DNA of 64,000 bases from a bacterium. GTDB lineage: Bacteria > Hydrothermota > UBA3073 > JACQXS01 > JAQTXJ01. Both the position numbers and the translations under genes were made by a program. Position 1 is the stretch's first letter; each line of letters starts with the position of its first letter. Below the pieces are notes generated by a model. The model was not told the origin of the DNA, searched no databases, and saw nothing but the letters and a program-made list of their open reading frames with translations. Positions 1 to 64,000 of this stretch are shown here, piece by piece. The stretch covers positions 130,234 to 194,233 of the forward strand of contig JAQUPX010000004.1 of assembly GCA_028716385.1 (NCBI GenBank), written 5' to 3'.

Positions 1-15
1 TAAGCAAATATCAAA

Positions 16-1116
16 ATGATTAAATTAATACAACCTGTAGTATCAGAGGATATAATAAAAGAAGTTGTAAAAATTCTAAAATCCGGGTTATTGGTGCAAG
101 GTAAAAACGTTGAAAAATTTGAAAAATCCGTAGCAGACTATCTGAAAGTAAAGTATGCTTTTGCCGTTAATTCGGGGACATCTGCTTTACATTTATCTTT
201 AATTGCTTTAGGAATAAAAGAAAACGATGAAGTGATAATTCCCGATTTTACATTTCCCGCAACCGGCAATGTAGTAGCTTTAACAGGAGCAAAACCTATT
301 TTAGTAGATATTGACTTAAAGACTTACAATATTGATCCTGCAAAAATAGAGAAAAGGATTACATCAAGGACAAAAGCAATTATTCCCGTCCATTTATTTG
401 GGCAACCTGCGGATATGGATGCGATATTAAAAATCGCTAAAAAGTATAATTTATACGTAATAGAAGATGCCGCCTGCGGATTGGGCGCGGAATATAAGAA
501 TAAAAAGTGTGGGACAATGGGAGATGTAAGCTGTTTTAGCTTCCACCCGCGGAAAATCATTACTACCGGGGAAGGCGGAATGATTGTTACCAACCGTGAA
601 GAAACGGCAAACAAAATAAAAGCGTTAAGAAATCATGGGATAGTGAGTAAAGATGGAAAATATAGTTTTGAATATGCAGGTTTTAATTATCGGATGACAG
701 ATTTCCAGGGAGCAATGGGATGGTTGCAGATGGAGAAAATAGAAAAAACTATTAAAGGAAGAAGGGAAGTAGCAGAATTATATGATACTGCCCTCAAAAA
801 TATTGGATTTTTGCAAGTCCCATTACAAATGAAAGCAAATAAACATATTTATCAATCTTATGTGGTGTTATTAAATGATAAGATAGACAGAACTTTTGTG
901 ATTAAAAAATTAAGGGAAAAAGAAATAGAAACAACTATTGGAACTTATGCTCTTCATTGTCAGCCGTTCTACGGGAAAAATTATGGATACAAGGAAGGTA
1001 AATTAGAGAATTCTTACAAAGCATTTAAGCAAAGCCTATGTTTACCATTGTACGAAGAACTTAAAAAAGATACTATAGAAAGCATATCAGCGTATATTAA
1101 AAAGGAAATAAAATAA
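16..1116 (+). CDS. DegT/DnrJ/EryC1/StrS-family PLP-dependent sugar aminotransferase
   Basis: The 366-aa ORF carries the family-typical N-terminal region (…VNSGTSALHLSLIALGI…, FPATGN, SFHPRKIITTGEGG). It sits in a glycan-biosynthesis context. Confidence 0.85.
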   Translation: MIKLIQPVVSEDIIKEVVKILKSGLLVQGKNVEKFEKSVADYLKVKYAFAVNSGTSALHLSLIALGIKENDEVIIPDFTFPATGNVVALTGAKPILVDIDLKTYNIDPAKIEKRITSRTKAIIPVHLFGQPADMDAILKIAKKYNLYVIEDAACGLGAEYKNKKCGTMGDVSCFSFHPRKIITTGEGGMIVTNREETANKIKALRNHGIVSKDGKYSFEYAGFNYRMTDFQGAMGWLQMEKIEKTIKGRREVAELYDTALKNIGFLQVPLQMKANKHIYQSYVVLLNDKIDRTFVIKKLREKEIETTIGTYALHCQPFYGKNYGYKEGKLENSYKAFKQSLCLPLYEELKKDTIESISAYIKKEIK

Positions 1117-1225
1117 TATAAACACATAAATCATATGGAGATAGAAAATTTGAATTAAAAGATTTTTGTGAAATTGTGAAAAATGTATCTTTTGTTTGTG
1201 AAAAGTTAGTATTTTATCGTAAAAA

Positions 1226-2197
1226 ATGATTAAGGTCGAAACGGTAAGTAAATACAATAAAGATAGAATCTATTCGTTTTTAAAATATACCAAATACAGA
1301 AAATTTAATCTTTGGCCTAATGTAACCAATGACAATATAACTGAATTTTTATTTAAAGAAGTCCATAAAATTCAAAATACAGATAAAATTTTTATTGCAA
1401 CTTTAAATGATGAGATAATCACTCTTTTATCTGTTAACAATCTATATTGGGATACACAACATTTTGGTTTTAAATGCGCTAAAATTGATTATCTTCTTAC
1501 GAATAAAAATTTAGATAATTGTATAATTGAAAAATCATTAGAACAAGTTTTAATTATGTTTCAAAGGTATTGTTTAGAATCTAATATTAAATTTGTTTCT
1601 ACCAGTATAGATAGTGGGGATATTATTACTAATCTTGCTGTACAAAGAACAGGTTTTTCTTATATACTAACTTGGATTGATGGTGTTTTTACGGATTCCA
1701 ATAAAGTTCCTGAAGTTAAGGATGATGTAGATGCTGGTATAATCAAAGCAGAAGAAATAGATTACTTTACAAAAATATCTTCTGTTAACTATTTTCAAGG
1801 TGGCAGATTTTATCTTGATAAAAACTTTGACAGGAAGTTAATAAATAAAATGTATGCAAATCTTATCAAATCCTCATATAACAGTAAGGATATTATGCTT
1901 GTTTATAGAATTAATAATCAACCTGTTGGACTTTTTATATGCAAAAAGGTTGTATCATATAAATCTTTTTCAAATTTGAAAGTTGCCCATCTTAGATATC
2001 TAGTTGTTGCCCCAGAATTTAGAAATAGAAAAGTTGCATATGATTTGTTTATAAAGACAATTGAATTTTTAAAAAATAAAAGTGATTTGATAACAACAGG
2101 GCTTGAGATACATAATTTGCCATCTCTTAATTTACATATGAAAATCGGTTTTAAGTTTAATTATACTCATAATGTCTATCATTGTTGGGTAAAATGA
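1226..2197 (+). CDS. hypothetical protein with C-terminal GNAT-like acetyltransferase motif (possible sugar N-acetyltransferase)
   Basis: The 323-aa ORF has a C-terminal 'LRYLVVAPEFRNRKVAYDLF' segment that resembles GNAT motif A. It lies directly downstream of the aminotransferase. Confidence 0.4.
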   Translation: MIKVETVSKYNKDRIYSFLKYTKYRKFNLWPNVTNDNITEFLFKEVHKIQNTDKIFIATLNDEIITLLSVNNLYWDTQHFGFKCAKIDYLLTNKNLDNCIIEKSLEQVLIMFQRYCLESNIKFVSTSIDSGDIITNLAVQRTGFSYILTWIDGVFTDSNKVPEVKDDVDAGIIKAEEIDYFTKISSVNYFQGGRFYLDKNFDRKLINKMYANLIKSSYNSKDIMLVYRINNQPVGLFICKKVVSYKSFSNLKVAHLRYLVVAPEFRNRKVAYDLFIKTIEFLKNKSDLITTGLEIHNLPSLNLHMKIGFKFNYTHNVYHCWVK

Positions 2198-2249
2198 TGT
2201 AAATGTAAAATATGTGGTGTGATTTAGAGTTTGAATAATTAAAGAGGAA

Positions 2250-2343
2250 GCAATAATTGGTGTGGATCGTAACTAAAGATATTGAGACTATATACAATTG
2301 TGGCAGGCATACCTGCAAAATTAATAAGAAAAAGAAAAATATA
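2250..2343 (+). pseudogene. decayed 3' fragment of a hexapeptide-repeat (left-handed beta-helix) sugar O-acetyltransferase
   Basis: Frame-broken translation reads AIIGV.. / ..TIVAGIPAKLIRKRKI*, the typical C-terminus of a hexapeptide acyltransferase. There is no start codon or upstream body. Confidence 0.3.
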
Positions 2344-2348
2344 AAGCG

Positions 2349-3062
2349 ATGGATATAAACTGGAAAGCGTTTTATGAAAAAGAAGCAGGTTTCAAGAGGT
2401 TTATCCCGGAGGAACAACCCGTAAACGTTAGAGGACAATTTATAAGCGAGTTGATTCCTGAAGGTGTTAATACCGTTCTTGATGTCGGTTGTGGGGATGG
2501 ATGGTTATGTAATAAATTAAGCAATAAGTATAAAGTTGCGGGTGTAGATATAGCTTTCCCGCGAGTTGCTTATGCAAAATCTCATTTTAAGAGCGAAGCA
2601 TTTTTAGTGAGTAATATTTATAATTTACCTTTCCCTGATAATTCCTACGATGCGGTTATCTGCAGCGAGACTTTAGAACATATAGAAGATTTTTCATCCG
2701 CGGTTAAAGAACTAATTCGCGTATCTAAAAAATACGTAGTTGCTACGGTTCCGAATAACCAGCCTAAAAGGACGATTTTGTGCCCGCATTGTCTACATAC
2801 TTTTTATCTGGATGGACATATTAATTCTTTTGATGAAAAAAGTTTTGCAGAAGTTTTTGGTAATTTTGGGAAAGTAATTAAGGTAAAAGATAGCACACAA
2901 ATGGGGTTATTTAATCCCAATAAAAAACATCATATAGAGTTTCCCAATTTCGTTTCACAAAATTTACATATCTGGAATTTTTTGCTTTCCCTTGGCTCAA
3001 GATTTTTTCCCATCACGGTAAGAAACGGAGATTTCCTTGGGATTGTGTGTGGAAAGAGGTAA
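2349..3062 (+). CDS. class I SAM-dependent methyltransferase
   Basis: It has the VLDVGCGDGW motif I and a Methyltransf_11-like layout. Confidence 0.8.
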   Translation: MDINWKAFYEKEAGFKRFIPEEQPVNVRGQFISELIPEGVNTVLDVGCGDGWLCNKLSNKYKVAGVDIAFPRVAYAKSHFKSEAFLVSNIYNLPFPDNSYDAVICSETLEHIEDFSSAVKELIRVSKKYVVATVPNNQPKRTILCPHCLHTFYLDGHINSFDEKSFAEVFGNFGKVIKVKDSTQMGLFNPNKKHHIEFPNFVSQNLHIWNFLLSLGSRFFPITVRNGDFLGIVCGKR

Positions 3063-3083
3063 AGATTTCAGATTTTGGAGTGC

Positions 3084-3115
3084 GCCTGTCTGCCGGTAGG
3101 CAGGGATTGGCACGG
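3084..3115. repeat. GC-rich palindromic repeat (gcctgtctgccggtaggcaggg + attggcacgg)
   Basis: This is an imperfect copy of the CCTGCCTGCCGGCAGGCAGG palindrome that recurs at 4774, 14375, 16111 and 35002. Confidence 0.6.
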
Positions 3116-3367
3116 GTAGAATAAAAAAGAAGTTTTAACAGGGATTTGAAGAGACTAGTACGAGATTGAAAATAAAAAGAAAGCGAAAATTATATTGTAA
3201 AAACGATAACAAATGATATATACGAAAAATATGGAAAAGGATTAACTAATTGTTTATTATAATCCGTGTATATTCCGCCTGAGGCGGACTAAAATTTAGT
3301 ATAGTGTTTTCTTGTAATATTTTTTATTCATAAGTATAGTAGCAAAAAAGGTAATCAATTAACTGAT

Positions 3368-4561
3368 ATGAAGAAGCGGCTAAATGAGATAATATGTCGT
3401 AAAAGGACAATAAAGTTAATACTTACAATCTTATCTAAAATCGTTAATCTTTTTCATTCCCATTCAAAAACGAAGTTTGACAGCAAACGTTTAAAAGTCT
3501 TGCATATATCTCCTATATTTTTTGATGTAAATAAGTCTTTGCAGGGAGGAGGGGAGAGGGCACCTTTTGAACTGGCAAAGACAATGGCGAGCTATTGTGA
3601 AACAAAATATATAAGTTTTGGGGAAAAATCCCAGACCTTGAGTTATGATAAATTACCTATAAAAATCTATCCATATATAGGTTTGTTTAATAACGAGAAG
3701 AATAATCCGATTAATTTCCGGTTTTTATCAGAAATAAAATGGGCAGACGTCGTGCACTGTCATCCATACTACAGCATAACTACGGCTTTTACCATACTTG
3801 TTGCAAGATTATTCGGAAAGAAAATATTTGTAACTGATTATGGCGGGTGGGTAATAAATTATAACAAAGAATTACAATTAGACAGATTGGTTGATAAGTT
3901 TCTTGTGATTTCGGAATTTGGAAAACAATTTTTTAATGAGTTTAAGACAAAAAAAGAAGTCATATACCTTGGTATAGATGAAAAAAAGTTTTATTCACTG
4001 CCAAATAAAAAACAGGATTATGTTCTTTATGTAGGCCGTATTTTACCGCATAAGGGAATAAGTTATCTTGTAGAAGCAGTGAATTCACTTAATGTAGAAC
4101 TTCATATCGTTGGCAGCGCATTGCATAAAGGGTATCTAAATTATCTTAAAAACATTGCCGATAAAGAAAGAGTTAAGTTCATAACGGATGTTCCCGATGA
4201 AGTTCTATTGAAAGAATATAACAATGCTATTGTTACGGTTTTACCTTCCGTATATAAGGATATTTACGGAAATGAGCACAAGGGGCCTGAATTGTTGGGG
4301 CTTGTTTTATTGGAATCAATGTTCTGCGAGACTCCCGTTATATGCACAAAAGTCGGGGCAATGCCTGAAATCGTTGGAGAGGGGAAAACCGGGTTTGTTG
4401 TTCCTGCGTGTGATAGTAGCTCACTTGCCGAAAAAATAGATTACTTATTAAAGCATAAGGAAATAGCAAAACAAATGGGTGCAGAAGGGAGAAAGTTTGT
4501 ATTAGAGAACTTTACTATGGATAAAGTGGCGTTGAGGTGCATAACAGAATATAGAAATTAG
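3368..4561 (+). CDS. GT4-family glycosyltransferase (Glycos_transf_1)
   Basis: The C-terminal GT-B signature is present (…LLESMFCETPVICTKVGAMPEIVGEGKTGFVV…). Confidence 0.8.
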   Translation: MKKRLNEIICRKRTIKLILTILSKIVNLFHSHSKTKFDSKRLKVLHISPIFFDVNKSLQGGGERAPFELAKTMASYCETKYISFGEKSQTLSYDKLPIKIYPYIGLFNNEKNNPINFRFLSEIKWADVVHCHPYYSITTAFTILVARLFGKKIFVTDYGGWVINYNKELQLDRLVDKFLVISEFGKQFFNEFKTKKEVIYLGIDEKKFYSLPNKKQDYVLYVGRILPHKGISYLVEAVNSLNVELHIVGSALHKGYLNYLKNIADKERVKFITDVPDEVLLKEYNNAIVTVLPSVYKDIYGNEHKGPELLGLVLLESMFCETPVICTKVGAMPEIVGEGKTGFVVPACDSSSLAEKIDYLLKHKEIAKQMGAEGRKFVLENFTMDKVALRCITEYRN

Positions 4562-4600
4562 GGTATTAGGTTATTATAAGAGTAAAAAAAAGATTAAAAG

Positions 4601-4920
4601 ATTACAGAATGAAACCACAAAAACGAATACAAAAAGAATTATTGCCACGGATAACAGACACAGATTTCCACGGATTAACAAAAAAAAACAAAAAAAGTAT
4701 AACCAAAAGAGTTTATGAGATTACAGATAGAAAAGAAAAACCAGAAAGAATTATTGCCACGGATAACAGACACGCCTGCCTGCCGGCAAGGCAGGGATTT
4801 CCACGGATTAACAAAAAAAAACAAAAAGAGTATAACCAAAAGAGTTTATGAGATTACAGATAGAAAAGAAAAACCAGAAAGAATTATTGCCACGGATAAC
4901 AGACACAGATTTCCACGGAT
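4601..4920 (+). repeat. tandem repeat, about 2.7 units of 112 bp, purine-rich, each unit containing GCCACGGATAACAGACAC…ATTTCCACGGATT
   Basis: Motif starts fall at 4644, 4756 and 4889 (periods 112 and 133). Unit 2 carries a 23-nt GC palindrome insertion at 4774-4796 that units 1 and 3 lack. Confidence 0.85.
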
Positions 4921-4937
4921 AAAATAAAATATTAAAA

Positions 4938-5300
4938 ATGCTATTATACGAAGAAATTACCGAAAAGATAATAAAAGCTTTTTATGAAGTCCATAATGAA
5001 CTAGGGAATGGGTTTTTAGAAAATGTTTATGAAAACGCTTTAATGATAGTATTAAAACAGTATAATCTAAAAGTAGAACAACAAAAAGATATAAATGTGT
5101 ATTTTAGGGATGTTTTGGTAGGTAAATATCGTTCGGATATAATAGTGGAAGATAAGATAATCCTTGAAATTAAATCCGTTTCAAGAATTACAAAAGAATT
5201 CGAAGCACAGTTAATAAATTACTTAAAAGCTACGAATATGAAAATCGGGTTAATATTAAACTTTGGTGATAAAGCAGAGTTTAAAAGGCTGGTATTCTAA
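4938..5300 (+). CDS. GxxExxY-family protein (PD-(D/E)XK nuclease superfamily)
   Basis: The 120-aa ORF contains GFLENVYENAL, which is the GxxExxY signature. It is flanked by the repeat copies described in the findings. Confidence 0.75.
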   Translation: MLLYEEITEKIIKAFYEVHNELGNGFLENVYENALMIVLKQYNLKVEQQKDINVYFRDVLVGKYRSDIIVEDKIILEIKSVSRITKEFEAQLINYLKATNMKIGLILNFGDKAEFKRLVF

Positions 5301-5331
5301 TCCGTGTGTATCCGTGTCTGTTATCCGTGGC
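5301..5331 (-). repeat. inverted copy of the GCCACGGATAACAGACACGGAT…CACGGA element
   Basis: The reverse complement of 5301-5331 is gccacggataacagacacggatacacacgga, which matches the copy at 8352-8388 and the tandem units upstream. Confidence 0.8.
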
Positions 5332-5356
5332 TAATTTTTTGTTGCTATAATTAAAA

Positions 5357-6586
5357 ATGAAAATACTGGCTATTTCTAATTTTTATCCTCCATATTATAT
5401 GGGGGGGTATGAGTTGCGGGCGCAGAATATTCTTAACGGGTTGAAAAGACGTGGACATAAAGTTTTCGTATTAACAAGCACATACGGAATAAATAAAATT
5501 TCTATAAAAGAAAATGTGTATAGAATTTTTAATTATAAACATAAATTTCCTATTTCGTTTATGGAAACGCTTCTTGAAGAAATAAAAGAAACTAGGGAGT
5601 TTAAAAAAGTGATAAAGAAATTACAACCTGATTTGATTTATGTTTTTAATATGAGGTTTATGAGTAAATCTTTACTTAAAAAAGCTTATTCGCTGAAAAT
5701 TCCTGTAGTATATGATATCGGGGATTACTGGCTTATAGATAATAGTTTGTGGGGAAAATGGCTTGATTTTTGGCAATATTCGCCCCGTTTTTTTATTACA
5801 CGGTTTATAAAATTAAAATTGTCCGGGGTAGTTAAAAGACTAAATATAACTCCACTGCTGCCCGTAGATGTGATTCCTTTTGATAAAAAGTACATATATT
5901 TTGTTAGTGAGTTTGTTAAGAATGTTCATATAAAAAAGGGGTTGGGAGTAAAAGATGCTTCTGTTTTTCATCACGGCTTAAATATGGGGTCGATAGTTGT
6001 TAGAGAAAACAAAGGATTTGTAAGTTTACCATTGAAATTATTATATGTAGGAGCAGTGATACATAACAAAGGAGTTCATACTATTGTTGATGCTCTGTCT
6101 ATTTTAAAACAAAAAGGATATGACTGCCATTTGACTATAGTTGGGGGAATTTTTGATACAGAGTATCTCAACAAAATAAAACTTTTGATAGGAGAAGAGA
6201 ATTTGCCTGTAACATTTTTAGGGCAATATCCGCATAACAAAGTTTTGCGTATGTATAAAGATTATGATATTCTAGTGTTTTCCAGTATATGGGATGAACC
6301 GTTCGGAAGAGTAATTGTTGAAGCAATGGCTGCCGGATTGGTTGTATTGGCAACCGCAACAGGTGGAAGTATGGAAGTCTTGAATGACGGAGAAAACTGT
6401 ATTCTATTTGAACCGGGGAATTCCGAAGATTTGGCAAATAAAATAGAAATCTTAAGAAAGAAACCTGAATTATGCGAGAGACTTAGTTCTAACGGTAAAG
6501 AATTTGCTAAAGATTTTGATAAGAAAAATGACATAAAGAAAATTGAAGATTATCTGTATGGGGTAGTAAAAAACTACAAAGCATAA
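5357..6586 (+). CDS. GT4-family glycosyltransferase
   Basis: It has the EAMAAGLVVLATATGGSMEVL…GENCILFEPGN (E-x7-E) GT4 C-terminal motif. Confidence 0.8.
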   Translation: MKILAISNFYPPYYMGGYELRAQNILNGLKRRGHKVFVLTSTYGINKISIKENVYRIFNYKHKFPISFMETLLEEIKETREFKKVIKKLQPDLIYVFNMRFMSKSLLKKAYSLKIPVVYDIGDYWLIDNSLWGKWLDFWQYSPRFFITRFIKLKLSGVVKRLNITPLLPVDVIPFDKKYIYFVSEFVKNVHIKKGLGVKDASVFHHGLNMGSIVVRENKGFVSLPLKLLYVGAVIHNKGVHTIVDALSILKQKGYDCHLTIVGGIFDTEYLNKIKLLIGEENLPVTFLGQYPHNKVLRMYKDYDILVFSSIWDEPFGRVIVEAMAAGLVVLATATGGSMEVLNDGENCILFEPGNSEDLANKIEILRKKPELCERLSSNGKEFAKDFDKKNDIKKIEDYLYGVVKNYKA

Positions 6587-6746
6587 AGTAGAGAGTAGAC
6601 AGTATATAGGAAAAGAAAAATAAACAGTATATTTATGGTGTCAGATTAGAAGATTAAAACCAATGGATTCCAATGAAATTAGGATAAGGATAAGAATTTT
6701 CTAAAAAACTTGACTTCTGGTAAGTATAGTATACAAATTAAAGTAA

Positions 6747-7520
6747 ATGAAAAGGGAAAAGAAAGAAGATAAATTTTTGCTTGAAGAGATGACGTGGGAA
6801 GAAGCAGGGCAAAAATTTAAATCAACGGATATGGTTATATTGCCCGTAGGAAGCACGGAACAGCACAGTCTTCATTTGCCCGTATCCACGGATTCTTTTG
6901 ATGCGTACTGGCTTTCTCAGGAAGTTGCGAAAAGGGTCAAATCTCCAAAACCTATCGTATTACCTCCTGTAAATTATGGTGTTTCGTATCATCATCTTGC
7001 TTTCCCGGGTACTGTATCAATTTCACCTGATACGCTTTCAGCAATTGTATATGAGATAGGATGTTCTCTTGTCGGTTATGGAGTAAAGAAAATACTTGTT
7101 ATAAACGGGCACGGTGGAAACAAAGCGGCTATTGTATGTGCGGCGCAGAAACTTAATTATGAAAAAGATATTAGAGTATTTATAGATTCGGGGGAAATAA
7201 CTTCCAAAGAAGTAAACGAGATAATAAAGACACCCGATGATACACATTCCGGGGAATACGAAACGTCTACTTCATTAGCCAACAGGGAACATTTAGTTCA
7301 TAAAAATAAAATTAAGAAAACTAAATTGAATTTTCCGAGTTCATATTTAAGGTTTGACGACATACATTATGTGCCGTGGGTATTTAAGACTGAAGAAATA
7401 TCGGTGACAGGTGCAATAGGAGACCCAACGAAAGCATCCAAAGAAAAAGGGAAAAAAATATGGGCGGTTCGGATTGAGCATCTTGTTAAATTTATTGAAC
7501 AGGTAAAAGGATTAAAATAA
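6747..7520 (+). CDS. creatininase-family amidohydrolase
   Basis: The N-terminal '…MVILPVGSTEQHSLHLP…' metal-binding signature of creatinine amidohydrolase-like proteins is present. Confidence 0.7.
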   Translation: MKREKKEDKFLLEEMTWEEAGQKFKSTDMVILPVGSTEQHSLHLPVSTDSFDAYWLSQEVAKRVKSPKPIVLPPVNYGVSYHHLAFPGTVSISPDTLSAIVYEIGCSLVGYGVKKILVINGHGGNKAAIVCAAQKLNYEKDIRVFIDSGEITSKEVNEIIKTPDDTHSGEYETSTSLANREHLVHKNKIKKTKLNFPSSYLRFDDIHYVPWVFKTEEISVTGAIGDPTKASKEKGKKIWAVRIEHLVKFIEQVKGLK

Positions 7521-7533
7521 AAGGAGGGTAATT

Positions 7534-8286
7534 ATGTCAGGACATTCAAAATGGTCTACGATAAAACGCAAAAAGGGGAAAGCAGATGCGCAAAAAGGGG
7601 TATTATTTACAAAACTCATTAAAGAAATTACTCTTGCGGCTAAAGAAGGCGGTGGAAATCCGGATATGAATCCGAAACTCAGAACGGCTCTTGATGTTGC
7701 CAAATCTGCCGGTATGCCCAAAGATAATACGGAAAGAGCGATTAAAAGAGGAACAGGTGAGTTAGAGGGTGTTAGTTATGAAGCGTTGAACTATGAGGGG
7801 TATGGTCCGGCAGGAGTCGCAGTGCTTGTTGAGACGGTTACGGACAGCAAAAACAGAACTACATCGGAAATAAGGCATATATTTGCGCAACATGGCGGAA
7901 ATCTTGGTTCAAACGGATGTGTAGCGTGGCAGTTCGTAGATAAAGGGCATATATTTATAGATAGTACGGAAGCAACGGAAGAAAAATTAATAGATGTTTG
8001 CATTGAGAGTGGCGGAGACGATGTTAGTCTTGAAGAGGATACATTTGTCGTTACTACACCTATTGATAAGTTTGAGACGGTAAAAGCGGCTTTAACCAAA
8101 GAGAATATAAAATATAAAGAAGCAGAAATTACTAAAATAGCACAGACGACTATAAGAGTGGAAAGCGCAAAAGTAGCGGAACAAATATTGAAACTTATGG
8201 ATGAGCTTGAAGCACAGGAAGACGTGCAAAAAGCTTATGCCAATTTTGATATACCTGATGAATTTTTGGCAGCACACCAGGGATAG
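7534..8286 (+). CDS. yebC: YebC/PmpR-family transcriptional regulator
   Basis: It begins MSGHSKWSTIKRKKGKADAQKG… and has an AAGGAGG Shine-Dalgarno 6 nt upstream. Confidence 0.9.
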   Translation: MSGHSKWSTIKRKKGKADAQKGVLFTKLIKEITLAAKEGGGNPDMNPKLRTALDVAKSAGMPKDNTERAIKRGTGELEGVSYEALNYEGYGPAGVAVLVETVTDSKNRTTSEIRHIFAQHGGNLGSNGCVAWQFVDKGHIFIDSTEATEEKLIDVCIESGGDDVSLEEDTFVVTTPIDKFETVKAALTKENIKYKEAEITKIAQTTIRVESAKVAEQILKLMDELEAQEDVQKAYANFDIPDEFLAAHQG

Positions 8287-8348
8287 TCGGGAATAGGTAA
8301 CAGTTAATAGTTTGCAGGTTAAAAAACAACAGACAATAGAAAAAAATT

Positions 8349-8388
8349 TTGCCACGGATAACAGACACGGATTAGCACGGATTTCGTA
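8349..8388 (+). repeat. solitary copy of the GCCACGGATAACAGACACGGATTAGCACGGATTTCG repeat
   Basis: It matches the tandem units at 4601-4920 and the inverted copy at 5301-5331. Confidence 0.75.
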
Positions 8389-8413
8389 AAAGATTCAGGG
8401 TTATAAGAACAAA

Positions 8414-8899
8414 ATGAGGATTATAGGTATAGATACGGGATTAAAGACCACAGGTTACGCAATCATAGAAACCAATAAAATTCTGAAGTGTGGGATATGC
8501 GAAACTACGGAAAAAATGTCCTTAGCTGAGCGACTGAAAGTTCTTTATGATAAGATGAAAGCGGTAATGCAGGAGTATTCCCCTGAAATAGCCGTATACG
8601 AAACTGTTTTCTACAAGCAGAATTTTGGAACTTTTAGTAAACTTTCGCATGCGAGGGGAGTTCTTTTGCTGGCGGCTGCGGATATGGGAATAAAAATAAA
8701 AGAATATTCGCCTGCGGAAATAAAAATGGCAGTAACCGGTAACGGCAGGGCGTCAAAAGACCAGATACATAGTATGGTAGAAAGATTAACGGGTGTAAAA
8801 ATATTGCCTTCACTGGATGTCGGGGATGCGCTCGCTTGCGCTTTATGTTATAGAATGCGAGAAGAGAATTCAAGAATATTTTTTTCAAGGATAAAATAA
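8414..8899 (+). CDS. ruvC: crossover junction endodeoxyribonuclease RuvC
   Basis: It begins MRIIGIDTGLKTTGYAIIE… and shows the classic yebC-ruvC-ruvA synteny. Confidence 0.9.
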   Translation: MRIIGIDTGLKTTGYAIIETNKILKCGICETTEKMSLAERLKVLYDKMKAVMQEYSPEIAVYETVFYKQNFGTFSKLSHARGVLLLAAADMGIKIKEYSPAEIKMAVTGNGRASKDQIHSMVERLTGVKILPSLDVGDALACALCYRMREENSRIFFSRIK

Positions 8900-9053
8900 A
8901 ACATTAATGCTGAATTATGAATGCTAAATTAAAAGAAGACAGAGAGGACCTGATAAATCAAGTCCCTACAAAAAATAAAATACTAAATATTAAAGAAAGA
9001 GAATTGATGGTGAGTAATTTTCAGGGAATACTATTAACCGGGAGAGAAGATAG

Positions 9054-9608
9054 ATGATAGAATGGATGGAAGGAAAGATTGCACAGAAAGAGCCTACAAA
9101 TTTAGTGCTTGAAACGGGTAGCATTGCTTTTAACATACATATCCCTTTATCTACTTATGAAAAATTAGGAGAAATAGGGAGTAAAGAGAAAGTTCTCATA
9201 CACGTTGATTTTAATTTTACAAATGAACAGGTTTCGTTATTCGGGTTCAAAACTCCCGGGGAAAGGACTTTTTTTAGGGATTTGCTGCTTGTTCAGGGCA
9301 TAGGTCCTCAAACGGCGATTCGGATGATATCGAGCACAAGTTTTGAACTATTTAAGTCTGCCATAGTAAATGAAGATGATAAAGTTCTTGCTTCAATTAA
9401 AGGAATAGGCGGGAAAAGAGCGCAGAAATTGATTTTTGAGCTGAAAAATAGATATAAAGAAGAAAAAATACAGAATAGTATGGAAGGAAATGCAATACAG
9501 GCGCTTGTTGGATTAGGAATCGCACCTAAAAAAGCAAGAGATATCGTTAGCCAGGTTTCAGGCAAAACGCTGGAAGAATTGATAAAGAATGCTCTTAAGA
9601 AGGTGTAG
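9054..9608 (+). CDS. ruvA: Holliday junction helicase subunit RuvA
   Basis: The 184-aa ORF has the RuvA domain I/II layout and HhH region (…LLLVQGIGPQTAIRMIS…, …IKGIGGKRAQKLI…). Confidence 0.88.
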   Translation: MIEWMEGKIAQKEPTNLVLETGSIAFNIHIPLSTYEKLGEIGSKEKVLIHVDFNFTNEQVSLFGFKTPGERTFFRDLLLVQGIGPQTAIRMISSTSFELFKSAIVNEDDKVLASIKGIGGKRAQKLIFELKNRYKEEKIQNSMEGNAIQALVGLGIAPKKARDIVSQVSGKTLEELIKNALKKV

Positions 9609-9705
9609 GGGAAAAGATGGAAATTAAGGAGTAACTTATTGTAACAAATAGTAACTTGTAGTAACTAAAAAGTCATTAGGGAAAAGAGGACAATTATTCT
9701 GAGAA

Positions 9706-10338
9706 ATGTATTCACTGTTTGTTTTAATCGGAATATTAATTGGATATAACACTGAGATTGGAGTGTGTTTTTCGCCTCATGGTGGATGCAAAAATTCCGT
9801 TATAGATGAAATTAAAAATGCAAAAACAGAAATACTTATAGCAATGTATTATTTTACGGATAATGATATAACCAATGCAGTATGTGAAAGTAAGAAGAGA
9901 GGGGTGAATATCAGAGTAGTGCTTGACAAGAGTCAAAAAACGGGTAAGTATAATAAAAGTATTAGACTCGTAGAAAATGATATACCTGTAAGATATGATA
10001 CGAGAGATGGTTTGATGCACGATAAATTTGCGGTTATAGACGATACGGTATTGGTTACGGGATCATTTAACTGGACAAAGTCGGCGGATGAAAAGAACAG
10101 GGAAAATATTATGATAATTAAAAATCCGGAAGTTGCAAAAATATTTAGAAATGAGTTTGAAGAAATATGGGGAGCTTCTATTGATGCAGAGAAGGGGCAA
10201 AGAATTGTAAACATAAAAACGGATAAAAATAATAAGACCCTGATATTAATTAGTATACTGGTATGTTTATCCGCAATAGGCGGGATAACGGCATTTGCAA
10301 GCAAAAGAAGAAGAAAAAATATAAAGGAAGGGGGATAG
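9706..10338 (+). CDS. phospholipase D-like (HKD) nuclease-family protein, membrane anchored
   Basis: It contains the HKD motif LMHDKFAVID…GSFNWT, followed by a C-terminal TM helix and a basic tail. Confidence 0.7.
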   Translation: MYSLFVLIGILIGYNTEIGVCFSPHGGCKNSVIDEIKNAKTEILIAMYYFTDNDITNAVCESKKRGVNIRVVLDKSQKTGKYNKSIRLVENDIPVRYDTRDGLMHDKFAVIDDTVLVTGSFNWTKSADEKNRENIMIIKNPEVAKIFRNEFEEIWGASIDAEKGQRIVNIKTDKNNKTLILISILVCLSAIGGITAFASKRRRKNIKEGG

Positions 10339-10412
10339 GAATCTCTCCATAGAAAAACTATGGATAGCAATCTCTAATCCAGCATAGCTGGAAAGAGCTT
10401 CCTATAATATTT

Positions 10413-10778
10413 ATGTGGAATATAACAACTGAAACACATTTTTCGGCGGCGCATCACTTAGATGGTTATCACGGAAAATGCTGCGGTATGCATGGGCATA
10501 ATTTTAAGGTTAGTATTACGGTAGAAGCAAAGAAGCTTAAAAAAGAGGGATTTGGTATGGATTTTAGGGTACTAAGGCAGAAATTAGAAGAGGTAGTAAA
10601 TTGTTTTGACCATAAAAACTTAAATGAATTGCCGGAGTTCAAGAAAATAAACCCGAGCGCTGAGAACATAGCAAAAACAATATGGGGCAGGATGAATAAA
10701 AAACTTGATAAGTCCGTAAAATTAAAAGAAATAAAAGTCTGGGAATCCGAAAAAAATTTAGTAACTTATTGTGAATAA
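10413..10778 (+). CDS. queD: 6-carboxy-5,6,7,8-tetrahydropterin synthase QueD
   Basis: The 121-aa ORF has the HFSAAHHL…CCGMHGHNF zinc and catalytic motifs. Confidence 0.85.
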   Translation: MWNITTETHFSAAHHLDGYHGKCCGMHGHNFKVSITVEAKKLKKEGFGMDFRVLRQKLEEVVNCFDHKNLNELPEFKKINPSAENIAKTIWGRMNKKLDKSVKLKEIKVWESEKNLVTYCE

Positions 10779-10788
10779 AAGGAGCAGA

Positions 10789-11610
10789 ATGGAAGACTTA
10801 AAAAAGGCAATAAACAAAACAGTAGATGCCATAAGAAAAGAGACGAAGATGAAGCCGGAAATCGGTATAATACTTGGAACCGGGCTTGGCAAACTTGCCG
10901 GGTCCATAAAAGTAGAAACTTCAATTCCTTACGGCAAGATACCTGATTTTCCTATTTCTACGGTAGAGTCGCACAAAGGCAGGTTATTATTTGGAACGCT
11001 TGGCGGGAAAAAAGTTGTGGCGATGCAGGGAAGATTTCATTACTATGAAGGATATTCAATGCAGGAAGTTACTTTTCCCGTGAGAGTTTTAAAAGCTCTC
11101 GGGTGTAAAATTATGGTTGTATCAAATGCGGCGGGAGGGATAAACCCGTTGTTTAATAGGGGAGACGTGATGTTGATATCCGACCATATAAACTTTTTTC
11201 CTGAACATCCGTTAAGGGGAAAGAACGATGATTCAATAGGTCCTCGTTTCCCGGATATGTTAAATATTTATGACAGGGATTTGTTGGCATTAGCGGAGAA
11301 AGTGGCTCTTGAGCAAAGAATACCCGTTAGAAAAGGCGTTTATTTAGGTTTGCAGGGGCCATGCTTTGAAACATCAGCAGAATACAGAATGATTAAAATA
11401 CTGGGTGCGGATGCCGTGGGAATGTCAACTGTTCCGGAAGTTATAGTGGCAAGACATTGTGGGCTCAAAGTAATAGGGATGTCAATAATTACGGATATGG
11501 GGTTACCGGACATTCTTGAACCCGTATCGGCTGCAGTGGTTATAAAAGCGGCAAATGAAGCAGAACCCAAATTGGCAAAACTTGTTGAAGCAATAATTAA
11601 GGAGGTTTAA
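10789..11610 (+). CDS. purine nucleoside phosphorylase (PNP/MTAP family 2, PunA-like)
   Basis: It carries GIILGTGLG…GRFHYYEG…VSNAAGGI motifs. The start was chosen at the ATG at 10789, preceded by AAAAGGAG; an alternative GTG at 10771 overlaps the queD stop. Confidence 0.82.
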   Translation: MEDLKKAINKTVDAIRKETKMKPEIGIILGTGLGKLAGSIKVETSIPYGKIPDFPISTVESHKGRLLFGTLGGKKVVAMQGRFHYYEGYSMQEVTFPVRVLKALGCKIMVVSNAAGGINPLFNRGDVMLISDHINFFPEHPLRGKNDDSIGPRFPDMLNIYDRDLLALAEKVALEQRIPVRKGVYLGLQGPCFETSAEYRMIKILGADAVGMSTVPEVIVARHCGLKVIGMSIITDMGLPDILEPVSAAVVIKAANEAEPKLAKLVEAIIKEV

Positions 11611-12239
11611 TGAAAAGAATATTAGCAGTAGCGTTATTGGCAGTTGTCTGTGGTAGTTGTGCAAAACAAAAGTCAATAGCCAGGCTTGAACCGGAGAAAG
11701 CTTTCGAGCAGGCGAAAAAAGAGTATACGCTTAAGCATTATGATAAAGCGATAGAGAAGTTCAGAACCGTAATTTTTGAATCTCCTGCCGGTAACTGGAC
11801 TGAAGAATCGCAGTATCTACTTGCGAGGTCAAGTTATTTAAAAAAGAATTACGTTCAGGCGGAGACGGAGTATGATTTTTTTATAAACACGTATCCTAAT
11901 TCAAGATTTATGCAGCAGGCAGAGTATGAGCTTGCCGTATGTTATTTTAAGCATTCGCCACCGTTTTATCTTGAACAAACTGCGACTATAAAGGCAATGC
12001 AGGAATTGGATAAATTTATTGCAAAATATCCCGACAGTGAATACAAGAGTAAAATAGAGAAGAACAAAAAGAGATGTATAGACAAACTTGTTAAAAAGGA
12101 TTTACAGACTGCAAAATTGTATTTAAAGATAGGCAAAACCAAGTCTGCAAATATATATCTGAAATCAATACAGGAAAATTATCCTGAAAATTCCTATTCC
12201 AAAGAAGTAGCAATGTTAATTACAAAATGTTCAAAATAG
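11610..12239 (+). CDS. TPR-repeat lipoprotein-like protein, BamD/YfiO-like
   Basis: It has a signal peptide (MKRILAVALLAVVCGSC) followed by TPR-like repeats. Its start overlaps the PNP stop (TAATG). Confidence 0.5.
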   Translation: MKRILAVALLAVVCGSCAKQKSIARLEPEKAFEQAKKEYTLKHYDKAIEKFRTVIFESPAGNWTEESQYLLARSSYLKKNYVQAETEYDFFINTYPNSRFMQQAEYELAVCYFKHSPPFYLEQTATIKAMQELDKFIAKYPDSEYKSKIEKNKKRCIDKLVKKDLQTAKLYLKIGKTKSANIYLKSIQENYPENSYSKEVAMLITKCSK

Positions 12240-12264
12240 AATAATTCTCTGTGCGCACCATAAC

Positions 12265-14364
12265 TTGGAAACGATATTTATTTTAGCGGGAATATTAACA
12301 TCTGCTACGCCTGTAATACCTTTAACATCCTCAGCATCGGTAGAGTCTACGGAATCCGTAAAAACATATCCCAAAATTACCGACAGTGTTTATGTCTTAC
12401 CTAAGGCGGACAGTCTGGTCATTCTTCAAAAAGGTGGGCAAGCCCTCAAAAAGAAAGACGGGCAGGCTCTCCAAAAGAAAGAGGGAACGTCCACGTATAA
12501 AGGGGATACTTTAGTTTATATGTGGAATGATAAGGTAATATGGTTAAAGGGGGATGCGAATATAAAGACTCCGGAAGTAAGAGCAAATGCGGACACAATA
12601 AAATACGAATTGAATAATGAAATTGTTACGATATGGGGAAATCCGGTTTTGTGGGTTGGCAGCCAGGACTCAATTACAGGTAGAAAGATGAAATATAATT
12701 TGCAAACGGAACAGGGAGTTATTTTAGATGGCAGGACGAAAATGGACAAGGGCTGGTTTGAAGGTAGAATCATAAGAAAAGTAGATACAAGCGCATTAAA
12801 TATAGATTATGGGAAATTTACAACCTGTGAAAGAAGACCACCGCATTATTATTTTTGGGCAAGAGAGTTAAAAGTATATATAGACGATATGATTTATTTA
12901 AAACCTCTTGTATTTTTTGTAGGTGAAATACCTCTTTTTGCGGCACCTTTCTGGTGGTTCCCAATTAAAAAGGGCAGGCAATCGGGGTGGCTGCATCTTC
13001 CAAAAGTAGGTAGTTCATCGGACAAGGGAAAATACATAGAAAACTTATCTTATTATTGGGTAACGAATAAATATTCGGATATTACGGCTACGCTTAATTA
13101 CTTTGAGATACAGGGGTTGCAAAGTTTACTTGAAGGGAGATGGGTTTTTTCGCAGTATTCCAGTGGAGGATTGAACGGGTCGTATATAAAAGAAAGAGAT
13201 ACGGGAGGGCAAAAGGGGAATGAGCGTTGGATGCTGCAATTAAACCACTCCCAGAAAATGGCATCAAGGATGTCTTTAATAGTAAGGGGGAATTTTGAAA
13301 GCGATACAAAGTATGAAACTGATTATAGCGATACGACAGTAGTAAAACTTGATAAAATAATAGACTCATATATGTCTATGAATAAATCCTGGGACAGGGC
13401 TTCCGTTAACTTAATTGTCAGGGAAAGAAAAAATTTAGCTGATACGACAGAAAATAGTGTTCAGAGAACAATTCCCGGAATAACTTACGGGTTAACGCCT
13501 ATTCGTATTTCAAAAGGGTATTTTTCTTATTCGGGAGGAATATCAAACTTAAAATCAGGCACTTTGGATTATCAACAAACATGGGACAACAGTGCAACAT
13601 TTACTCTTCCGTTTAATATTTTTAGGTATATTGCAATTTCTCCATCTACGGGACATAGTTATAGTTTCAAGAAACCAATTCCAAATGTGAAACCATATCA
13701 CTCAAGATATAGTGTAACGGCTTCTACGAATATATACGGAAAGTCCATTTTTAAGCCCGAAATCAGGCATATAAGTTCTCCCAATATTAGTTTTTCATTA
13801 GTAGATACTACAAAATCTCTTTCTTTTGGCGTAAATAATGAATTCCAGTTTGTGTATGGCGAGAAAAAAATCAGTCTTGGGGCAATAAATCTATCGGGGA
13901 ACCGGGATTTTGTGCATAACAAATTTAACGATATAAATATTTATTCTTATTCAAGGGCGATACCGTTAGTAGATTTACAGGCATATTCTACTTATAAGAC
14001 ATCTGAAAAGAAATTAAAATTTGACCGTTTGACAGTGGGGTCAAGTTTGGTACGTAAGACTTTTAATCTTTCTACGACTTATAGCTGGGTTCCTGATACG
14101 CTTGATGAACGAAAAAGTATATGGGGAACGCTTAATGTTAATTTAACGAGAAACTGGAAAGCGTCAATGGCAAGAAGGTATGACATTGTTAATAAAAATA
14201 CGATAGAAGAAAGTTACTCCCTGTATAGAGATTTGCATTGTTGGGATATAGCATTTAGTTTTAATAAATATGGGGAGAACTGGAAGTATAATGTCCAGAT
14301 AAAATTAAAAGCATTGCCCGAGATAAAGTATGAGAAACATTATGAGTCTACAGGGATTGAGTAA
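12265..14364 (+). CDS. LptD-like LPS-assembly outer membrane protein (OstA-like N-terminal domain + beta-barrel)
   Basis: An OstA/LptA-like N-terminal domain (GDTLVYMWNDKVIWLKGDANI…) is followed by a long aromatic-rich body typical of a beta-barrel. The start is uncertain: TTG at 12265 with no signal peptide. Confidence 0.5.
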   Translation: METIFILAGILTSATPVIPLTSSASVESTESVKTYPKITDSVYVLPKADSLVILQKGGQALKKKDGQALQKKEGTSTYKGDTLVYMWNDKVIWLKGDANIKTPEVRANADTIKYELNNEIVTIWGNPVLWVGSQDSITGRKMKYNLQTEQGVILDGRTKMDKGWFEGRIIRKVDTSALNIDYGKFTTCERRPPHYYFWARELKVYIDDMIYLKPLVFFVGEIPLFAAPFWWFPIKKGRQSGWLHLPKVGSSSDKGKYIENLSYYWVTNKYSDITATLNYFEIQGLQSLLEGRWVFSQYSSGGLNGSYIKERDTGGQKGNERWMLQLNHSQKMASRMSLIVRGNFESDTKYETDYSDTTVVKLDKIIDSYMSMNKSWDRASVNLIVRERKNLADTTENSVQRTIPGITYGLTPIRISKGYFSYSGGISNLKSGTLDYQQTWDNSATFTLPFNIFRYIAISPSTGHSYSFKKPIPNVKPYHSRYSVTASTNIYGKSIFKPEIRHISSPNISFSLVDTTKSLSFGVNNEFQFVYGEKKISLGAINLSGNRDFVHNKFNDINIYSYSRAIPLVDLQAYSTYKTSEKKLKFDRLTVGSSLVRKTFNLSTTYSWVPDTLDERKSIWGTLNVNLTRNWKASMARRYDIVNKNTIEESYSLYRDLHCWDIAFSFNKYGENWKYNVQIKLKALPEIKYEKHYESTGIE

Positions 14365-14374
14365 TAAAGATTTT

Positions 14375-14396
14375 GCCTGCCTGACGGGAGGTAGGG
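14375..14396. repeat. degenerate copy of GC palindrome (gcctgcctgacgggaggtaggg)
   Basis: It has the same core as 4774-4796 and lies immediately 3' of the LptD-like gene. Confidence 0.5.
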
Positions 14397-14491
14397 AATT
14401 TAGATTTTGGACTTTGGAATGAAGAGTAATTTGGTAATTAAAATGGTAATTAAAGAGTAACCTGTAGTAACTAGTAGTAATTTTCCCCAAA

Positions 14492-16039
14492 ATGGTAAAA
14501 GCTTTTTTAGAGAAAATCCCTGACAAGAGCGGTGTTTATTTGATGAAGGACAGGGAAGGCAAAATAATATATGTCGGTAAAGCTAAGTGCCTGAAAAATC
14601 GCGTTCAGTCATATTTTAGCGTTACTGCGGATTATAAATCAAACATAATCGCATCTAAAGTTAAGGATATAGATTATGTCATTACAAATTCGGAAATAGA
14701 AGCATTGATACTTGAGGCGAACCTTATAAAGCTTCATTTGCCGCGGTATAATATCAGATTAAAGGACGACAAAAAATATCCATACATAAAGGTAACGGTT
14801 AATGAAACGTTCCCGCGTGTTTTTTCTACGAGAGACGTAAGAGACAGAAGCGCAGTTTATTTTGGCCCTTATACCGATGTAAAAAGTATGAAACGCGCAA
14901 TAAAATATGTAAGGAATATATTTCCTGTTCGTAGTTGTAAAGGAAAGTTTCCGGCTCGTTCCTGTCTTAATTATCATCTTGGCAAGTGTTCTGCCCCGTG
15001 CGAGGGGAAAATTAATAAAGAAGAGTATATGGAATTTGTAAATAATATAATGGCTTTTTTGTCGGGCAAATCGGATGAATTGGGACAAAAACTTAAATCC
15101 GACATAGACAGGCTTTCGAAAGAATTGAAGTTTGAGGAAGCGGCAAAAACAAGAGACAGACTGAGGAGCTTGCAATCTATTACAAATAAGCAGAGAGTTG
15201 TTTTTGACTACAATATAAATATGGATGTATTTGGGTTGGAAAGCGTAGAACATTATGGATGTATTGTTCTTATAATTATCCGTAACGGCAAAATAGTAGG
15301 AACGGAACATTATATGTTACATATCCCGATAAATACGACACAAGGGGAAATAGTAAGGGCATTTATTTTGCAGTATTACAAAAACGCTCCATTTTTGCCT
15401 TCTAAGATATTAACGGAAGAGATAGAAGAAAAAGAGAATTTAGAAAGTTGGTTAAAAGTGGAAATTGTATTCCCGGGGACGGACGAATTAAAGGACTTGA
15501 TAAAATTTGCAAAACAGAATGCGAGTTTCTGGCTGACCACGGGTAGAACGGAAAAATTGCCCGGCTCTCTTGTTGAATTGCAGAAGGTATTAAAGTTAAG
15601 CCGGTTACCCGTAAAAATAGAGGCATTTGATATTTCCAATTTAGGGGATAAATATGCCGTCGGGTCGTCGGTTGCGTTTCAAAATGGCCGTAAATTGTCT
15701 TCCGGGTATCGCAGGTACAGGATAAAAACCGTCAAAGGAGTAGATGATGTAGGGATGATGAGGGAAATTGTTTCCCGCAGAATAAAACACGGAAAGTTGC
15801 CGGACCTTATATTAATTGATGGGGGAACGGGACAAACCCGCGCAGCAAGGGAATGTGTACCTGAGGATATTCCTGTTTTTGGATTGGCAAAGAAGTTTGA
15901 GCAAATACATACGCCGGGAGGGAAAATAATATCATTACCGAAGGGGTCTGTTGCACTGAGGTTACTTCAACAAATAAGAGATGAAGCACATAGGTTTGCG
16001 ATAACATATCATAAGAAGATAAGAGACAGGATTAAGTAG
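14492..16039 (+). CDS. uvrC: excinuclease ABC subunit C (UvrC), lacking C-terminal (HhH)2 domain
   Basis: It has an N-terminal GIY-YIG (GVYLMKDREGKIIYVGKAKCLKNRV), a Cys-rich region, a UvrB-interaction region and an endonuclease V-like domain ending …IRDEAHRFAITYHKK. At 515 aa it is about 90 aa short of typical UvrC. Confidence 0.85.
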   Translation: MVKAFLEKIPDKSGVYLMKDREGKIIYVGKAKCLKNRVQSYFSVTADYKSNIIASKVKDIDYVITNSEIEALILEANLIKLHLPRYNIRLKDDKKYPYIKVTVNETFPRVFSTRDVRDRSAVYFGPYTDVKSMKRAIKYVRNIFPVRSCKGKFPARSCLNYHLGKCSAPCEGKINKEEYMEFVNNIMAFLSGKSDELGQKLKSDIDRLSKELKFEEAAKTRDRLRSLQSITNKQRVVFDYNINMDVFGLESVEHYGCIVLIIIRNGKIVGTEHYMLHIPINTTQGEIVRAFILQYYKNAPFLPSKILTEEIEEKENLESWLKVEIVFPGTDELKDLIKFAKQNASFWLTTGRTEKLPGSLVELQKVLKLSRLPVKIEAFDISNLGDKYAVGSSVAFQNGRKLSSGYRRYRIKTVKGVDDVGMMREIVSRRIKHGKLPDLILIDGGTGQTRAARECVPEDIPVFGLAKKFEQIHTPGGKIISLPKGSVALRLLQQIRDEAHRFAITYHKKIRDRIK

Positions 16040-16090
16040 GAAGTAGATAGTGAAAACCGGAAAAAAACAGACAACAGAATACAAAAAAAT

Positions 16091-16146
16091 TAGCTACGGA
16101 TAACAGACACGCCTGCCTGCCGGCAAGGCAGGGATTTACACGGATT
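16091..16146 (+). repeat. repeat element: TAGCTACGGATAACAGACAC + GC palindrome (16111-16133) + GATTTACACGGATT
   Basis: It is near-identical to unit 2 of the tandem repeat at 4756-4810. Confidence 0.8.
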
Positions 16147-16312
16147 GAGACAGAGAATATAAAGCAGTTAAAAGTGAGAAACGAATAGTATATCAGATTA
16201 CAGATGAAATGGATTCCCGCTTTCGCGGGAATGACAAACGAGGGAAAGAAAATCATACTAAAGGCGGAGGAGGTTTAATAAGGTTGAAAAATCAGGTGGG
16301 TAGGGGAGGGGT

Positions 16313-16786
16313 ATGGGAAAAGGAATTTATTGTTTAGCATTTAATACGAGTTATGGATGGTTGACATTATATGCTACGAATAAAGGGATTAAGGAAATAA
16401 AATTTGGAAAGTGGGGTGATAAGAATTCTGATAAAGCTAAATCTTCTATATTATATGAATTAAAAGAAGATATATTGTGTTATTTAGAAGGGAAAAAAGG
16501 TGGCCGGAAAAGTTTTGAGTATACGCTCGATGCGAAGTTTAGTGATTTCCAGTTGAAATTGTTTAAGGCATTAAAGAAGAATGTTTCTTATGGAGAAACG
16601 ATTAGTTACAAAGAATTAGCGGATAAAATAAAAAGTTCTCCCCGTGCCTGTGGGCAGGCGCTTGGATCAAATCCTTTACCAATAATAATTCCATGTCATC
16701 GTGTAATACAAAAGAACGGTGAATTAGGTGGTTTTGGAGGTGGGATTAAATGGAAGCAAGCGTTAATTAATCTGGAGAAGAGTTAA
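16313..16786 (+). CDS. ogt: methylated-DNA--protein-cysteine methyltransferase (Ogt/MGMT)
   Basis: It has the PCHRV active-site motif (…IIIPCHRVIQKNGELGGFGGG…). Confidence 0.8.
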   Translation: MGKGIYCLAFNTSYGWLTLYATNKGIKEIKFGKWGDKNSDKAKSSILYELKEDILCYLEGKKGGRKSFEYTLDAKFSDFQLKLFKALKKNVSYGETISYKELADKIKSSPRACGQALGSNPLPIIIPCHRVIQKNGELGGFGGGIKWKQALINLEKS

Positions 16787-17009
16787 TAAATAGAAGGAAT
16801 TGGATAATCGTATATTCGTTAAAAGGTAAGATATTGAATAATATTATTTTAACCTTGAGTTGTTATAAAACGACAGATAAACAATTATGGGGCTAAAGCC
16901 CATTGTTTTCTTTGTCCCACCTCCCCCCGTGCTAAAGCACAGGGTAATTGAAATTGAAAAATAATTAACCCTTTATTTATGGTGTTCTATGTGGGGAGTG
17001 AAATTCCTT

Positions 17010-18989
17010 TTAATAGTAAGAATCGGAGTTGTAGCCGTATTTCGATTCTCTTTTTGGCAGGGAGAATTTCTGGTATACGGTTTTGCTTAATTCCTGTAAA
17101 AACGGGGAAGGTTGAAGAACGTTAGTAATCATATAATTTCTTGTTGCCGTCATCGGGTAAGTCAGGATAAGGTGTCTTTTGGCTCTTGTTGTAGCGACAT
17201 AAAAGAGCCGTCTTTCTTCTTCATATTGTTCGTCATTTTCGTAAGCTTTTGATATGGGGAAATGTCCATCGGACATAGATATAATAAATACAACGTCCCA
17301 TTCAAGCCCTTTTGCCCTGTGAACAGTGCTTAGTGTGAGCGCATTTACTTCTTCTTTATGTTTTGGCATATCTATTTCTTCATTCGTTGCAGGTTCTTTC
17401 AATAAGATTTCGGAGAGAAAATCGTTAGTGGAATCATATTGAAGGGAGTGTTGAGCGAGTTGTTTTATATCATTTTCCCTGTCCTGGTAATCCGTATATG
17501 TATAACGTAAGTGGTCTATGTATCCCGCATCGGTTATTTTCTCTATCATATCGGAAGGCCTGTCATTGTCTTTCAGTGTTTTCAATAATTGACAAAAGGA
17601 GTTCCAGCTTGTCATTGATTTTTTAGGTATAAAGGAGGCATTTTCAACACATTCGTTATTTGTTTCGGATATTTTTTTCCAGATTTTTTGGGCATTGGAT
17701 TCTCCGATCCCGTCAAGTAATTTTACTATTCTTTTGAATGCCAGTTCGTCAGTAGGATTAGCAATGAACTTCAGATAAGAGATAACGTCTTTTATGTGTG
17801 CTCTTTCAAAAAACCTTACGCCTGACCTTATGATATAAGGCATTTTGCATTTCAGCAGGTTCATTTCAAGTTCCATTGATTGGAAGTGTGCTCTGTATAA
17901 TACTGCTATTTGTTTCAATTTAATACCTTTATTAAGGAATTCAAAAATTTGCTGGCATACGAATTCTGCTTGCTGGTAGGAGTCTTCAGTTGACACTATC
18001 ATTGGGCGGTCGCCGTCTTTTTTTGTACTGATGAGTCGTTTTTTGAATACGTCTTCGGTATTTTTCACTATTTCGTTGGCAAAGGACAGGACTTGCGGGC
18101 TGCTGCGGTAATTAGTTTCAAGTTTGAAGACTTTTGCATCCGGGTATTTTGTAGTGAATTCTATTATATTTCTGTATTCTGCGCCTCTGAAAGAGTATAT
18201 GCTCTGGACTTCATCTCCGACTACCATAATATTTTTATGGGTAGAAGTCATTTTATATATTATATCCAGCTGTAGTTTATTAGTATCCTGGTATTCATCC
18301 ACGAGTATGTATTTGAATTTTCCCGTTATGGAGGCGTTAACTTCAGGTATATCCAACAATTTATTCCAGTAAGTAAGCAAGTCGTCAAAATCCATTATAT
18401 TTTGTTTTTTCTTTTTGGTATCGTAAAGTTCGAGCACTGAAGTTATTTCTTTAATATTATTTTTTAAGAAAGGGTATCTGTCTTTTATAACCTGTTCGAC
18501 CGAAATTAAGCAATTTTGGGCTAAAGACAGGATTTCAATCAATATATCCGCTTTAGGGAATTTCGTTGATTTTATATCAATGGAAAGTTCTTTGATACAT
18601 TCCGTTGTGAGGGTTTTACAATCTTCCCTGTCTATTATGGTAAAATTGGATAGATAGTTAACGTATCGTGCATATTTTCGTAGAAACCTATTTCCTATAT
18701 GATGGAATGTTCCTCCCCATATTTCTTTTGATTCTTCTCCTAGAAGTAAATTAACTCTATTTAACATTTCTGCGGCGGCTCTCTGGGTGAAAGTAAGAAG
18801 AATCATTTGATAAGGGGATATTCCTCGTTCTAACAAATAAGCAGCTCTATAAGTAAGAACACGTGTTTTTCCGCTGCCTGCGCCGGCGAGCACGAGTGAG
18901 GGGCCATCTTCCGCCTTTACTGCTTTGTATTGTTCGGGATTTAGTTCTTTTTCGTAATCTATATTTTTGGCTTCAGGGGAGGGGGTCAT
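17010..18989 (-). CDS. UvrD/PcrA/Rep-family ATP-dependent DNA helicase
   Basis: It has the Walker A (GAGSGKTRVLTYR), motifs II (DEYQDTN) and …, plus a UvrD C-terminal region. Confidence 0.85.
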   Translation of the reverse strand: MTPSPEAKNIDYEKELNPEQYKAVKAEDGPSLVLAGAGSGKTRVLTYRAAYLLERGISPYQMILLTFTQRAAAEMLNRVNLLLGEESKEIWGGTFHHIGNRFLRKYARYVNYLSNFTIIDREDCKTLTTECIKELSIDIKSTKFPKADILIEILSLAQNCLISVEQVIKDRYPFLKNNIKEITSVLELYDTKKKKQNIMDFDDLLTYWNKLLDIPEVNASITGKFKYILVDEYQDTNKLQLDIIYKMTSTHKNIMVVGDEVQSIYSFRGAEYRNIIEFTTKYPDAKVFKLETNYRSSPQVLSFANEIVKNTEDVFKKRLISTKKDGDRPMIVSTEDSYQQAEFVCQQIFEFLNKGIKLKQIAVLYRAHFQSMELEMNLLKCKMPYIIRSGVRFFERAHIKDVISYLKFIANPTDELAFKRIVKLLDGIGESNAQKIWKKISETNNECVENASFIPKKSMTSWNSFCQLLKTLKDNDRPSDMIEKITDAGYIDHLRYTYTDYQDRENDIKQLAQHSLQYDSTNDFLSEILLKEPATNEEIDMPKHKEEVNALTLSTVHRAKGLEWDVVFIISMSDGHFPISKAYENDEQYEEERRLFYVATTRAKRHLILTYPMTATRNYMITNVLQPSPFLQELSKTVYQKFSLPKRESKYGYNSDSYY

Positions 18990-19387
18990 TCGGATACAAC
19001 CTCTTCATCTTTCTGTTTCCATGCAGGGTCAACTATGCATAAGAAAATCAAATTTTTTTTGCCGATGTTTTTTATTTTCTGGATTGAATTTGGAGGGATG
19101 TAGATTAGTTGTTCTTCCGAGACTCTCTTCTTTTCATTGTCTATATACATTTCGCCTGAGCCTTTTATAATATAATAGACTTCGGAGCTTTTTAACTTAT
19201 GCGGGCGGGTAATTTCACCCGGTTTAACTTTTGCATAAGCAAGGCTGTACCGGAGTTTCAGTGTTTCTTTAAGCGGGTTTAATAATTCTCTTAAAATGGC
19301 ATTATCACCGGAAATTATTTCTTTACATTTTTTCAGGTCTTTTATAAACATAAGGAGTATGCTATGTTTCAGAGAGGTTTTTGTCAA
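18986..19387 (-). CDS. cupin-domain protein
   Basis: The 133-aa ORF has a beta-barrel cupin-like core (…VYYIIKGSGEMYIDNEKKRV…). Confidence 0.5.
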   Translation of the reverse strand: MTKTSLKHSILLMFIKDLKKCKEIISGDNAILRELLNPLKETLKLRYSLAYAKVKPGEITRPHKLKSSEVYYIIKGSGEMYIDNEKKRVSEEQLIYIPPNSIQKIKNIGKKNLIFLCIVDPAWKQKDEEVVSE

Positions 19388-19687
19388 CTTTAAACATAGT
19401 TAATTCCGCCGGAGGCCACTCAACGATAATTGCAATTATTAGTTAATAGGAGTAGAAAAACATTTAAAATATTGGGGCAGTTGCCCAGCCCTGCGAAGCT
19501 GGATAAGTTAGACTAAGTTCCTTGTGGAACAAAGTCTAACTAACAGAGCTGGATTAAAACCCCGATCTACCCAACTTTAAACATAGTTATTTGGAATTCG
19601 TATATTAGTTAAATGGGGAAAACATTAAAAGACTTAATAGATTAAAGCCTAATATTAGAATTGTATGAAATTTCTTTAACTTTCTTA

Positions 19688-19715
19688 TTGACAATTTGCA
19701 ATAAAAAATTATTAT
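19688..19715 (+). promoter_or_regulatory. putative sigma70-like promoter for secDF (TTGACA-N16-TATTAT)
   Basis: TTGACA lies at 19688-19693 and TATTAT at 19710-19715, about 13 bp upstream of the secD ATG. Whether this lineage uses sigma70-type -35/-10 elements is unknown. Confidence 0.3.
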
Positions 19716-19727
19716 AACCAAATTATT

Positions 19728-21338
19728 ATGAAAGCGCAAATTCAAGCGAAAACGATTTTCATTTTACTTGCCACGATACTTGCGGCATGGCAACTTTCTT
19801 ATACAGTAAGGTTTTTCAAACTTACTCCCGGGCAGGAAGAGAATATGACGGAGAAGCAGCTTAAAACTCTTCACACTAAGGCGATAAAGCTTGGATTGGA
19901 TTTGCAGGGTGGAGTTCATTTGGTTTTAAAGGGAAAAGATAAAGAATTATCTAATGATGAAACTCAGGGGGCACTTGGGGTTCTCAGGAACAGAATCGAC
20001 CAGTTTGGCGTATCCGAGCCGCAGATTGCAAAGCAGGGATCAAATCGTATAAGCGTTGATTTGCCGGGTGTTGTAGACGTTCAAAGGGCAAAAGAGATTA
20101 TAGGAAAGACTGCCCAGTTAGAATTCAGGCTTGTAGAGAAGCCGGAATTCACTATGGAAATCCTGAAAAAAATAGATGAGTACGTATATAAATATTATAA
20201 TAAAGGTGGAATAAAAGATACTTCAAGGTTAGCTTTAAATTTAAAAGATACTTCAGGTATTAACGGTATATTCAAAGATAGTGCAAACGACAGTTTTGAA
20301 GTGCTTGAGAATCCAGTTCTTTCTTTAATGGGGAGTGGTTACGTAACGGATACGGATATTCCGGAACTTAAAAAATATCTCAGCACGCCCGGGGTATCTG
20401 AACTTATACCTTCGGACGACGAATTTTTATGGAGCAAGATAGATGAAGTTGAATATGAAAAACGTGCAGAACTTTTACTTGTGAAGAAAGAAGCCTGTCT
20501 CAAGGGAGATGCGATTGTTGATGCGCAACCCGGGATAGGGACTAACAAGAATTCTGCAGGAGCAAGAACGGATTTAACGATGACCGGTAAAGCAAGAAAG
20601 GAATGGGCGCGAATAACGGGCGCAAACGTAAATCGTCGTATTGCGATTGTTATGGATAATATTGTCCAGTCCGCTCCGGTAGTAATAGAGAGAATTGGAG
20701 GGGGAAAGTCCCTGATAGATATGGGAACGTCTCCGTTCAAAGAAGCACAAGACCTTGCACTTATAATCCGTGCAGGAAAATTACCGGCTCCTCTTGAAAT
20801 TGTAGAAGAGAGAACGGTAGGTCCGGCGCTTGGAAAAGACTCCATAAGAGCAGGAATGAAATCTATGCTTATCAGTTCTCTCGTAGTAGTGTTATTTATG
20901 ATTTTCTATTATAAAGGTTGTGGTTTATTGGCTGATTTTGCATTATTCTTTAACATATTCTATTTGCTTGCGATATTATCCGCGTTCAAGGCAACACTTA
21001 CTATGCCGGGTCTTGCGGGTATTGCATTAACGATAGGAATGGGTGTGGACGCCAACATCCTAATATACGAACGTATAAAAGAAGAAATGAGAGCGGGTAA
21101 AACGGTAAGAGCTGCGATTGATGCCGGATATGCAAGGGCTTTTAGCGCAATATTTGACTCTAACGTTACTACCTTAATTGCAGCAATTGTACTTTATTAC
21201 TTTGGTATAGGTCCGGTAAAAGGATTTGGTATTACTCTTGCAATAGGAGTTATTGCCAACTTGTTTACTGCAATCGTAATAACAAAAGTAGTGCTTGATG
21301 TCATAACATTAAGAGGAGCAAAAAGGCTTTCAATATGA
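19728..21338 (+). CDS. secD: protein translocase subunit SecD
   Basis: It has the SecD periplasmic domain and a C-terminal 6-TM segment (…GLAGIALTIGMGVDANILIYERIKEE…). Confidence 0.9.
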   Translation: MKAQIQAKTIFILLATILAAWQLSYTVRFFKLTPGQEENMTEKQLKTLHTKAIKLGLDLQGGVHLVLKGKDKELSNDETQGALGVLRNRIDQFGVSEPQIAKQGSNRISVDLPGVVDVQRAKEIIGKTAQLEFRLVEKPEFTMEILKKIDEYVYKYYNKGGIKDTSRLALNLKDTSGINGIFKDSANDSFEVLENPVLSLMGSGYVTDTDIPELKKYLSTPGVSELIPSDDEFLWSKIDEVEYEKRAELLLVKKEACLKGDAIVDAQPGIGTNKNSAGARTDLTMTGKARKEWARITGANVNRRIAIVMDNIVQSAPVVIERIGGGKSLIDMGTSPFKEAQDLALIIRAGKLPAPLEIVEERTVGPALGKDSIRAGMKSMLISSLVVVLFMIFYYKGCGLLADFALFFNIFYLLAILSAFKATLTMPGLAGIALTIGMGVDANILIYERIKEEMRAGKTVRAAIDAGYARAFSAIFDSNVTTLIAAIVLYYFGIGPVKGFGITLAIGVIANLFTAIVITKVVLDVITLRGAKRLSI

Positions 21339-22234
21339 TAAATATATTTAAGAATTCAAAATATGATTTTATAGGGAAAAGAAAGTACGCTTATATTCTT
21401 TCATTGGCAATAATTATCCCGGGTATAGTATCTTTTATAGTAAAGGGCGGGCCAAAATACGGTATAGATTTTACGGGTGGTTCGCTTGTGAGATTGCATT
21501 TTGAACAACCTATCCCAATAAGTGATTTAAGAGCGAAATTGTCCCAGATGGGATTTAAGGAAGCTGTTATACAGGAAGAAAAGGGAACAAAATATGATTA
21601 TTTAATTAAAACTTATCCAAAAGAAGGCATAGGTAATCAAATAGCAAAGCTCTTTACTCCGTCGCCAACCGTGGTTCAGGAAGACCTTGTTGGTCCGGCA
21701 ATTTCAGAAAATTTCAGGCAAAAGGCTATTTGGGTTGTTTTATTATGCTGGGCGTGTATGCTTGTATATATATGGATAAGGTTCCAGTTCAGATGGGGAG
21801 TATGTGCAGTTATATCCATTGTTCATGACTTAATTCTTACTGCAGGTCTATTATCTATTTTGAATAAAGAATTTACCGCAAGCATATTAGCGGCATTACT
21901 CACGATAATAGGTTATTCCATAAACGACTCTATAGTAATATCCGATAGAATAAGGGAGAATAAGAGATTACTCAGAAAAGTTTCTCTTGCGGACCTTGTA
22001 AATACTTCAATAAATGAAACATTGTCGAGAACGATAATTACAGGGTTATCCACAATGTTTGTATTGGTCATTCTTTTCTTCTTCGGCGGTCCTGTAATTC
22101 ATGATTTTGCATTTACAATGCTTATCGGTATTGTTGTCGGAACATATTCTTCCGTTTATGTAGTTGCTGCTCTTGTTGTTGATTGGGACTTATGGTCTTC
22201 TAAAAAGAAAATTGATGCCAGAAGCTCTAAGTAA
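21335..22234 (+). CDS. secF: protein translocase subunit SecF
   Basis: Its start overlaps the secD stop (ATGA), and it has the SecF TM topology (…GIDFTGGSLV…). Confidence 0.9.
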   Translation: MINIFKNSKYDFIGKRKYAYILSLAIIIPGIVSFIVKGGPKYGIDFTGGSLVRLHFEQPIPISDLRAKLSQMGFKEAVIQEEKGTKYDYLIKTYPKEGIGNQIAKLFTPSPTVVQEDLVGPAISENFRQKAIWVVLLCWACMLVYIWIRFQFRWGVCAVISIVHDLILTAGLLSILNKEFTASILAALLTIIGYSINDSIVISDRIRENKRLLRKVSLADLVNTSINETLSRTIITGLSTMFVLVILFFFGGPVIHDFAFTMLIGIVVGTYSSVYVVAALVVDWDLWSSKKKIDARSSK

Positions 22235-22467
22235 GGTTTTCCCGCAAATAGTAATTAAAAATCCATAGTAACTAATTTGTAATATATTGTAGAATATATT
22301 ATAAAACAAATATTTTTATATCTTACGTAAAGAACAGAAAGTTTAAAGATGTAAAACGGTTTGAACCCGTTCTCTACTAATAAAATTTTGAAAAAGACAG
22401 ACAAGAATGTCTGTCCCACCATGAAAAGAAAAGCCCATATCTTTGGTAGACAGGGGAAAGGGCATAG

Positions 22468-24138
22468 TTATTTAAGGAGAAGAAGCAGTATGGAACTTAC
22501 TACAAGAGTTGCGATGGTAATTGGTGCGCAGACTTTTAAGTAATTAAAAAATGTAATTTTATATCCTCGTTTTTCCGCTAATCCTGCGGTTACGATATTT
22601 GCGGAAGCTCCGACTAATGTTCCATTTCCGCCCAAACAAGCGCCAAGCGCAAGCGCCCACCATAAAGTATTTCCTGCGCCGGGAATTGTGTGTGTCAGAT
22701 ATCCAACTACCGGTAGCATTGTTGCGGTAAATGGGATATTATCCACGATACTTGAAGCAATTGCGGACACCCAGATAATCAATAAGATAGCAGTAGTTAT
22801 ATTTCCACCGGACATCTTGCTTACCGAATTTGCAATCATTTGTATTAGACCTGTGCTTTCTGCGGCTCCGACCACAATAAACAACATCATAAAGAAGACA
22901 AGTGTAGGCCATTCGACTTCTTTCTCAAGGATATCGACGATATTTACCTTGCTTATCAAAAGCAAAAGGGAAGCTCCGACTAAAGCCGCAATGCTAACTT
23001 CCATATGTAAAAATCCGTGAGTTATAAACATAAGAATCACAATTCCTAAGACGATTAAGCTTTTCTTGAGTAGCTGACTATCCGTTATCTTGTATTCTTC
23101 TTTTAGTTTTTTCAAAAGTTCGTCAACGTTATCTATTTTTGCTTTTGCGTATTCTTTACCAAAATAAAACTTCATCATAAATATTAATACAAACATACAG
23201 ACTATTACTATTGGAGCAAGGTGGACTACAAACTGATTAAATGTAAGTCCCGCATAAGAGCCTATCATAATGTTTGGCGGGTCGCCGATTATTGTTGCTG
23301 TCCCACCGATGTTTGAAGCAAGAATCTCAGGGAGGAGGAAGCTAAAAGGATTAATACCAAGAACCACTGCAATTTCAATGGTAACCGGGGCGATAAGAAG
23401 CATAGTAGTTACATTGTCTAAAAAAGCGGATGCGATTGCCGTTATGACAGTAAGAAGAACTACTAAAATCCAGATATTTCCTTTTGCAAGCCGGTAAGAT
23501 TTATAGGCAAGCCACTGGAAGACACCCGTGATTTTCATTATGCCGACAATAATCATCATCCCGAAGAGGAGAAAGACGACATTAAGGTCAATAAATTTCA
23601 TCGCATCTTCAAAGGAAATTATGAAGTATCCCTTATTGAATGAGCCAAAAGTGTATGTGATTAAAAGTATAAGAGCTGCTCCGAGAGAGGCAGCAAGGGT
23701 TCTGTGGCATAAATCAAACCCGATAAGTATGTAAACGAGTAGTAATATAATAACGGATATATAGAAAGCAGGTCCTAAAATATGGTCAATTGTAATATTG
23801 GAGAATAAAGAATAAGTTCCTTCTTTATAGGCTAGTTGAGACTTTTCTATTTCTAATTTATTATTACGATAAGTAGGTTTAGAAGTTTTAATTTCAATAT
23901 TATTAAGGGATTGTAAACTATCAATTTGAATAATAAAACTCCCATCAGAAGAGGTTTTTTCGGTTTTATAATATTTGCCGTCAATTGAAACATCCAATTC
24001 TGCATCGGAAATGAGTTTATTGTAGGAGTCAATTACTTTGCCTGAGATGTTTAGTTTGTTTAAGCTGTCTTGTCCCGTTACTGCAAAGGAATTGTAAGCA
24101 AATAAGAAGAGGCTAAGGAATAATATCTTTTTCAGCAT
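22468..24138 (-). CDS. fusion protein: signal peptide + carboxypeptidase-regulatory-like beta-sandwich domain + ArsB/NhaD (ion transporter superfamily) permease, copy 1
   Basis: The N-terminus (ISGKVIDSYNKLISDAELDVSIDGKYYKTEKTSSDGSF) is CarboxypepD_reg-like. The remainder is a 10-12-TM ArsB/NhaD-type permease (…GNTLWWALALGACLGGNGTLVGASANIV…). Confidence 0.7.
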   Translation of the reverse strand: MLKKILFLSLFLFAYNSFAVTGQDSLNKLNISGKVIDSYNKLISDAELDVSIDGKYYKTEKTSSDGSFIIQIDSLQSLNNIEIKTSKPTYRNNKLEIEKSQLAYKEGTYSLFSNITIDHILGPAFYISVIILLLVYILIGFDLCHRTLAASLGAALILLITYTFGSFNKGYFIISFEDAMKFIDLNVVFLLFGMMIIVGIMKITGVFQWLAYKSYRLAKGNIWILVVLLTVITAIASAFLDNVTTMLLIAPVTIEIAVVLGINPFSFLLPEILASNIGGTATIIGDPPNIMIGSYAGLTFNQFVVHLAPIVIVCMFVLIFMMKFYFGKEYAKAKIDNVDELLKKLKEEYKITDSQLLKKSLIVLGIVILMFITHGFLHMEVSIAALVGASLLLLISKVNIVDILEKEVEWPTLVFFMMLFIVVGAAESTGLIQMIANSVSKMSGGNITTAILLIIWVSAIASSIVDNIPFTATMLPVVGYLTHTIPGAGNTLWWALALGACLGGNGTLVGASANIVTAGLAEKRGYKITFFNYLKVCAPITIATLVVSSILLLLLK

Positions 24139-24554
24139 AATTTTTTATTTGTTTGGACGTATATAGAGAAGTTAATTTATAATACGAAAAAGTCAAGCGC
24201 TTATTGAAAAGCGGGGGATTTTAATATTGTAAGGAGATAATTTTTGGACGCACCCTCCAAACAGATCGGCGGGCAGGGATAAACGCAGATTAACAGGATA
24301 AAACAAAATAGAAGATTATAGATAAAAAAAATACCAAATAAAAAGGTAAGTGAAGAACCCTATCTAAAGACGGGGCTTCCAAAAATAACAAAAACAGTGG
24401 ATTCCCGCTTTCGCGGGAATGACAAATGGGAGACGGATAGGCAAAAAAGCTTTCACCCCTATCTAAAGGCGGGGTATTCAGCCAAAAGACACTTAATAAG
24501 TATGGATTTTCGCAGAAAAAGAGAAACAGAAAATTGCCAGGGTAAAGAGAATGT

Positions 24555-26225
24555 TTATTTAAGGAGGAGCAGTAATATGGAGCTTACTACAAGAGTAGCG
24601 AGGGTAATCGGGGCACAAACTTTCAAGTAATTAAAGAATGTAATTTTGTAACCTCGTTTTTCTGCTAATCCGGCGGTTACGATATTTGCCGAAGCACCGA
24701 CTAATGTTCCATTCCCGCCCAAACAAGCGCCAAGTGAAAGCGCCCACCATAAAGTGTTTCCTGCACCGGGAATGGTATGTGTGAGATATGCCACTATTGG
24801 CAGCATTGTTGCGGTAAATGGAATATTATCTATTATACTTGAAGCAATACCTGAGACCCATATAATTAGCAAGATAGCGATAGTCAGGTTTCCACCCGAT
24901 AATTTGCTTACGGAATTGGCAATCATTTGTATTAGTCCTGTGCTTTCTGCGGCTCCGACCACAATAAACAACATCATAAAGAATATAAGCGTAGGCCATT
25001 CGACTTCTTTTTCCAGCACTTCAACAATATTTACTTTGCTTATCATAAGAAGTAGTGATGCTCCGACTAAAGCCGCAATGCTCACTTCCATATGCAAGAA
25101 CCCGTGAGTTATAAACATAAGGATCACAATTCCTAAAACGATTAAACTTTTCTTGAGTAACTGACTATCGGTTATTTTGTATTCTTCTTTTAGCTTTTTC
25201 AGAAGCGCATCAACGTTTTCTATTTTTGCTTTTGCATACTCTTTGCCAAAATAAAACTTTATCAGAACCAACAATACGACCATACAAACTATTATTATTG
25301 GTGTAAGGTGTACGACAAACTGGTTAAAAGTAAGTCCCGCATAAGAGCCTATCATAATGTTTGGTGGGTCGCCGATGAGAGTTGCAGTCCCGCCCATATT
25401 GGAAGCCATAATCTCGGGAAGAAGGAAACTGAAGGGATTGATTCCAAGTATCATTGTAATTTCAAGAGTAACCGGGGCAATGAGAAGCATAGTCGTTACA
25501 TTATCCAAAAAAGCCGATACTATTGCCGTAATAACGCTAAGAAGAATTACCAAAGTTAGGATGTTCCCTTTTGCAAGCTGGTAAGACTTGTAGGCAAGCC
25601 ACTGGAATACACCCGTGATTTTCATTATGCCGACAATAATCATCATCCCGAAAAGAAGGAAAATGACGTTAAGGTCAATAGCTTTCATAGCATCTTCAAA
25701 GGAAATAACGAAGTATCCTTGATTGAATGAGCCAAAAGTGTATGTTACGAGAAGTACAAGAGCTGCTCCAAGAGAGGCAGCAAGCGTTCTGTGACATAAA
25801 TCAAACCCGATGAGTATATAAACGAGTAGTAATATAATAACGGATATATAGAAAGCAGGTCCTAAAATATGGTCAATTGTGATATCTGAGAAAAAAGAAT
25901 AAGTTCCTTCTTTATAAGCTAGTTGAGACTTTTCTATTTCTAATTTATTATTACGATAAGTAGGTTTAGAAGTTTTAATTTCAATATTATTAAGGGATTG
26001 TAAACTATCAATTTGAATAATAAAACTCCCATCAGAAGAGGTTTTTTCGGTTTTATAATATTTGCCGTCAATTGAAACATCCAATTCTGCATCGGAGATG
26101 AGTTTATTGTAGGAGTCAATTACTTTGCCTGAAATGTTTAGTTTATTTAAGCTGTCTTGTCCCGTTACTGCAAAGGAATTGTAAGCAAATAAGAAGAGGC
26201 TAAGGAAAAATATCTTTTTTAACAT
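24555..26225 (-). CDS. fusion protein: carboxypeptidase-regulatory-like domain + ArsB/NhaD permease, copy 2 (tandem paralogue)
   Basis: It is 556 aa, the same length as copy 1, and collinear with it, with roughly 90% aa identity by eye. Confidence 0.7.
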   Translation of the reverse strand: MLKKIFFLSLFLFAYNSFAVTGQDSLNKLNISGKVIDSYNKLISDAELDVSIDGKYYKTEKTSSDGSFIIQIDSLQSLNNIEIKTSKPTYRNNKLEIEKSQLAYKEGTYSFFSDITIDHILGPAFYISVIILLLVYILIGFDLCHRTLAASLGAALVLLVTYTFGSFNQGYFVISFEDAMKAIDLNVIFLLFGMMIIVGIMKITGVFQWLAYKSYQLAKGNILTLVILLSVITAIVSAFLDNVTTMLLIAPVTLEITMILGINPFSFLLPEIMASNMGGTATLIGDPPNIMIGSYAGLTFNQFVVHLTPIIIVCMVVLLVLIKFYFGKEYAKAKIENVDALLKKLKEEYKITDSQLLKKSLIVLGIVILMFITHGFLHMEVSIAALVGASLLLMISKVNIVEVLEKEVEWPTLIFFMMLFIVVGAAESTGLIQMIANSVSKLSGGNLTIAILLIIWVSGIASSIIDNIPFTATMLPIVAYLTHTIPGAGNTLWWALSLGACLGGNGTLVGASANIVTAGLAEKRGYKITFFNYLKVCAPITLATLVVSSILLLLLK

Positions 26226-26352
26226 AATTTATTAATACGGAGAATTTAATTTATAATATAAAAAAGTCAACTATAAGTTATAAGTTAGTAAGTTTTGATA
26301 ACTTTTCATTTTAACTTGACTTATACAAATATTTGGTGTTAAGTATCCTAAA

Positions 26353-27309
26353 ATGCTTATAAATTTCTTTAGTATATTTTTAAAATACTTTATTGATATT
26401 TTGCCTTCGTTGATACTCGGGTTCACCTTAAGCGGGATAATTCATGAATTTGTTCCCCAGAATTTAATCAACAAGCATCTTACCGGAAAGGGAATTAAGC
26501 CGATTTTACTTACTACTCTTATAGGTATGATATTACCGTTATGTTGTTTTGGTGCTTTGCCCGTGGCATTAAGTTTTAGAAAAAAGGGAGTTCCTTTAGG
26601 CCCGATACTTGCGTTTATTGTCGCTACCCCGGCAACCTCATTGACGGCTATTCTTGTTACGTGGAGACTGCTTGGCCCGTTAGTTACTTTGTATCTTTGT
26701 CTGGCGGTTATATTAATGGGGTTAGTAATTGGTATAATAGGGAACAGCCTGCCATTTAAGCCGGTGGAAGCAGTAACGGAAGGTTGTCCTATGTGTAATG
26801 AATGTTCGGACGTGGAAAAACATCAACATCATAAAAAAGGGATAAAAAGTCGTATTATTTCTATAATTACTTTTGGGTTTGTAGACGTTCTGAAAGATTT
26901 ATGGCGTGAGTTACTACTAGGTATAATTTTAGCTGCAGCCGTTGCATCCATAACGCCATTAGGGGACATCGTAAAACAGTATCTTACGGGGTGGCAGGCT
27001 TATGTGTATGCTTTAATTTTTGGATTACTTATTTATGTTTGTTCTACGGCGAGTGTTCCTCTAGTTCATGCATTAATTTCCAAAGGGTTAAGCGTTGGCG
27101 CAGGGTTGGTAATTCTTTTAGCGGGTCCCGTTACTTCTTACGGAACGATATTAGTTCTGAAAAAAGAATTCGGATGGAGAGTATTGATAATTTATTTGTT
27201 AGTTATTTCCGTATTTTCATTGCTGTTAGGATATGTATTTAGTTTGATTGCACCGCCTGACTTCTGCTCAAAACTGCCCGCTGTGTTTAATGGACAAGAA
27301 TGCCATTGA
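26353..27309 (+). CDS. DUF318/UPF0718-family permease with Cys/His-rich central loop
   Basis: Two 4-TM halves are separated by the loop EGCPMCNECSDVEKHQHHKKG. Confidence 0.55.
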   Translation: MLINFFSIFLKYFIDILPSLILGFTLSGIIHEFVPQNLINKHLTGKGIKPILLTTLIGMILPLCCFGALPVALSFRKKGVPLGPILAFIVATPATSLTAILVTWRLLGPLVTLYLCLAVILMGLVIGIIGNSLPFKPVEAVTEGCPMCNECSDVEKHQHHKKGIKSRIISIITFGFVDVLKDLWRELLLGIILAAAVASITPLGDIVKQYLTGWQAYVYALIFGLLIYVCSTASVPLVHALISKGLSVGAGLVILLAGPVTSYGTILVLKKEFGWRVLIIYLLVISVFSLLLGYVFSLIAPPDFCSKLPAVFNGQECH

Positions 27310-27332
27310 GGATACGGCAATAAAAATTTGGT

Positions 27333-28529
27333 GTGAAAATCATTATGAAAACGGAATTAGGTATTGATATATGTGTTAAAAATAAGTTTACGTTATTTAA
27401 GAATGAAAGGCTTGGACTATTAATAAACTCTGCGTCTGTAGATTCGGAACTCAGGTATACCCAGGATTTATTTATAAACAGAAAGTGCAAGGTTACTGCT
27501 TTATTTGGTCCTGAACATGGCATTAAGAGTGATGCGCAGGCTTTTATAAAGACAAAGGGAGTTTGCGACAAGAAAACAGGAATACCGATTTTTAGTCTTT
27601 ACGGTGAAACGCTTGAGCCGACAAGAGAAATGTTAAAAGGCATTGATATAATGGTAATAGACTTGCAGGATATAGGGACTCGTTATTATACGTATATATG
27701 GACAATGGCGCTTGTTATGAAAGCGTGCGCAAAATATAATAAAAAGGTTATAGTGTTAGATAGGCCGAACCCGATAAATGGAGTAATGCTTGAAGGCACG
27801 ATATTAAATACAAAATTATCTTCATTTGTGGGGATATATCCGATTCCTGTAAGACATGGAATGACAGTAGGGGAGTTAGCAAAAATGTTTAACGAAGAGT
27901 TTGAGATAGGCGCGAACCTTCAAGTTGTTAAAATGAAGAATTGGCAGAGAAAAATGTGGATGAATGAAACGAGATTGCATTGGGTATTGCCGTCGCCTAA
28001 TATGCCAACACTTGAAACTGCCACAGTATATGCGGGAATGTGTTTATTGGAAGGGACCAACATATCTGAAGGCAGGGGAACGACAAAGCCATTTGAAATC
28101 TTTGGTGCGCCGTGGATTAAAGAGGATGAGCTATGCAAAGAGTTGGAAAAAGAAAACTTACCGGGTGTTAAATTCAGACCTCTTTCTTTTATACCTGTTG
28201 CGGATAAGTTTAAGAAAGAGAGATGTGGTGGTGCGCAGATGCATATTCCGGATAGAAATGTTTTTTCAAGTTTTATTACGGGAATAAGTATAATTAAAAC
28301 GATAAAAAGATTATATCCTAAATTTTTTGAATGGAAGAAACCGCCTTATGAGCCTGTGATAGGGTATACGTTCCCGAACTCTATGCCGATTGATTTATTG
28401 GTAGGCAATTCTGATATAAGAACCCGGATAGATAAAAATTGTCTACCTTCAAAAGAAGTTTTGCAGAAAGAGTGGAAAAAGGGATTACTTAAGTTTGATG
28501 AAACAAGGGAAAAGTATTTGCTTTATTAG
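27333..28529 (+). CDS. DUF1343-family protein (NamZ-like exo-beta-N-acetylmuramidase family)
   Basis: The N-terminal …LGLLINSASVD…ALFGPEHG… segment is typical of DUF1343. Confidence 0.65.
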   Translation: MKIIMKTELGIDICVKNKFTLFKNERLGLLINSASVDSELRYTQDLFINRKCKVTALFGPEHGIKSDAQAFIKTKGVCDKKTGIPIFSLYGETLEPTREMLKGIDIMVIDLQDIGTRYYTYIWTMALVMKACAKYNKKVIVLDRPNPINGVMLEGTILNTKLSSFVGIYPIPVRHGMTVGELAKMFNEEFEIGANLQVVKMKNWQRKMWMNETRLHWVLPSPNMPTLETATVYAGMCLLEGTNISEGRGTTKPFEIFGAPWIKEDELCKELEKENLPGVKFRPLSFIPVADKFKKERCGGAQMHIPDRNVFSSFITGISIIKTIKRLYPKFFEWKKPPYEPVIGYTFPNSMPIDLLVGNSDIRTRIDKNCLPSKEVLQKEWKKGLLKFDETREKYLLY

Positions 28530-28541
28530 ATTGTAAATAAT

Positions 28542-28790
28542 ATGAAAAAATCAGAAGGAGAGGAATTTGTAATCATTTTTGAAGGGCAGCAAATGGATGC
28601 CATTTTTCTAAAGGGTTTATTAGAGCAAGAGGAAATCCCGGTATTTTTAAAAGATGAAATAATGGGAAGTATGTATCCGTCATTTGTTGTTGGGGGAGTT
28701 AAAGTTATTATCAGGAAAGAAGACCTTGAAAAGGCGCAGCCTATAATCAGGGAGTTTTCAGACAACCATTACGAAAAGCCACAGGATTAG
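28542..28790 (+). CDS. DUF2007-domain protein
   Basis: The 82-aa ORF has a small alpha/beta domain (…EIPVFLKDE…). Confidence 0.5.
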   Translation: MKKSEGEEFVIIFEGQQMDAIFLKGLLEQEEIPVFLKDEIMGSMYPSFVVGGVKVIIRKEDLEKAQPIIREFSDNHYEKPQD

Positions 28791-28798
28791 ATAATTTT

Positions 28799-31700
28799 CT
28801 ATTGCATAATCACAAATTTTCTGGTAGCGGTAAATTCACCGGCTTTTAGTTTATAGAAATAAACCCCCGAAGGCAATTTCTTCCTTTCCAGTTTCACTTT
28901 TTTATAACCCGGAGTTTCATATTTATTTACTAAGGTATTTACTTTTTGTCCTAATAAGTTGTAAACATTCAATTCGACCAATGAAGCTTCCGGAAGTGAA
29001 TATTTAATTTCCGTTTCTAGTTTAAATGGGTTGGGTTCATTAGAGAACAGTTCATATTTTCGTGGGAGTATCATTCCCGTATCTTCAACCCCAGGAGAAA
29101 GGAGCCATTCTACAATTCTGTGCATAAGTTCATTTCTTGTTGATGCCAAATCTATTGCTTCAAAGCCAAATGGCAGAGTAACTGTTTTCCAGAGTGCAGA
29201 ATTATAATTAAACGCAACTCCTGCATATCCTTCCCCTGTATAATCTTTATATTTGAAAATAGAATCTTTTACCCCGGGTCCACCAGTTTTAAGCGCTGAT
29301 TGCATAAACTGATTATTGGCCCCGGTTCCGCCTTCTATTGCAAAGGTAAGCCCATTGCTTATGTATTTTCCGTTTATTCCGATTACTGTATCTATATTAA
29401 TTCCGGTAATTACTTTATTGATTCCCAGTCTTGAAAAAATACCAACGTCAGATATTCCCTGACTGGACAAAAATAATTTTCCTTTATGAGGATAAAGATA
29501 AAGGTTTATATTGTTTTGTTCTTCCGTTGAAAAAGCAGTTGAATTGTAATATTCCGGTTCCCATAAAACACTATCGCAGGTTGTTCCTGTAAGCCAGATA
29601 ACAATAGAATATTGATTTAAGATGGAAGTATCGGGAGAGCCGTAACAAAATACATCCCACACATCGTAAGTATAGCTGTTAGCATCAAGCGCTTCGGTAT
29701 AGTATTTTTCATAAGGTTTTGTATTCCCTAATGGCGGTCTATTATAGTTATCATCATCTACGACAAGAATAGTAGCCGTTTTTGCAAATGTTTTTGTAGT
29801 AAATTCCATTAGATTGACGTATTGTTTTTTATTCCCGAGTTTATCTTTTGCCGTAAGGTTTACATTGTAAAACTTTTCCTGAGCAGTCGGTGTTATCCAT
29901 GAATTACCATAAATGTTATCTCCTGCCAGGATATCAGCATGTGTCCCATCATCGTAGAAATTAATGTTTGTTATGGTTGTTCCTATTGGGCTTTCAATAT
30001 TAACGACAACAGAATCCACTCCGGAGCCATCTATAAGTGTAGCTCTTAAAATAACCATAGAGCCTGCCGACAGTAAAGGTGAAATTACCGTTGGAGAATG
30101 CAAAAACGGACCTTTATCATCCGTAATTTCGAGGTCAATAGTATCTTTCCATTCTCCGACAGTTGAGTCGCGGAGTGTAAGAATTAGCGGGACGGTAGTG
30201 TCATACGCATCTTCAAAAATTTTTATTTTATAATTCTGAACGATTGTTTGTCCCGTATCAAGGGTGCCTAAGATATGTGTTGTATCCAATATTTTTATAT
30301 AAGATGGTGCAGTTAGTGTTCCCAATATACCATATATAGGGCAGATTCCTTTATTTTTAATCGTAATTTCTATATTTACCGAGTCGTTTGGCGATAGGAT
30401 AGTATCTGAACCTTGAATTTGCCAGTTATCTATCACAAGTGGGCCCATAGTAGTGAAGGTTGAGCCATTATTTATTAAAGTTGTATCTCCCAAATTATCT
30501 TTCGCAAAAACATCTATAAAATAATGTTTTCCACTTGAAGAAGTTTTCCATATATTCCCGTAAGTATGGTCATTAGACGAACCGTCATTATGTAATCCAT
30601 CGTCATAAAGTTGTATATTTGTGCATAAGCTTTCATCAGGAGATTCTATATCCGCACTAATTGTTTGTATTCCATCTTTATCATAACTATATGCGAGTAT
30701 CGTTACCGAATCTCCCGGGTTTACGACGGGTGGAATTGCTTTAATCCCATTAACAATAGGGCATTGAGGGAGGTATCCGTTATTGAATTGTGTTATTGCA
30801 TTTTGTGCATTTTTTTTCAAATCAGTTAAATTATCTGCACACACGACAGCAATTGTAAAATCTACTTCTTCGCCCGGTTGTAATAGAGTATAAGGTCCGG
30901 AAGAAGATAATTGTCTTACATCACGGGGGGTATCAATTGAGCAAAACGTTGTTTGTTTTAATTTTTCGTATTTTAATGAGTCTTGTCCGTCTCTATCCAC
31001 AAGGGAATCTGTTAGTGTCCACGATGAGAATCCGGTAAATCCAATATTCCCCGGGGTCTCACATAATATGCATCCTATATATCCGGCGGTAGTTTTCCAA
31101 TCTTTCTCATAGCCATCGGAATCAAAAGAATAACCAAGGTTTAATGTTTTATCATACCCTATTAAGTCATCATTACATCCCCCGCCGATAGTATCATATC
31201 CTATGTCATTATCCATAAAATATCCGAAATATACATTTTTCAGGGGGAACGAATTCATATTTTTAATTTTATAATTGATATAAATATAGTTTTTATTTTC
31301 CGGCATATTAAACGAGTAAGTTCTTTGTTCCACTCTTATACCGAGTCCCATACTGCCATAAGGCCCTATATCGTTAACCCATATAACCATTGCATCTTCT
31401 GCCGGAATCCAGTCTCCGGAAACGGCGTAAGTATCTTCATTTGAAATAATATCTCCTTTTGCGGGGTCAAGTTGCATGTCCATAGGTCGGCGCGAGTTTA
31501 TAGTTGTATCTGCAAAACACCATAATGCCTGATAGGCTTCTTTGGACATACCGGGTTGTTTAAAAACAAGATTCCCCTCGTGTGTATACCCGTGAGGTAA
31601 TAATTGACTGCTGAACGTTAATCCTTTGACTCCAATATCTCCTGCTTCGCCGGCATTTTGAAGTTCAGGAATGGACATTGCGCCAATATCAGATTGATAA

Positions 31701-32149
31701 GCACCTCTACTTAAATTTGGTGTCCATACTGTGTCTCCGCTTGAAGAGTCCACAACGGGATATAGGGCGCCAATCCAAGGGCCTGCTTCATAAACATAAT
31801 ATTGTTGGGAATCAGCAGGGTATTCACCTGTTTTTCCACGTGTTAGCGAATTATTATAATATACTGACATTCTTGTTTGCTGTTCATATGATGCATCGTA
31901 TTTACTTATAGAATCAGTTGGGGGGCGAGCAAATAAGCCACCCTGGAGTGTATTTGAAACAGTCCAGTCGCGTAGATTACCAACTCCCGTCCAGTATAAT
32001 ACCCACCAGTCTGCAGGTTTATCAGTAATTATGCCTTTGTTATGAATTGTTTTTTTATTTAATTCTAATTTGCTTGAGTTATAGCACCATCCGGTATTTA
32101 TGCAAAAATTAGAAATTAAAATTGCCAATAAAATTTTACCTTTTTTCAT
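28799..32149 (-). CDS. large secreted multidomain protein with T9SS (Por) C-terminal sorting domain
   Basis: It has a signal peptide, a GGGAGG Shine-Dalgarno upstream, and a C-terminal …NPFKLETEIKYSLPEASLVELNVYNLLGQKV…GVYFYKLKAG…ATRKFVIMQ segment that matches the Por_Secre_tail pattern. Confidence 0.6.
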   Translation of the reverse strand: MKKGKILLAILISNFCINTGWCYNSSKLELNKKTIHNKGIITDKPADWWVLYWTGVGNLRDWTVSNTLQGGLFARPPTDSISKYDASYEQQTRMSVYYNNSLTRGKTGEYPADSQQYYVYEAGPWIGALYPVVDSSSGDTVWTPNLSRGAYQSDIGAMSIPELQNAGEAGDIGVKGLTFSSQLLPHGYTHEGNLVFKQPGMSKEAYQALWCFADTTINSRRPMDMQLDPAKGDIISNEDTYAVSGDWIPAEDAMVIWVNDIGPYGSMGLGIRVEQRTYSFNMPENKNYIYINYKIKNMNSFPLKNVYFGYFMDNDIGYDTIGGGCNDDLIGYDKTLNLGYSFDSDGYEKDWKTTAGYIGCILCETPGNIGFTGFSSWTLTDSLVDRDGQDSLKYEKLKQTTFCSIDTPRDVRQLSSSGPYTLLQPGEEVDFTIAVVCADNLTDLKKNAQNAITQFNNGYLPQCPIVNGIKAIPPVVNPGDSVTILAYSYDKDGIQTISADIESPDESLCTNIQLYDDGLHNDGSSNDHTYGNIWKTSSSGKHYFIDVFAKDNLGDTTLINNGSTFTTMGPLVIDNWQIQGSDTILSPNDSVNIEITIKNKGICPIYGILGTLTAPSYIKILDTTHILGTLDTGQTIVQNYKIKIFEDAYDTTVPLILTLRDSTVGEWKDTIDLEITDDKGPFLHSPTVISPLLSAGSMVILRATLIDGSGVDSVVVNIESPIGTTITNINFYDDGTHADILAGDNIYGNSWITPTAQEKFYNVNLTAKDKLGNKKQYVNLMEFTTKTFAKTATILVVDDDNYNRPPLGNTKPYEKYYTEALDANSYTYDVWDVFCYGSPDTSILNQYSIVIWLTGTTCDSVLWEPEYYNSTAFSTEEQNNINLYLYPHKGKLFLSSQGISDVGIFSRLGINKVITGINIDTVIGINGKYISNGLTFAIEGGTGANNQFMQSALKTGGPGVKDSIFKYKDYTGEGYAGVAFNYNSALWKTVTLPFGFEAIDLASTRNELMHRIVEWLLSPGVEDTGMILPRKYELFSNEPNPFKLETEIKYSLPEASLVELNVYNLLGQKVNTLVNKYETPGYKKVKLERKKLPSGVYFYKLKAGEFTATRKFVIMQ

Positions 32150-32252
32150 AAGATTCCTCCCTGAAATATTTTATTTAATATATTGTAGTATTTATATTTG
32201 GCAACTTATTTATTTGGAGGAATTTTCAGAATATAAAAAAGGTAATTATTTT

Positions 32253-34787
32253 CTACCTCATCAGCACAAGTTTTTGAGTTTCTCTATAGTTACCTGCCTG
32301 AAATTTAGCAAAATAGATACCCGATTTTAGTTTTTCCGAATTTATTTCTGACGTATAATGACCTAAATTTTTTATTTCATTCACCAATGTTTTTACGCAT
32401 CTGCCGGAGATATCGTATAGTTTTAAAGACACGTTAGTTGCGGTTGGCAAATAATAGCTAATGGTTGTTGATTTCGAGAACGGGTTCGGATAATTCTTAT
32501 ATAGTGTGAAGACTTTATCGGTTGTTTTTTCCTCAAAAGCCGGGCCGTGTTTCGAGGAATAACATACATAAGCATTTATCATCAAGTCACCCGGTAATTT
32601 TTTATTCTTTCCATAATCTAGCGTCCAGCCTGTATCCGTAGCCGTATAATCGTAATAATTAACAACATTTTCATAAGTCACATTTTTGGAGTGGCTTGAG
32701 TCCGTGCATAATGCAATACCCAACCATTGAGATGGATGTGGGGAGGAGACGGTTATGTAAAATTCCTCATCCATTGCGATAGAAGAGTCGAAATCAATGT
32801 ATTCCCAATCCGGGGAAAAATGAGATGCCGTAATTTGTTTCTGACAAACAAGGGAGGTAGGGTATCCTTCATAGTCATCCGTATATACTGAGATTACAAG
32901 GTCTGTTGAATTGGATGTGCTATCTTTATATAGCATTACGCGGGCTTTTTTTAGCGTGCAAAGTTCTGCAGGCTGGAATCTTACGGCATAACTCCAGATA
33001 CTATCAGGATTTCCTCTGTATCCCGGGTAATAATGGTATTGAGGAAAACTATCGTCATATGCTAAAAGATACAATCCTGTATCCGGCTCAACTATTCCGA
33101 CAGAATCAAAAGCAGCTTTTATTACGGATTCAATATTGGAATAGGCTGATGGATAAAGGTCAATAGCGGATTGGATTAATGAATATCTTAAATCAATAAA
33201 ATATGAAGTCTGGACAAGGTAAGTTGTTAATGCCCTATACCATAGTTGTTCGGTTGTATCTTTAGTGATTAAGTTACTCATAAGGTAGCCTGCGTGAGCG
33301 GGGATTAGCATATTATAATGAACTCCTCCATTATCCGTACTGGAGTTTTTGGGATAATATATATATTCTCTCATATGGACAGGAAGTGGTCTTGTCCCGC
33401 CACCCCCATTGTGAGGATTTGTCAAATCTCTTAATGCATCTCCCGGGGTTCCGGGGGTATAACAGTCTTCTCCTGTGAGCCAGTCTTCTCTATCAATCAT
33501 ACAACCGAAGAAATCCGAGAATGCTTCATTAAGTGCGCCGTGTTGTCCAAGATATACAAGGTCTGCGGTTGATTGGATTACGGCGTGAGTCATTTCATGT
33601 GCCGTAACATCGAGAGCTCCTGCAAGACAGGAGAGCAAAGAGTCGTCACCATCTCCGAAAACCATATATCTACCATTCCAGGAAGCATTATTATAATTAT
33701 GCAAGTAGTGGACTACGCTTAATAGTGAAGCACCCGAATCATTCCAGCTATTCCTGTCGAAGGTGTTGTAATAGTATGTGTAAACGCTATCCATATTATA
33801 TTGTGCGCTTACTCCTGCGGGCAAACGTGAATTGTCATTGAAATTTTTATCTCCGTTAGGGTCTACTATAAGAGTCGCGGAATCAGTTCGCCACTTGTCA
33901 TGACAATCCCATGCGCTTATTGTCCCGTTGGTGTAGTTTTTTCGTAACGTATCGCGGTTAGGTAAAGCTCCTTGCCACATTGGTTTTGAGACATTGACAA
34001 GATAGTAATTATCGGACGATTGGTATATACTGAGATTTACGGTATCTCCGTTAACAAGAATACCCGTTCCGTCCGTTTCGCCATCGTATTTAATATTATC
34101 GTATTTGAATATAACGTTAGGATTTTTTGCATCTATAAAATATTCCCAGTCTCCCTGTGGAAATTCGGTTTTTAGGTTTACATTCCATACAAGAAAGTAT
34201 TGGCCATTAGTATTATAAATAGTGAGTTTACAGGTTGGCTCTTGTAAAAAATCCCCGGTATGTTTTAAGTCTTCTTTAGCTTTTGCAATGGCCATTTGTG
34301 CCGGAACCGTTGGAGTTACGTCAATAGTGGGGGTGGGCTCATACCTACCGTTAACCAGATATATATTGGAATTTTTATCAAAATGGACTATAAGTTGGCT
34401 TGCCCATATAGGAACTTCTTTATAGTACTGGTCTAATTTTAGATGAGTCATTCCTAATTTGTCTTTATTTTGAGTATGTAATTTTAATTCACTTGTGGGG
34501 TCGCTTAGTTTGAAAAGTTCCTTATATTTTCCTATAAATTCAATTGCATTTGCCATTTTATCTGCTTTAGACGTAGTTGAAAAGGTACCTTTTAGAAAAG
34601 TGAGGGTACCATTATCTCCATTAAATTTAACGTCTATTTTTTGTTTAGAATCATTTTTTAATGTCTGTATTAAAGTTTCTTGATTATTTACCGGTTCTTT
34701 TTTATTTTGGGGTAGTTTTTTACTCATACCGTATAAAGAAACCGTAGATAGGCAGATAATAAAAAGATACAACGATATTTTATTCAT
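32253..34787 (-). CDS. M4 (thermolysin-like) zinc metalloprotease with propeptide and T9SS C-terminal sorting domain
   Basis: VTAHEMTHAV…NEAFSD matches the thermolysin HExxH…E zinc motif. The C-terminus is NPFSKSTTISYYLPTATNVSLKLYDISGRCV…GIYFAKFQAGNYRETQKLVLMR. The start was set at the internal ATG at 34787, which has AAGGAGG 5 nt upstream and a signal peptide MNKISLYLFIICL; the ORF track extends to 34853. Confidence 0.8.
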   Translation of the reverse strand: MNKISLYLFIICLSTVSLYGMSKKLPQNKKEPVNNQETLIQTLKNDSKQKIDVKFNGDNGTLTFLKGTFSTTSKADKMANAIEFIGKYKELFKLSDPTSELKLHTQNKDKLGMTHLKLDQYYKEVPIWASQLIVHFDKNSNIYLVNGRYEPTPTIDVTPTVPAQMAIAKAKEDLKHTGDFLQEPTCKLTIYNTNGQYFLVWNVNLKTEFPQGDWEYFIDAKNPNVIFKYDNIKYDGETDGTGILVNGDTVNLSIYQSSDNYYLVNVSKPMWQGALPNRDTLRKNYTNGTISAWDCHDKWRTDSATLIVDPNGDKNFNDNSRLPAGVSAQYNMDSVYTYYYNTFDRNSWNDSGASLLSVVHYLHNYNNASWNGRYMVFGDGDDSLLSCLAGALDVTAHEMTHAVIQSTADLVYLGQHGALNEAFSDFFGCMIDREDWLTGEDCYTPGTPGDALRDLTNPHNGGGGTRPLPVHMREYIYYPKNSSTDNGGVHYNMLIPAHAGYLMSNLITKDTTEQLWYRALTTYLVQTSYFIDLRYSLIQSAIDLYPSAYSNIESVIKAAFDSVGIVEPDTGLYLLAYDDSFPQYHYYPGYRGNPDSIWSYAVRFQPAELCTLKKARVMLYKDSTSNSTDLVISVYTDDYEGYPTSLVCQKQITASHFSPDWEYIDFDSSIAMDEEFYITVSSPHPSQWLGIALCTDSSHSKNVTYENVVNYYDYTATDTGWTLDYGKNKKLPGDLMINAYVCYSSKHGPAFEEKTTDKVFTLYKNYPNPFSKSTTISYYLPTATNVSLKLYDISGRCVKTLVNEIKNLGHYTSEINSEKLKSGIYFAKFQAGNYRETQKLVLMR

Positions 34788-34979
34788 TCGACCTCCTTTT
34801 TTAAATAGTGAGTTTATAAATATATATGTGTGGCGAAATAGGTGTCTTGTCAATGCCTTTTATTTGTTTTTTCGTGGAATAAACATTAAGAATTATTGAT
34901 AAATAATTAAGTTGACAGTTAAGAATATTTTTTTAATATGTAAAATTAAATAAGGATAAAGGGAAAAATAAAAAATGAT

Positions 34980-35033
34980 GCCCCTGTAGCTCAGATGGAT
35001 ACCTGCCTGCCGGCAGGCAGGGAGCACCGGTTT
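34980..35033 (+). pseudogene. partial 5' copy of tRNA-Arg (acceptor, D-arm, 5' anticodon stem) interrupted by a 20-nt perfect palindrome
   Basis: gcccctgtagctcagatggata + [cctgcctgccggcaggcagg] + gagcaccggttt is identical to tRNA positions 1-33 apart from the insertion at 35002-35021. It diverges after the anticodon stem. Confidence 0.75.
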
Positions 35034-35046
35034 AAGGCGGTAATAG

Positions 35047-35310
35047 TTGACAAATATGTATGTTTATGTAATAACAAACGATAAGAAAAGAATATATGTT
35101 GGAATGTCAAAAGACCCTAAAAATCGTTTAATAGAACATAATGCAGGGAAAACAAAGTCAACAAAAGGATTTAGACCATGGAAGTTGATGTATATTCAAG
35201 AATGTAAAGATCGGGTGGAAGGAAGAAAACTTGAGAAAAACTTAAAATCCGGATCAAAAAAGGAAGAATTAAAAAAGATGTTAAAATGCCCCTGTAGCTC
35301 AGATGGATAG
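35047..35310 (+). CDS. small GIY-YIG nuclease-domain protein (YhbQ/UPF0213-like)
   Basis: The 87-aa ORF carries YVYVITNDKKRIYVGMSKDPKNRLIEHNAG, the GIY-x10-YVG…R…E…N core. Its 3' end overlaps the first 23 nt of the tRNA. Confidence 0.72.
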   Translation: MTNMYVYVITNDKKRIYVGMSKDPKNRLIEHNAGKTKSTKGFRPWKLMYIQECKDRVEGRKLEKNLKSGSKKEELKKMLKCPCSSDG

Positions 35311-35361
35311 AGCACCGGTTTCCTAAATCGGTTGTCGCGCGTTCGACTCGCGCCAGGGGTA
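35288..35361 (+). tRNA. tRNA-Arg (anticodon CCU)
   Basis: Manual fold gives a 7-bp acceptor gcccctg/caggggt, D-arm gctc-agatggata-gagc, anticodon stem ccggt/atcgg with loop ttCCTaa, V-loop ttgtc and T-arm gcgcg-ttcgact-cgcgc. CCA is not encoded. Confidence 0.85.
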
Positions 35362-35412
35362 GTATTAAAAATTAATCCGCCTGAGGCGGAGCAAAAATAA
35401 AAAGGGGTTAAA

Positions 35413-36720
35413 ATGAAAGCATATATAGAAAAAATTGCGGATTATAAGGATAAAGAGGTAGAAATTAGTGGCTGGTTGTATAACAAACGTTCAAGCGGGA
35501 AAATACATTTTCTTGAAGTTCGTGACGGGACCGGATTTATACAGGTAGTTGTGGTAAAAGGACAGGTAGATGAAGGGGTGTTTGAACTTTGCGATAAAAT
35601 TTCACAGGAATCTTCAATTAAAGTTGTTGGTAATGTCAGGGAAGAACCTCGCGCGCCGGGAGGATACGAATTAGACTTGAAATCCATCCAGGTTATAGCG
35701 CAGGCAGAGGTTTACCCGTTACAGAAAAAAGAGCATGGCATTGATTTCCTTTTATCGAACAGGCATTTATGGCTCAGGTCAAAAGCGCCGTGGGCAATTA
35801 TCAGAATCAGAGACGAAGTAATTCGTAGTATTATAGATTTTTTTCACTCAAAAGACTTTATTAAATTAGATGCTCCTATTTTTACCCCTTCTGCCTGTGA
35901 AGGCACTACGACTCTTTTTGAGGTCCCTTATTTTGACCAGAAAGTTTATTTATCTCAATCTGGCCAGTTGTATGGGGAAGCAGGATGTATGGCATTTAAT
36001 AAGATATATACATTCGGACCTACTTTCCGTGCGGAAGCTTCCAAGACTCGTAGGCATCTTACCGAGTTCTGGCAAATAGAACCTGAAGTTGCTTATGCAA
36101 AGCTTGATGACATTATGGAGTTAGCAGAACAATTTGTGACTTATATAGTCCAGAGAGTCCTTGCAAATAGGCAGAAAGAACTTAAAATGTTAGAAAGAGA
36201 TGTTACTATACTTGAAAAAATAAAAGTGCCTTTTTATCGTATAAGCTACAGTGAGGCAATTGAAATGGTTAAAAAACAGTCTGTTTCAGGGGGGGAAGTC
36301 CCTATACTTCAATGGGGAGATGATTTTGGGGCTCCACAGGAAACATATATAGCTTCTCAATTTGATAAACCAGTTTTTGTGCATCGTTATCCTACAAAAT
36401 GTAAAGCATTTTATATGAAACCTGACCCTGAAAACCCTGATGTTGTGTTATGTACGGATTTGCTTGCTTCCGAAGGTTATGGAGAAATAATAGGTGGCTC
36501 GCAAAGAGAAGAAAATATACAAGCATTAGAGAAAAAAATAGAAAAAGAAGGCTTGCCCAAAGAAGCCCATGAATGGTATCTTGATTTAAGAAGATATGGT
36601 TCTGTCCCACATTCGGGATTTGGACTTGGTCTTGAAAGATTAGTAACTTGGATATGTGGATTACATCATATTCGTGAAACGATACCATTTCCAAGAACTA
36701 TAGATAGGGTGTCCCCATAA
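35413..36720 (+). CDS. asnS: asparagine--tRNA ligase (class IIb; could be an archaeal-type AspRS)
   Basis: It has an N-terminal OB anticodon-binding domain and the class II motifs FRAEASKTRRHLTEFWQIEPE and GGSQREE. Its length of 435 aa is typical of short AsnRS. Confidence 0.72.
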   Translation: MKAYIEKIADYKDKEVEISGWLYNKRSSGKIHFLEVRDGTGFIQVVVVKGQVDEGVFELCDKISQESSIKVVGNVREEPRAPGGYELDLKSIQVIAQAEVYPLQKKEHGIDFLLSNRHLWLRSKAPWAIIRIRDEVIRSIIDFFHSKDFIKLDAPIFTPSACEGTTTLFEVPYFDQKVYLSQSGQLYGEAGCMAFNKIYTFGPTFRAEASKTRRHLTEFWQIEPEVAYAKLDDIMELAEQFVTYIVQRVLANRQKELKMLERDVTILEKIKVPFYRISYSEAIEMVKKQSVSGGEVPILQWGDDFGAPQETYIASQFDKPVFVHRYPTKCKAFYMKPDPENPDVVLCTDLLASEGYGEIIGGSQREENIQALEKKIEKEGLPKEAHEWYLDLRRYGSVPHSGFGLGLERLVTWICGLHHIRETIPFPRTIDRVSP

Positions 36721-36797
36721 CAAAATCAAATATCAAAATGTAAAAATCAAAAATTAGAAACAATAAAATTTTAAATCGTTTTTATTAGGAGTAAAAT

Positions 36798-37901
36798 ATG
36801 AAAAGGACCAAATTGAAACTCAAAAATCAAAACTCAAAAATCAAAAATTCCAATACTTCCTTTGAGTTAGAGGTTAAGGAGTATAAGTTTAGGATAGAGG
36901 AATTTCTTAAAGGGTATTTAGAGGGAGAGAAAAAGAAGTTAGCGTCTATAAGTCCCGCATCTTTACAAATAATGGACTTTGTAATTGAATTTTGTATGAG
37001 AGGCGGGAAGCGATTGAGAGCGGTATTACTTATAAAGGGATACGAGGCAGTAGGCGGAAAAAAAGAAACAGAAATCGTTCATACTTCTATATGTATGGAG
37101 TTAATGGAAGCTTTTTTGCTTATACATGATGATATTATAGACAATGATCCCATAAGGAGAGGCGGTCCTTCTTTTCATAAACTCGTGGAAGAATGGAAGA
37201 AAGATAAAGCATTTGGAGTCTCTGCGGGCATAATGGCGGGGGATATGTTGTCGAATCTTGGCGCAAGCGTTATTCTATCTTCCAAATTTGGGGAGGGGTG
37301 TAAACTAGGGGCATTAAAAGAATATAACGAATCTTTGCTTAGTTGTTTCCAGGGGGAATTATATGATGTAATTCTTGAAAACGAGAACAAGGTTAGCGAA
37401 GCGCAACTTTTAAAAATGATAGGTTTGAAGACTTCATCATACACTACCGTTGCACCGCTTGTTATGGGGGCTATTCTTGGTGGAGCGACCGATGCTAAGA
37501 TCAAGGTTTTCCGGGAGTTTGGGATTTTATTAGGGGCTGCTTTCCAAATTACGGATGATATTCTTGGTTCATTCGGGGAAGAGAAAAAGCTTGGCAAACC
37601 GGTAAATTCCGACATCAGGCAGGGCAAGAAAACGCTTTTATCCATATATGCTTTAGATAATGCTTCTTCATCCGAGACGAAGGTATTAAAAAGAAATTTA
37701 GGAAATAAGAATTTAACAGAAAAGGATTTTGATGATGTAAGAGAAATATTTATTAAGACCGGTGCTCTGGATTATGCAAAGAGCAAGGCAAGAGGATATA
37801 TTTCAAAAGCCAAGAATCTTTTAATATCGGCAAAATTTGAATCCGAACCTACTGAATTTTTATTGGAATTATCTGATTTTATGATTACCAGAAAATTATA
37901 A
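36798..37901 (+). CDS. polyprenyl diphosphate synthase (trans-isoprenyl diphosphate synthase family)
   Basis: It has the FARM motif LIHDDIIDND and the SARM motif ITDDILG. Confidence 0.8.
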   Translation: MKRTKLKLKNQNSKIKNSNTSFELEVKEYKFRIEEFLKGYLEGEKKKLASISPASLQIMDFVIEFCMRGGKRLRAVLLIKGYEAVGGKKETEIVHTSICMELMEAFLLIHDDIIDNDPIRRGGPSFHKLVEEWKKDKAFGVSAGIMAGDMLSNLGASVILSSKFGEGCKLGALKEYNESLLSCFQGELYDVILENENKVSEAQLLKMIGLKTSSYTTVAPLVMGAILGGATDAKIKVFREFGILLGAAFQITDDILGSFGEEKKLGKPVNSDIRQGKKTLLSIYALDNASSSETKVLKRNLGNKNLTEKDFDDVREIFIKTGALDYAKSKARGYISKAKNLLISAKFESEPTEFLLELSDFMITRKL

Positions 37902-37933
37902 AATCCAATCAATCACTGCTTTTCTTACGGTGG

Positions 37934-38479
37934 TTAGGTGTGGCGGGGTGTCCCATATTTAAGTATCTGTTTTTTTAACAAATCAGGTAATAAGTTTACC
38001 AATTTGGGTTGATTTTCAACAAGTCTCATAATATCAGCCAGGTCTTTTTGTCGTTTACTTGGTCTTCGTGCGGTATCCTCGTATGCCCATATTTTTCCTT
38101 GTAAAACATCTTCAACACGGGCAACGGATATTTTATAACCCAACACGGTTTTTACTTTTGCCTTAGGAATAAACTTTTGGTATCTTGGGTCAGTTTGGAG
38201 CTGAATACGGATATCGGATTTTTTACTGTTTATATTTATACTATGAGCTTCTTTAGAAATGGGAAAATGTTCTCCTATTGTTTTGAGTAAAGTATCAATT
38301 TTCGCAGCTAATATAACTATATCCATATCAAGACTGACAACAGGCTCAGAATAAACATTAACAGCTAGTCCACCGATTACACAAAATTTTATATGTTTAC
38401 TCTCAAGTATATCAATAAATTCTTTTAATAAATCATATTCGCTATTAGTGACTTTATTAAAAAAGGATTTGCCTGTCAT
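37934..38479 (-). CDS. hypothetical protein with minimal nucleotidyltransferase-fold motif
   Basis: FCVIGGLAVNVY…SLDMDIVI fits the hG[GS]…[DE]h[DE]h pattern. No partner gene is evident. Confidence 0.35.
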   Translation of the reverse strand: MTGKSFFNKVTNSEYDLLKEFIDILESKHIKFCVIGGLAVNVYSEPVVSLDMDIVILAAKIDTLLKTIGEHFPISKEAHSININSKKSDIRIQLQTDPRYQKFIPKAKVKTVLGYKISVARVEDVLQGKIWAYEDTARRPSKRQKDLADIMRLVENQPKLVNLLPDLLKKQILKYGTPRHT

Positions 38480-38494
38480 AGGATAAAAAAAGGA

Positions 38495-40429
38495 TTAGTT
38501 TTTATCGTTAACTTTGTTGAGTCCGAAATCTACGGTGCCGGTTAGGGTTGTCCCGTCTTTATTGTCTCCCGACAATGCGGGTATTTCCAGATAAGTTGTA
38601 TTTGGTGGGATAGTTGTTGACCATAATATAGGACTATTAGAAGAAGCGGAGATTTCTTTATTCTTATACCACTTATCCTTATAGTTTTTGAAATCGGCTG
38701 TTTTAATGAAGTATTTTCCGGCAGGGAGTCCCGTTAAAGTATGCCCTTCCGGGGTATATTCTGCGATTTGAACTATATGACCGGATAAATCATAAGCTAT
38801 AACTTTTCCGCCAAAGATTGGATTTTTTGTTTTTTCGTCGTAAACTTTAACAGAGACTTTTGATTTTCTTGGTGCTACACTGAAATTAAAATCAACAGGA
38901 GTTACGCCCGTTATTTTAATAAGTTCTGTTTTATTATCATTAAAGGTAGTTCCGCCTCCGAGCCATATAGCGGAGAATTCGGTTCCGGGCGCAAAAGCGC
39001 AGACTTTGTATTCTCCCACAGGAAGGCCCAATATTTTATAACCTCCGGTGAATGTATTTTTAGAAGAGAAGGTCTCGCCTGTTTTTGTATTAAAAGCTAT
39101 GATATAAAATCTTGTGCTATCCCCGGACAGCAGGTTAGCATTACAGAATACGAACCCCTGAATTATTCCGGCTGGTTCAAGTTTGAAATTAACATTTATA
39201 GTAATCGAACCTGATGTTACAGCGATTTTTTGGACATTTTCAGGTTTATATGTATTTTTATAATATTTACCATAATAAGCTTTATTTAGATAAGGCACAA
39301 AAGCGTTAATTTTTAAGATATATTCTCCCTGTGGGAGGTTATGAATTTCGTAATATCCATTAGAGCCGTGTGAAATTTCTGAGCCTTCAACTTTGTTCCA
39401 GCGGGTATCATAGATTTCAAAATCATAATTTTCCAAAGGAATATTATTTTTATCTTTCACCGTTCCCGAAATTATCCCTTCTTGTTTTAACTGAAAATCT
39501 ATATTTTTAACGGTATCTTCTTCTTTTACGGTTATGTATGTGGCAATTAGCGGGTTATTTGTATCTTTCCAATATTTCCACGCATATTGACTTACTTTAG
39601 GCAAGGGTTTTACTTTTACCATATAATTATCTGCGGGTAATCCTGAAATCACATAATTACCTGCAGAATCTACTTGTTTTTCAACGGATTTATTATTTCC
39701 GATTACCTGTATCCATGTTTGTGCGACCGGGGTAACTTTTCCGCAAATTGTGCCGCCTTTTTTAACTTCAAAATTTACTCCTTTTATGGTATCGAGGATA
39801 ATGTTAATCGTAATCAGGGTATCGCTATGGGATGTTCCTATCCAGCCTTCCGGTTCCATAAATACATGATATTTCCCGGGTTCTAATCCACTTACGGTGT
39901 ATTCGCCGATTGAATCTGTTTGGCTGACATAATCCACATAAGTATTTTTTGATTTGTATAGTTTCAGGAAGAACGGGTTATTTGGTATTGGGGTTTTCGA
40001 ATTTTTTTCTATAAGTTTTCCTTTTATTACTGCTCCTTTATCAAGCAGAAAATTAATTTCCGAGGTAACGCTGTTCTCTTTTACTATGACAACATTAGCA
40101 TCTTCCCAGTTATATACATTTTTATAATATTCTCCGACATATTTTCCGCCGGTTGCATATTCGCCGGAGTGGATTCGTAATATATACATTCCGGGAAGGA
40201 TATCAGAGATAGCGTATCCGCCTCTAATGTTTGTAGTAGCGCCATTTACCAGATATCCATATTTATCGTAAGCTATAACGGGGACGCCCGGTATCGAGTT
40301 TTTTGCGCCACTTTCATAGACCAGTCCTTCTATTTTTTTTATTGGCGAGGATAATTTCTGAACAACCGGTTCTTGTTTAGCGCATCCGGCTACCAGCAAA
40401 ACGCTTATAAGGAAAAGATAAGGTTTCAT
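38495..40429 (-). CDS. lipoprotein with tandem carboxypeptidase-regulatory-like (Cna-B/CarboxypepD_reg) beta-sandwich repeats
   Basis: It has a lipobox (LLVAGC) and at least five repeats of the G.V.D…G.P…A.V……T…G.Y.I..L..G.Y type. Confidence 0.55.
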   Translation of the reverse strand: MKPYLFLISVLLVAGCAKQEPVVQKLSSPIKKIEGLVYESGAKNSIPGVPVIAYDKYGYLVNGATTNIRGGYAISDILPGMYILRIHSGEYATGGKYVGEYYKNVYNWEDANVVIVKENSVTSEINFLLDKGAVIKGKLIEKNSKTPIPNNPFFLKLYKSKNTYVDYVSQTDSIGEYTVSGLEPGKYHVFMEPEGWIGTSHSDTLITINIILDTIKGVNFEVKKGGTICGKVTPVAQTWIQVIGNNKSVEKQVDSAGNYVISGLPADNYMVKVKPLPKVSQYAWKYWKDTNNPLIATYITVKEEDTVKNIDFQLKQEGIISGTVKDKNNIPLENYDFEIYDTRWNKVEGSEISHGSNGYYEIHNLPQGEYILKINAFVPYLNKAYYGKYYKNTYKPENVQKIAVTSGSITINVNFKLEPAGIIQGFVFCNANLLSGDSTRFYIIAFNTKTGETFSSKNTFTGGYKILGLPVGEYKVCAFAPGTEFSAIWLGGGTTFNDNKTELIKITGVTPVDFNFSVAPRKSKVSVKVYDEKTKNPIFGGKVIAYDLSGHIVQIAEYTPEGHTLTGLPAGKYFIKTADFKNYKDKWYKNKEISASSNSPILWSTTIPPNTTYLEIPALSGDNKDGTTLTGTVDFGLNKVNDKN

Positions 40430-40438
40430 TTATAAAGA

Positions 40439-41764
40439 CTATAGAGCTGTTGTCATTAGTTGCACGGGTATTTTTGAGCGCAAGTCTGCGAGCATTTCCG
40501 CTTCTTTTGCCGTTCTTTTTTCCTGTTCCAGGTCCCATGACACTCTTGCTTTTACCTGTTCGAGTGGTTTCTTTTCGTATTTGGTTTTGTTTTTATCGTA
40601 ATACGTTTTTAATTCTTCCTCAGTGGGACTGCATTTTGCGTTAATTTCTTTTTCTCTATATTGTTGAATCAATAAAACTTCCTGTCTTTCTACGAGTTGT
40701 TTTTTTATATCATCTCTCTGGTCAAATTTATATCTTGCGGCAGCGGCGGGTAGAAACTTTTCAAAAATAAGCCATCCATCCATATAATCTTTTATAGCTT
40801 TTTCGTTATCAAATTTTCTGCCTCTAGCCATTTCCATATCTGCTTTTTTCTTAAAATCGTCTACTGTAATTACGCCACCGGTCCATTTAACGAGAGCAGT
40901 TGATTTGTCACTTTCTTTTATATCATTTTTTATAATCTTTTTCATAGCATAGCGATTGTAACGCATACGAGCCATAGTTTTCAGGTATTTCAGATAACCA
41001 TCGCTTAATTTTCTGGTTTGTTCGCCTTTTAGCTTTTCTATTATTTTATCTTTTTCTTTTGAAAACTCAGGTAGAGGTTTGTTTATTTTCTCATTGAGTT
41101 TTATTATGCGATAGTTCTGAACGGGATAGGCAGAAGGTTTTGCAAATATTTTACGGTGCCAAGGTATCATAGGAGAAGGTATTGGACGTGAAAAAGCGCC
41201 AACGTTATGTAAAGAGAAGGCAATTTTTTCTATTTCTTTATCGCCGCTTCCTCTTGTAATGTCTGTGCCTCCTCCGCCGTATTTCGCCGAATAATCTTCA
41301 GAGTATTTAACTGCAAGGTCAGTAAAACTTTTTCCTTTTCTTAATTCTTTATATACTTTAATTGCAGTATCTTTATCTTTTATGGTCATTTGAGATATTT
41401 TCAGTGTAGGGGTCATACGATGCCATTCTTTTACCAGTATCCATGTGCGTGGAGTTTTTACTTTTTGAAGAACTATTTTTTCGTAGAGGGCATTTATAGT
41501 TAGTCTGTTGGTGAGGTCTGTCATAGCCGCAGTTGTGAGGGTATCAAATCTTTTTGCTTTAGCGTCTACGAGCATAAGTTTATTTGTAACCAGTTGTTCC
41601 ATAGCTTTATTTTTGAGGGAATCGATATTTGTGCCTGCACCGGGTTGATATACTTTATTAAATTCAGCCATAGTAATAACTTCGGTACCTACTTTAGCAA
41701 TTACCTTATTGCTATCATTGGGCGCAGCGGATAAAAGCCCCGAAATGAGTAAAATTGCAACCAT
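40439..41764 (-). CDS. SurA/PrsA-like peptidyl-prolyl cis-trans isomerase (parvulin domain)
   Basis: It has a signal peptide, a SurA-N-like region and a parvulin segment (…KGKSFTDLAVKYSED…GG…). Confidence 0.6.
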   Translation of the reverse strand: MVAILLISGLLSAAPNDSNKVIAKVGTEVITMAEFNKVYQPGAGTNIDSLKNKAMEQLVTNKLMLVDAKAKRFDTLTTAAMTDLTNRLTINALYEKIVLQKVKTPRTWILVKEWHRMTPTLKISQMTIKDKDTAIKVYKELRKGKSFTDLAVKYSEDYSAKYGGGGTDITRGSGDKEIEKIAFSLHNVGAFSRPIPSPMIPWHRKIFAKPSAYPVQNYRIIKLNEKINKPLPEFSKEKDKIIEKLKGEQTRKLSDGYLKYLKTMARMRYNRYAMKKIIKNDIKESDKSTALVKWTGGVITVDDFKKKADMEMARGRKFDNEKAIKDYMDGWLIFEKFLPAAAARYKFDQRDDIKKQLVERQEVLLIQQYREKEINAKCSPTEEELKTYYDKNKTKYEKKPLEQVKARVSWDLEQEKRTAKEAEMLADLRSKIPVQLMTTAL

Positions 41765-41874
41765 TTTTCCTCCTTGATTAACGAGAAATAATTATTGTTT
41801 TATAATTAAATATTAACATCCTATAATTAGAGATATTCTAGTAAAAGTCAAGCATTATTTTTACTGGAGTTTAT

Positions 41875-41975
41875 GGGGCGTTTTTGTAAAAGAATTGGGC
41901 TTTGCTCTGAATATCCAGCTGAGCTGGAAAGAGCTTGACTATAATCTTCCTTTCGGAACAAAGTCCAACTAACCA
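41875..41975 (+). repeat. hairpin-repeat element (family with 19474-19570 and 10379-10400)
   Basis: ccagc-N-gctgg and ttcc-N4-ggaa stems and a GGAACAAAGTCnAACTAAC tail are shared among the copies. Confidence 0.6.
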
Positions 41976-42220
41976 CACGATTTCCACGAGAATAAACTAC
42001 AACACAAAACAGAAAGATTTTTTGCACACAGAATTGCACAGATTAATACAGATTGACACAGAATTCCTAAGGGCAGGGCTAAAGATCCCCTCCAAAAAGA
42101 AGGCGGACAGGCAAGGGCTTCGTATCGTATAATGTTTTTGACGAAACAAACTCCAACTAAAAAAGCATTGACAAAAGACTTATTTTGTTGCATAAAGAAA
42201 TGAATAGTATGTAAATATTA

Positions 42221-43819
42221 ATGTTACATAAGGGGATTATGAAAAGGATATCGTTATTTTGTATAGGAGTAACCGTATTCTTTTTCGGAATGCCTGTTAT
42301 GGCGGATACAACTTATGTCATTGGAACTATTAGCAATGATACGGTATGGAATACAGCAGGTAGTCCATATATTGTAACGGGTAATTTATTGATTGACAGT
42401 TCTGCGACTTTAGACGTTGAACCCGGGGTTGCAATCTTTATTAATAGTCTTAAAAACATAACTGTAAAAGGGGTTTTAAGTGCTGTGGGGACTTCAACGG
42501 ATTCAATTATTATTACCAAATATCAAGGTAGTTGGGGGAGACTCCGGATTAAGCCATCTGCAAGATGCAGCTTAAAATATTGTAGGATTGAATATGCAGA
42601 AAGTTCTGCCATTTATAATGAAAGCGATGATTCTATTTATGTGGGATATAGTAATATAGAAAACAACTTTACTTGGTGTATTATTGGAGGGGGTATTTAT
42701 AATTCAGGGACAATTACTATAACAAATAATAGAATATATAAAAATTATGCAGGGCTAGGGGCAGCAGGCATTTGGAACAACAACTATGCGATTGCTATCA
42801 TAAAAAATAATATTATATCCGACAATACTGTTGGAATGGATGGTTCGGAGACAGGAATTATTAATTTGGGGACAGCCATTATAACTGATAATATTATATG
42901 CAATAATGGGAGCACTTTTGAAACCGGTGGAGGTATTGGTAACTGGTCTGGAGGAACAGCTACGATAATGAATAATACGATATATAATAATCCTGTTGGT
43001 GTCTGGAATGATGGTTTTGCCGAAATAATAAACAATAATATATACGATAATTGTGGAAATGGCGCAGGAGGCATCCGTAATCATGGACCGGCTATTATAA
43101 CGGGAAATAATATTTCCAATAACTGGGGCGGGGGACTTTGTAATACCTATGATTCCGTTATAATAACTAATAATGCCATATCTTACAATGAATGTTCAAT
43201 GTGGGCTTATGGTAATAATATTGATAATAGCGGTTCAAATGTGATTATTAAATACAACACAATAATTGATACAGGTTTTGGTTATTATGCTAATGATACA
43301 TTGCCTTCTATTTATAATTCCGGAGCAGGTGTCGTTATATGCAGTACGAATATTTATGCCAAATATTGTTCTGTTTATAATGATAGTACGGATAGTTTAA
43401 TTGCCCGTTACAATTACTGGGGAACAACGGATACCGGTATTATTGATACGAGAATATGGGATTTTTATGATAATTCTTCAAAAGGGATAGTTATATATAA
43501 GCCTTTTCTTGATGATTCGTTTAAGGTGGGAGTTAAAGAACAGTCAATAGTTAACAGGCAACAGTTAACAGTAACTACAAAACCGAATCCGTTTATTCAG
43601 TCAACAGTCATAAGTTATCAGTTACCTGTCGGTGGAAAAGTATCTTTAGTATTATACGATATTGCAGGCAGTTGCGTGAAGATGCTCGTGAATGAGGAAA
43701 AGCAGGTGGGGAGTTATAGTGTTTGCGTGGATGCGAAGGAGTTAAAAGCGGGGATTTATTTCATAAAACTGAAAACCGGAAATTATCAAGAGACAAAGAA
43801 AGTGGTATTGATGAGGTGA
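42221..43819 (+). CDS. right-handed parallel beta-helix repeat protein with T9SS C-terminal sorting domain
   Basis: It has a signal peptide, about 12 beta-helix-like repeats (NN.I..N…G.G.GIWN…) and a C-terminal NPFIQSTVISYQLPVGGKVSLVLYDIAGSCV…KVVLMR. Confidence 0.7.
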   Translation: MLHKGIMKRISLFCIGVTVFFFGMPVMADTTYVIGTISNDTVWNTAGSPYIVTGNLLIDSSATLDVEPGVAIFINSLKNITVKGVLSAVGTSTDSIIITKYQGSWGRLRIKPSARCSLKYCRIEYAESSAIYNESDDSIYVGYSNIENNFTWCIIGGGIYNSGTITITNNRIYKNYAGLGAAGIWNNNYAIAIIKNNIISDNTVGMDGSETGIINLGTAIITDNIICNNGSTFETGGGIGNWSGGTATIMNNTIYNNPVGVWNDGFAEIINNNIYDNCGNGAGGIRNHGPAIITGNNISNNWGGGLCNTYDSVIITNNAISYNECSMWAYGNNIDNSGSNVIIKYNTIIDTGFGYYANDTLPSIYNSGAGVVICSTNIYAKYCSVYNDSTDSLIARYNYWGTTDTGIIDTRIWDFYDNSSKGIVIYKPFLDDSFKVGVKEQSIVNRQQLTVTTKPNPFIQSTVISYQLPVGGKVSLVLYDIAGSCVKMLVNEEKQVGSYSVCVDAKELKAGIYFIKLKTGNYQETKKVVLMR

Positions 43820-43858
43820 CGAGAGAATGAGTCGAATATAGGCATATAGGAGGATCAA

Positions 43859-45550
43859 GTGTTATGTTTTGGGATTGTTATATTGTATATTAATCTTGCG
43901 ATACCAAAGTCTAATATAGTTGTTTCGGCTCAAAATGCCGTGTATTGTTTAGACAGCGATGGCGTTCTTAAATGGAGTTTCCCGCATACTCTTGTTTATA
44001 ATGAAATATCAGCCCCGGCGATTGGCAATTTAGATAATTTTGGTAATCCTAAGATTGCTGTAGGAGCAGACAAGTTGTACTATTTTAATTGTGATGGCAA
44101 TGTGAAATGGTCATATAGCGGTTCATTCTGGCTTTGTTCTCCTGTGATGGCAAATGTGGATACTACGGGAAATGCGGAAATAATTACAGCGGATTCATCT
44201 ACTCTTTATTGTTTCAACAGTGATGGAAGTATAAAATGGTCATACCCGATATCCGGGAATTATTCATCAGAATGGATTGGACCTGCAGTAGCTACCGCAA
44301 ATGTAGATACGAACGGCGTGCCGTCAGTTTTTGCAGTTACACCGACAAATGTATATTGTATGAATGGTAATGGAACATTAAAGTGGTCGTATCCTATGCC
44401 GGGGGATTATTTAGTAGGTATAGGAGTGTCTGATATTGATTTAGACGGGAATGTGGATATTATAGTAAATACTAATGTATATTCCAGCGATGTTTATTAT
44501 TTGTATTGTCTAAAAACGGATGGAACGCTTAAATGGAGTTATAGCGGGAATGGGTTTATATCGCAACCTGCCATAGCTGACATAAATAAAGATAGCCAAC
44601 AGGAAATAGTTGTGCATAATTCAGAGGTTACACCCAAAACAGTTATAGCCTTTCAAGAAAATACTTCCCATAATGGTTTAAATGTAGTATGGACAGCTGT
44701 GGTAGAAGACATTACTTCAATTTCTGCTCCTCCACCCGTAATATGTGATATTGATGGAGATGGCGACAAGGATGTTTTGTGGGTTGGCTGTATAAATTCT
44801 CCACCTACCGGTACATTGTATATATTAAACGGTATGGATGGTAAACACCCTGACAATTCGGGGGCAACTTGTTATACGGATAATAATTTTGCAAGCAGAA
44901 CACTTTGTGAGCATGGATGTTCGGTAGCAGATATTGACGGGGACGGATATGTAGAAATAGTTGGGATTAGTCCTAATTCAGGAGATACGTATGGGGTAGC
45001 AGCTATAGAATGTGATGCCTCCTGGGCAACGGGCAGAAATATATTTTCTTCTCAGCTTTATCATATCAGCGAGGTAAATGATAATGTAAGTATACCCAAT
45101 GTTGAGACTGCTAACTGGAAAAGCCATAATACATGGCTTACGCAATTGACTACCGGGGGAACCGGTTTTGGAAATCCTACTTTGAAATGGAGTTATTCAA
45201 ATTCTACATTTGGGTGGATTGTAGCTTCTATAAGCATAGCTCCTCTTTCTGATATATCTGGTGTGGAAGAAAATTCGGATTTGGGATTTTTGAATGTGGG
45301 ACTGAAAATAAAAAAGAATCCATTTGTGCAATCAACAATGATTAGTTATCAGTTACCTGTTGGGGGAAAAGTATCTTTAAATTTATATGATGTTTCAGGT
45401 AGTTGCGTGAAGACGCTCGTGAATGAGGAAAAGCAGGTGGGGAGTTATAGTGTTTGCGTGGATGCGAAGGAGTTAAGAGCGGGAATATATTTTGTGAAGT
45501 TAAGAACAGGAAATTATCAAGAGACAAAGAAAGTGGTATTGATGAGGTAA
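43859..45550 (+). CDS. PQQ/FG-GAP-like beta-propeller repeat protein with T9SS C-terminal sorting domain
   Basis: The repeated unit is YC(L/F/M)(D/N)SDG.LKWSYP, seen at least six times. The CTD is about 90% identical to that of the 42221 gene. Confidence 0.65.
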   Translation: MLCFGIVILYINLAIPKSNIVVSAQNAVYCLDSDGVLKWSFPHTLVYNEISAPAIGNLDNFGNPKIAVGADKLYYFNCDGNVKWSYSGSFWLCSPVMANVDTTGNAEIITADSSTLYCFNSDGSIKWSYPISGNYSSEWIGPAVATANVDTNGVPSVFAVTPTNVYCMNGNGTLKWSYPMPGDYLVGIGVSDIDLDGNVDIIVNTNVYSSDVYYLYCLKTDGTLKWSYSGNGFISQPAIADINKDSQQEIVVHNSEVTPKTVIAFQENTSHNGLNVVWTAVVEDITSISAPPPVICDIDGDGDKDVLWVGCINSPPTGTLYILNGMDGKHPDNSGATCYTDNNFASRTLCEHGCSVADIDGDGYVEIVGISPNSGDTYGVAAIECDASWATGRNIFSSQLYHISEVNDNVSIPNVETANWKSHNTWLTQLTTGGTGFGNPTLKWSYSNSTFGWIVASISIAPLSDISGVEENSDLGFLNVGLKIKKNPFVQSTMISYQLPVGGKVSLNLYDVSGSCVKTLVNEEKQVGSYSVCVDAKELRAGIYFVKLRTGNYQETKKVVLMR

Positions 45551-45600
45551 AACATTAAGTTTTTTTATATTTTAATTTTTGATTTGAAAAAGGGGGGATC

Positions 45601-47109
45601 ATGAAAAAGGTAATTTGTTTGTTAAGTTTTTTGTTTTTGTTTGTTGCTGAAACTAGGGCGCAGGTGTTTCAAATTTCCGTTGCCGACAGCAGTCAGATTT
45701 ATCCTGATGTAGCATTTGACGGGACTAATTTCTGGACGGTATGGGCAGATAATAGAAACGGGACTTCCCGTATTTATGGGGCAAGAATAGCGACAGATGG
45801 AACGGTATTAGATACAAACGGAATACTGCTTGCAAGTTTGCCGGACACCGATTATACAATGCCTTCGGTGGCATTTGGAGACAGTGTTTTTTGTGTGGCT
45901 TTTCATATCTCCGGAGGATATGATACAACACCAGTATATTGTTCATTTAAAGATGTTGGTGCTGTAAGGTTTCAAAGGGGAGGAAATATAATAGATACTA
46001 TCCCTAATTTTATATATGGGTGGTCAGGAATGGGTTATTATGTACGATATTCCGATATGCCAATTGTTATGTTTGGCAAGAAACATTTCTTTTTCTCATT
46101 GTCAATGAACACCGGTTCCTCTATGGAAGGATTTTGGGATTCTGAAATTCAAAGTTTAGGTGATACCTGTATGGCAGGTGCGATAGGGTTGCCGGGATTT
46201 CATTCATGGGCACCTACCGGTGTATGGAATGGTGAAAAGTTTTTTATAGTATGGACTCAAAACCCATGTGATACGTTTGTATTTGGGATAGGAGGGGCTT
46301 TTATTGACGATAGTTTAATCGGGCAATCCGTAGATTCATCTCAATTCAAAGTTAGAAGTGATAAAGAAGTTCCTATGGATATGCTTTTGGGTGGTTGTTC
46401 GGAAAGAAGTAAAGAGCTTGCTTTTGGGAGTAACCATTATCTATTAGTTTCAGAAACGGAGCTGCATTATAAAAATAAAATCTGGTATGACATTCTTTCT
46501 GACTCAGGGAAACCAATAAATTCTTTGCCTACTATAATTGATACGGGTAATTCTGTTGACCAGCGATTGCCTACCTGTGCATACAATAATGGAAAATTTA
46601 TTGCAGTGTGGCAAAATTCAATTAGTGGAGACACTAACTTGTACGGGATTATAATAGATACACTTGGTGGAATTATTGATTCCGGTCATATAGACAAGAG
46701 TCCATTTTGCCAAAAACAACCATCTCTTGCAACCGGTGCCGGGAAAACCTTACTTGTTTGGTCGGATAACAGGAACGGAAATTTTGACATATACGGAATG
46801 TTTATAGGAGACACTTTGGGAGTTAAAGAAAATTCGGATTTGGGATTTTTGAATGTGGGACTGAAAATAAAAAAGAATCCATTTGTGCAATCAACAATGA
46901 TTAGTTATCAGTTACCTGTTGGGGGAAAAGTATCTTTAGCAGTATATGATGTTTCGGGCAGGTGTGTGAAGACGCTGGTAAACGGAATCAAGGAAGCAGG
47001 GCAGTATAAAGCAGAAATAAATGCAGAGAACTTAAAAGCGGGGATTTATTTCGTAAGTGTAAAAACCGGAGATTATAAGGAAACGAAGAAGCTGATTATT
47101 TTGAAGTGA
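45601..47109 (+). CDS. secreted repeat (beta-propeller-like) protein with T9SS C-terminal sorting domain
   Basis: It has a signal peptide, repeats of the …P.VA..G…LVVW.DNRNG..DIYG..I type, and a CTD whose first ~110 nt are identical to 45269-45379. Confidence 0.6.
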   Translation: MKKVICLLSFLFLFVAETRAQVFQISVADSSQIYPDVAFDGTNFWTVWADNRNGTSRIYGARIATDGTVLDTNGILLASLPDTDYTMPSVAFGDSVFCVAFHISGGYDTTPVYCSFKDVGAVRFQRGGNIIDTIPNFIYGWSGMGYYVRYSDMPIVMFGKKHFFFSLSMNTGSSMEGFWDSEIQSLGDTCMAGAIGLPGFHSWAPTGVWNGEKFFIVWTQNPCDTFVFGIGGAFIDDSLIGQSVDSSQFKVRSDKEVPMDMLLGGCSERSKELAFGSNHYLLVSETELHYKNKIWYDILSDSGKPINSLPTIIDTGNSVDQRLPTCAYNNGKFIAVWQNSISGDTNLYGIIIDTLGGIIDSGHIDKSPFCQKQPSLATGAGKTLLVWSDNRNGNFDIYGMFIGDTLGVKENSDLGFLNVGLKIKKNPFVQSTMISYQLPVGGKVSLAVYDVSGRCVKTLVNGIKEAGQYKAEINAENLKAGIYFVSVKTGDYKETKKLIILK

Positions 47110-47288
47110 TTTTTTAGTATTTGATATTAGAATTAGTTGCCGCCTACCAGGGAAAATGGCAATTATGGGCTAAAGCCCAAGAAGTTATGGGATGCTGATT
47201 CCCTGCAGGGTAATTTAAAATCAGGGAAAATCCCAGTGTATATTATCTTGACAAATATGAAACGTATCATATTTATTGGCAATAAATT

Positions 47289-48506
47289 ATGCAAAGACTA
47301 CTTGCAGAAGTCATAAAAATCAGGAAGCTTAAACCTAAGCAGGATGATAATTTTTTAGTTTCCCCTGTAAGATGTAAGGTAATAATAAGAGGTAGTGCAT
47401 TTAAGGGGTTTAAGCTCCCTCCTCATGTAAAAATGAAAAGAGGTTGGATTAAAAGAATGTGTGTTTCTCCTTGGGAAATAAGGGAAAAAGATTTCATTGT
47501 CCTTACGCCTGAAGAAACGAAACTTTTTATTCCTAAGATAAAAGGAGATAGAAATGCTGACGGATTCAAAGAAGGTATATTGGAAAATGAATTTCTGAAA
47601 ATTTTAGTTTTACCTCATTACGGGGTAAAAATCAGCAGTTTAATTTACAAAGCAAACAAAGAAGATAAATTTAAGCCTGCCCTTAAATATTTTAAAGATG
47701 AACACGTTGATATGGGGGGAGCGGATAATTTAATAGATGAAGAGTTCCCGGGAAGTTTGTTGAATGCCGATTTTAAAGTAAAATCAAAAGGTTTATACGA
47801 ATACGAGAAAAATAAATTAAAAATTATTAAACGTATGAAACTATTAGATGGATTGCCAATCTTACACATAGGCATAGAAATAAAAAGTAAAAAAGAAAAA
47901 GAAATAAACTTTTGGCAAAGACTTTCATTTAAAATAGCAAACAATTGGTGGGAAAATGTTGTATCCGTACCGACTAATGAGGGTCTTAAACAGACATGGC
48001 ATTCAAAAACGGCGTATATTAAGATATCAGGCGAACATTATGGATTGAATCTAGGGGCTTTTCTTTTTGCCTCACCTCTGAGAAAAAACAAAAAAGAAAA
48101 TAATACCGGAAACTTACTCTGGGCAGCTAACCCTGCTTTGTTAGACTTTTTAACTGTCGCCAATGAACGAACTGCAATGAGAATTATGCCTCGTTTTTTC
48201 CCATATAAATTAAAAAAGAACGAATCGGTTAAATATAATCTCCTGTGGGCTGTTGGCGAGTCCTCAGAAATAAGTTCCAATCTAATTGCAATAGGATCAA
48301 GGGCCGTTCTGCCAAATAATAAAATTCTTTTTTCTATTATAGCAAAAAGCAAGAAACGAATAAATCGTGCAAAGATTTACGTTAATGAAAAAGAAGAGAA
48401 TATTTCATTGAAACCATTAACTATAAAAGGGGTAGGCAACTTTTTAACGGGTAAGATAGTAATTAGCGCTTCTCCCGATGTACCAATAAAATTTAAATTA
48501 CTATGA
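47289..48506 (+). CDS. hypothetical protein (first gene of 3-gene operon)
   Basis: The 405-aa ORF has no recognisable motif. Its stop overlaps the next gene's start (ATGA). Confidence 0.45.
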   Translation: MQRLLAEVIKIRKLKPKQDDNFLVSPVRCKVIIRGSAFKGFKLPPHVKMKRGWIKRMCVSPWEIREKDFIVLTPEETKLFIPKIKGDRNADGFKEGILENEFLKILVLPHYGVKISSLIYKANKEDKFKPALKYFKDEHVDMGGADNLIDEEFPGSLLNADFKVKSKGLYEYEKNKLKIIKRMKLLDGLPILHIGIEIKSKKEKEINFWQRLSFKIANNWWENVVSVPTNEGLKQTWHSKTAYIKISGEHYGLNLGAFLFASPLRKNKKENNTGNLLWAANPALLDFLTVANERTAMRIMPRFFPYKLKKNESVKYNLLWAVGESSEISSNLIAIGSRAVLPNNKILFSIIAKSKKRINRAKIYVNEKEENISLKPLTIKGVGNFLTGKIVISASPDVPIKFKLL

Positions 48507-49723
48507 TTCAAAAAACTTTTACATTTGGCTATGAGTGGGAAATTCCTATACTTACTAATGATTTAATGCCGGTTAAGGATAAAGACGTTGATGATATAGC
48601 GCACAAGCTGAGAAACAAATTTCCGTGGTCAAGGACAGGTTATGACTTTATATCAAGAGATGGCAAAATGCTTGAGATTAAAAGTGGAATATTGAACTCT
48701 TATAAGGAATTAATAGAAAAAACTTCACTCCAAATGGAGGAACTAAAAAATCTATGCAAAGAAAAAGGCGTTGTTTTCTTCCCGATAGGTACTCATCCTG
48801 TGATTGGAGGAGCTTGTGGGTTACATGTGCATATTGGAAGTATATATAACATAAAAGAATTAACCTTAATTGCGAACTCAAGTGTACGATATTTACCTTG
48901 TTTTGCAGCACTTGCAGCTAATTCACCCGTATGGGAATTTGAAGCAAAAGAATATAAAAGTTATAGGGTGAAAAAATTTGCAAATTGGGCTTCTAATATC
49001 AGAGGAATTACAAAACCGGAATTCGTTCAAAGAGATTGGGCAGACGATGTTTGTGTATCAATAATAAGAAGTGGACATCCGACAATTGAATTAAGAATTG
49101 GGGATTCTCCGTCTTCAGTTCAGTTCGCTATAGAATACGTGGGTTTTGTAGTTGCTTTTTTTGCGAACTTAATCAAAAATGAGCGTATGAATCTCACCCA
49201 TCAAGCATATGTTGAATCAATAGAAAACAGATGGAGAGCGACAAAACTTGGTTTACAAGCCGTTTTCCTCTGGGACGGGAAAAAAATTGAAGTAACGGAT
49301 GTCTTAAAAAAGATGCTTGAAACGGCAGATTTTGAATCGCTCGGCATTGATAGTCCAAACCTGATTAAGAAAATGCTTAAACTTCGTCAAACTCAAGCAG
49401 ACTGGCAGCTGTTACTTTATAAGTATAATAACGACACTCATTCATTTGCAAAAACAATAAGTAATGAAATAATGCGAGGAGACGTATTAAAAGATTATCT
49501 TTCCAAGGCAATTGAACTCCCGCCTGAAAAATGTTTATCAATTGAAAATTATATTTTAGAAAATATAGGGATTGAAACTCCTTATTTAGAGTTATACGAG
49601 TTGCTTCAATTACCGCATCAGGTTATTCAGCAAAAGTTAGAAAACCTTGAAAAATCAGGGCATATTAAAATTCAAAAGAATCAGGAAAAAGGGATTGTAT
49701 ATAGTCGTGTCTTTCATTCCTAA
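48503..49723 (+). CDS. GCS2-family (YbdK-like) carboxylate-amine ligase fused to C-terminal winged-helix domain
   Basis: It has FTFGYEWEI near the N-terminus, GLHVHIG, and PTIELRIGD (compare RPTLEIRxxD in YbdK). The C-terminal ~90 aa look wHTH-like (…ENLEKSGHIKIQKNQEKGIVYSRV). Confidence 0.5.
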   Translation: MIQKTFTFGYEWEIPILTNDLMPVKDKDVDDIAHKLRNKFPWSRTGYDFISRDGKMLEIKSGILNSYKELIEKTSLQMEELKNLCKEKGVVFFPIGTHPVIGGACGLHVHIGSIYNIKELTLIANSSVRYLPCFAALAANSPVWEFEAKEYKSYRVKKFANWASNIRGITKPEFVQRDWADDVCVSIIRSGHPTIELRIGDSPSSVQFAIEYVGFVVAFFANLIKNERMNLTHQAYVESIENRWRATKLGLQAVFLWDGKKIEVTDVLKKMLETADFESLGIDSPNLIKKMLKLRQTQADWQLLLYKYNNDTHSFAKTISNEIMRGDVLKDYLSKAIELPPEKCLSIENYILENIGIETPYLELYELLQLPHQVIQQKLENLEKSGHIKIQKNQEKGIVYSRVFHS

Positions 49724-49794
49724 AGAAAACAGTGCATTGTATTTTCTATTAACATGATGGAATCTTAGAGGCTCAATCTCAGACCACTCATTAA

Positions 49795-52152
49795 TTGACA
49801 TCTTCTACAAATTGTTTTAATATCTATTCAACTGTGAAGAATAGAATTGTTTTTGCCATAATAATAACCGGTTTATCGGGTGTTATCGGGCAATTGCTTT
49901 TTATCAGGGAACTGCTTATCGTTTTCCACGGGAATGAATTTTCTATAGGGATCGTGTTGGCTAACTGGTTATTACTGGAAGGGTTGGGGGCTTTATTAAT
50001 CAGCAGGATAAGGATTTTTAAAAATAGAAATACGGTTAGTTCTGTTTTTGTCCTGTTTCAGCTTGTTTTTTCCGTTTATTTACCGATTGCCGTTTTATTA
50101 ATCCGCAACCTTAAATCTATTTTTGGAATAATGCCGGCAGAGACTTTAGGTTTGCTGCCTATTTTTTATTCATCGTTTCTTTTTTTGTTGCCTGCAAGTA
50201 TCTGTCATGGAGCGTTGTTTACGCTTTGCTGCAAACTGTACGATAATGAATTCCCTAACGCCGGCGGTAAGTCCATAGGTGTTGCATATATATACGAGAC
50301 GGCAGGTTCAATTATCGGGAGTTTGTTGTTTTCTATTGTGCTTGTAAGGTATTTTGATTCTTTTTATATAGTTTTTGGAGTAATGATTTTGAATGTTTTG
50401 ATGGTAATGGTATTGCAGTGGGGTTATAAGAGTCTATTCTCAAAGGTTTTGAACGGCATAGCGATTATCTTATTTGTAAGCGGTATTTATTTTATTTTCA
50501 AGGTGGATAAAATACGGCAATTTTCCGTTTCCAGCCAGTTTTTATCAAAGAATGTCGTGTTCTATAAAAACTCCATATACGGGAATACTGCGGTTATCAA
50601 AAGCGAGGAGCAATACAGTTTTTTATATAACGGGGTTCCAAACGTAAATGTGCCTGTTCCGGATGTTTCGTTTATTGAAGATTTCGTAAATTTTCCATTA
50701 TTGTCGCATCCTGCGCCAGAATCGGTGTTAATCATTGGGGGAGGAGCGGGCGGCGTGATAGACAAGATATTGAAGTATGACATTACGTCCATTGATTATC
50801 TTGAGCTTGACCCGTTGTTAATATCTACAATCAAGCAGTTCCCGACACCGATGACTTCTAATGAGCTTAGTTCGGAAAGAGTTCATATTAAATATGAGGA
50901 TGGCAGGTTATTTTTGAGGAAAAAGGAGCATGGGCAGTATGATTTAATTTTTATCGGGGTATCCGATCCTGTCAGCCTTCAATCAAACAGGTTTTTTACG
51001 GAGGAATTTTTTAAATTAGCCGGGCGAAGGTTAAATCCCGGAGGCATATTAACCATAACTTTACCGGGGTCGTTAGAGTATATGGGGAAGGAACTTGCGG
51101 ATTTGAATTTATGTATTTATACAACGATAAAAAAAGTTTATCCGTATGTAAAAGTAATCCCGGGGGATTTCAATATGTTTTTGTGCAGTAACTCGGATAT
51201 ATCGGTAATCCCGGATACAATACTAAAGCATTTAACTGAGAGAGGAGTTGAATCGAGTGTTTTTACGGAGGGGTATGTAAAATACAGGCTTGACAGTTAT
51301 AAAGAAAAGAAGTTTTTGAGTTCTATTTCAAAGGAGAAAACAGGGATAAACAGGGATTCCCGTCCTATCGGGGTATTTTACAGTCTTGCTTACTGGAGTG
51401 CACTTTTCAACCCTGGTATGGATAAAGTATTTAATTTATTTTTAAGATTTAATTTGTGGTTTTTTGTTTTGCTTGTGGGGATAATTAGTTTATGTTTTTT
51501 TATTATTAGTATTAAGCGTAAGAATAAAGGTAGTCAGGTGATTATACCTTTTTGTATTTTCACGACAGGTTTTACGGGAATGGTATTTAGTTTGGCGATA
51601 ATCTTTGCTTTCCAGTCGGTGTACGGGTATGTTTTCAAGGAGATAGGGATATTAACGGCGGCTTTTATGGGAGGAGGGTTGGTTGGAGGGTTAATTACTA
51701 CTGTGTTTTTGCGTGAAGAAAAAAAGAATTATAAGAGTTTAATATTTTTTGAATTATGTTTGGTATTGTTTGCGTTGCTGTTTCGGTTTATTATAGTGCC
51801 GTGGAGTTTGATTTTTGTGGTTTTATGTTTTGTGATTGGTTTACTGGTGAGTGCTGAATTTCCGCTTGCGAACAAGATATATTTAGAGAATTCCGTGGGC
51901 ATTGAGAGAAGTGTTGGGGTACTTTACTTGTTTGATTTATTGGGAGGGTGGTTTGCGGGTCTTATAACGGGAATAATTATGTTGCCGGTAATGGGGCTTT
52001 GGGGAACTTGTGTAGCGGTAGCGGTTTTAAAGATTAGTAGTATGGGGTTGATTAAACAGGTAACAATAAACAGTAAAAAAAATAAAAAACATAGAATGTG
52101 TTTGAAATTATACAGACAACAAAAGAGAGGTTTCCCCCGCAGGTTATGCTAA
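49795..52152 (+). CDS. polytopic membrane protein with embedded spermidine-synthase-like (aminopropyl/methyl-transferase fold) domain
   Basis: Several N-terminal TM helices, a central SpeE-like domain (VLIIGGGAGGVIDKILKY … DLIFIGVSDP) and C-terminal TM helices are visible. A likelier start is the GTG at 49834 (MKNRIVFAII…). Confidence 0.7.
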   Translation: MTSSTNCFNIYSTVKNRIVFAIIITGLSGVIGQLLFIRELLIVFHGNEFSIGIVLANWLLLEGLGALLISRIRIFKNRNTVSSVFVLFQLVFSVYLPIAVLLIRNLKSIFGIMPAETLGLLPIFYSSFLFLLPASICHGALFTLCCKLYDNEFPNAGGKSIGVAYIYETAGSIIGSLLFSIVLVRYFDSFYIVFGVMILNVLMVMVLQWGYKSLFSKVLNGIAIILFVSGIYFIFKVDKIRQFSVSSQFLSKNVVFYKNSIYGNTAVIKSEEQYSFLYNGVPNVNVPVPDVSFIEDFVNFPLLSHPAPESVLIIGGGAGGVIDKILKYDITSIDYLELDPLLISTIKQFPTPMTSNELSSERVHIKYEDGRLFLRKKEHGQYDLIFIGVSDPVSLQSNRFFTEEFFKLAGRRLNPGGILTITLPGSLEYMGKELADLNLCIYTTIKKVYPYVKVIPGDFNMFLCSNSDISVIPDTILKHLTERGVESSVFTEGYVKYRLDSYKEKKFLSSISKEKTGINRDSRPIGVFYSLAYWSALFNPGMDKVFNLFLRFNLWFFVLLVGIISLCFFIISIKRKNKGSQVIIPFCIFTTGFTGMVFSLAIIFAFQSVYGYVFKEIGILTAAFMGGGLVGGLITTVFLREEKKNYKSLIFFELCLVLFALLFRFIIVPWSLIFVVLCFVIGLLVSAEFPLANKIYLENSVGIERSVGVLYLFDLLGGWFAGLITGIIMLPVMGLWGTCVAVAVLKISSMGLIKQVTINSKKNKKHRMCLKLYRQQKRGFPRRLC

Positions 52153-52233
52153 ACAAACTGGCAAGCAGGATCTCAGAGAACGTCCCGCCAAAGCGGGATA
52201 AACTCCGAACAGAAAAAAGGACAAAGAATTTTT

Positions 52234-54933
52234 TTATTTTTCTTTTGGCATAGATACTGTAAGGACTGATTTGGCGAAATATTTATTTGCCACTCTTTGA
52301 ACATCTTTAGCTGTAACTTTCTGAATATTATCTAAAAACTTGTCAAAAAATTGATATCCAAACCCAAGTGTTTCCCAAGAGACTGCTTTTGATATTTGTT
52401 GAGCGTTAGTTTGATTGTAGATAGGGTATAAGTTTATCATTTCTTTTTTGAAATCTTCCATTTCTTTGTCAGTCAGGGGTTCGTTTTTCAATCTCTCAAC
52501 TTCTTTTTTTAAGATGGATACCACTTCTTTGTATTTTTCCTGAGAAGTCTGGACAGTGATTATAAATGTAGATGGGTCTATACTAATAGGTTGATATCCA
52601 TAAGCATAATATACTAGATCTTTTTCACCCCGTAAAGCTTTATATAACCTGGAACAATTGCCTCCAAAAATATTAGTAATTACATTTAGAACATAAAAAT
52701 CTTCATCTGCACCTTTTACTGTTGGAAAACCCCATAAAATCATTACTTGTGGGTGAGAATAATAGTTAAAGACTTCCTTGCACTCAGACAATTCAGGTTC
52801 AGGAGGGATTTCAGGTGTAAATATTTCTTTGGATTTGAATTCCTTAAATGCTTTTTCAACCGTTCTTACAATCTCTTTTTTATCAAAATCACCAAAAATA
52901 CCTATAACCATATTGTTTGGAACCACAAATTTTTCATAATACGATTTTATATCATTTCTAGTAAGTTTTGAAACATTTTTTTCTGTGCCCAATAAGGTTA
53001 ATCTATAAGGATGTTTGGTATATAACTGTTGAGAAAAAAATTGTTCGGCCAGAGTCTCGGGATTTTCTTTCTGTCTATTAATATCAGCAATAATGTCTTT
53101 TCGTAGTTTCTCAATTTCTTTTTCCGGAAAAGTTGAATTACAGAGAATATCTGCTAAGACATCCATAACCTGATCTATATCGTTCTTTAAAATATCAGTT
53201 GTCAGACAGGATATGTCTTTACTCGTTGCAAAACTAATAGAACTTCCTCTTTTTTCAAATTCTTCCGATATTTCTTCGGCAGTTCGTTTTTTTGTTCCTC
53301 TAAGCAACATTTTTGCTACGAAATTAGTAATTCCATTATTCTCTTCTGTCTCATATCTGGTCCCGGTTTTAAAAGCTACTTCAATGGAAGCTGTAGGGAA
53401 ATTAGAATTTCTTTTTAATAATAAAGTAATCCCATTATCCAGTTTGATTTTTTGAATTTCTTCTTTTATTTGTTTTTCAGAAAGGGTGTCTTTAGTTGCA
53501 GGTTTTTCCGAGCCGATTGGTTTTACTGTTACAATAACCATATTTTCATCATAAAAATATTTATTAGCTACTCTTTTTATGTCTTCTTTAGTGACTTTTT
53601 GGATTTTTGGGATATAAGTATCATCATAAAAACTCGGGTCATTAGTAGCAATCCAATTTTCTCCAATATTGGATGCTTGAGTTTCTATGTCTTGTGAATA
53701 AAGAAGTTTTCTAGCCATAATTCTTTTTTTAGATTTTTTGAGTTCATAGTCAGAAATTTCATTTTGGCGGACATTTTTAATTTCCGCAGAAATAATCTTT
53801 TTTATTTCTTCTACATTTTGTGGGTCAGATGTTTCCGTACCAATTATAAAAGCTCCTTTTACATAGGAAGGTGTACTAGAATAACCATAAATATAATTAA
53901 CCAGTTGTTTTTCTTCTTTTAAAATCTTATTAAATCTAGAATTTTTGTCTCCGCCTAAAACATCTGCAAGTATATCCAGAGGGTACATATCTTCGTCAAA
54001 AGTATCAACGGTATGATAGCCTATTGTAAGATTCGTAGCGCTAGCATCTAATTCAGTTTCTACAACTCTTTTATTTATTTGTTGAGGTTCTACAGGCAAT
54101 ATTGGGAAATCTATTGATTTTTTTTCAAAATTCTTGAATGCTTCTTTTATTTTTAGAAGCACCGTATCTTTATCGAAATCTCCCACTACCACAAAAAGCA
54201 TATTATTAGGAACATAAAATTTTTTATAATACGCCAAGATATCGTCACGAGTGAGTTTTTTGAAAAGTTCAGCATAACCGATTATTGGGTATTGAACAGG
54301 ATGAATTTTATAAAGGGTATTATTAAAAATCTGATTAGCTTTTCGCTCGGGAACTTCGCGCATTAATATTTCTTTGAGAATCACTCCTTTTTCCCTTGCA
54401 ATTGCGGTAGAATCAAAAGCGCAATTTGTCAACCAGTCAGCCAACATTCCTAGAGCCTCGTTAAAGTATTTGCTATTTACGGTTATCTTATAACAAGTAC
54501 ACTCAAAGGAGGTATATGCATTATAATCGGCTCCAATTTCCTGTTTTAATTTATTAAAATATTCTTCCGTATGATTTCTTGTAGTTCCGCCAGCCATTAT
54601 GTGTTCAAAGTAATGCGATAGCCCGGAGCCAAGATGTTTGCCTTCATAAAGACTACCTGCTTTAACGTAAGCGCGTAAAGCGGTTATTTTTGCCGTATGA
54701 TTTTCTTTAATCAGAACAGTCATTCCATTATCCAGAGTAAATTCTGAAATATCATTTTGAGCAATAAGAACAACCGGGCTCATAATAAATATTAAATAAA
54801 GAATGGTGGATTTAAGGTGTTTTGCAAACATTACAAACCTCCTATTTTTGGCGGTTTCAGTTTCGTTTCTAAAGAGTTTATAAAAAAACAAATATATTAA
54901 CTTGTAACTTACTTTATTGAAATTTTTTGTCAA
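52234..54933 (-). CDS. M16-family (pitrilysin/insulinase-like) zinc peptidase, tandem M16 active + inactive halves
   Basis: It has the HxxEH motif HYFEHIMAGGT…E in its N-terminal half. The 899-aa length is consistent with a two-unit fusion, and it carries a signal peptide. Confidence 0.8.
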   Translation of the reverse strand: MTKNFNKVSYKLIYLFFYKLFRNETETAKNRRFVMFAKHLKSTILYLIFIMSPVVLIAQNDISEFTLDNGMTVLIKENHTAKITALRAYVKAGSLYEGKHLGSGLSHYFEHIMAGGTTRNHTEEYFNKLKQEIGADYNAYTSFECTCYKITVNSKYFNEALGMLADWLTNCAFDSTAIAREKGVILKEILMREVPERKANQIFNNTLYKIHPVQYPIIGYAELFKKLTRDDILAYYKKFYVPNNMLFVVVGDFDKDTVLLKIKEAFKNFEKKSIDFPILPVEPQQINKRVVETELDASATNLTIGYHTVDTFDEDMYPLDILADVLGGDKNSRFNKILKEEKQLVNYIYGYSSTPSYVKGAFIIGTETSDPQNVEEIKKIISAEIKNVRQNEISDYELKKSKKRIMARKLLYSQDIETQASNIGENWIATNDPSFYDDTYIPKIQKVTKEDIKRVANKYFYDENMVIVTVKPIGSEKPATKDTLSEKQIKEEIQKIKLDNGITLLLKRNSNFPTASIEVAFKTGTRYETEENNGITNFVAKMLLRGTKKRTAEEISEEFEKRGSSISFATSKDISCLTTDILKNDIDQVMDVLADILCNSTFPEKEIEKLRKDIIADINRQKENPETLAEQFFSQQLYTKHPYRLTLLGTEKNVSKLTRNDIKSYYEKFVVPNNMVIGIFGDFDKKEIVRTVEKAFKEFKSKEIFTPEIPPEPELSECKEVFNYYSHPQVMILWGFPTVKGADEDFYVLNVITNIFGGNCSRLYKALRGEKDLVYYAYGYQPISIDPSTFIITVQTSQEKYKEVVSILKKEVERLKNEPLTDKEMEDFKKEMINLYPIYNQTNAQQISKAVSWETLGFGYQFFDKFLDNIQKVTAKDVQRVANKYFAKSVLTVSMPKEK

Positions 54934-55092
54934 GCAGATAAAGATAATACTGATAGGGAGGCAAAGAAAAACAGATTATATCGTACTGCAGAGGTGCAGA
55001 GTTTAAAATAGAGAAAGAATAAAAAAGAGAATAAAATAGGAAGTAAAAAGGAAGCGGCGTAGAGTTTTGAACCCTGTCAGAGATTATTTTAT

Positions 55093-55647
55093 TTATTTTC
55101 GCAACTTCAGGCAATATTTTTTTTGTATAGCAATGTTGTCCAATATAGAGTGGAGTGACTTGGATTTCTCTTTAATTTCTAACCCTTTAGAATTTTTTTT
55201 CGCTATAGTCAATGCTTTTTTTAATTCTTCAATCTCTAAAACGGTTGATGCAATACAATAATAACTTTTCGAACGTCCTTCATTAAATTCTTGTAACATC
55301 TCTCTTAGTAATTGTTCTCTAATTTTTTGTAACTTTTCAAATTCAGGCACTTTATTTTTTTGAATAAAGGCAATGTCATCTTCAAGTTTTTGGTAACATT
55401 TGAATGAATCAAATTTTTTCCCGGCTTCTCTATGTTTTTCCCATTTTTCACATATTTTACTTTCTTGACAATCCCAACAAAATTCGATTTCTTTTTTCTT
55501 TATTGCACAAGTGATAAAAGGACAACCGACAGCCATTCTGTCTTTACTTTTGCAACCGAAGCATCGACTTTTCGTATCCATATGATAACTTGGACAAAGT
55601 CGGCAAGAAAGCCCACATATTCCAATCTCAGGATATTTTATTTTCAT
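55093..55647 (-). CDS. DUF3795-family cysteine-rich protein
   Basis: CGLSCRLCPSYH…CFGCKS…CPFITC…CWDCQESKIC is the multi-Cys pattern of DUF3795. Confidence 0.55.
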   Translation of the reverse strand: MKIKYPEIGICGLSCRLCPSYHMDTKSRCFGCKSKDRMAVGCPFITCAIKKKEIEFCWDCQESKICEKWEKHREAGKKFDSFKCYQKLEDDIAFIQKNKVPEFEKLQKIREQLLREMLQEFNEGRSKSYYCIASTVLEIEELKKALTIAKKNSKGLEIKEKSKSLHSILDNIAIQKKYCLKLRK

Positions 55648-55672
55648 AACATTTAAGTGAATAGTTTTTCTT

Positions 55673-56392
55673 TTAGGGTTTAAAGATAGGGATGGGGGAT
55701 TTTTTATGGGCAGAGCATTGAATTAATTTATTAACTTTGGAGAGAACGGATTTATTTATTCCTTTATAATTGCCTGTTTCTATTGCGATAATAGTTTTAT
55801 CCAGTTCTTTATAAGTAATTCCCATTTCGTTTTCATCCGTCTGTCCTTCCCATAGTCCTGCGGAAGGCGCTTTTTCTATGATAGCGGGTGGGATTTTTAA
55901 TTCTTTTGCAAGCTGCCAGACTTCCGTTTTCAAAAGTCCGCCGATAGGTAACAAATCAACTCCGCCGTCCCCATATTTTGTGAAGTATCCTACGGCTATT
56001 TCGCTTTTATTTCCTGTTCCGGCGACAAGGTAGTTCAGTTTATTGGCGAAGTAGTAAAGAATAAGCATTCGTAGTCTTGGTTTTAAGTTGGCGGAAGCAA
56101 GAAGATTAGCTTCAGGTAAAATCTTTGTAAGTTCGTAATAGATAGAATCTATTTTTATTTCTTTTGTTTTGATGTTGAATTTTTTAGCCAAGAGGTTGGC
56201 ATCTTTTAGGTCTTTTGCAGAACTGTGGCAGGGAATTATAATGGCTAAGACATTGTTTTTGAAAGCTTTTTGAGCTAAGACCGATACTACGGCAGAATCT
56301 ACACCACCGGACAATCCGATTACTACGCCTTTTGAGTTGGCTTTTTCGACCTGAAATTTAAGCCAGTCAGTTATTTTATTTGCAAGAGACAT
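55673..56392 (-). CDS. nadE: NH3-dependent NAD+ synthetase
   Basis: It has the PP-loop GLSGGVDSAVV and a length of 239 aa. Confidence 0.85.
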   Translation of the reverse strand: MSLANKITDWLKFQVEKANSKGVVIGLSGGVDSAVVSVLAQKAFKNNVLAIIIPCHSSAKDLKDANLLAKKFNIKTKEIKIDSIYYELTKILPEANLLASANLKPRLRMLILYYFANKLNYLVAGTGNKSEIAVGYFTKYGDGGVDLLPIGGLLKTEVWQLAKELKIPPAIIEKAPSAGLWEGQTDENEMGITYKELDKTIIAIETGNYKGINKSVLSKVNKLIQCSAHKKSPIPIFKP

Positions 56393-56519
56393 AACAATAA
56401 ATTAAACATATAAAAATAAATACATTGCCACAAAGGCACTAAAACACAAAAGAGTAATCACGAAATAAAAATAAATCTTCTGAAGAATAAAGAACATATG
56501 ATAATATAGAATTTATACG

Positions 56520-57443
56520 TTAGAATTTCCAATTTAAGCCTACATAGGGAGCGTAGTCGTATTTGAAGTCACCCATTTCAGTAATAGGAATAGCGCAGGT
56601 TGCTTCCAGAAGTAACTCGTGCAGGGTTTTTTGGTAAAGTGATCCGCCTTCTGAAACCGTTTGTAGGAGTCGGTATTTAAGTCCGGGGTAACACCTTAAG
56701 GAATAATAATATGTATCGCCTGCGGTGGATGCGAGTCCGTCAAGTTCGCATAGAATAAAAACTTTATTGAATATTGCAGGAGACTCAAGGGTAAAGTTAT
56801 AAAAAATCTCATCAGTTATATTTTCATCTTTTGATAAAAGTCCGTTAGACCAGTAACCGAAAGTCAGGTAAGCTGCGCCTTTGCTATCTCCAAATCTTCC
56901 CAGAATACCTAATTCAAGGTCCGTAGAACTTTTAGTTGGCGAGAAGAAAGCTGATTTATCGCCTGTGGGGAATCTTACACCCAGGAATGGAGAGAATTCA
57001 AGATAATAAGTACCTACAAAACCCATTTCTTTTGTTGGATTAAAAAGATTATATTTAGTATCCAGTGTGATACCTCCGGGTGCAAATTTTGAATATGTGG
57101 TATCAAGCTTCATATTTTCATAAGTTACAGGTATGGTTAATCGGAGTGTCCAATTTTTTTCAAACCCGTAATCGATCTGGAGTATATTAACCATTCGTGT
57201 AAAGGAGGAATCCGTACCGATTGGTATATAAGTTGTATCGTTTAAACGTTGGGAAGTGTAATTTATATACATAAAATGTTCTCTAAACATAAGTCCGAGA
57301 GAAGGCATTGTTGTGGGTGTTGCGCCAACGATAGGTTCTGCCATGGTGCTAGTGTTTACGAGTGTAAGCAATCCGGCGAGCAATGCGAATTTTTTGATAA
57401 AATTATTTTCTAAAAGCATCTTCGATATGTTGAATTTTTTCAT
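56520..57443 (-). CDS. putative outer-membrane beta-barrel protein
   Basis: It has a signal peptide, alternating amphipathic strands and a C-terminal …YVGLNWKF aromatic terminus. Confidence 0.4.
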   Translation of the reverse strand: MKKFNISKMLLENNFIKKFALLAGLLTLVNTSTMAEPIVGATPTTMPSLGLMFREHFMYINYTSQRLNDTTYIPIGTDSSFTRMVNILQIDYGFEKNWTLRLTIPVTYENMKLDTTYSKFAPGGITLDTKYNLFNPTKEMGFVGTYYLEFSPFLGVRFPTGDKSAFFSPTKSSTDLELGILGRFGDSKGAAYLTFGYWSNGLLSKDENITDEIFYNFTLESPAIFNKVFILCELDGLASTAGDTYYYSLRCYPGLKYRLLQTVSEGGSLYQKTLHELLLEATCAIPITEMGDFKYDYAPYVGLNWKF

Positions 57444-57741
57444 TTTTCACCCCTATAACATCAAATCTGACGTTACATTTTCCGAATAATTTACGTTTAA
57501 GGAGATAAGCTTGAGCGACATCAATGATATTGCTGGCTTTATTGCGGTCAACTTTTTCAATAGGTTCACCGAAATCATTATTTGTATTGGATTTAACTTC
57601 TACGAAAACGATAACACCTTTTTTCTCGCATATAACATCTACTTCTTTATGATGAAAGCGATAATTTCTCTCAAGTGTTATATAGCCTTTATTTTCAAGG
57701 TACTTTACTGCAAGGTTTTCACCGGCAGCACCTGTCTTCAT
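57403..57741 (-). CDS. yraN: YraN-family (UPF0102) endonuclease
   Basis: It begins GENLAVKYLENKGYITLERNYRFHHKEVDVICEKKGVIVFVEVK. Confidence 0.8.
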   Translation of the reverse strand: MKTGAAGENLAVKYLENKGYITLERNYRFHHKEVDVICEKKGVIVFVEVKSNTNNDFGEPIEKVDRNKASNIIDVAQAYLLKRKLFGKCNVRFDVIGVKNEKIQHIEDAFRK

Positions 57742-58034
57742 CTCTTTTTCTTGCGCAGGTAATAAAGTTTACCTCTACGAACCTTTTCGTGTCCTAAGAC
57801 AGAAATTTTTTCTATTGAGGGAGAATGTAATGGGTATATACGTTCGACTCCGAAGCCTTCGATTATAGCTCGTACGGTAAAAGTGCTTGTGATACCGCTA
57901 TTATTGCGAGCTATTACGATACCTTCGAATTTTTGTTTACGTATATGTTCGCCTTCCATTAATTTTGTTTGTACTCTAACGACATCGCCTATATTAAGTT
58001 TAGGCAAAGTAGTAGTTGTAGTTAATGTGTCCAT
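57738..58034 (-). CDS. rplS: 50S ribosomal protein L19
   Basis: …FEGIVIARNNSGITSTFTVR…GVERIYPLHSP… is diagnostic of L19. Confidence 0.9.
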   Translation of the reverse strand: MDTLTTTTTLPKLNIGDVVRVQTKLMEGEHIRKQKFEGIVIARNNSGITSTFTVRAIIEGFGVERIYPLHSPSIEKISVLGHEKVRRGKLYYLRKKKR

Positions 58035-58681
58035 TGTTTCCTATTAGTGGAGTTCCACTGATTAATTTTTGTATGATGACCTGAGGTTAATATTTCCGGG
58101 ACTTTAACGCCTTCGACTTCAGCGGGTTTTGTGTATAAAGGTGGGTCTAGTTCACCGAGAGAATCAGCGAACATAGACTCGGGGTTTTTAAGGACACCCG
58201 GGATAAGCCTGGTAATAGATTCAACGATAGACATACAGGCGAGTTCACCACCAGAGAGGACATAATTTCCGATAGAGATTTCCATCATAGTCTTATCGGG
58301 GTATTCCATATTAATTATATCTTTGACTCTTTCGTCAACGCCCTGGTATCTGCCACAAATAAATATCAAATGAGATTCTTCCGAAAGTTCCTGTGCCAAT
58401 GATTGATTGTACAATTTACCTGCGGGGGTAAGTAGAACAACTCTGGCATCGGGAGTCATAACTGAGCGAACAGCTTTAAGAATGGGTTCTGCTTTTAAAA
58501 CCATTCCAGAACTACCTCCATAAGGATAATCATCAACTTTACGATGAATATCATTAGTGAAATTTCTCAAATCCCAGACATTAATGGAGACAATTTTTTT
58601 AGACTTAGCAATTCTAATTGTTCCCCAGTCGAAAGGACTTTCGAACATTTTTGGAAAAATGGTAAAAATATCAATCTGCAT
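58022..58681 (-). CDS. trmD: tRNA (guanine37-N1)-methyltransferase
   Basis: It begins [13 protein letters not shown]…DDYPYGGSSGMVLKAEPI and has the SPOUT fold. Confidence 0.9.
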   Translation of the reverse strand: MQIDIFTIFPKMFESPFDWGTIRIAKSKKIVSINVWDLRNFTNDIHRKVDDYPYGGSSGMVLKAEPILKAVRSVMTPDARVVLLTPAGKLYNQSLAQELSEESHLIFICGRYQGVDERVKDIINMEYPDKTMMEISIGNYVLSGGELACMSIVESITRLIPGVLKNPESMFADSLGELDPPLYTKPAEVEGVKVPEILTSGHHTKINQWNSTNRKQWTH

Positions 58682-58911
58682 TACTCAAGAATCTCCAATA
58701 CTGCGCGTCTTCCACTTTTCATAGATGCGGCAGTCAATATTGTCCTCATAGCTCTCGCGGTTTTACCTTCTTTACCGATAACCTTACCGAGGTCAGTTTT
58801 TTCAACCCTCAGTTCATAAACGACTGTGCGTTCACCTTCAATTTCCGTAACTTTTACTTCATCGGGTGCATCCACAAGGCTTTTAGCCATTGCTTCTATT
58901 AGATTTTTCAT
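58681..58911 (-). CDS. KH-domain RNA-binding protein (YlqC/UPF0109-like)
   Basis: It has the …[18 protein letters not shown]… GxxG KH motif and lies between rpsP and trmD. Confidence 0.75.
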
Positions 58912-59145
58912 TTAATTCGCCTCCTTGCGCTTAAGCAATTTAGATACTATCACAGTAGGCTGGGCTCCTTTTTTAATCCACTCCTGAGCTTTAATCGAGT
59001 CCAGTTCTAATTTCCCCCCGCGTGGGTCATACGTACCGAGATTATCTATATACTTACCATTCCTTGGACTTCTTGAATCCATAACAACGACTCTATAATA
59101 CGGGCTATTAGTTTTTCCCGTTCTAAATAATCTAATTTTAACCAT
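58912..59145 (-). CDS. rpsP: 30S ribosomal protein S16
   Basis: It begins MVKIRLFRTGKTNSPYYRVVVMDSRSPRNGKYIDNLGTYDP. Confidence 0.9.
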   Translation of the reverse strand: MVKIRLFRTGKTNSPYYRVVVMDSRSPRNGKYIDNLGTYDPRGGKLELDSIKAQEWIKKGAQPTVIVSKLLKRKEAN

Positions 59146-59520
59146 AGTTTTTGCAATTTATACTTTATTACAAGAATGTCAAGATATAAATTGAAAAAAA
59201 TGGATAACGGAATACAGAAAATTAACCATAGAGGGCACAGAAGAAAAATATAATTCAGAATTGAAAGATAACAAAATAGAGATAAAAAACATAGAGAGCG
59301 CAGAGTATAAAAGCCAGAGAACAGAAAATCTAGACCTGCCAAAAGGAACGTTATAGAAGCAGAATTAACAGGATAAAAAAGAGTTAAAAGACAGAGAAAA
59401 GATAAAGAATCATAAATCGGAGTTGAGCCTTCCCGAAAAAAAGTTGACAGAGGGATTGAAGTCTAATAAAGTAATAAGTAATTTTATATATATATACATA
59501 AGGGTAAAAAGAGGTTTACT

Positions 59521-60003
59521 ATGGAAGAAATAAAAATACCGAAAGAGTATTTTATTAATATTGAGGGGTTGCGTGAAGGGGTAAATGAATTCAAGTATAC
59601 TACGGATGGTTTGTATTTAGAGATAGGTGAACTGCAAAAAGGTATCGAGATTCAGCTAAAAGTAACAAAGATAGTTAAGAGGCTTATAGTTAAAGGGAAA
59701 ATAATTTTTAGTTTAGAGTTGGAGTGTGCAAGATGTCTGGAGAAATATATAATTAAATTTACTGAAGGTATAAGCAGTGTTTTTCTTCCGAACAATCCTT
59801 CCGGTATAAAATCAGAAGAAGAAACGGAAGACCCTGATGTCAATTTTTATACAGGAAAGACAATAAGTTTAGTACAACTAATCAGAGACATAATTCTTCT
59901 TGCGATTCCAATTAAGCCACTTTGCAGTGTTTCTTGCAAGGGGATTTGTCCCGTATGCGGTAAAAATCTGAATGAGGCAGATTGTGGGTGTCCCCGGGAA
60001 TAA
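59521..60003 (+). CDS. yceD: YceD/DUF177-family protein
   Basis: It has the C-terminal CxxC…C.C zinc ribbon (CKGICPVCGKNLNEADCGC). Confidence 0.8.
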   Translation: MEEIKIPKEYFINIEGLREGVNEFKYTTDGLYLEIGELQKGIEIQLKVTKIVKRLIVKGKIIFSLELECARCLEKYIIKFTEGISSVFLPNNPSGIKSEEETEDPDVNFYTGKTISLVQLIRDIILLAIPIKPLCSVSCKGICPVCGKNLNEADCGCPRE

Positions 60004-60953
60004 AGATGAAAGCAGCATTTAAGATATTATTGAGGGTAGGAATAACTGCGTTATTGCTTTTTTTAGTATTACACAAGGTAGATTTTGACAAAATATTACA
60101 TATTCTCAGGAATGCGAATATGGGATTTTTGTGGGCAGCATTTTTTTGTAATATTTTGTTGTTTCTCTTGTGTGCCATGCGATGGCATTATCTTCTTTTA
60201 GACCACGGCATAAAAGTTAATTATTTCCACACGGTATTATATTATCTTATAGGATTTTTCTATAATAATTTTCTTCCTACAGTAATTGGTGGTGGGGTAG
60301 TTCGCGCTTTTTATGCAGGGAAGAGGAATAATAAAACGAAGCAAGCATTTTCGTCTATGCTTGTAGAAACGATTATCGGCGGGTGGACGTTAATTCTTTA
60401 CTCCATAGTTATGGCTGTATTGTGGCTGAGTGGGCACAGGAAAATAATTTTATCCATACTTGTTATTTTTATCGGGGCAACTATTGCCATATTTTTATTT
60501 TTTGAACGTAGATTTATGGGGAAGTTCCGGGGTATTGTAGAAAAGATAAAAGTATTTAATTTAGGGGAACAATTAAAGGAACTTTATAACGAGATGTATT
60601 TTTATAAAACAAAGAAAGGGTCAATAATTAAAGTTATTATAATTTCTTTTGGGATGCAATCGCTTCTTGGAGTTATGAATTTTTTTATAGGGTTGGCTCT
60701 TGGGTTTAAAATACCTTTTATGAGTTATATGGTATATCCTGCTATAATAGGGGTAATTACAGCTTTACCGATTACAATAAACGGATTAGGATTAAGAGAA
60801 TGGGGATATAAAGTTTTCTTTCATTTCAATGGTCTTTCGGGGGAGCAGGCAATTACGTTATCATTAGTGTTCTGGTTTATTGGAGTAATAGCCAGTTTTC
60901 TGGGTGCAATTGCATTTCTTTTTGTAAAGTTTGAGAAACAACAAGAGAAATAA
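59982..60953 (+). CDS. UPF0104/LPG-synthase-TM-like ('flippase-like') membrane protein
   Basis: It is an 8-TM protein (…FFYNNFLPTVIGGGVVRAFYAGKR…). Confidence 0.6.
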   Translation: MWVSPGIKMKAAFKILLRVGITALLLFLVLHKVDFDKILHILRNANMGFLWAAFFCNILLFLLCAMRWHYLLLDHGIKVNYFHTVLYYLIGFFYNNFLPTVIGGGVVRAFYAGKRNNKTKQAFSSMLVETIIGGWTLILYSIVMAVLWLSGHRKIILSILVIFIGATIAIFLFFERRFMGKFRGIVEKIKVFNLGEQLKELYNEMYFYKTKKGSIIKVIIISFGMQSLLGVMNFFIGLALGFKIPFMSYMVYPAIIGVITALPITINGLGLREWGYKVFFHFNGLSGEQAITLSLVFWFIGVIASFLGAIAFLFVKFEKQQEK

Positions 60954-61083
60954 CATTAAACTACAGGGAACACAGAGAAAAGACAGTTATCCACCAAACG
61001 GACTGGCAGACAGGTAGGTTTAACAGAGAAAAGATAAACTTATGCAGAGGACACGGAGAGAATAAAAAAAATAGATAGAAAAC

Positions 61084-62019
61084 GTGATTAAGAATGAGCC
61101 AATGAAAATCTGCATAATCGGACCCGGGAAAGTAGGAACTGCGCTCGGGGAAGCTTTCCAAAAAGCAGGTTATGAGATTGTAGGAATAGTATCAGAAAAG
61201 AAATCAAAAATTAAAAATCTTCCGCAGAGCGGGATAACAATCCCTAAGGACTATCGTCCAAGGGCTTGTAAAAATATAAAAATAACAGAAAGAGAACAGA
61301 AAAAATTAGAAGAGCTTCAAAGGTGTATAAAGTTGACGGGATGCAAGGCATGGTCGGATAATCCAAAAGATTTAGTAAAGAAGGCGGATTTAGTTTTGAT
61401 TACGGTTCCGGATTCTGCGATAAAGGAAGTAGTTTCTGAAATAAGAAAAGCCATAAAACCGGACACAATACTTGTTCATACTTCGGGTAGTTTATCTGCG
61501 AGTATTTTAGGAGTAAAAAATGGTATAGCGATGCATCCTATATCGGCATTTGCGGGAGGAAAGTTATTTTTCGGTACGTATTTTTCCATAGAGGGCAATA
61601 TAAAGATTGGGAAAAAACTTGTTTGTTCACTAGGGGGGGTACCGATTGTAATTTCCCCGAAATTAAAGAAATCGTTATATCATTCGGGGTTGAATTTTGG
61701 CGCTGCTTATTTTGTTACGCTCCTCAGTATAGGTAAAGAGTTACTTGAATTGAGCGGGTTTGAAGAATCGGAGAAGGTAATCTTATCGCTTGCGGAATCT
61801 GTTTTAGCGAATGCGAAGCAGTTCGGGATTAAGAATTCGTTTACGGGGCCGATAGCGAGAGGGGATAAGAGGGTAGTGGAAGAAGAGTTAAAAGTCGTAA
61901 AGAAATCGGCGCCGGAGATAGCAAAGATATATGAGCTACTGATAAAAGAAACGGAGAAAGAAACAAAAAAGAATTCTCACGCAAAGTCGCAAAGAACGGA
62001 GAGAACAGAAAAAAAGTAA
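61084..62019 (+). CDS. Rossmann-fold NAD(P)-binding protein, DUF2520-like
   Basis: It has an N-terminal ICIIGPGKVGTALG dinucleotide-binding motif and a C-terminal DUF2520-like region. A ~55-aa insert follows beta2. Confidence 0.5.
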   Translation: MIKNEPMKICIIGPGKVGTALGEAFQKAGYEIVGIVSEKKSKIKNLPQSGITIPKDYRPRACKNIKITEREQKKLEELQRCIKLTGCKAWSDNPKDLVKKADLVLITVPDSAIKEVVSEIRKAIKPDTILVHTSGSLSASILGVKNGIAMHPISAFAGGKLFFGTYFSIEGNIKIGKKLVCSLGGVPIVISPKLKKSLYHSGLNFGAAYFVTLLSIGKELLELSGFEESEKVILSLAESVLANAKQFGIKNSFTGPIARGDKRVVEEELKVVKKSAPEIAKIYELLIKETEKETKKNSHAKSQRTERTEKK

Positions 62020-62182
62020 AGAATTCTTTGGACGCAGATAAACGCAGATTAATTGGATTTAAAAGAAAACAGAACTTCTAGAGTTAAAACGGAAAAGAGA
62101 AACAGACATAATTGGGATCAACAGACTGGGACTAACGCAGATAATAGAAGATTAGACCTACAAATATAATAAATATTAATTT

Positions 62183-64000
62183 ATGAAACTTGCACTTAGT
62201 GATGATATTCAGTATGTAAAAGGGGTAGGGCCTGAAGTCGCGAAGCTTTTTAAGAATCTCGGCATAAAGGTTGTGGAAGATTTGCTTACATTGTCTCCCA
62301 GAAGGTATGCAGAGAAAGTATTTATAAAGGATATACAGAACGTGCAGAACATACAAAACATAGAAGACATACAGGATATGCAGAATGTGAAACCTGAAAA
62401 TCTTTCCGACTTGCAATCGGGAAAGGAAGTACGTGTAAGCGGCAGGATTATAGAAACGGGTATAAAACATACAGGTTCGGGAAAATTATTTGTAGTTAAA
62501 ATATCAGACGGAACGGGCGTTATCAGTTGTGTGTTTTTTCATTATTCGCCCAAGATGAGAGAAAGGTTTAAGTGGGGGTTAACGGTTTCGGCGGAAGGAA
62601 CGGTATCTAACTGGGGGTGGGATTTACAGCTTATTAATCCGGACATCAGTTTAGCCGTCAGCGATGAAAGAGATAAATATTTACCTGTTTATCCTTTGAC
62701 GGGTTGGTTAACGCATTCGCGTATCAGGAAAATAATAAGAGCAATTTTGGATACGAAGATTGAAATTCCGGAAACGCTTCCTGCGTATTTAATAGAAGAA
62801 AGGCATCTTTTAAGCAGAGAGACTGCGATTCGTAATTTACATTTTCCGCCAAACATAGAATATGTAAAATCAGTCCGTGAAAGGTTGGGATTTGAAGAGT
62901 TGTTTTTGCTTGAGATTATGGTTGCTTTGAGGAAAAGAGAAATCCAGAACAACGGGATTAAGTTTCAGAAGGGAAGTGTTCTGGCGAGAAAATTTTTCAA
63001 TCTGTTGACGTCTGAAAAGCCCGGCTTCAATTTAACTAAGGCTCAGACGAGGGTTTGCTGGGAAATATTTACGGATATGGAGAGCGACAAAAAAATGAAC
63101 AGGTTATTGCAGGGCGATGTTGGTTCGGGAAAGACAATTGTTGCGATACTTGCTATGCTGAAAGCGATTGAGTCGGGGTACCAGGCAATTCTTATGGCAC
63201 CGACGGAAATTCTTGCGGAGCAACATTATTTTTGTTTGAATCAATATTTATCGAAAATAGGTGTAGAGAGCAGTTTATTGATGGGGAAGACGCCTAAAAA
63301 GGCAAGGGATAAAATATTAGAAGATATAAAAAGCGGAAAAAGCCAGATAATTATAGGAACGCATGCTTTAATTGAGGGGAAAGTTGAGTTTAAAAATCCC
63401 GGGTTAATAGTAATAGACGAGCAGCATAAGTTTGGTGTTGCGCAGCGGTCAAAGCTTATGGAAAAGGGGACGCTTCCTGATACGCTTGTGTTGACGGCTA
63501 CGCCGATTCCGCGTTCGTTATCTTTGATATTCTATGGCAATTTGGATATTTCAATTATTGATGAATTGCCGCCGGGAGTCAAGCCGATTACTACAAAATG
63601 GAGATATGAGAATGAAATCGAGGAAGTGTGGAAGTTTGTGATTTCGGAGCTTTTAATAGGGCACCAGGCGTATATTGTTTATCCGATTATTGAAGAATCC
63701 GAGAAGTTAGATTTAAAAGCGGCGCAGGAAGCGTATGAAACGTTAAAAGAAACGGCTTTTAAGGAGTTCAAAGTAGGATTACTGCACGGGCGAATGAAGA
63801 GTGATGAAAAGGCAAGGGTAATGGAAGATTTCAGGAAAGGCGAGATACAGGTGCTTGTTGCGACGACTATAATTGAAGTAGGGATTGACGTGCCGAATGC
63901 GAGTTGTATGGTAATAGAGCATTCGGAGCGATTTGGGCTTGCGCAGCTGCATCAGTTGCGAGGCAGGCTTAATCGAGGGTCAAAGAAATCTTATTGTATT
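62183..64000 (+). CDS. recG: ATP-dependent DNA helicase RecG (3' partial; runs off window)
   Basis: It has an N-terminal wedge/OB region, the helicase motif I GDVGSGKT, DEQHKFGV and motif VI QLRGR. No stop occurs before the window end. Confidence 0.88.
   Translation, partial: MKLALSDDIQYVKGVGPEVAKLFKNLGIKVVEDLLTLSPRRYAEKVFIKDIQNVQNIQNIEDIQDMQNVKPENLSDLQSGKEVRVSGRIIETGIKHTGSGKLFVVKISDGTGVISCVFFHYSPKMRERFKWGLTVSAEGTVSNWGWDLQLINPDISLAVSDERDKYLPVYPLTGWLTHSRIRKIIRAILDTKIEIPETLPAYLIEERHLLSRETAIRNLHFPPNIEYVKSVRERLGFEELFLLEIMVALRKREIQNNGIKFQKGSVLARKFFNLLTSEKPGFNLTKAQTRVCWEIFTDMESDKKMNRLLQGDVGSGKTIVAILAMLKAIESGYQAILMAPTEILAEQHYFCLNQYLSKIGVESSLLMGKTPKKARDKILEDIKSGKSQIIIGTHALIEGKVEFKNPGLIVIDEQHKFGVAQRSKLMEKGTLPDTLVLTATPIPRSLSLIFYGNLDISIIDELPPGVKPITTKWRYENEIEEVWKFVISELLIGHQAYIVYPIIEESEKLDLKAAQEAYETLKETAFKEFKVGLLHGRMKSDEKARVMEDFRKGEIQVLVATTIIEVGIDVPNASCMVIEHSERFGLAQLHQLRGRLNRGSKKSYCI

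Follow-up and report, generated by a model that had tools for sequence, protein, structure and literature searches.

A compact module, in which a small GIY-YIG nuclease gene lies between a palindrome-interrupted fragment of a tRNA gene and an intact copy of that gene, recurs at the tRNA genes of bacteria from many phyla and is, apparently, previously undescribed: no published account of it was found in the literature on the palindrome string, on GIY-YIG proteins and tRNA genes, on RAYT/REP, on UPF0213/YhbQ or on tRNA pseudogenes with palindromic insertions. The example analysed here lies in a 64,000-nt stretch of bacterial DNA (the window). The module is present in some genomes and missing from close relatives, varies in copy number, has switched between tRNA targets, and combines a conserved palindrome with a gene that bears the signature of purifying selection.

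The tRNA-Arg(CCU) locus of the window

The features of the locus are as follows (positions are those of the window; PAL denotes the palindrome).

34912-34939, + strand: sigma-70-like promoter (TTGACA, 16 nt, TAATAT; consensus scan, 10/12 matches), upstream of the tRNA fragment
34980-35001, + strand: nt 1-22 of tRNA-Arg(CCU), copied exactly and comprising the 5' strands of the acceptor and D stems and the D loop
35002-35021, strandless: PAL, a 20-nt perfect palindrome, CCTGCCTGCCGGCAGGCAGG, between D-loop GGATA and D-stem GAGC
35022-35045, + strand: copy of tRNA nt 23-34, exact at 35022-35033, then a degenerate anticodon-arm remnant, AAGGCGGT, without the anticodon
35056-35310, + strand: GIY-YIG nuclease ORF (Pfam PF01541), 84 aa from ATG; an alternative TTG start at 35047 gives 87 aa
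35288-35361, + strand: intact tRNA-Arg(CCU), called by ARAGORN at 35287-35362 as tRNA-Arg(CCT); Rfam tRNA, 61.3 bits
35376-35390, strandless: hairpin TCCGCCTGAGGCGGA, directly after tRNA-Arg(CCU), with a second identical copy at 3274-3288

The preliminary description of this stretch had recognised an intact tRNA-Arg(CCU) at 35288-35361 and a single truncated copy upstream. Both ARAGORN and Rfam identify the former, which is the only tRNA gene called by ARAGORN in the whole 64,000-nt window, and neither a second tRNA nor the 3' half of the upstream copy was found in that scan. The position of the 20-nt perfect palindrome between GGATA and GAGC, and its absence from the functional copy, had likewise been described correctly. 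Other details require adjustment. The exact upstream copy, split by PAL into 22 + 12 nt, measures 34 nt rather than 33 and stops immediately 5' of the anticodon. It does cease to match at the anticodon loop, as had been proposed, but not by simple divergence: past GGTTT it continues as AAGGCGGT, which resembles the anticodon arm minus CCT, with two substitutions, and in which a 4-bp stem still forms. This degenerate arm is the only traceable remnant of the missing half, and no T arm or 3' acceptor strand was found after the upstream copy. The supposed duplication of the 'aaaatg' leader does not stand, since the two leaders are not in register and have only 'at' before G1 in common. Finally, the ORF of 87 aa said to read into the tRNA by eight codons has that length from the TTG at 35047 (84 aa from the ATG at 35056), and its last 7 sense codons and stop codon do lie inside tRNA-Arg(CCU).

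The TAA/GG junction of the window fragment is common to three relatives (L003, L004 and L158). In shuffled versions of the window no match to PAL was obtained within 3 mismatches. As RNA, PAL is predicted to form an 8-bp hairpin that stacks on the D stem; its interpretation as an intrinsic terminator was rejected, as no T run follows it. The sequence of the promoter at 34912-34939 is identical in the 86%-identical relative L158, and no promoter-like site was found by consensus scan between the ORF and the tRNA. The promoter is presumably the original tRNA promoter, which would now transcribe the fragment, the ORF and the tRNA together.

The flanks of the locus are ordinary genes, for an M4 peptidase and AsnRS, and are collinear with L158. 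The GIY-YIG gene is the sole ORF between the repeats, with no integrase (tyrosine or serine recombinase) in the element, and no group I intron or other non-tRNA Rfam family was detected at 34500-35700 (E up to 10).

The nuclease gene and its distribution

The 84-aa form of the protein is identical to database protein P0001 and matches the Pfam profile PF01541 with an E value of 1.9e-16 (60.6 bits; cut-off 22.6); matches in NCBIfam are all below threshold, and no PADLOC defence-system match was obtained. Among 75 aligned sequences Y4, H28 and E60 are invariant, and Y14, G16, R24 and N29 are at least 90% conserved. The GIY, YVG, R, H/N and E positions are thus invariant or nearly so across the relatives, which also share an invariant motif of their own, EHN[AS]GKTKSTKG[FY]xPW. 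The AF2 model (pLDDT 87.6) contains strands at residues 2-7, 13-18 and 43-49 and helices at 21-29, 53-64 and 66-77, and includes the beta-beta-alpha-beta-alpha core of the GIY-YIG fold. The nearest sequence matches are the UPF0213 structures 1ywl (2.3e-10) and 1zg2 (2.7e-9), followed by Slx1 (5.7e-6), and the top two Foldseek matches of the model are again 1zg2 and 1ywl; the match to I-TevI is weak (E 0.014 across 27 residues). At 79-85 aa, with a core of 78-85 aa, proteins of the clade correspond to a catalytic domain only, of the UPF0213/Slx1 type, and no accessory DNA-binding domain of the kind present in classical GIY-YIG homing endonucleases was found by Pfam, by sequence comparison or in the AF2 model.

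Members of the family share only about 50% identity. The dN/dS ratio is 0.09 between the window and L158 and 0.13 in a second comparison, which indicates that the ORF is under purifying selection and that the protein is functional. The insertion is not recent in this lineage, given this ratio and the presence of the same module in the same place in L158. The window contains no further copy of the ORF; a weak ORF remnant with a stop codon occurs at 3145-3240 (E 0.04), and the other GIY-YIG domain in the window is that of UvrC.

A search of one genome per species (185,579 species genomes) yielded 265 relatives, and 80 loci were fetched for comparison. In 63 of 81 loci the first same-strand tRNA 3' of the ORF is a tRNA-Arg, with anticodon CCT in 35, TCT in 14, ACG in 9, TCG in 4 and CCG in 1; the other loci include tRNA-Met (6), tRNA-Lys (1) and eight in which a tRNA-Arg lies just upstream instead. 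The carriers belong to Bacteroidota, WOR-3, Stahlbacteria, Omnitrophota, Planctomycetia, Chlorobiota and Elusimicrobia. The ~300-bp architecture is repeated in dozens of unrelated genomes, and in most loci a PAL-interrupted 5' tRNA fragment precedes the ORF. Of the two suggestions in the preliminary description, a minimal GIY-YIG cassette or the remnant of a larger island, the former accords with this recurrence, and the latter is contradicted by the collinear, ordinary flanks and the lack of an integrase. Most loci carry one truncated fragment (acceptor 5' strand and D arm), the right end of which varies between loci from about tRNA position 28 to 56; a crossover exactly in the anticodon loop is therefore not a general feature of the module. 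The ORF-PAL pairing extends to a distant clade at 41% identity. Several loci have the ORF beside a tRNA with no recognisable PAL (e.g., L046, L049, L058, L060, L066, L068 and L069). Upstream synteny is conserved across families.

The module is polymorphic. Of 55 contigs that have the same tRNA 5' sequence, 51 lack the ORF and PAL alike, and L152 is an empty site relative to the filled L125, their flanks being 93% identical. L142 and L003, which are 99.9% identical, differ in unit number, and tandem arrays are found in L067, L011, L034 and L061; in L061, L034 and L067 tandem PAL-bearing tRNA fragments immediately precede the ORF on its own strand. L067, from Cyclobacterium plantarum GBPx2, contains three tandem units; the window contains one. 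Members of a single protein subfamily (at least 60% identity) occur at Arg-TCT, Met, Arg-ACG and Lys genes, and in the Lys and Met loci inspected (L044 and L011) the fragment matches the local tRNA. In L055 the ORF and a different intact tRNA-Arg are situated between PAL-bearing 5' and 3' remnants of one tRNA. A tblastn search at 1e-8 gave no match on plasmids or phages, and a pattern scan of IMG/VR found no relatives.

Conservation and placement of the palindrome

The arms of PAL, CCTGCCT and AGGCAGG (positions 1-7 and 14-20), are essentially invariant over 78 twenty-mers; variation is nearly all central, and one arm position differs in three of the sequences. The outer arms are retained even where the interior grows to 27-54 nt. 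Of 82 loci, 61 have PAL no more than 160 nt 5' of the ORF start, the median distance to the start codon being 24 nt. Within tRNA copies it is found mainly in the D loop, at 21/22 (n = 70), and at 26/27 (n = 19). Other copies have it in the anticodon loop (38/39) or in the variable or T loop, and it is also present in pseudo-copies that lie 3' of the tRNA. The palindrome had been viewed as a separate acquisition of the window's pseudo-copy, whereas it proves to be the most conserved part of the module and to occupy the same D-loop position in most loci. The functional tRNA copy is never interrupted, despite having the same D-loop sequence as the interrupted one.

PAL is concentrated around the nuclease gene. 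Within 600 nt of the ORFs there are 117 copies in 115 kb, compared with 4 copies in 339 kb farther out in the carrier loci, an enrichment of about 86-fold, and 308 kb of tRNA-Arg loci without the ORF contain none. Viral contigs contain exact copies too, in 35 stretches, mostly GC-rich and without a family ORF within 1.5 kb. In the window there are five copies, four of them apart from the nuclease locus:

3085-3104, strandless: solo degenerate PAL, CCTGTCTGCCGGTAGGCAGG, 23 nt past the stop codon of ORF 2349-3062
4775-4795, strandless: solo 21-nt PAL variant, CCTGCCTGCCGGCAAGGCAGG, inside the second of three tandem repeat units
14376-14395, strandless: solo degenerate PAL, CCTGCCTGACGGGAGGTAGG, 12 nt past the stop codon of ORF 12265-14364
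16112-16132, strandless: another solo PAL variant of 21 nt, flanked just as at 4775 (acggataacagacacg / gattt.cacggatt)

PAL is a discrete insertion. L004/L125 provide a filled and an empty site, TTAATC[PAL]TGCGTC and TTAATCTGCGTC, with no target-site duplication. In the three-unit repeat of the window, units 1 and 3 (at ~4660 and ~4906) are without PAL, so that filled and empty paralogous sites coexist in the window. A transposon that duplicates its target site was considered and rejected on account of the clean filled/empty pair. The direct repeats that flank PAL in viral contigs are pre-existing, since they are present in the empty units of the window as well.

Possible explanations and related systems

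We tentatively interpret this self-contained module, which resides at tRNA genes and mostly at those for tRNA-Arg, as a selfish cassette made up of a minimal nuclease and a palindrome, and would give this interpretation not quite an even chance of being correct. The components of the module are (i) a minimal GIY-YIG nuclease gene encoding a catalytic domain only, of the UPF0213/Slx1 type, (ii) an additional copy of the local tRNA gene, complete or truncated, with PAL inserted, and (iii) one functional, uninterrupted tRNA copy. In the usual layout, to which the window conforms, the native tRNA promoter would be followed by the PAL-bearing 5' fragment (acting as the leader of the ORF), the ORF and the intact tRNA; the whole unit would be co-transcribed, and RNase P could free the intact tRNA from the read-through transcript. 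PAL may serve as the cis site for a dimeric nuclease and as the unit that is copied into structured, loop-coding DNA, most often near the nuclease gene and preferentially in tRNA genes, with the nuclease binding or cutting PAL or the tDNA and thereby driving insertion. Survival would be limited to lineages in which one tRNA copy stays, or again becomes, uninterrupted, and this, we propose, is the reason for the duplication seen with every insertion. The tRNA repeats could then recombine to produce tandem arrays, rearrangement or scarless deletion of the module. A more specific version, possible though doubtful, portrays PAL as a miniature mobile element of just two 7-10-bp inverted repeats, copied by a minimal, ~80-residue GIY-YIG nuclease of the Slx1-like kind, mainly in the neighbourhood of that nuclease's own gene and preferentially into tRNA genes, the nuclease gene surviving between wrecked and intact tRNA copies.

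Several observations run against a selfish cassette. The functional copy is never hit although it has the same D-loop sequence, so that selection or immunity must be invoked. Retention in L158 and strong purifying selection would suit a useful host gene equally well, and upstream synteny across families can be read as vertical inheritance. The protein has a catalytic domain only, PAL is seldom found on its own at a distance from the ORF, and the exact copies in viral contigs mostly have no family ORF nearby; no plasmid or phage copy was found, nor a target-site duplication or other transposase signature.

A host function is the first alternative to be weighed, and we regard it as rather unlikely. 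The small GIY-YIG protein would be a resident factor of tRNA or RNA metabolism co-expressed with tRNA-Arg, the PAL fragment an autoregulatory leader hairpin bound by the protein, and the scattered PAL copies further binding sites or REP-like 3' hairpins. The strong purifying selection and the retention between 86%-identical genomes are consistent with this, as are the synteny, the location of PAL in the leader, always 12-98 nt ahead of the start codon, the predicted stacking of its hairpin on the D stem, and the two window copies just past stop codons. Dunin-Horkawicz et al. (2006, PMC1564403) describe a fusion of an Slx1-like GIY-YIG domain from prokaryotes with a TrmH-type tRNA Gm18 (D-loop) methyltransferase and suggest a role in RNA metabolism, which also points in this direction. 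A resident factor is difficult to reconcile, however, with the sporadic distribution (265 among 185,579 species genomes, and 51 of the 55 loci with the same tRNA 5' sequence devoid of the module), with the empty site in a 93%-identical relative, with tandem arrays and copy-number variation, and with the use of different tRNA genes within one protein subfamily. Moreover, PAL occupies several loop positions and is also found in pseudo-copies 3' of the tRNA, which are unable to act as leaders.

Alternatively, PAL and the ORF may be independent, which we judge distinctly unlikely: PAL would be a stand-alone miniature palindromic repeat, moved by another enzyme or by recombination and gathering in dispensable tRNA pseudo-copies, and the ORF a free-standing gene of the homing type, the insertion of which partly duplicates the tRNA. 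The viral-contig copies and the few loci with the ORF at a tRNA but no recognisable PAL (such as L046 and L049) would be explained in this way. The enrichment of PAL around the ORFs and its absence from ORF-less tRNA-Arg loci argue otherwise, as do the same pairing in the 41%-identical clade and the invariance of the arms across phyla in which only the GIY-YIG protein co-varies in presence.

Very unlikely, in our estimation, is a toxin and RNA-decoy pair resembling a type III toxin-antitoxin system, whereby the nuclease would attack tRNA-Arg or its gene, the upstream PAL-blocked tRNA-like repeats would restrain it as uncleavable pseudo-substrates, and the module would be addictive. Such a pair would fit the same-strand arrays upstream of the ORF, the loop positions of PAL, which would spare a tRNA-like fold, and the sporadic distribution alongside purifying selection on the protein. 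Most loci, however, have a single truncated fragment that is unable to fold like a tRNA, PAL also occurs in non-tRNA DNA, PADLOC gave no match, and the GIY-YIG enzymes characterised so far are, to our knowledge, DNA-acting. Ordinary decay, either of a tandem tRNA-Arg pair with a rotted upstream copy and an unrelated small ORF or of an integrase-type island to a stump in the tRNA, is scarcely credible: it would account for a truncated copy with a traceable degenerate anticodon arm, but not for the recurrence of the ORF family, the palindrome and the D-loop position in dozens of unrelated genomes, the purifying selection on the ORF, or flanks collinear with a relative and free of any integrase or island.

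Among known systems, homing endonuclease genes (I-TevI, T4 Seg proteins) share with the module the GIY-YIG fold, the location of a small and seemingly selfish gene at a strongly conserved target gene, a sporadic distribution and filled/empty alleles in close relatives (L125/L152). The homing-type character suggested in the preliminary description accords with these alleles, but not with a protein that is a catalytic domain only, nearest to UPF0213/Slx1. The module also retains an uninterrupted copy of the presumed target; in the window this copy, of the same sequence, lies 300 bp from the interrupted one. The partial duplication of the target, the conserved palindrome and the persistence under purifying selection are further differences. 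Integrase-type islands and prophages resemble the module in their insertion at a tRNA gene, a partial direct repeat of the tRNA and the preservation of tRNA function. They normally repeat the 3' part of the tRNA, whereas the module, of ~300 bp and with no integrase, repeats the 5' part and interrupts it with PAL. Group I introns reportedly occur in the anticodon loops of bacterial tRNAs, including tRNA-Arg(CCU), as described by Reinhold-Hurek and Shub in 1992. The tRNA species is the same, the discontinuity also falls in the anticodon region, and introns can carry GIY-YIG ORFs; here, however, no intron RNA was detected, a whole tRNA rather than a 3' exon follows the ORF, and the intervening DNA is almost all ORF. 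UPF0213 (YhbQ-like) and Slx1 proteins provide the best sequence and fold matches and similarly have no accessory domain, but the module clade is distinguished by its own motif and by its fixed partnership with PAL and tRNA genes, of which no equivalent for YhbQ or Slx1 was found in the literature.

As far as two accounts of REP/REPIN sequences and RAYT transposases describe them (bioRxiv 10.1101/2021.07.10.451892, PMC3337134), these systems share with the module a usually single nuclease-type gene with short, conserved flanking palindromes, long persistence in a lineage, no target duplication and, perhaps, scattered non-autonomous intergenic palindromes. They differ, within the scope of the same accounts, in that the enzyme of the module is a GIY-YIG nuclease and not an HUH/Y1 transposase, its palindromes, in the loci compared, are concentrated in the few hundred bases around the gene and not dispersed genome-wide, and nothing in REP/RAYT corresponds to its tie to tRNA genes and to loop positions in them.

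If the selfish-cassette interpretation is correct, PAL and the GIY-YIG nuclease would represent a new class of prokaryotic mobile element, akin in logic to REP/RAYT or to a natural 'cleave and rescue' arrangement. A tiny, easily missed gene, annotated as 'GIY-YIG nuclease family protein', would then define a selfish module, widespread among Bacteroidota, WOR-3, Omnitrophota and further phyla, that reshapes tRNA loci by means of pseudo-copies and tandem arrays. It would offer the first biological context for stand-alone prokaryotic Slx1/UPF0213 nucleases and might explain odd annotations of 'intron-containing' or broken tRNAs. A 20-bp palindrome unchanged across phyla implies that a protein recognises this DNA, or its RNA, specifically and by compact means, which may prove useful. 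Direct testing is possible in cultured carriers, which include Cyclobacterium plantarum GBPx2, Pedobacter planticolens LMG 31464, Sphingobacterium lumbrici and Litoribacter ruber.

The tRNA-Arg locus of the window

The window contains a single tRNA gene according to ARAGORN, with a partial copy of its 5' end about 300 bp upstream. This copy is split by a 20-nt perfect palindrome (PAL) and followed by a GIY-YIG ORF; the PAL-bearing fragment, the ORF and the intact tRNA are together termed the module.

Features of the tRNA-Arg locus
34912-34939: sigma-70-like promoter, a good match (TTGACA-16-TAATAT), preceding the tRNA fragment
34980-35001: 5' tRNA copy, part 1, identical to tRNA nt 1-22
35002-35021: PAL, perfect palindrome CCTGCCTGCCGGCAGGCAGG
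35022-35033: 5' tRNA copy, part 2, identical to tRNA nt 23-34
35056-35310: GIY-YIG ORF, 84 aa from ATG or 87 aa from TTG at 35047 (Pfam E 1.9e-16)
35287-35362: intact tRNA-Arg(CCT) (Rfam: 35288-35361, 61.3 bits)

The arrangement given in the preliminary description (an intact tRNA, an upstream 5' copy and a GIY-YIG ORF in between) was borne out with minor corrections: the exact copy comprises 34 nt rather than 33, and the 'aaaatg' leader, said to be duplicated, is not in register. As anticipated there, one tRNA is intact and the other copy partial. PAL separates GGATA of the D loop from GAGC of the D stem. Past GGTTT, the copy continues as AAGGCGGT, which looks like an anticodon arm with CCT deleted and is still able to form a 4-bp stem. 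The final seven codons and the stop codon of the ORF lie inside the tRNA-Arg gene, and no promoter was found between the two.

Recurrence, mobility and stability of the module

The first clue to recurrence came from the closest protein relatives, several of which have C-termini composed of translated tRNA sequence; one ends in translated PAL (...CPCSSEGYLPAGRQGAPVS). Of two metagenome contigs, L001 carries at least two tandem units, each with the 5' part of tRNA-Arg(CCT), a D-loop PAL and then the ORF, and L002 shows a PAL-bearing fragment, the ORF and an intact tRNA-Arg(TCG). Relatives were sought in one genome per species; 265 were found and 80 loci fetched, most of them in Bacteroidota and others in WOR-3, Stahlbacteria, Chlorobiota, Planctomycetia, Omnitrophota and Elusimicrobia. 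Among 81 loci, the next same-strand tRNA 3' of the ORF is most often a tRNA-Arg (63 loci: CCT 35, TCT 14, ACG 9, TCG 4 and CCG 1), with tRNA-Met in six and tRNA-Lys in one; it is usually positioned at -24 to +15 nt relative to the ORF end, and in eight loci tRNA-Arg lies directly upstream of the ORF instead. Further ORF copies abutting 5' tRNA duplications, which the preliminary description had proposed to seek, were found: in most loci, the 5' end of the local tRNA is duplicated 75-100 nt before the ORF, with PAL after it. The layout extends to a more distant GIY-YIG clade (EHNFGNSKYTKGHRPY, 41% identity), as in viral contig L114 (480-900), where the sequence 3' of the ORF begins like the same tRNA and then differs, and ARAGORN calls no tRNA.

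A metagenome scan with the 5' sequence of the window tRNA, allowing a D-loop insert, yielded 55 contigs, only four of which contain the ORF; PAL occurs only in the same four. The element is missing from the other 51 contigs, and a direct comparison reveals an empty allele: contig L152 contains tRNA-Arg, a 110-nt spacer and tRNA-Val, with neither ORF nor PAL, and L125 (the same locus as L004) carries the module between the same tRNA pair, with flanks 93% identical over 4.6 kb. On sequence comparison, the two are an empty and a filled site. Unit number differs between loci L142 and L003 despite 99.9% identity, and the isolate Cyclobacterium plantarum (L067) has a tandem array of three ORF units, while another array, at tRNA-Met (L011), has two; two further loci (L061, L034) contain arrays of fragment and PAL without the ORF. 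The order of parts also varies, the intact tRNA coming first and a full-length PAL-bearing copy last in four loci (L078, L042, L004 and L038). Targets are mixed within protein subfamilies of at least 60% identity, one comprising Arg-CCT 29, ACG 3, TCG 1 and CCG 1, and another Arg-TCT 12, Met 6, ACG 3 and Lys 1. In the two loci inspected, L044 (Lys) and L011 (Met), the fragment corresponds to the local tRNA. In locus L055 (2930-3400), the ORF and an intact tRNA-Arg(CCT) (GCGCCTG...) are flanked by PAL-bearing 5' (upstream) and 3' (downstream) remnants of a different tRNA-Arg(CCT) type (GCCCCTG...).

Judged by its conservation, the module is stable and functional as well. In L158, a relative of the window (85-88% identity over 13.5 kb), it is flanked by the equivalent genes and preceded by the same promoter, and the fragment differs by a single substitution; dN/dS of the ORF is 0.09 for this pair (dS 0.24) and 0.13 between L003 and L004. 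Among many loci, synteny is retained in the upstream flank and not in the downstream one. Plasmids, phages and viral contigs yielded no copies of the module.

Conservation and distribution of the palindrome

The palindrome had been regarded as a separate acquisition; it is instead the most conserved element and the core of the module. In 61 of 82 loci, PAL precedes the ORF start by no more than 160 nt (median distance to the start codon, 24 nt). Its arms (positions 1-7 and 14-20) hardly vary among 78 twenty-mers, compared with protein identity of only ~50%; differences are almost entirely confined to positions 8, 9, 12 and 13, and position 5 is changed in three. Longer variants keep the outer arms, the interior having grown to 27-54 nt. 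The arms show no compensatory variation, which points to recognition of PAL by its sequence rather than by hairpin formation alone. The GIY-YIG protein, as the only conserved partner in sight, would be the partner of PAL. Some tRNA fragments contain other GC-rich palindromes beside or instead of PAL (L038, ~2806-2835; L056, 3256-3345; L051, upstream of the ORF), such as CCCGCCCGAACGTACCGTTCGGTACGGGCGG and CCTGCCCGCC...GGCAGGCGGG, which may belong to sister families.

In comparisons of paralogous sites, PAL behaves as a discrete insertion. An intergenic repeat at 4633-4920 of the window consists of three tandem units of ~112-133 bp, the second of which contains a 21-nt PAL variant (cagacacG[PAL]gatttcc) that is missing from units 1 and 3 (cagacacAgatttcc). 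Likewise, L004/L125 reads TTAATC[PAL]TGCGTC against TTAATCTGCGTC in a PAL-less paralogue, with no target duplication. Five PAL-like copies start in the 64 kb of the window (36% G+C), at 3085, 4775, 14376, 16112 and 35002. The copies at 16112 and 4775 share their immediate flanks, indicating a larger repeat family (acggataacagacac...gatttccacggatt). Across related loci PAL clusters strongly in the vicinity of the ORF: 117 copies were counted in 115 kb within 600 nt of it (76 of 82 loci), four in 339 kb farther out in the same loci, and none in 308 kb of tRNA-Arg loci without the ORF. In tRNA copies PAL occupies mainly loop or junction positions, namely D loop 21/22 (70 cases) and position 26/27 (19 cases), with further sites at D loop 18/19, anticodon loop 38/39, the variable loop and the T loop. 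The functional copy is never interrupted in the loci examined.

Exact PAL copies, mostly solo, are present in 35 viral-contig stretches (L083-L117), often between short direct repeats, e.g., cacagaga[PAL]cacagaga and ttgcgga[PAL]ttgcgga. These are probably not target duplications and probably pre-exist, since comparable repeats in the window also occur in PAL-less units. Two viral contigs (L107, 2239-2330; L084, ~8616) contain a tRNA-Met(CAT) with PAL in its variable loop, called by ARAGORN as a 92-nt tRNA; neither contig has a GIY-YIG ORF within 1.5 kb of it.

Nature of the module and other features of the window

The family shares the GIY-YIG catalytic positions and an invariant motif, EHN[AS]GKTKSTKG[FY]xPW. 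The confident AF2 model (pLDDT 87.6) comprises the core fold only. Among solved structures, the UPF0213 proteins 1ywl and 1zg2 are most closely related, with Slx1 next and I-TevI no more than a marginal match. Prokaryotic Slx1-like stand-alone GIY-YIG domains have been described as the minimal form, and one fusion has been noted to a TrmH-type tRNA Gm18 (D-loop) methyltransferase (Dunin-Horkawicz et al. 2006, PMC1564403).

Of the two origins originally offered, the minimal, tRNA-gene-targeting GIY-YIG cassette was broadly right, and the remnant of a larger island is excluded. The module is neither a classical homing endonuclease gene nor an integrase-type insertion, because the enzyme lacks a DNA-binding domain, the target has been duplicated instead of just being split, one uninterrupted copy of it stays beside the gene, and no element is as strongly conserved as the palindrome. 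In their logic, REP/RAYT (palindromic repeats with an HUH-type transposase) and free-standing homing endonuclease genes are the closest systems; the module lacks a defining feature of each. No published description of the module or palindrome was found in open-access text.

The best model, which we favor tentatively, is a selfish nuclease-plus-palindrome cassette. PAL would be both the cis site of the nuclease and the unit that is copied, its preferred target being the structured, loop-coding DNA of tRNA genes close to the nuclease gene. Selection for one working tRNA would account for the obligatory duplication, recombination between tRNA repeats for arrays, rearrangements and scarless loss, and the tRNA promoter would supply expression. 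A resident factor of tRNA or RNA metabolism with an autoregulatory leader seems unlikely, and mutual independence of PAL and the ORF less likely still. We consider a toxin paired with a decoy RNA improbable, and plain decay can practically be dismissed.

Another short palindrome, TCCGCCTGAGGCGGA, is present in two copies in the window, where none is expected by chance: at 35376-35390, 14 nt past tRNA-Arg, and at 3274-3288, 170 nt past the PAL-like copy at 3085. Since one follows the module and the other the 3085 copy, a PAL precedes each of them. The interval from the degenerate PAL at 3085 to the 3274 hairpin includes a stretch (3145-3240) that weakly resembles the GIY-YIG family in its C-terminal part (E 0.04) and is interrupted by a stop codon; it may represent a decayed second module. 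On the minus strand, a 1116-aa ORF (28799-32149) is absent from the otherwise collinear L158, which directly joins the equivalents of 28789 and 32258. Either the window's lineage acquired the ORF by insertion or L158 lost it by deletion. Two adjacent, paralogous 556-aa ORFs lie on the same strand (22468-24138 and 24555-26225), and the first 1.2 kb of L158 aligns with both at ~85% identity.
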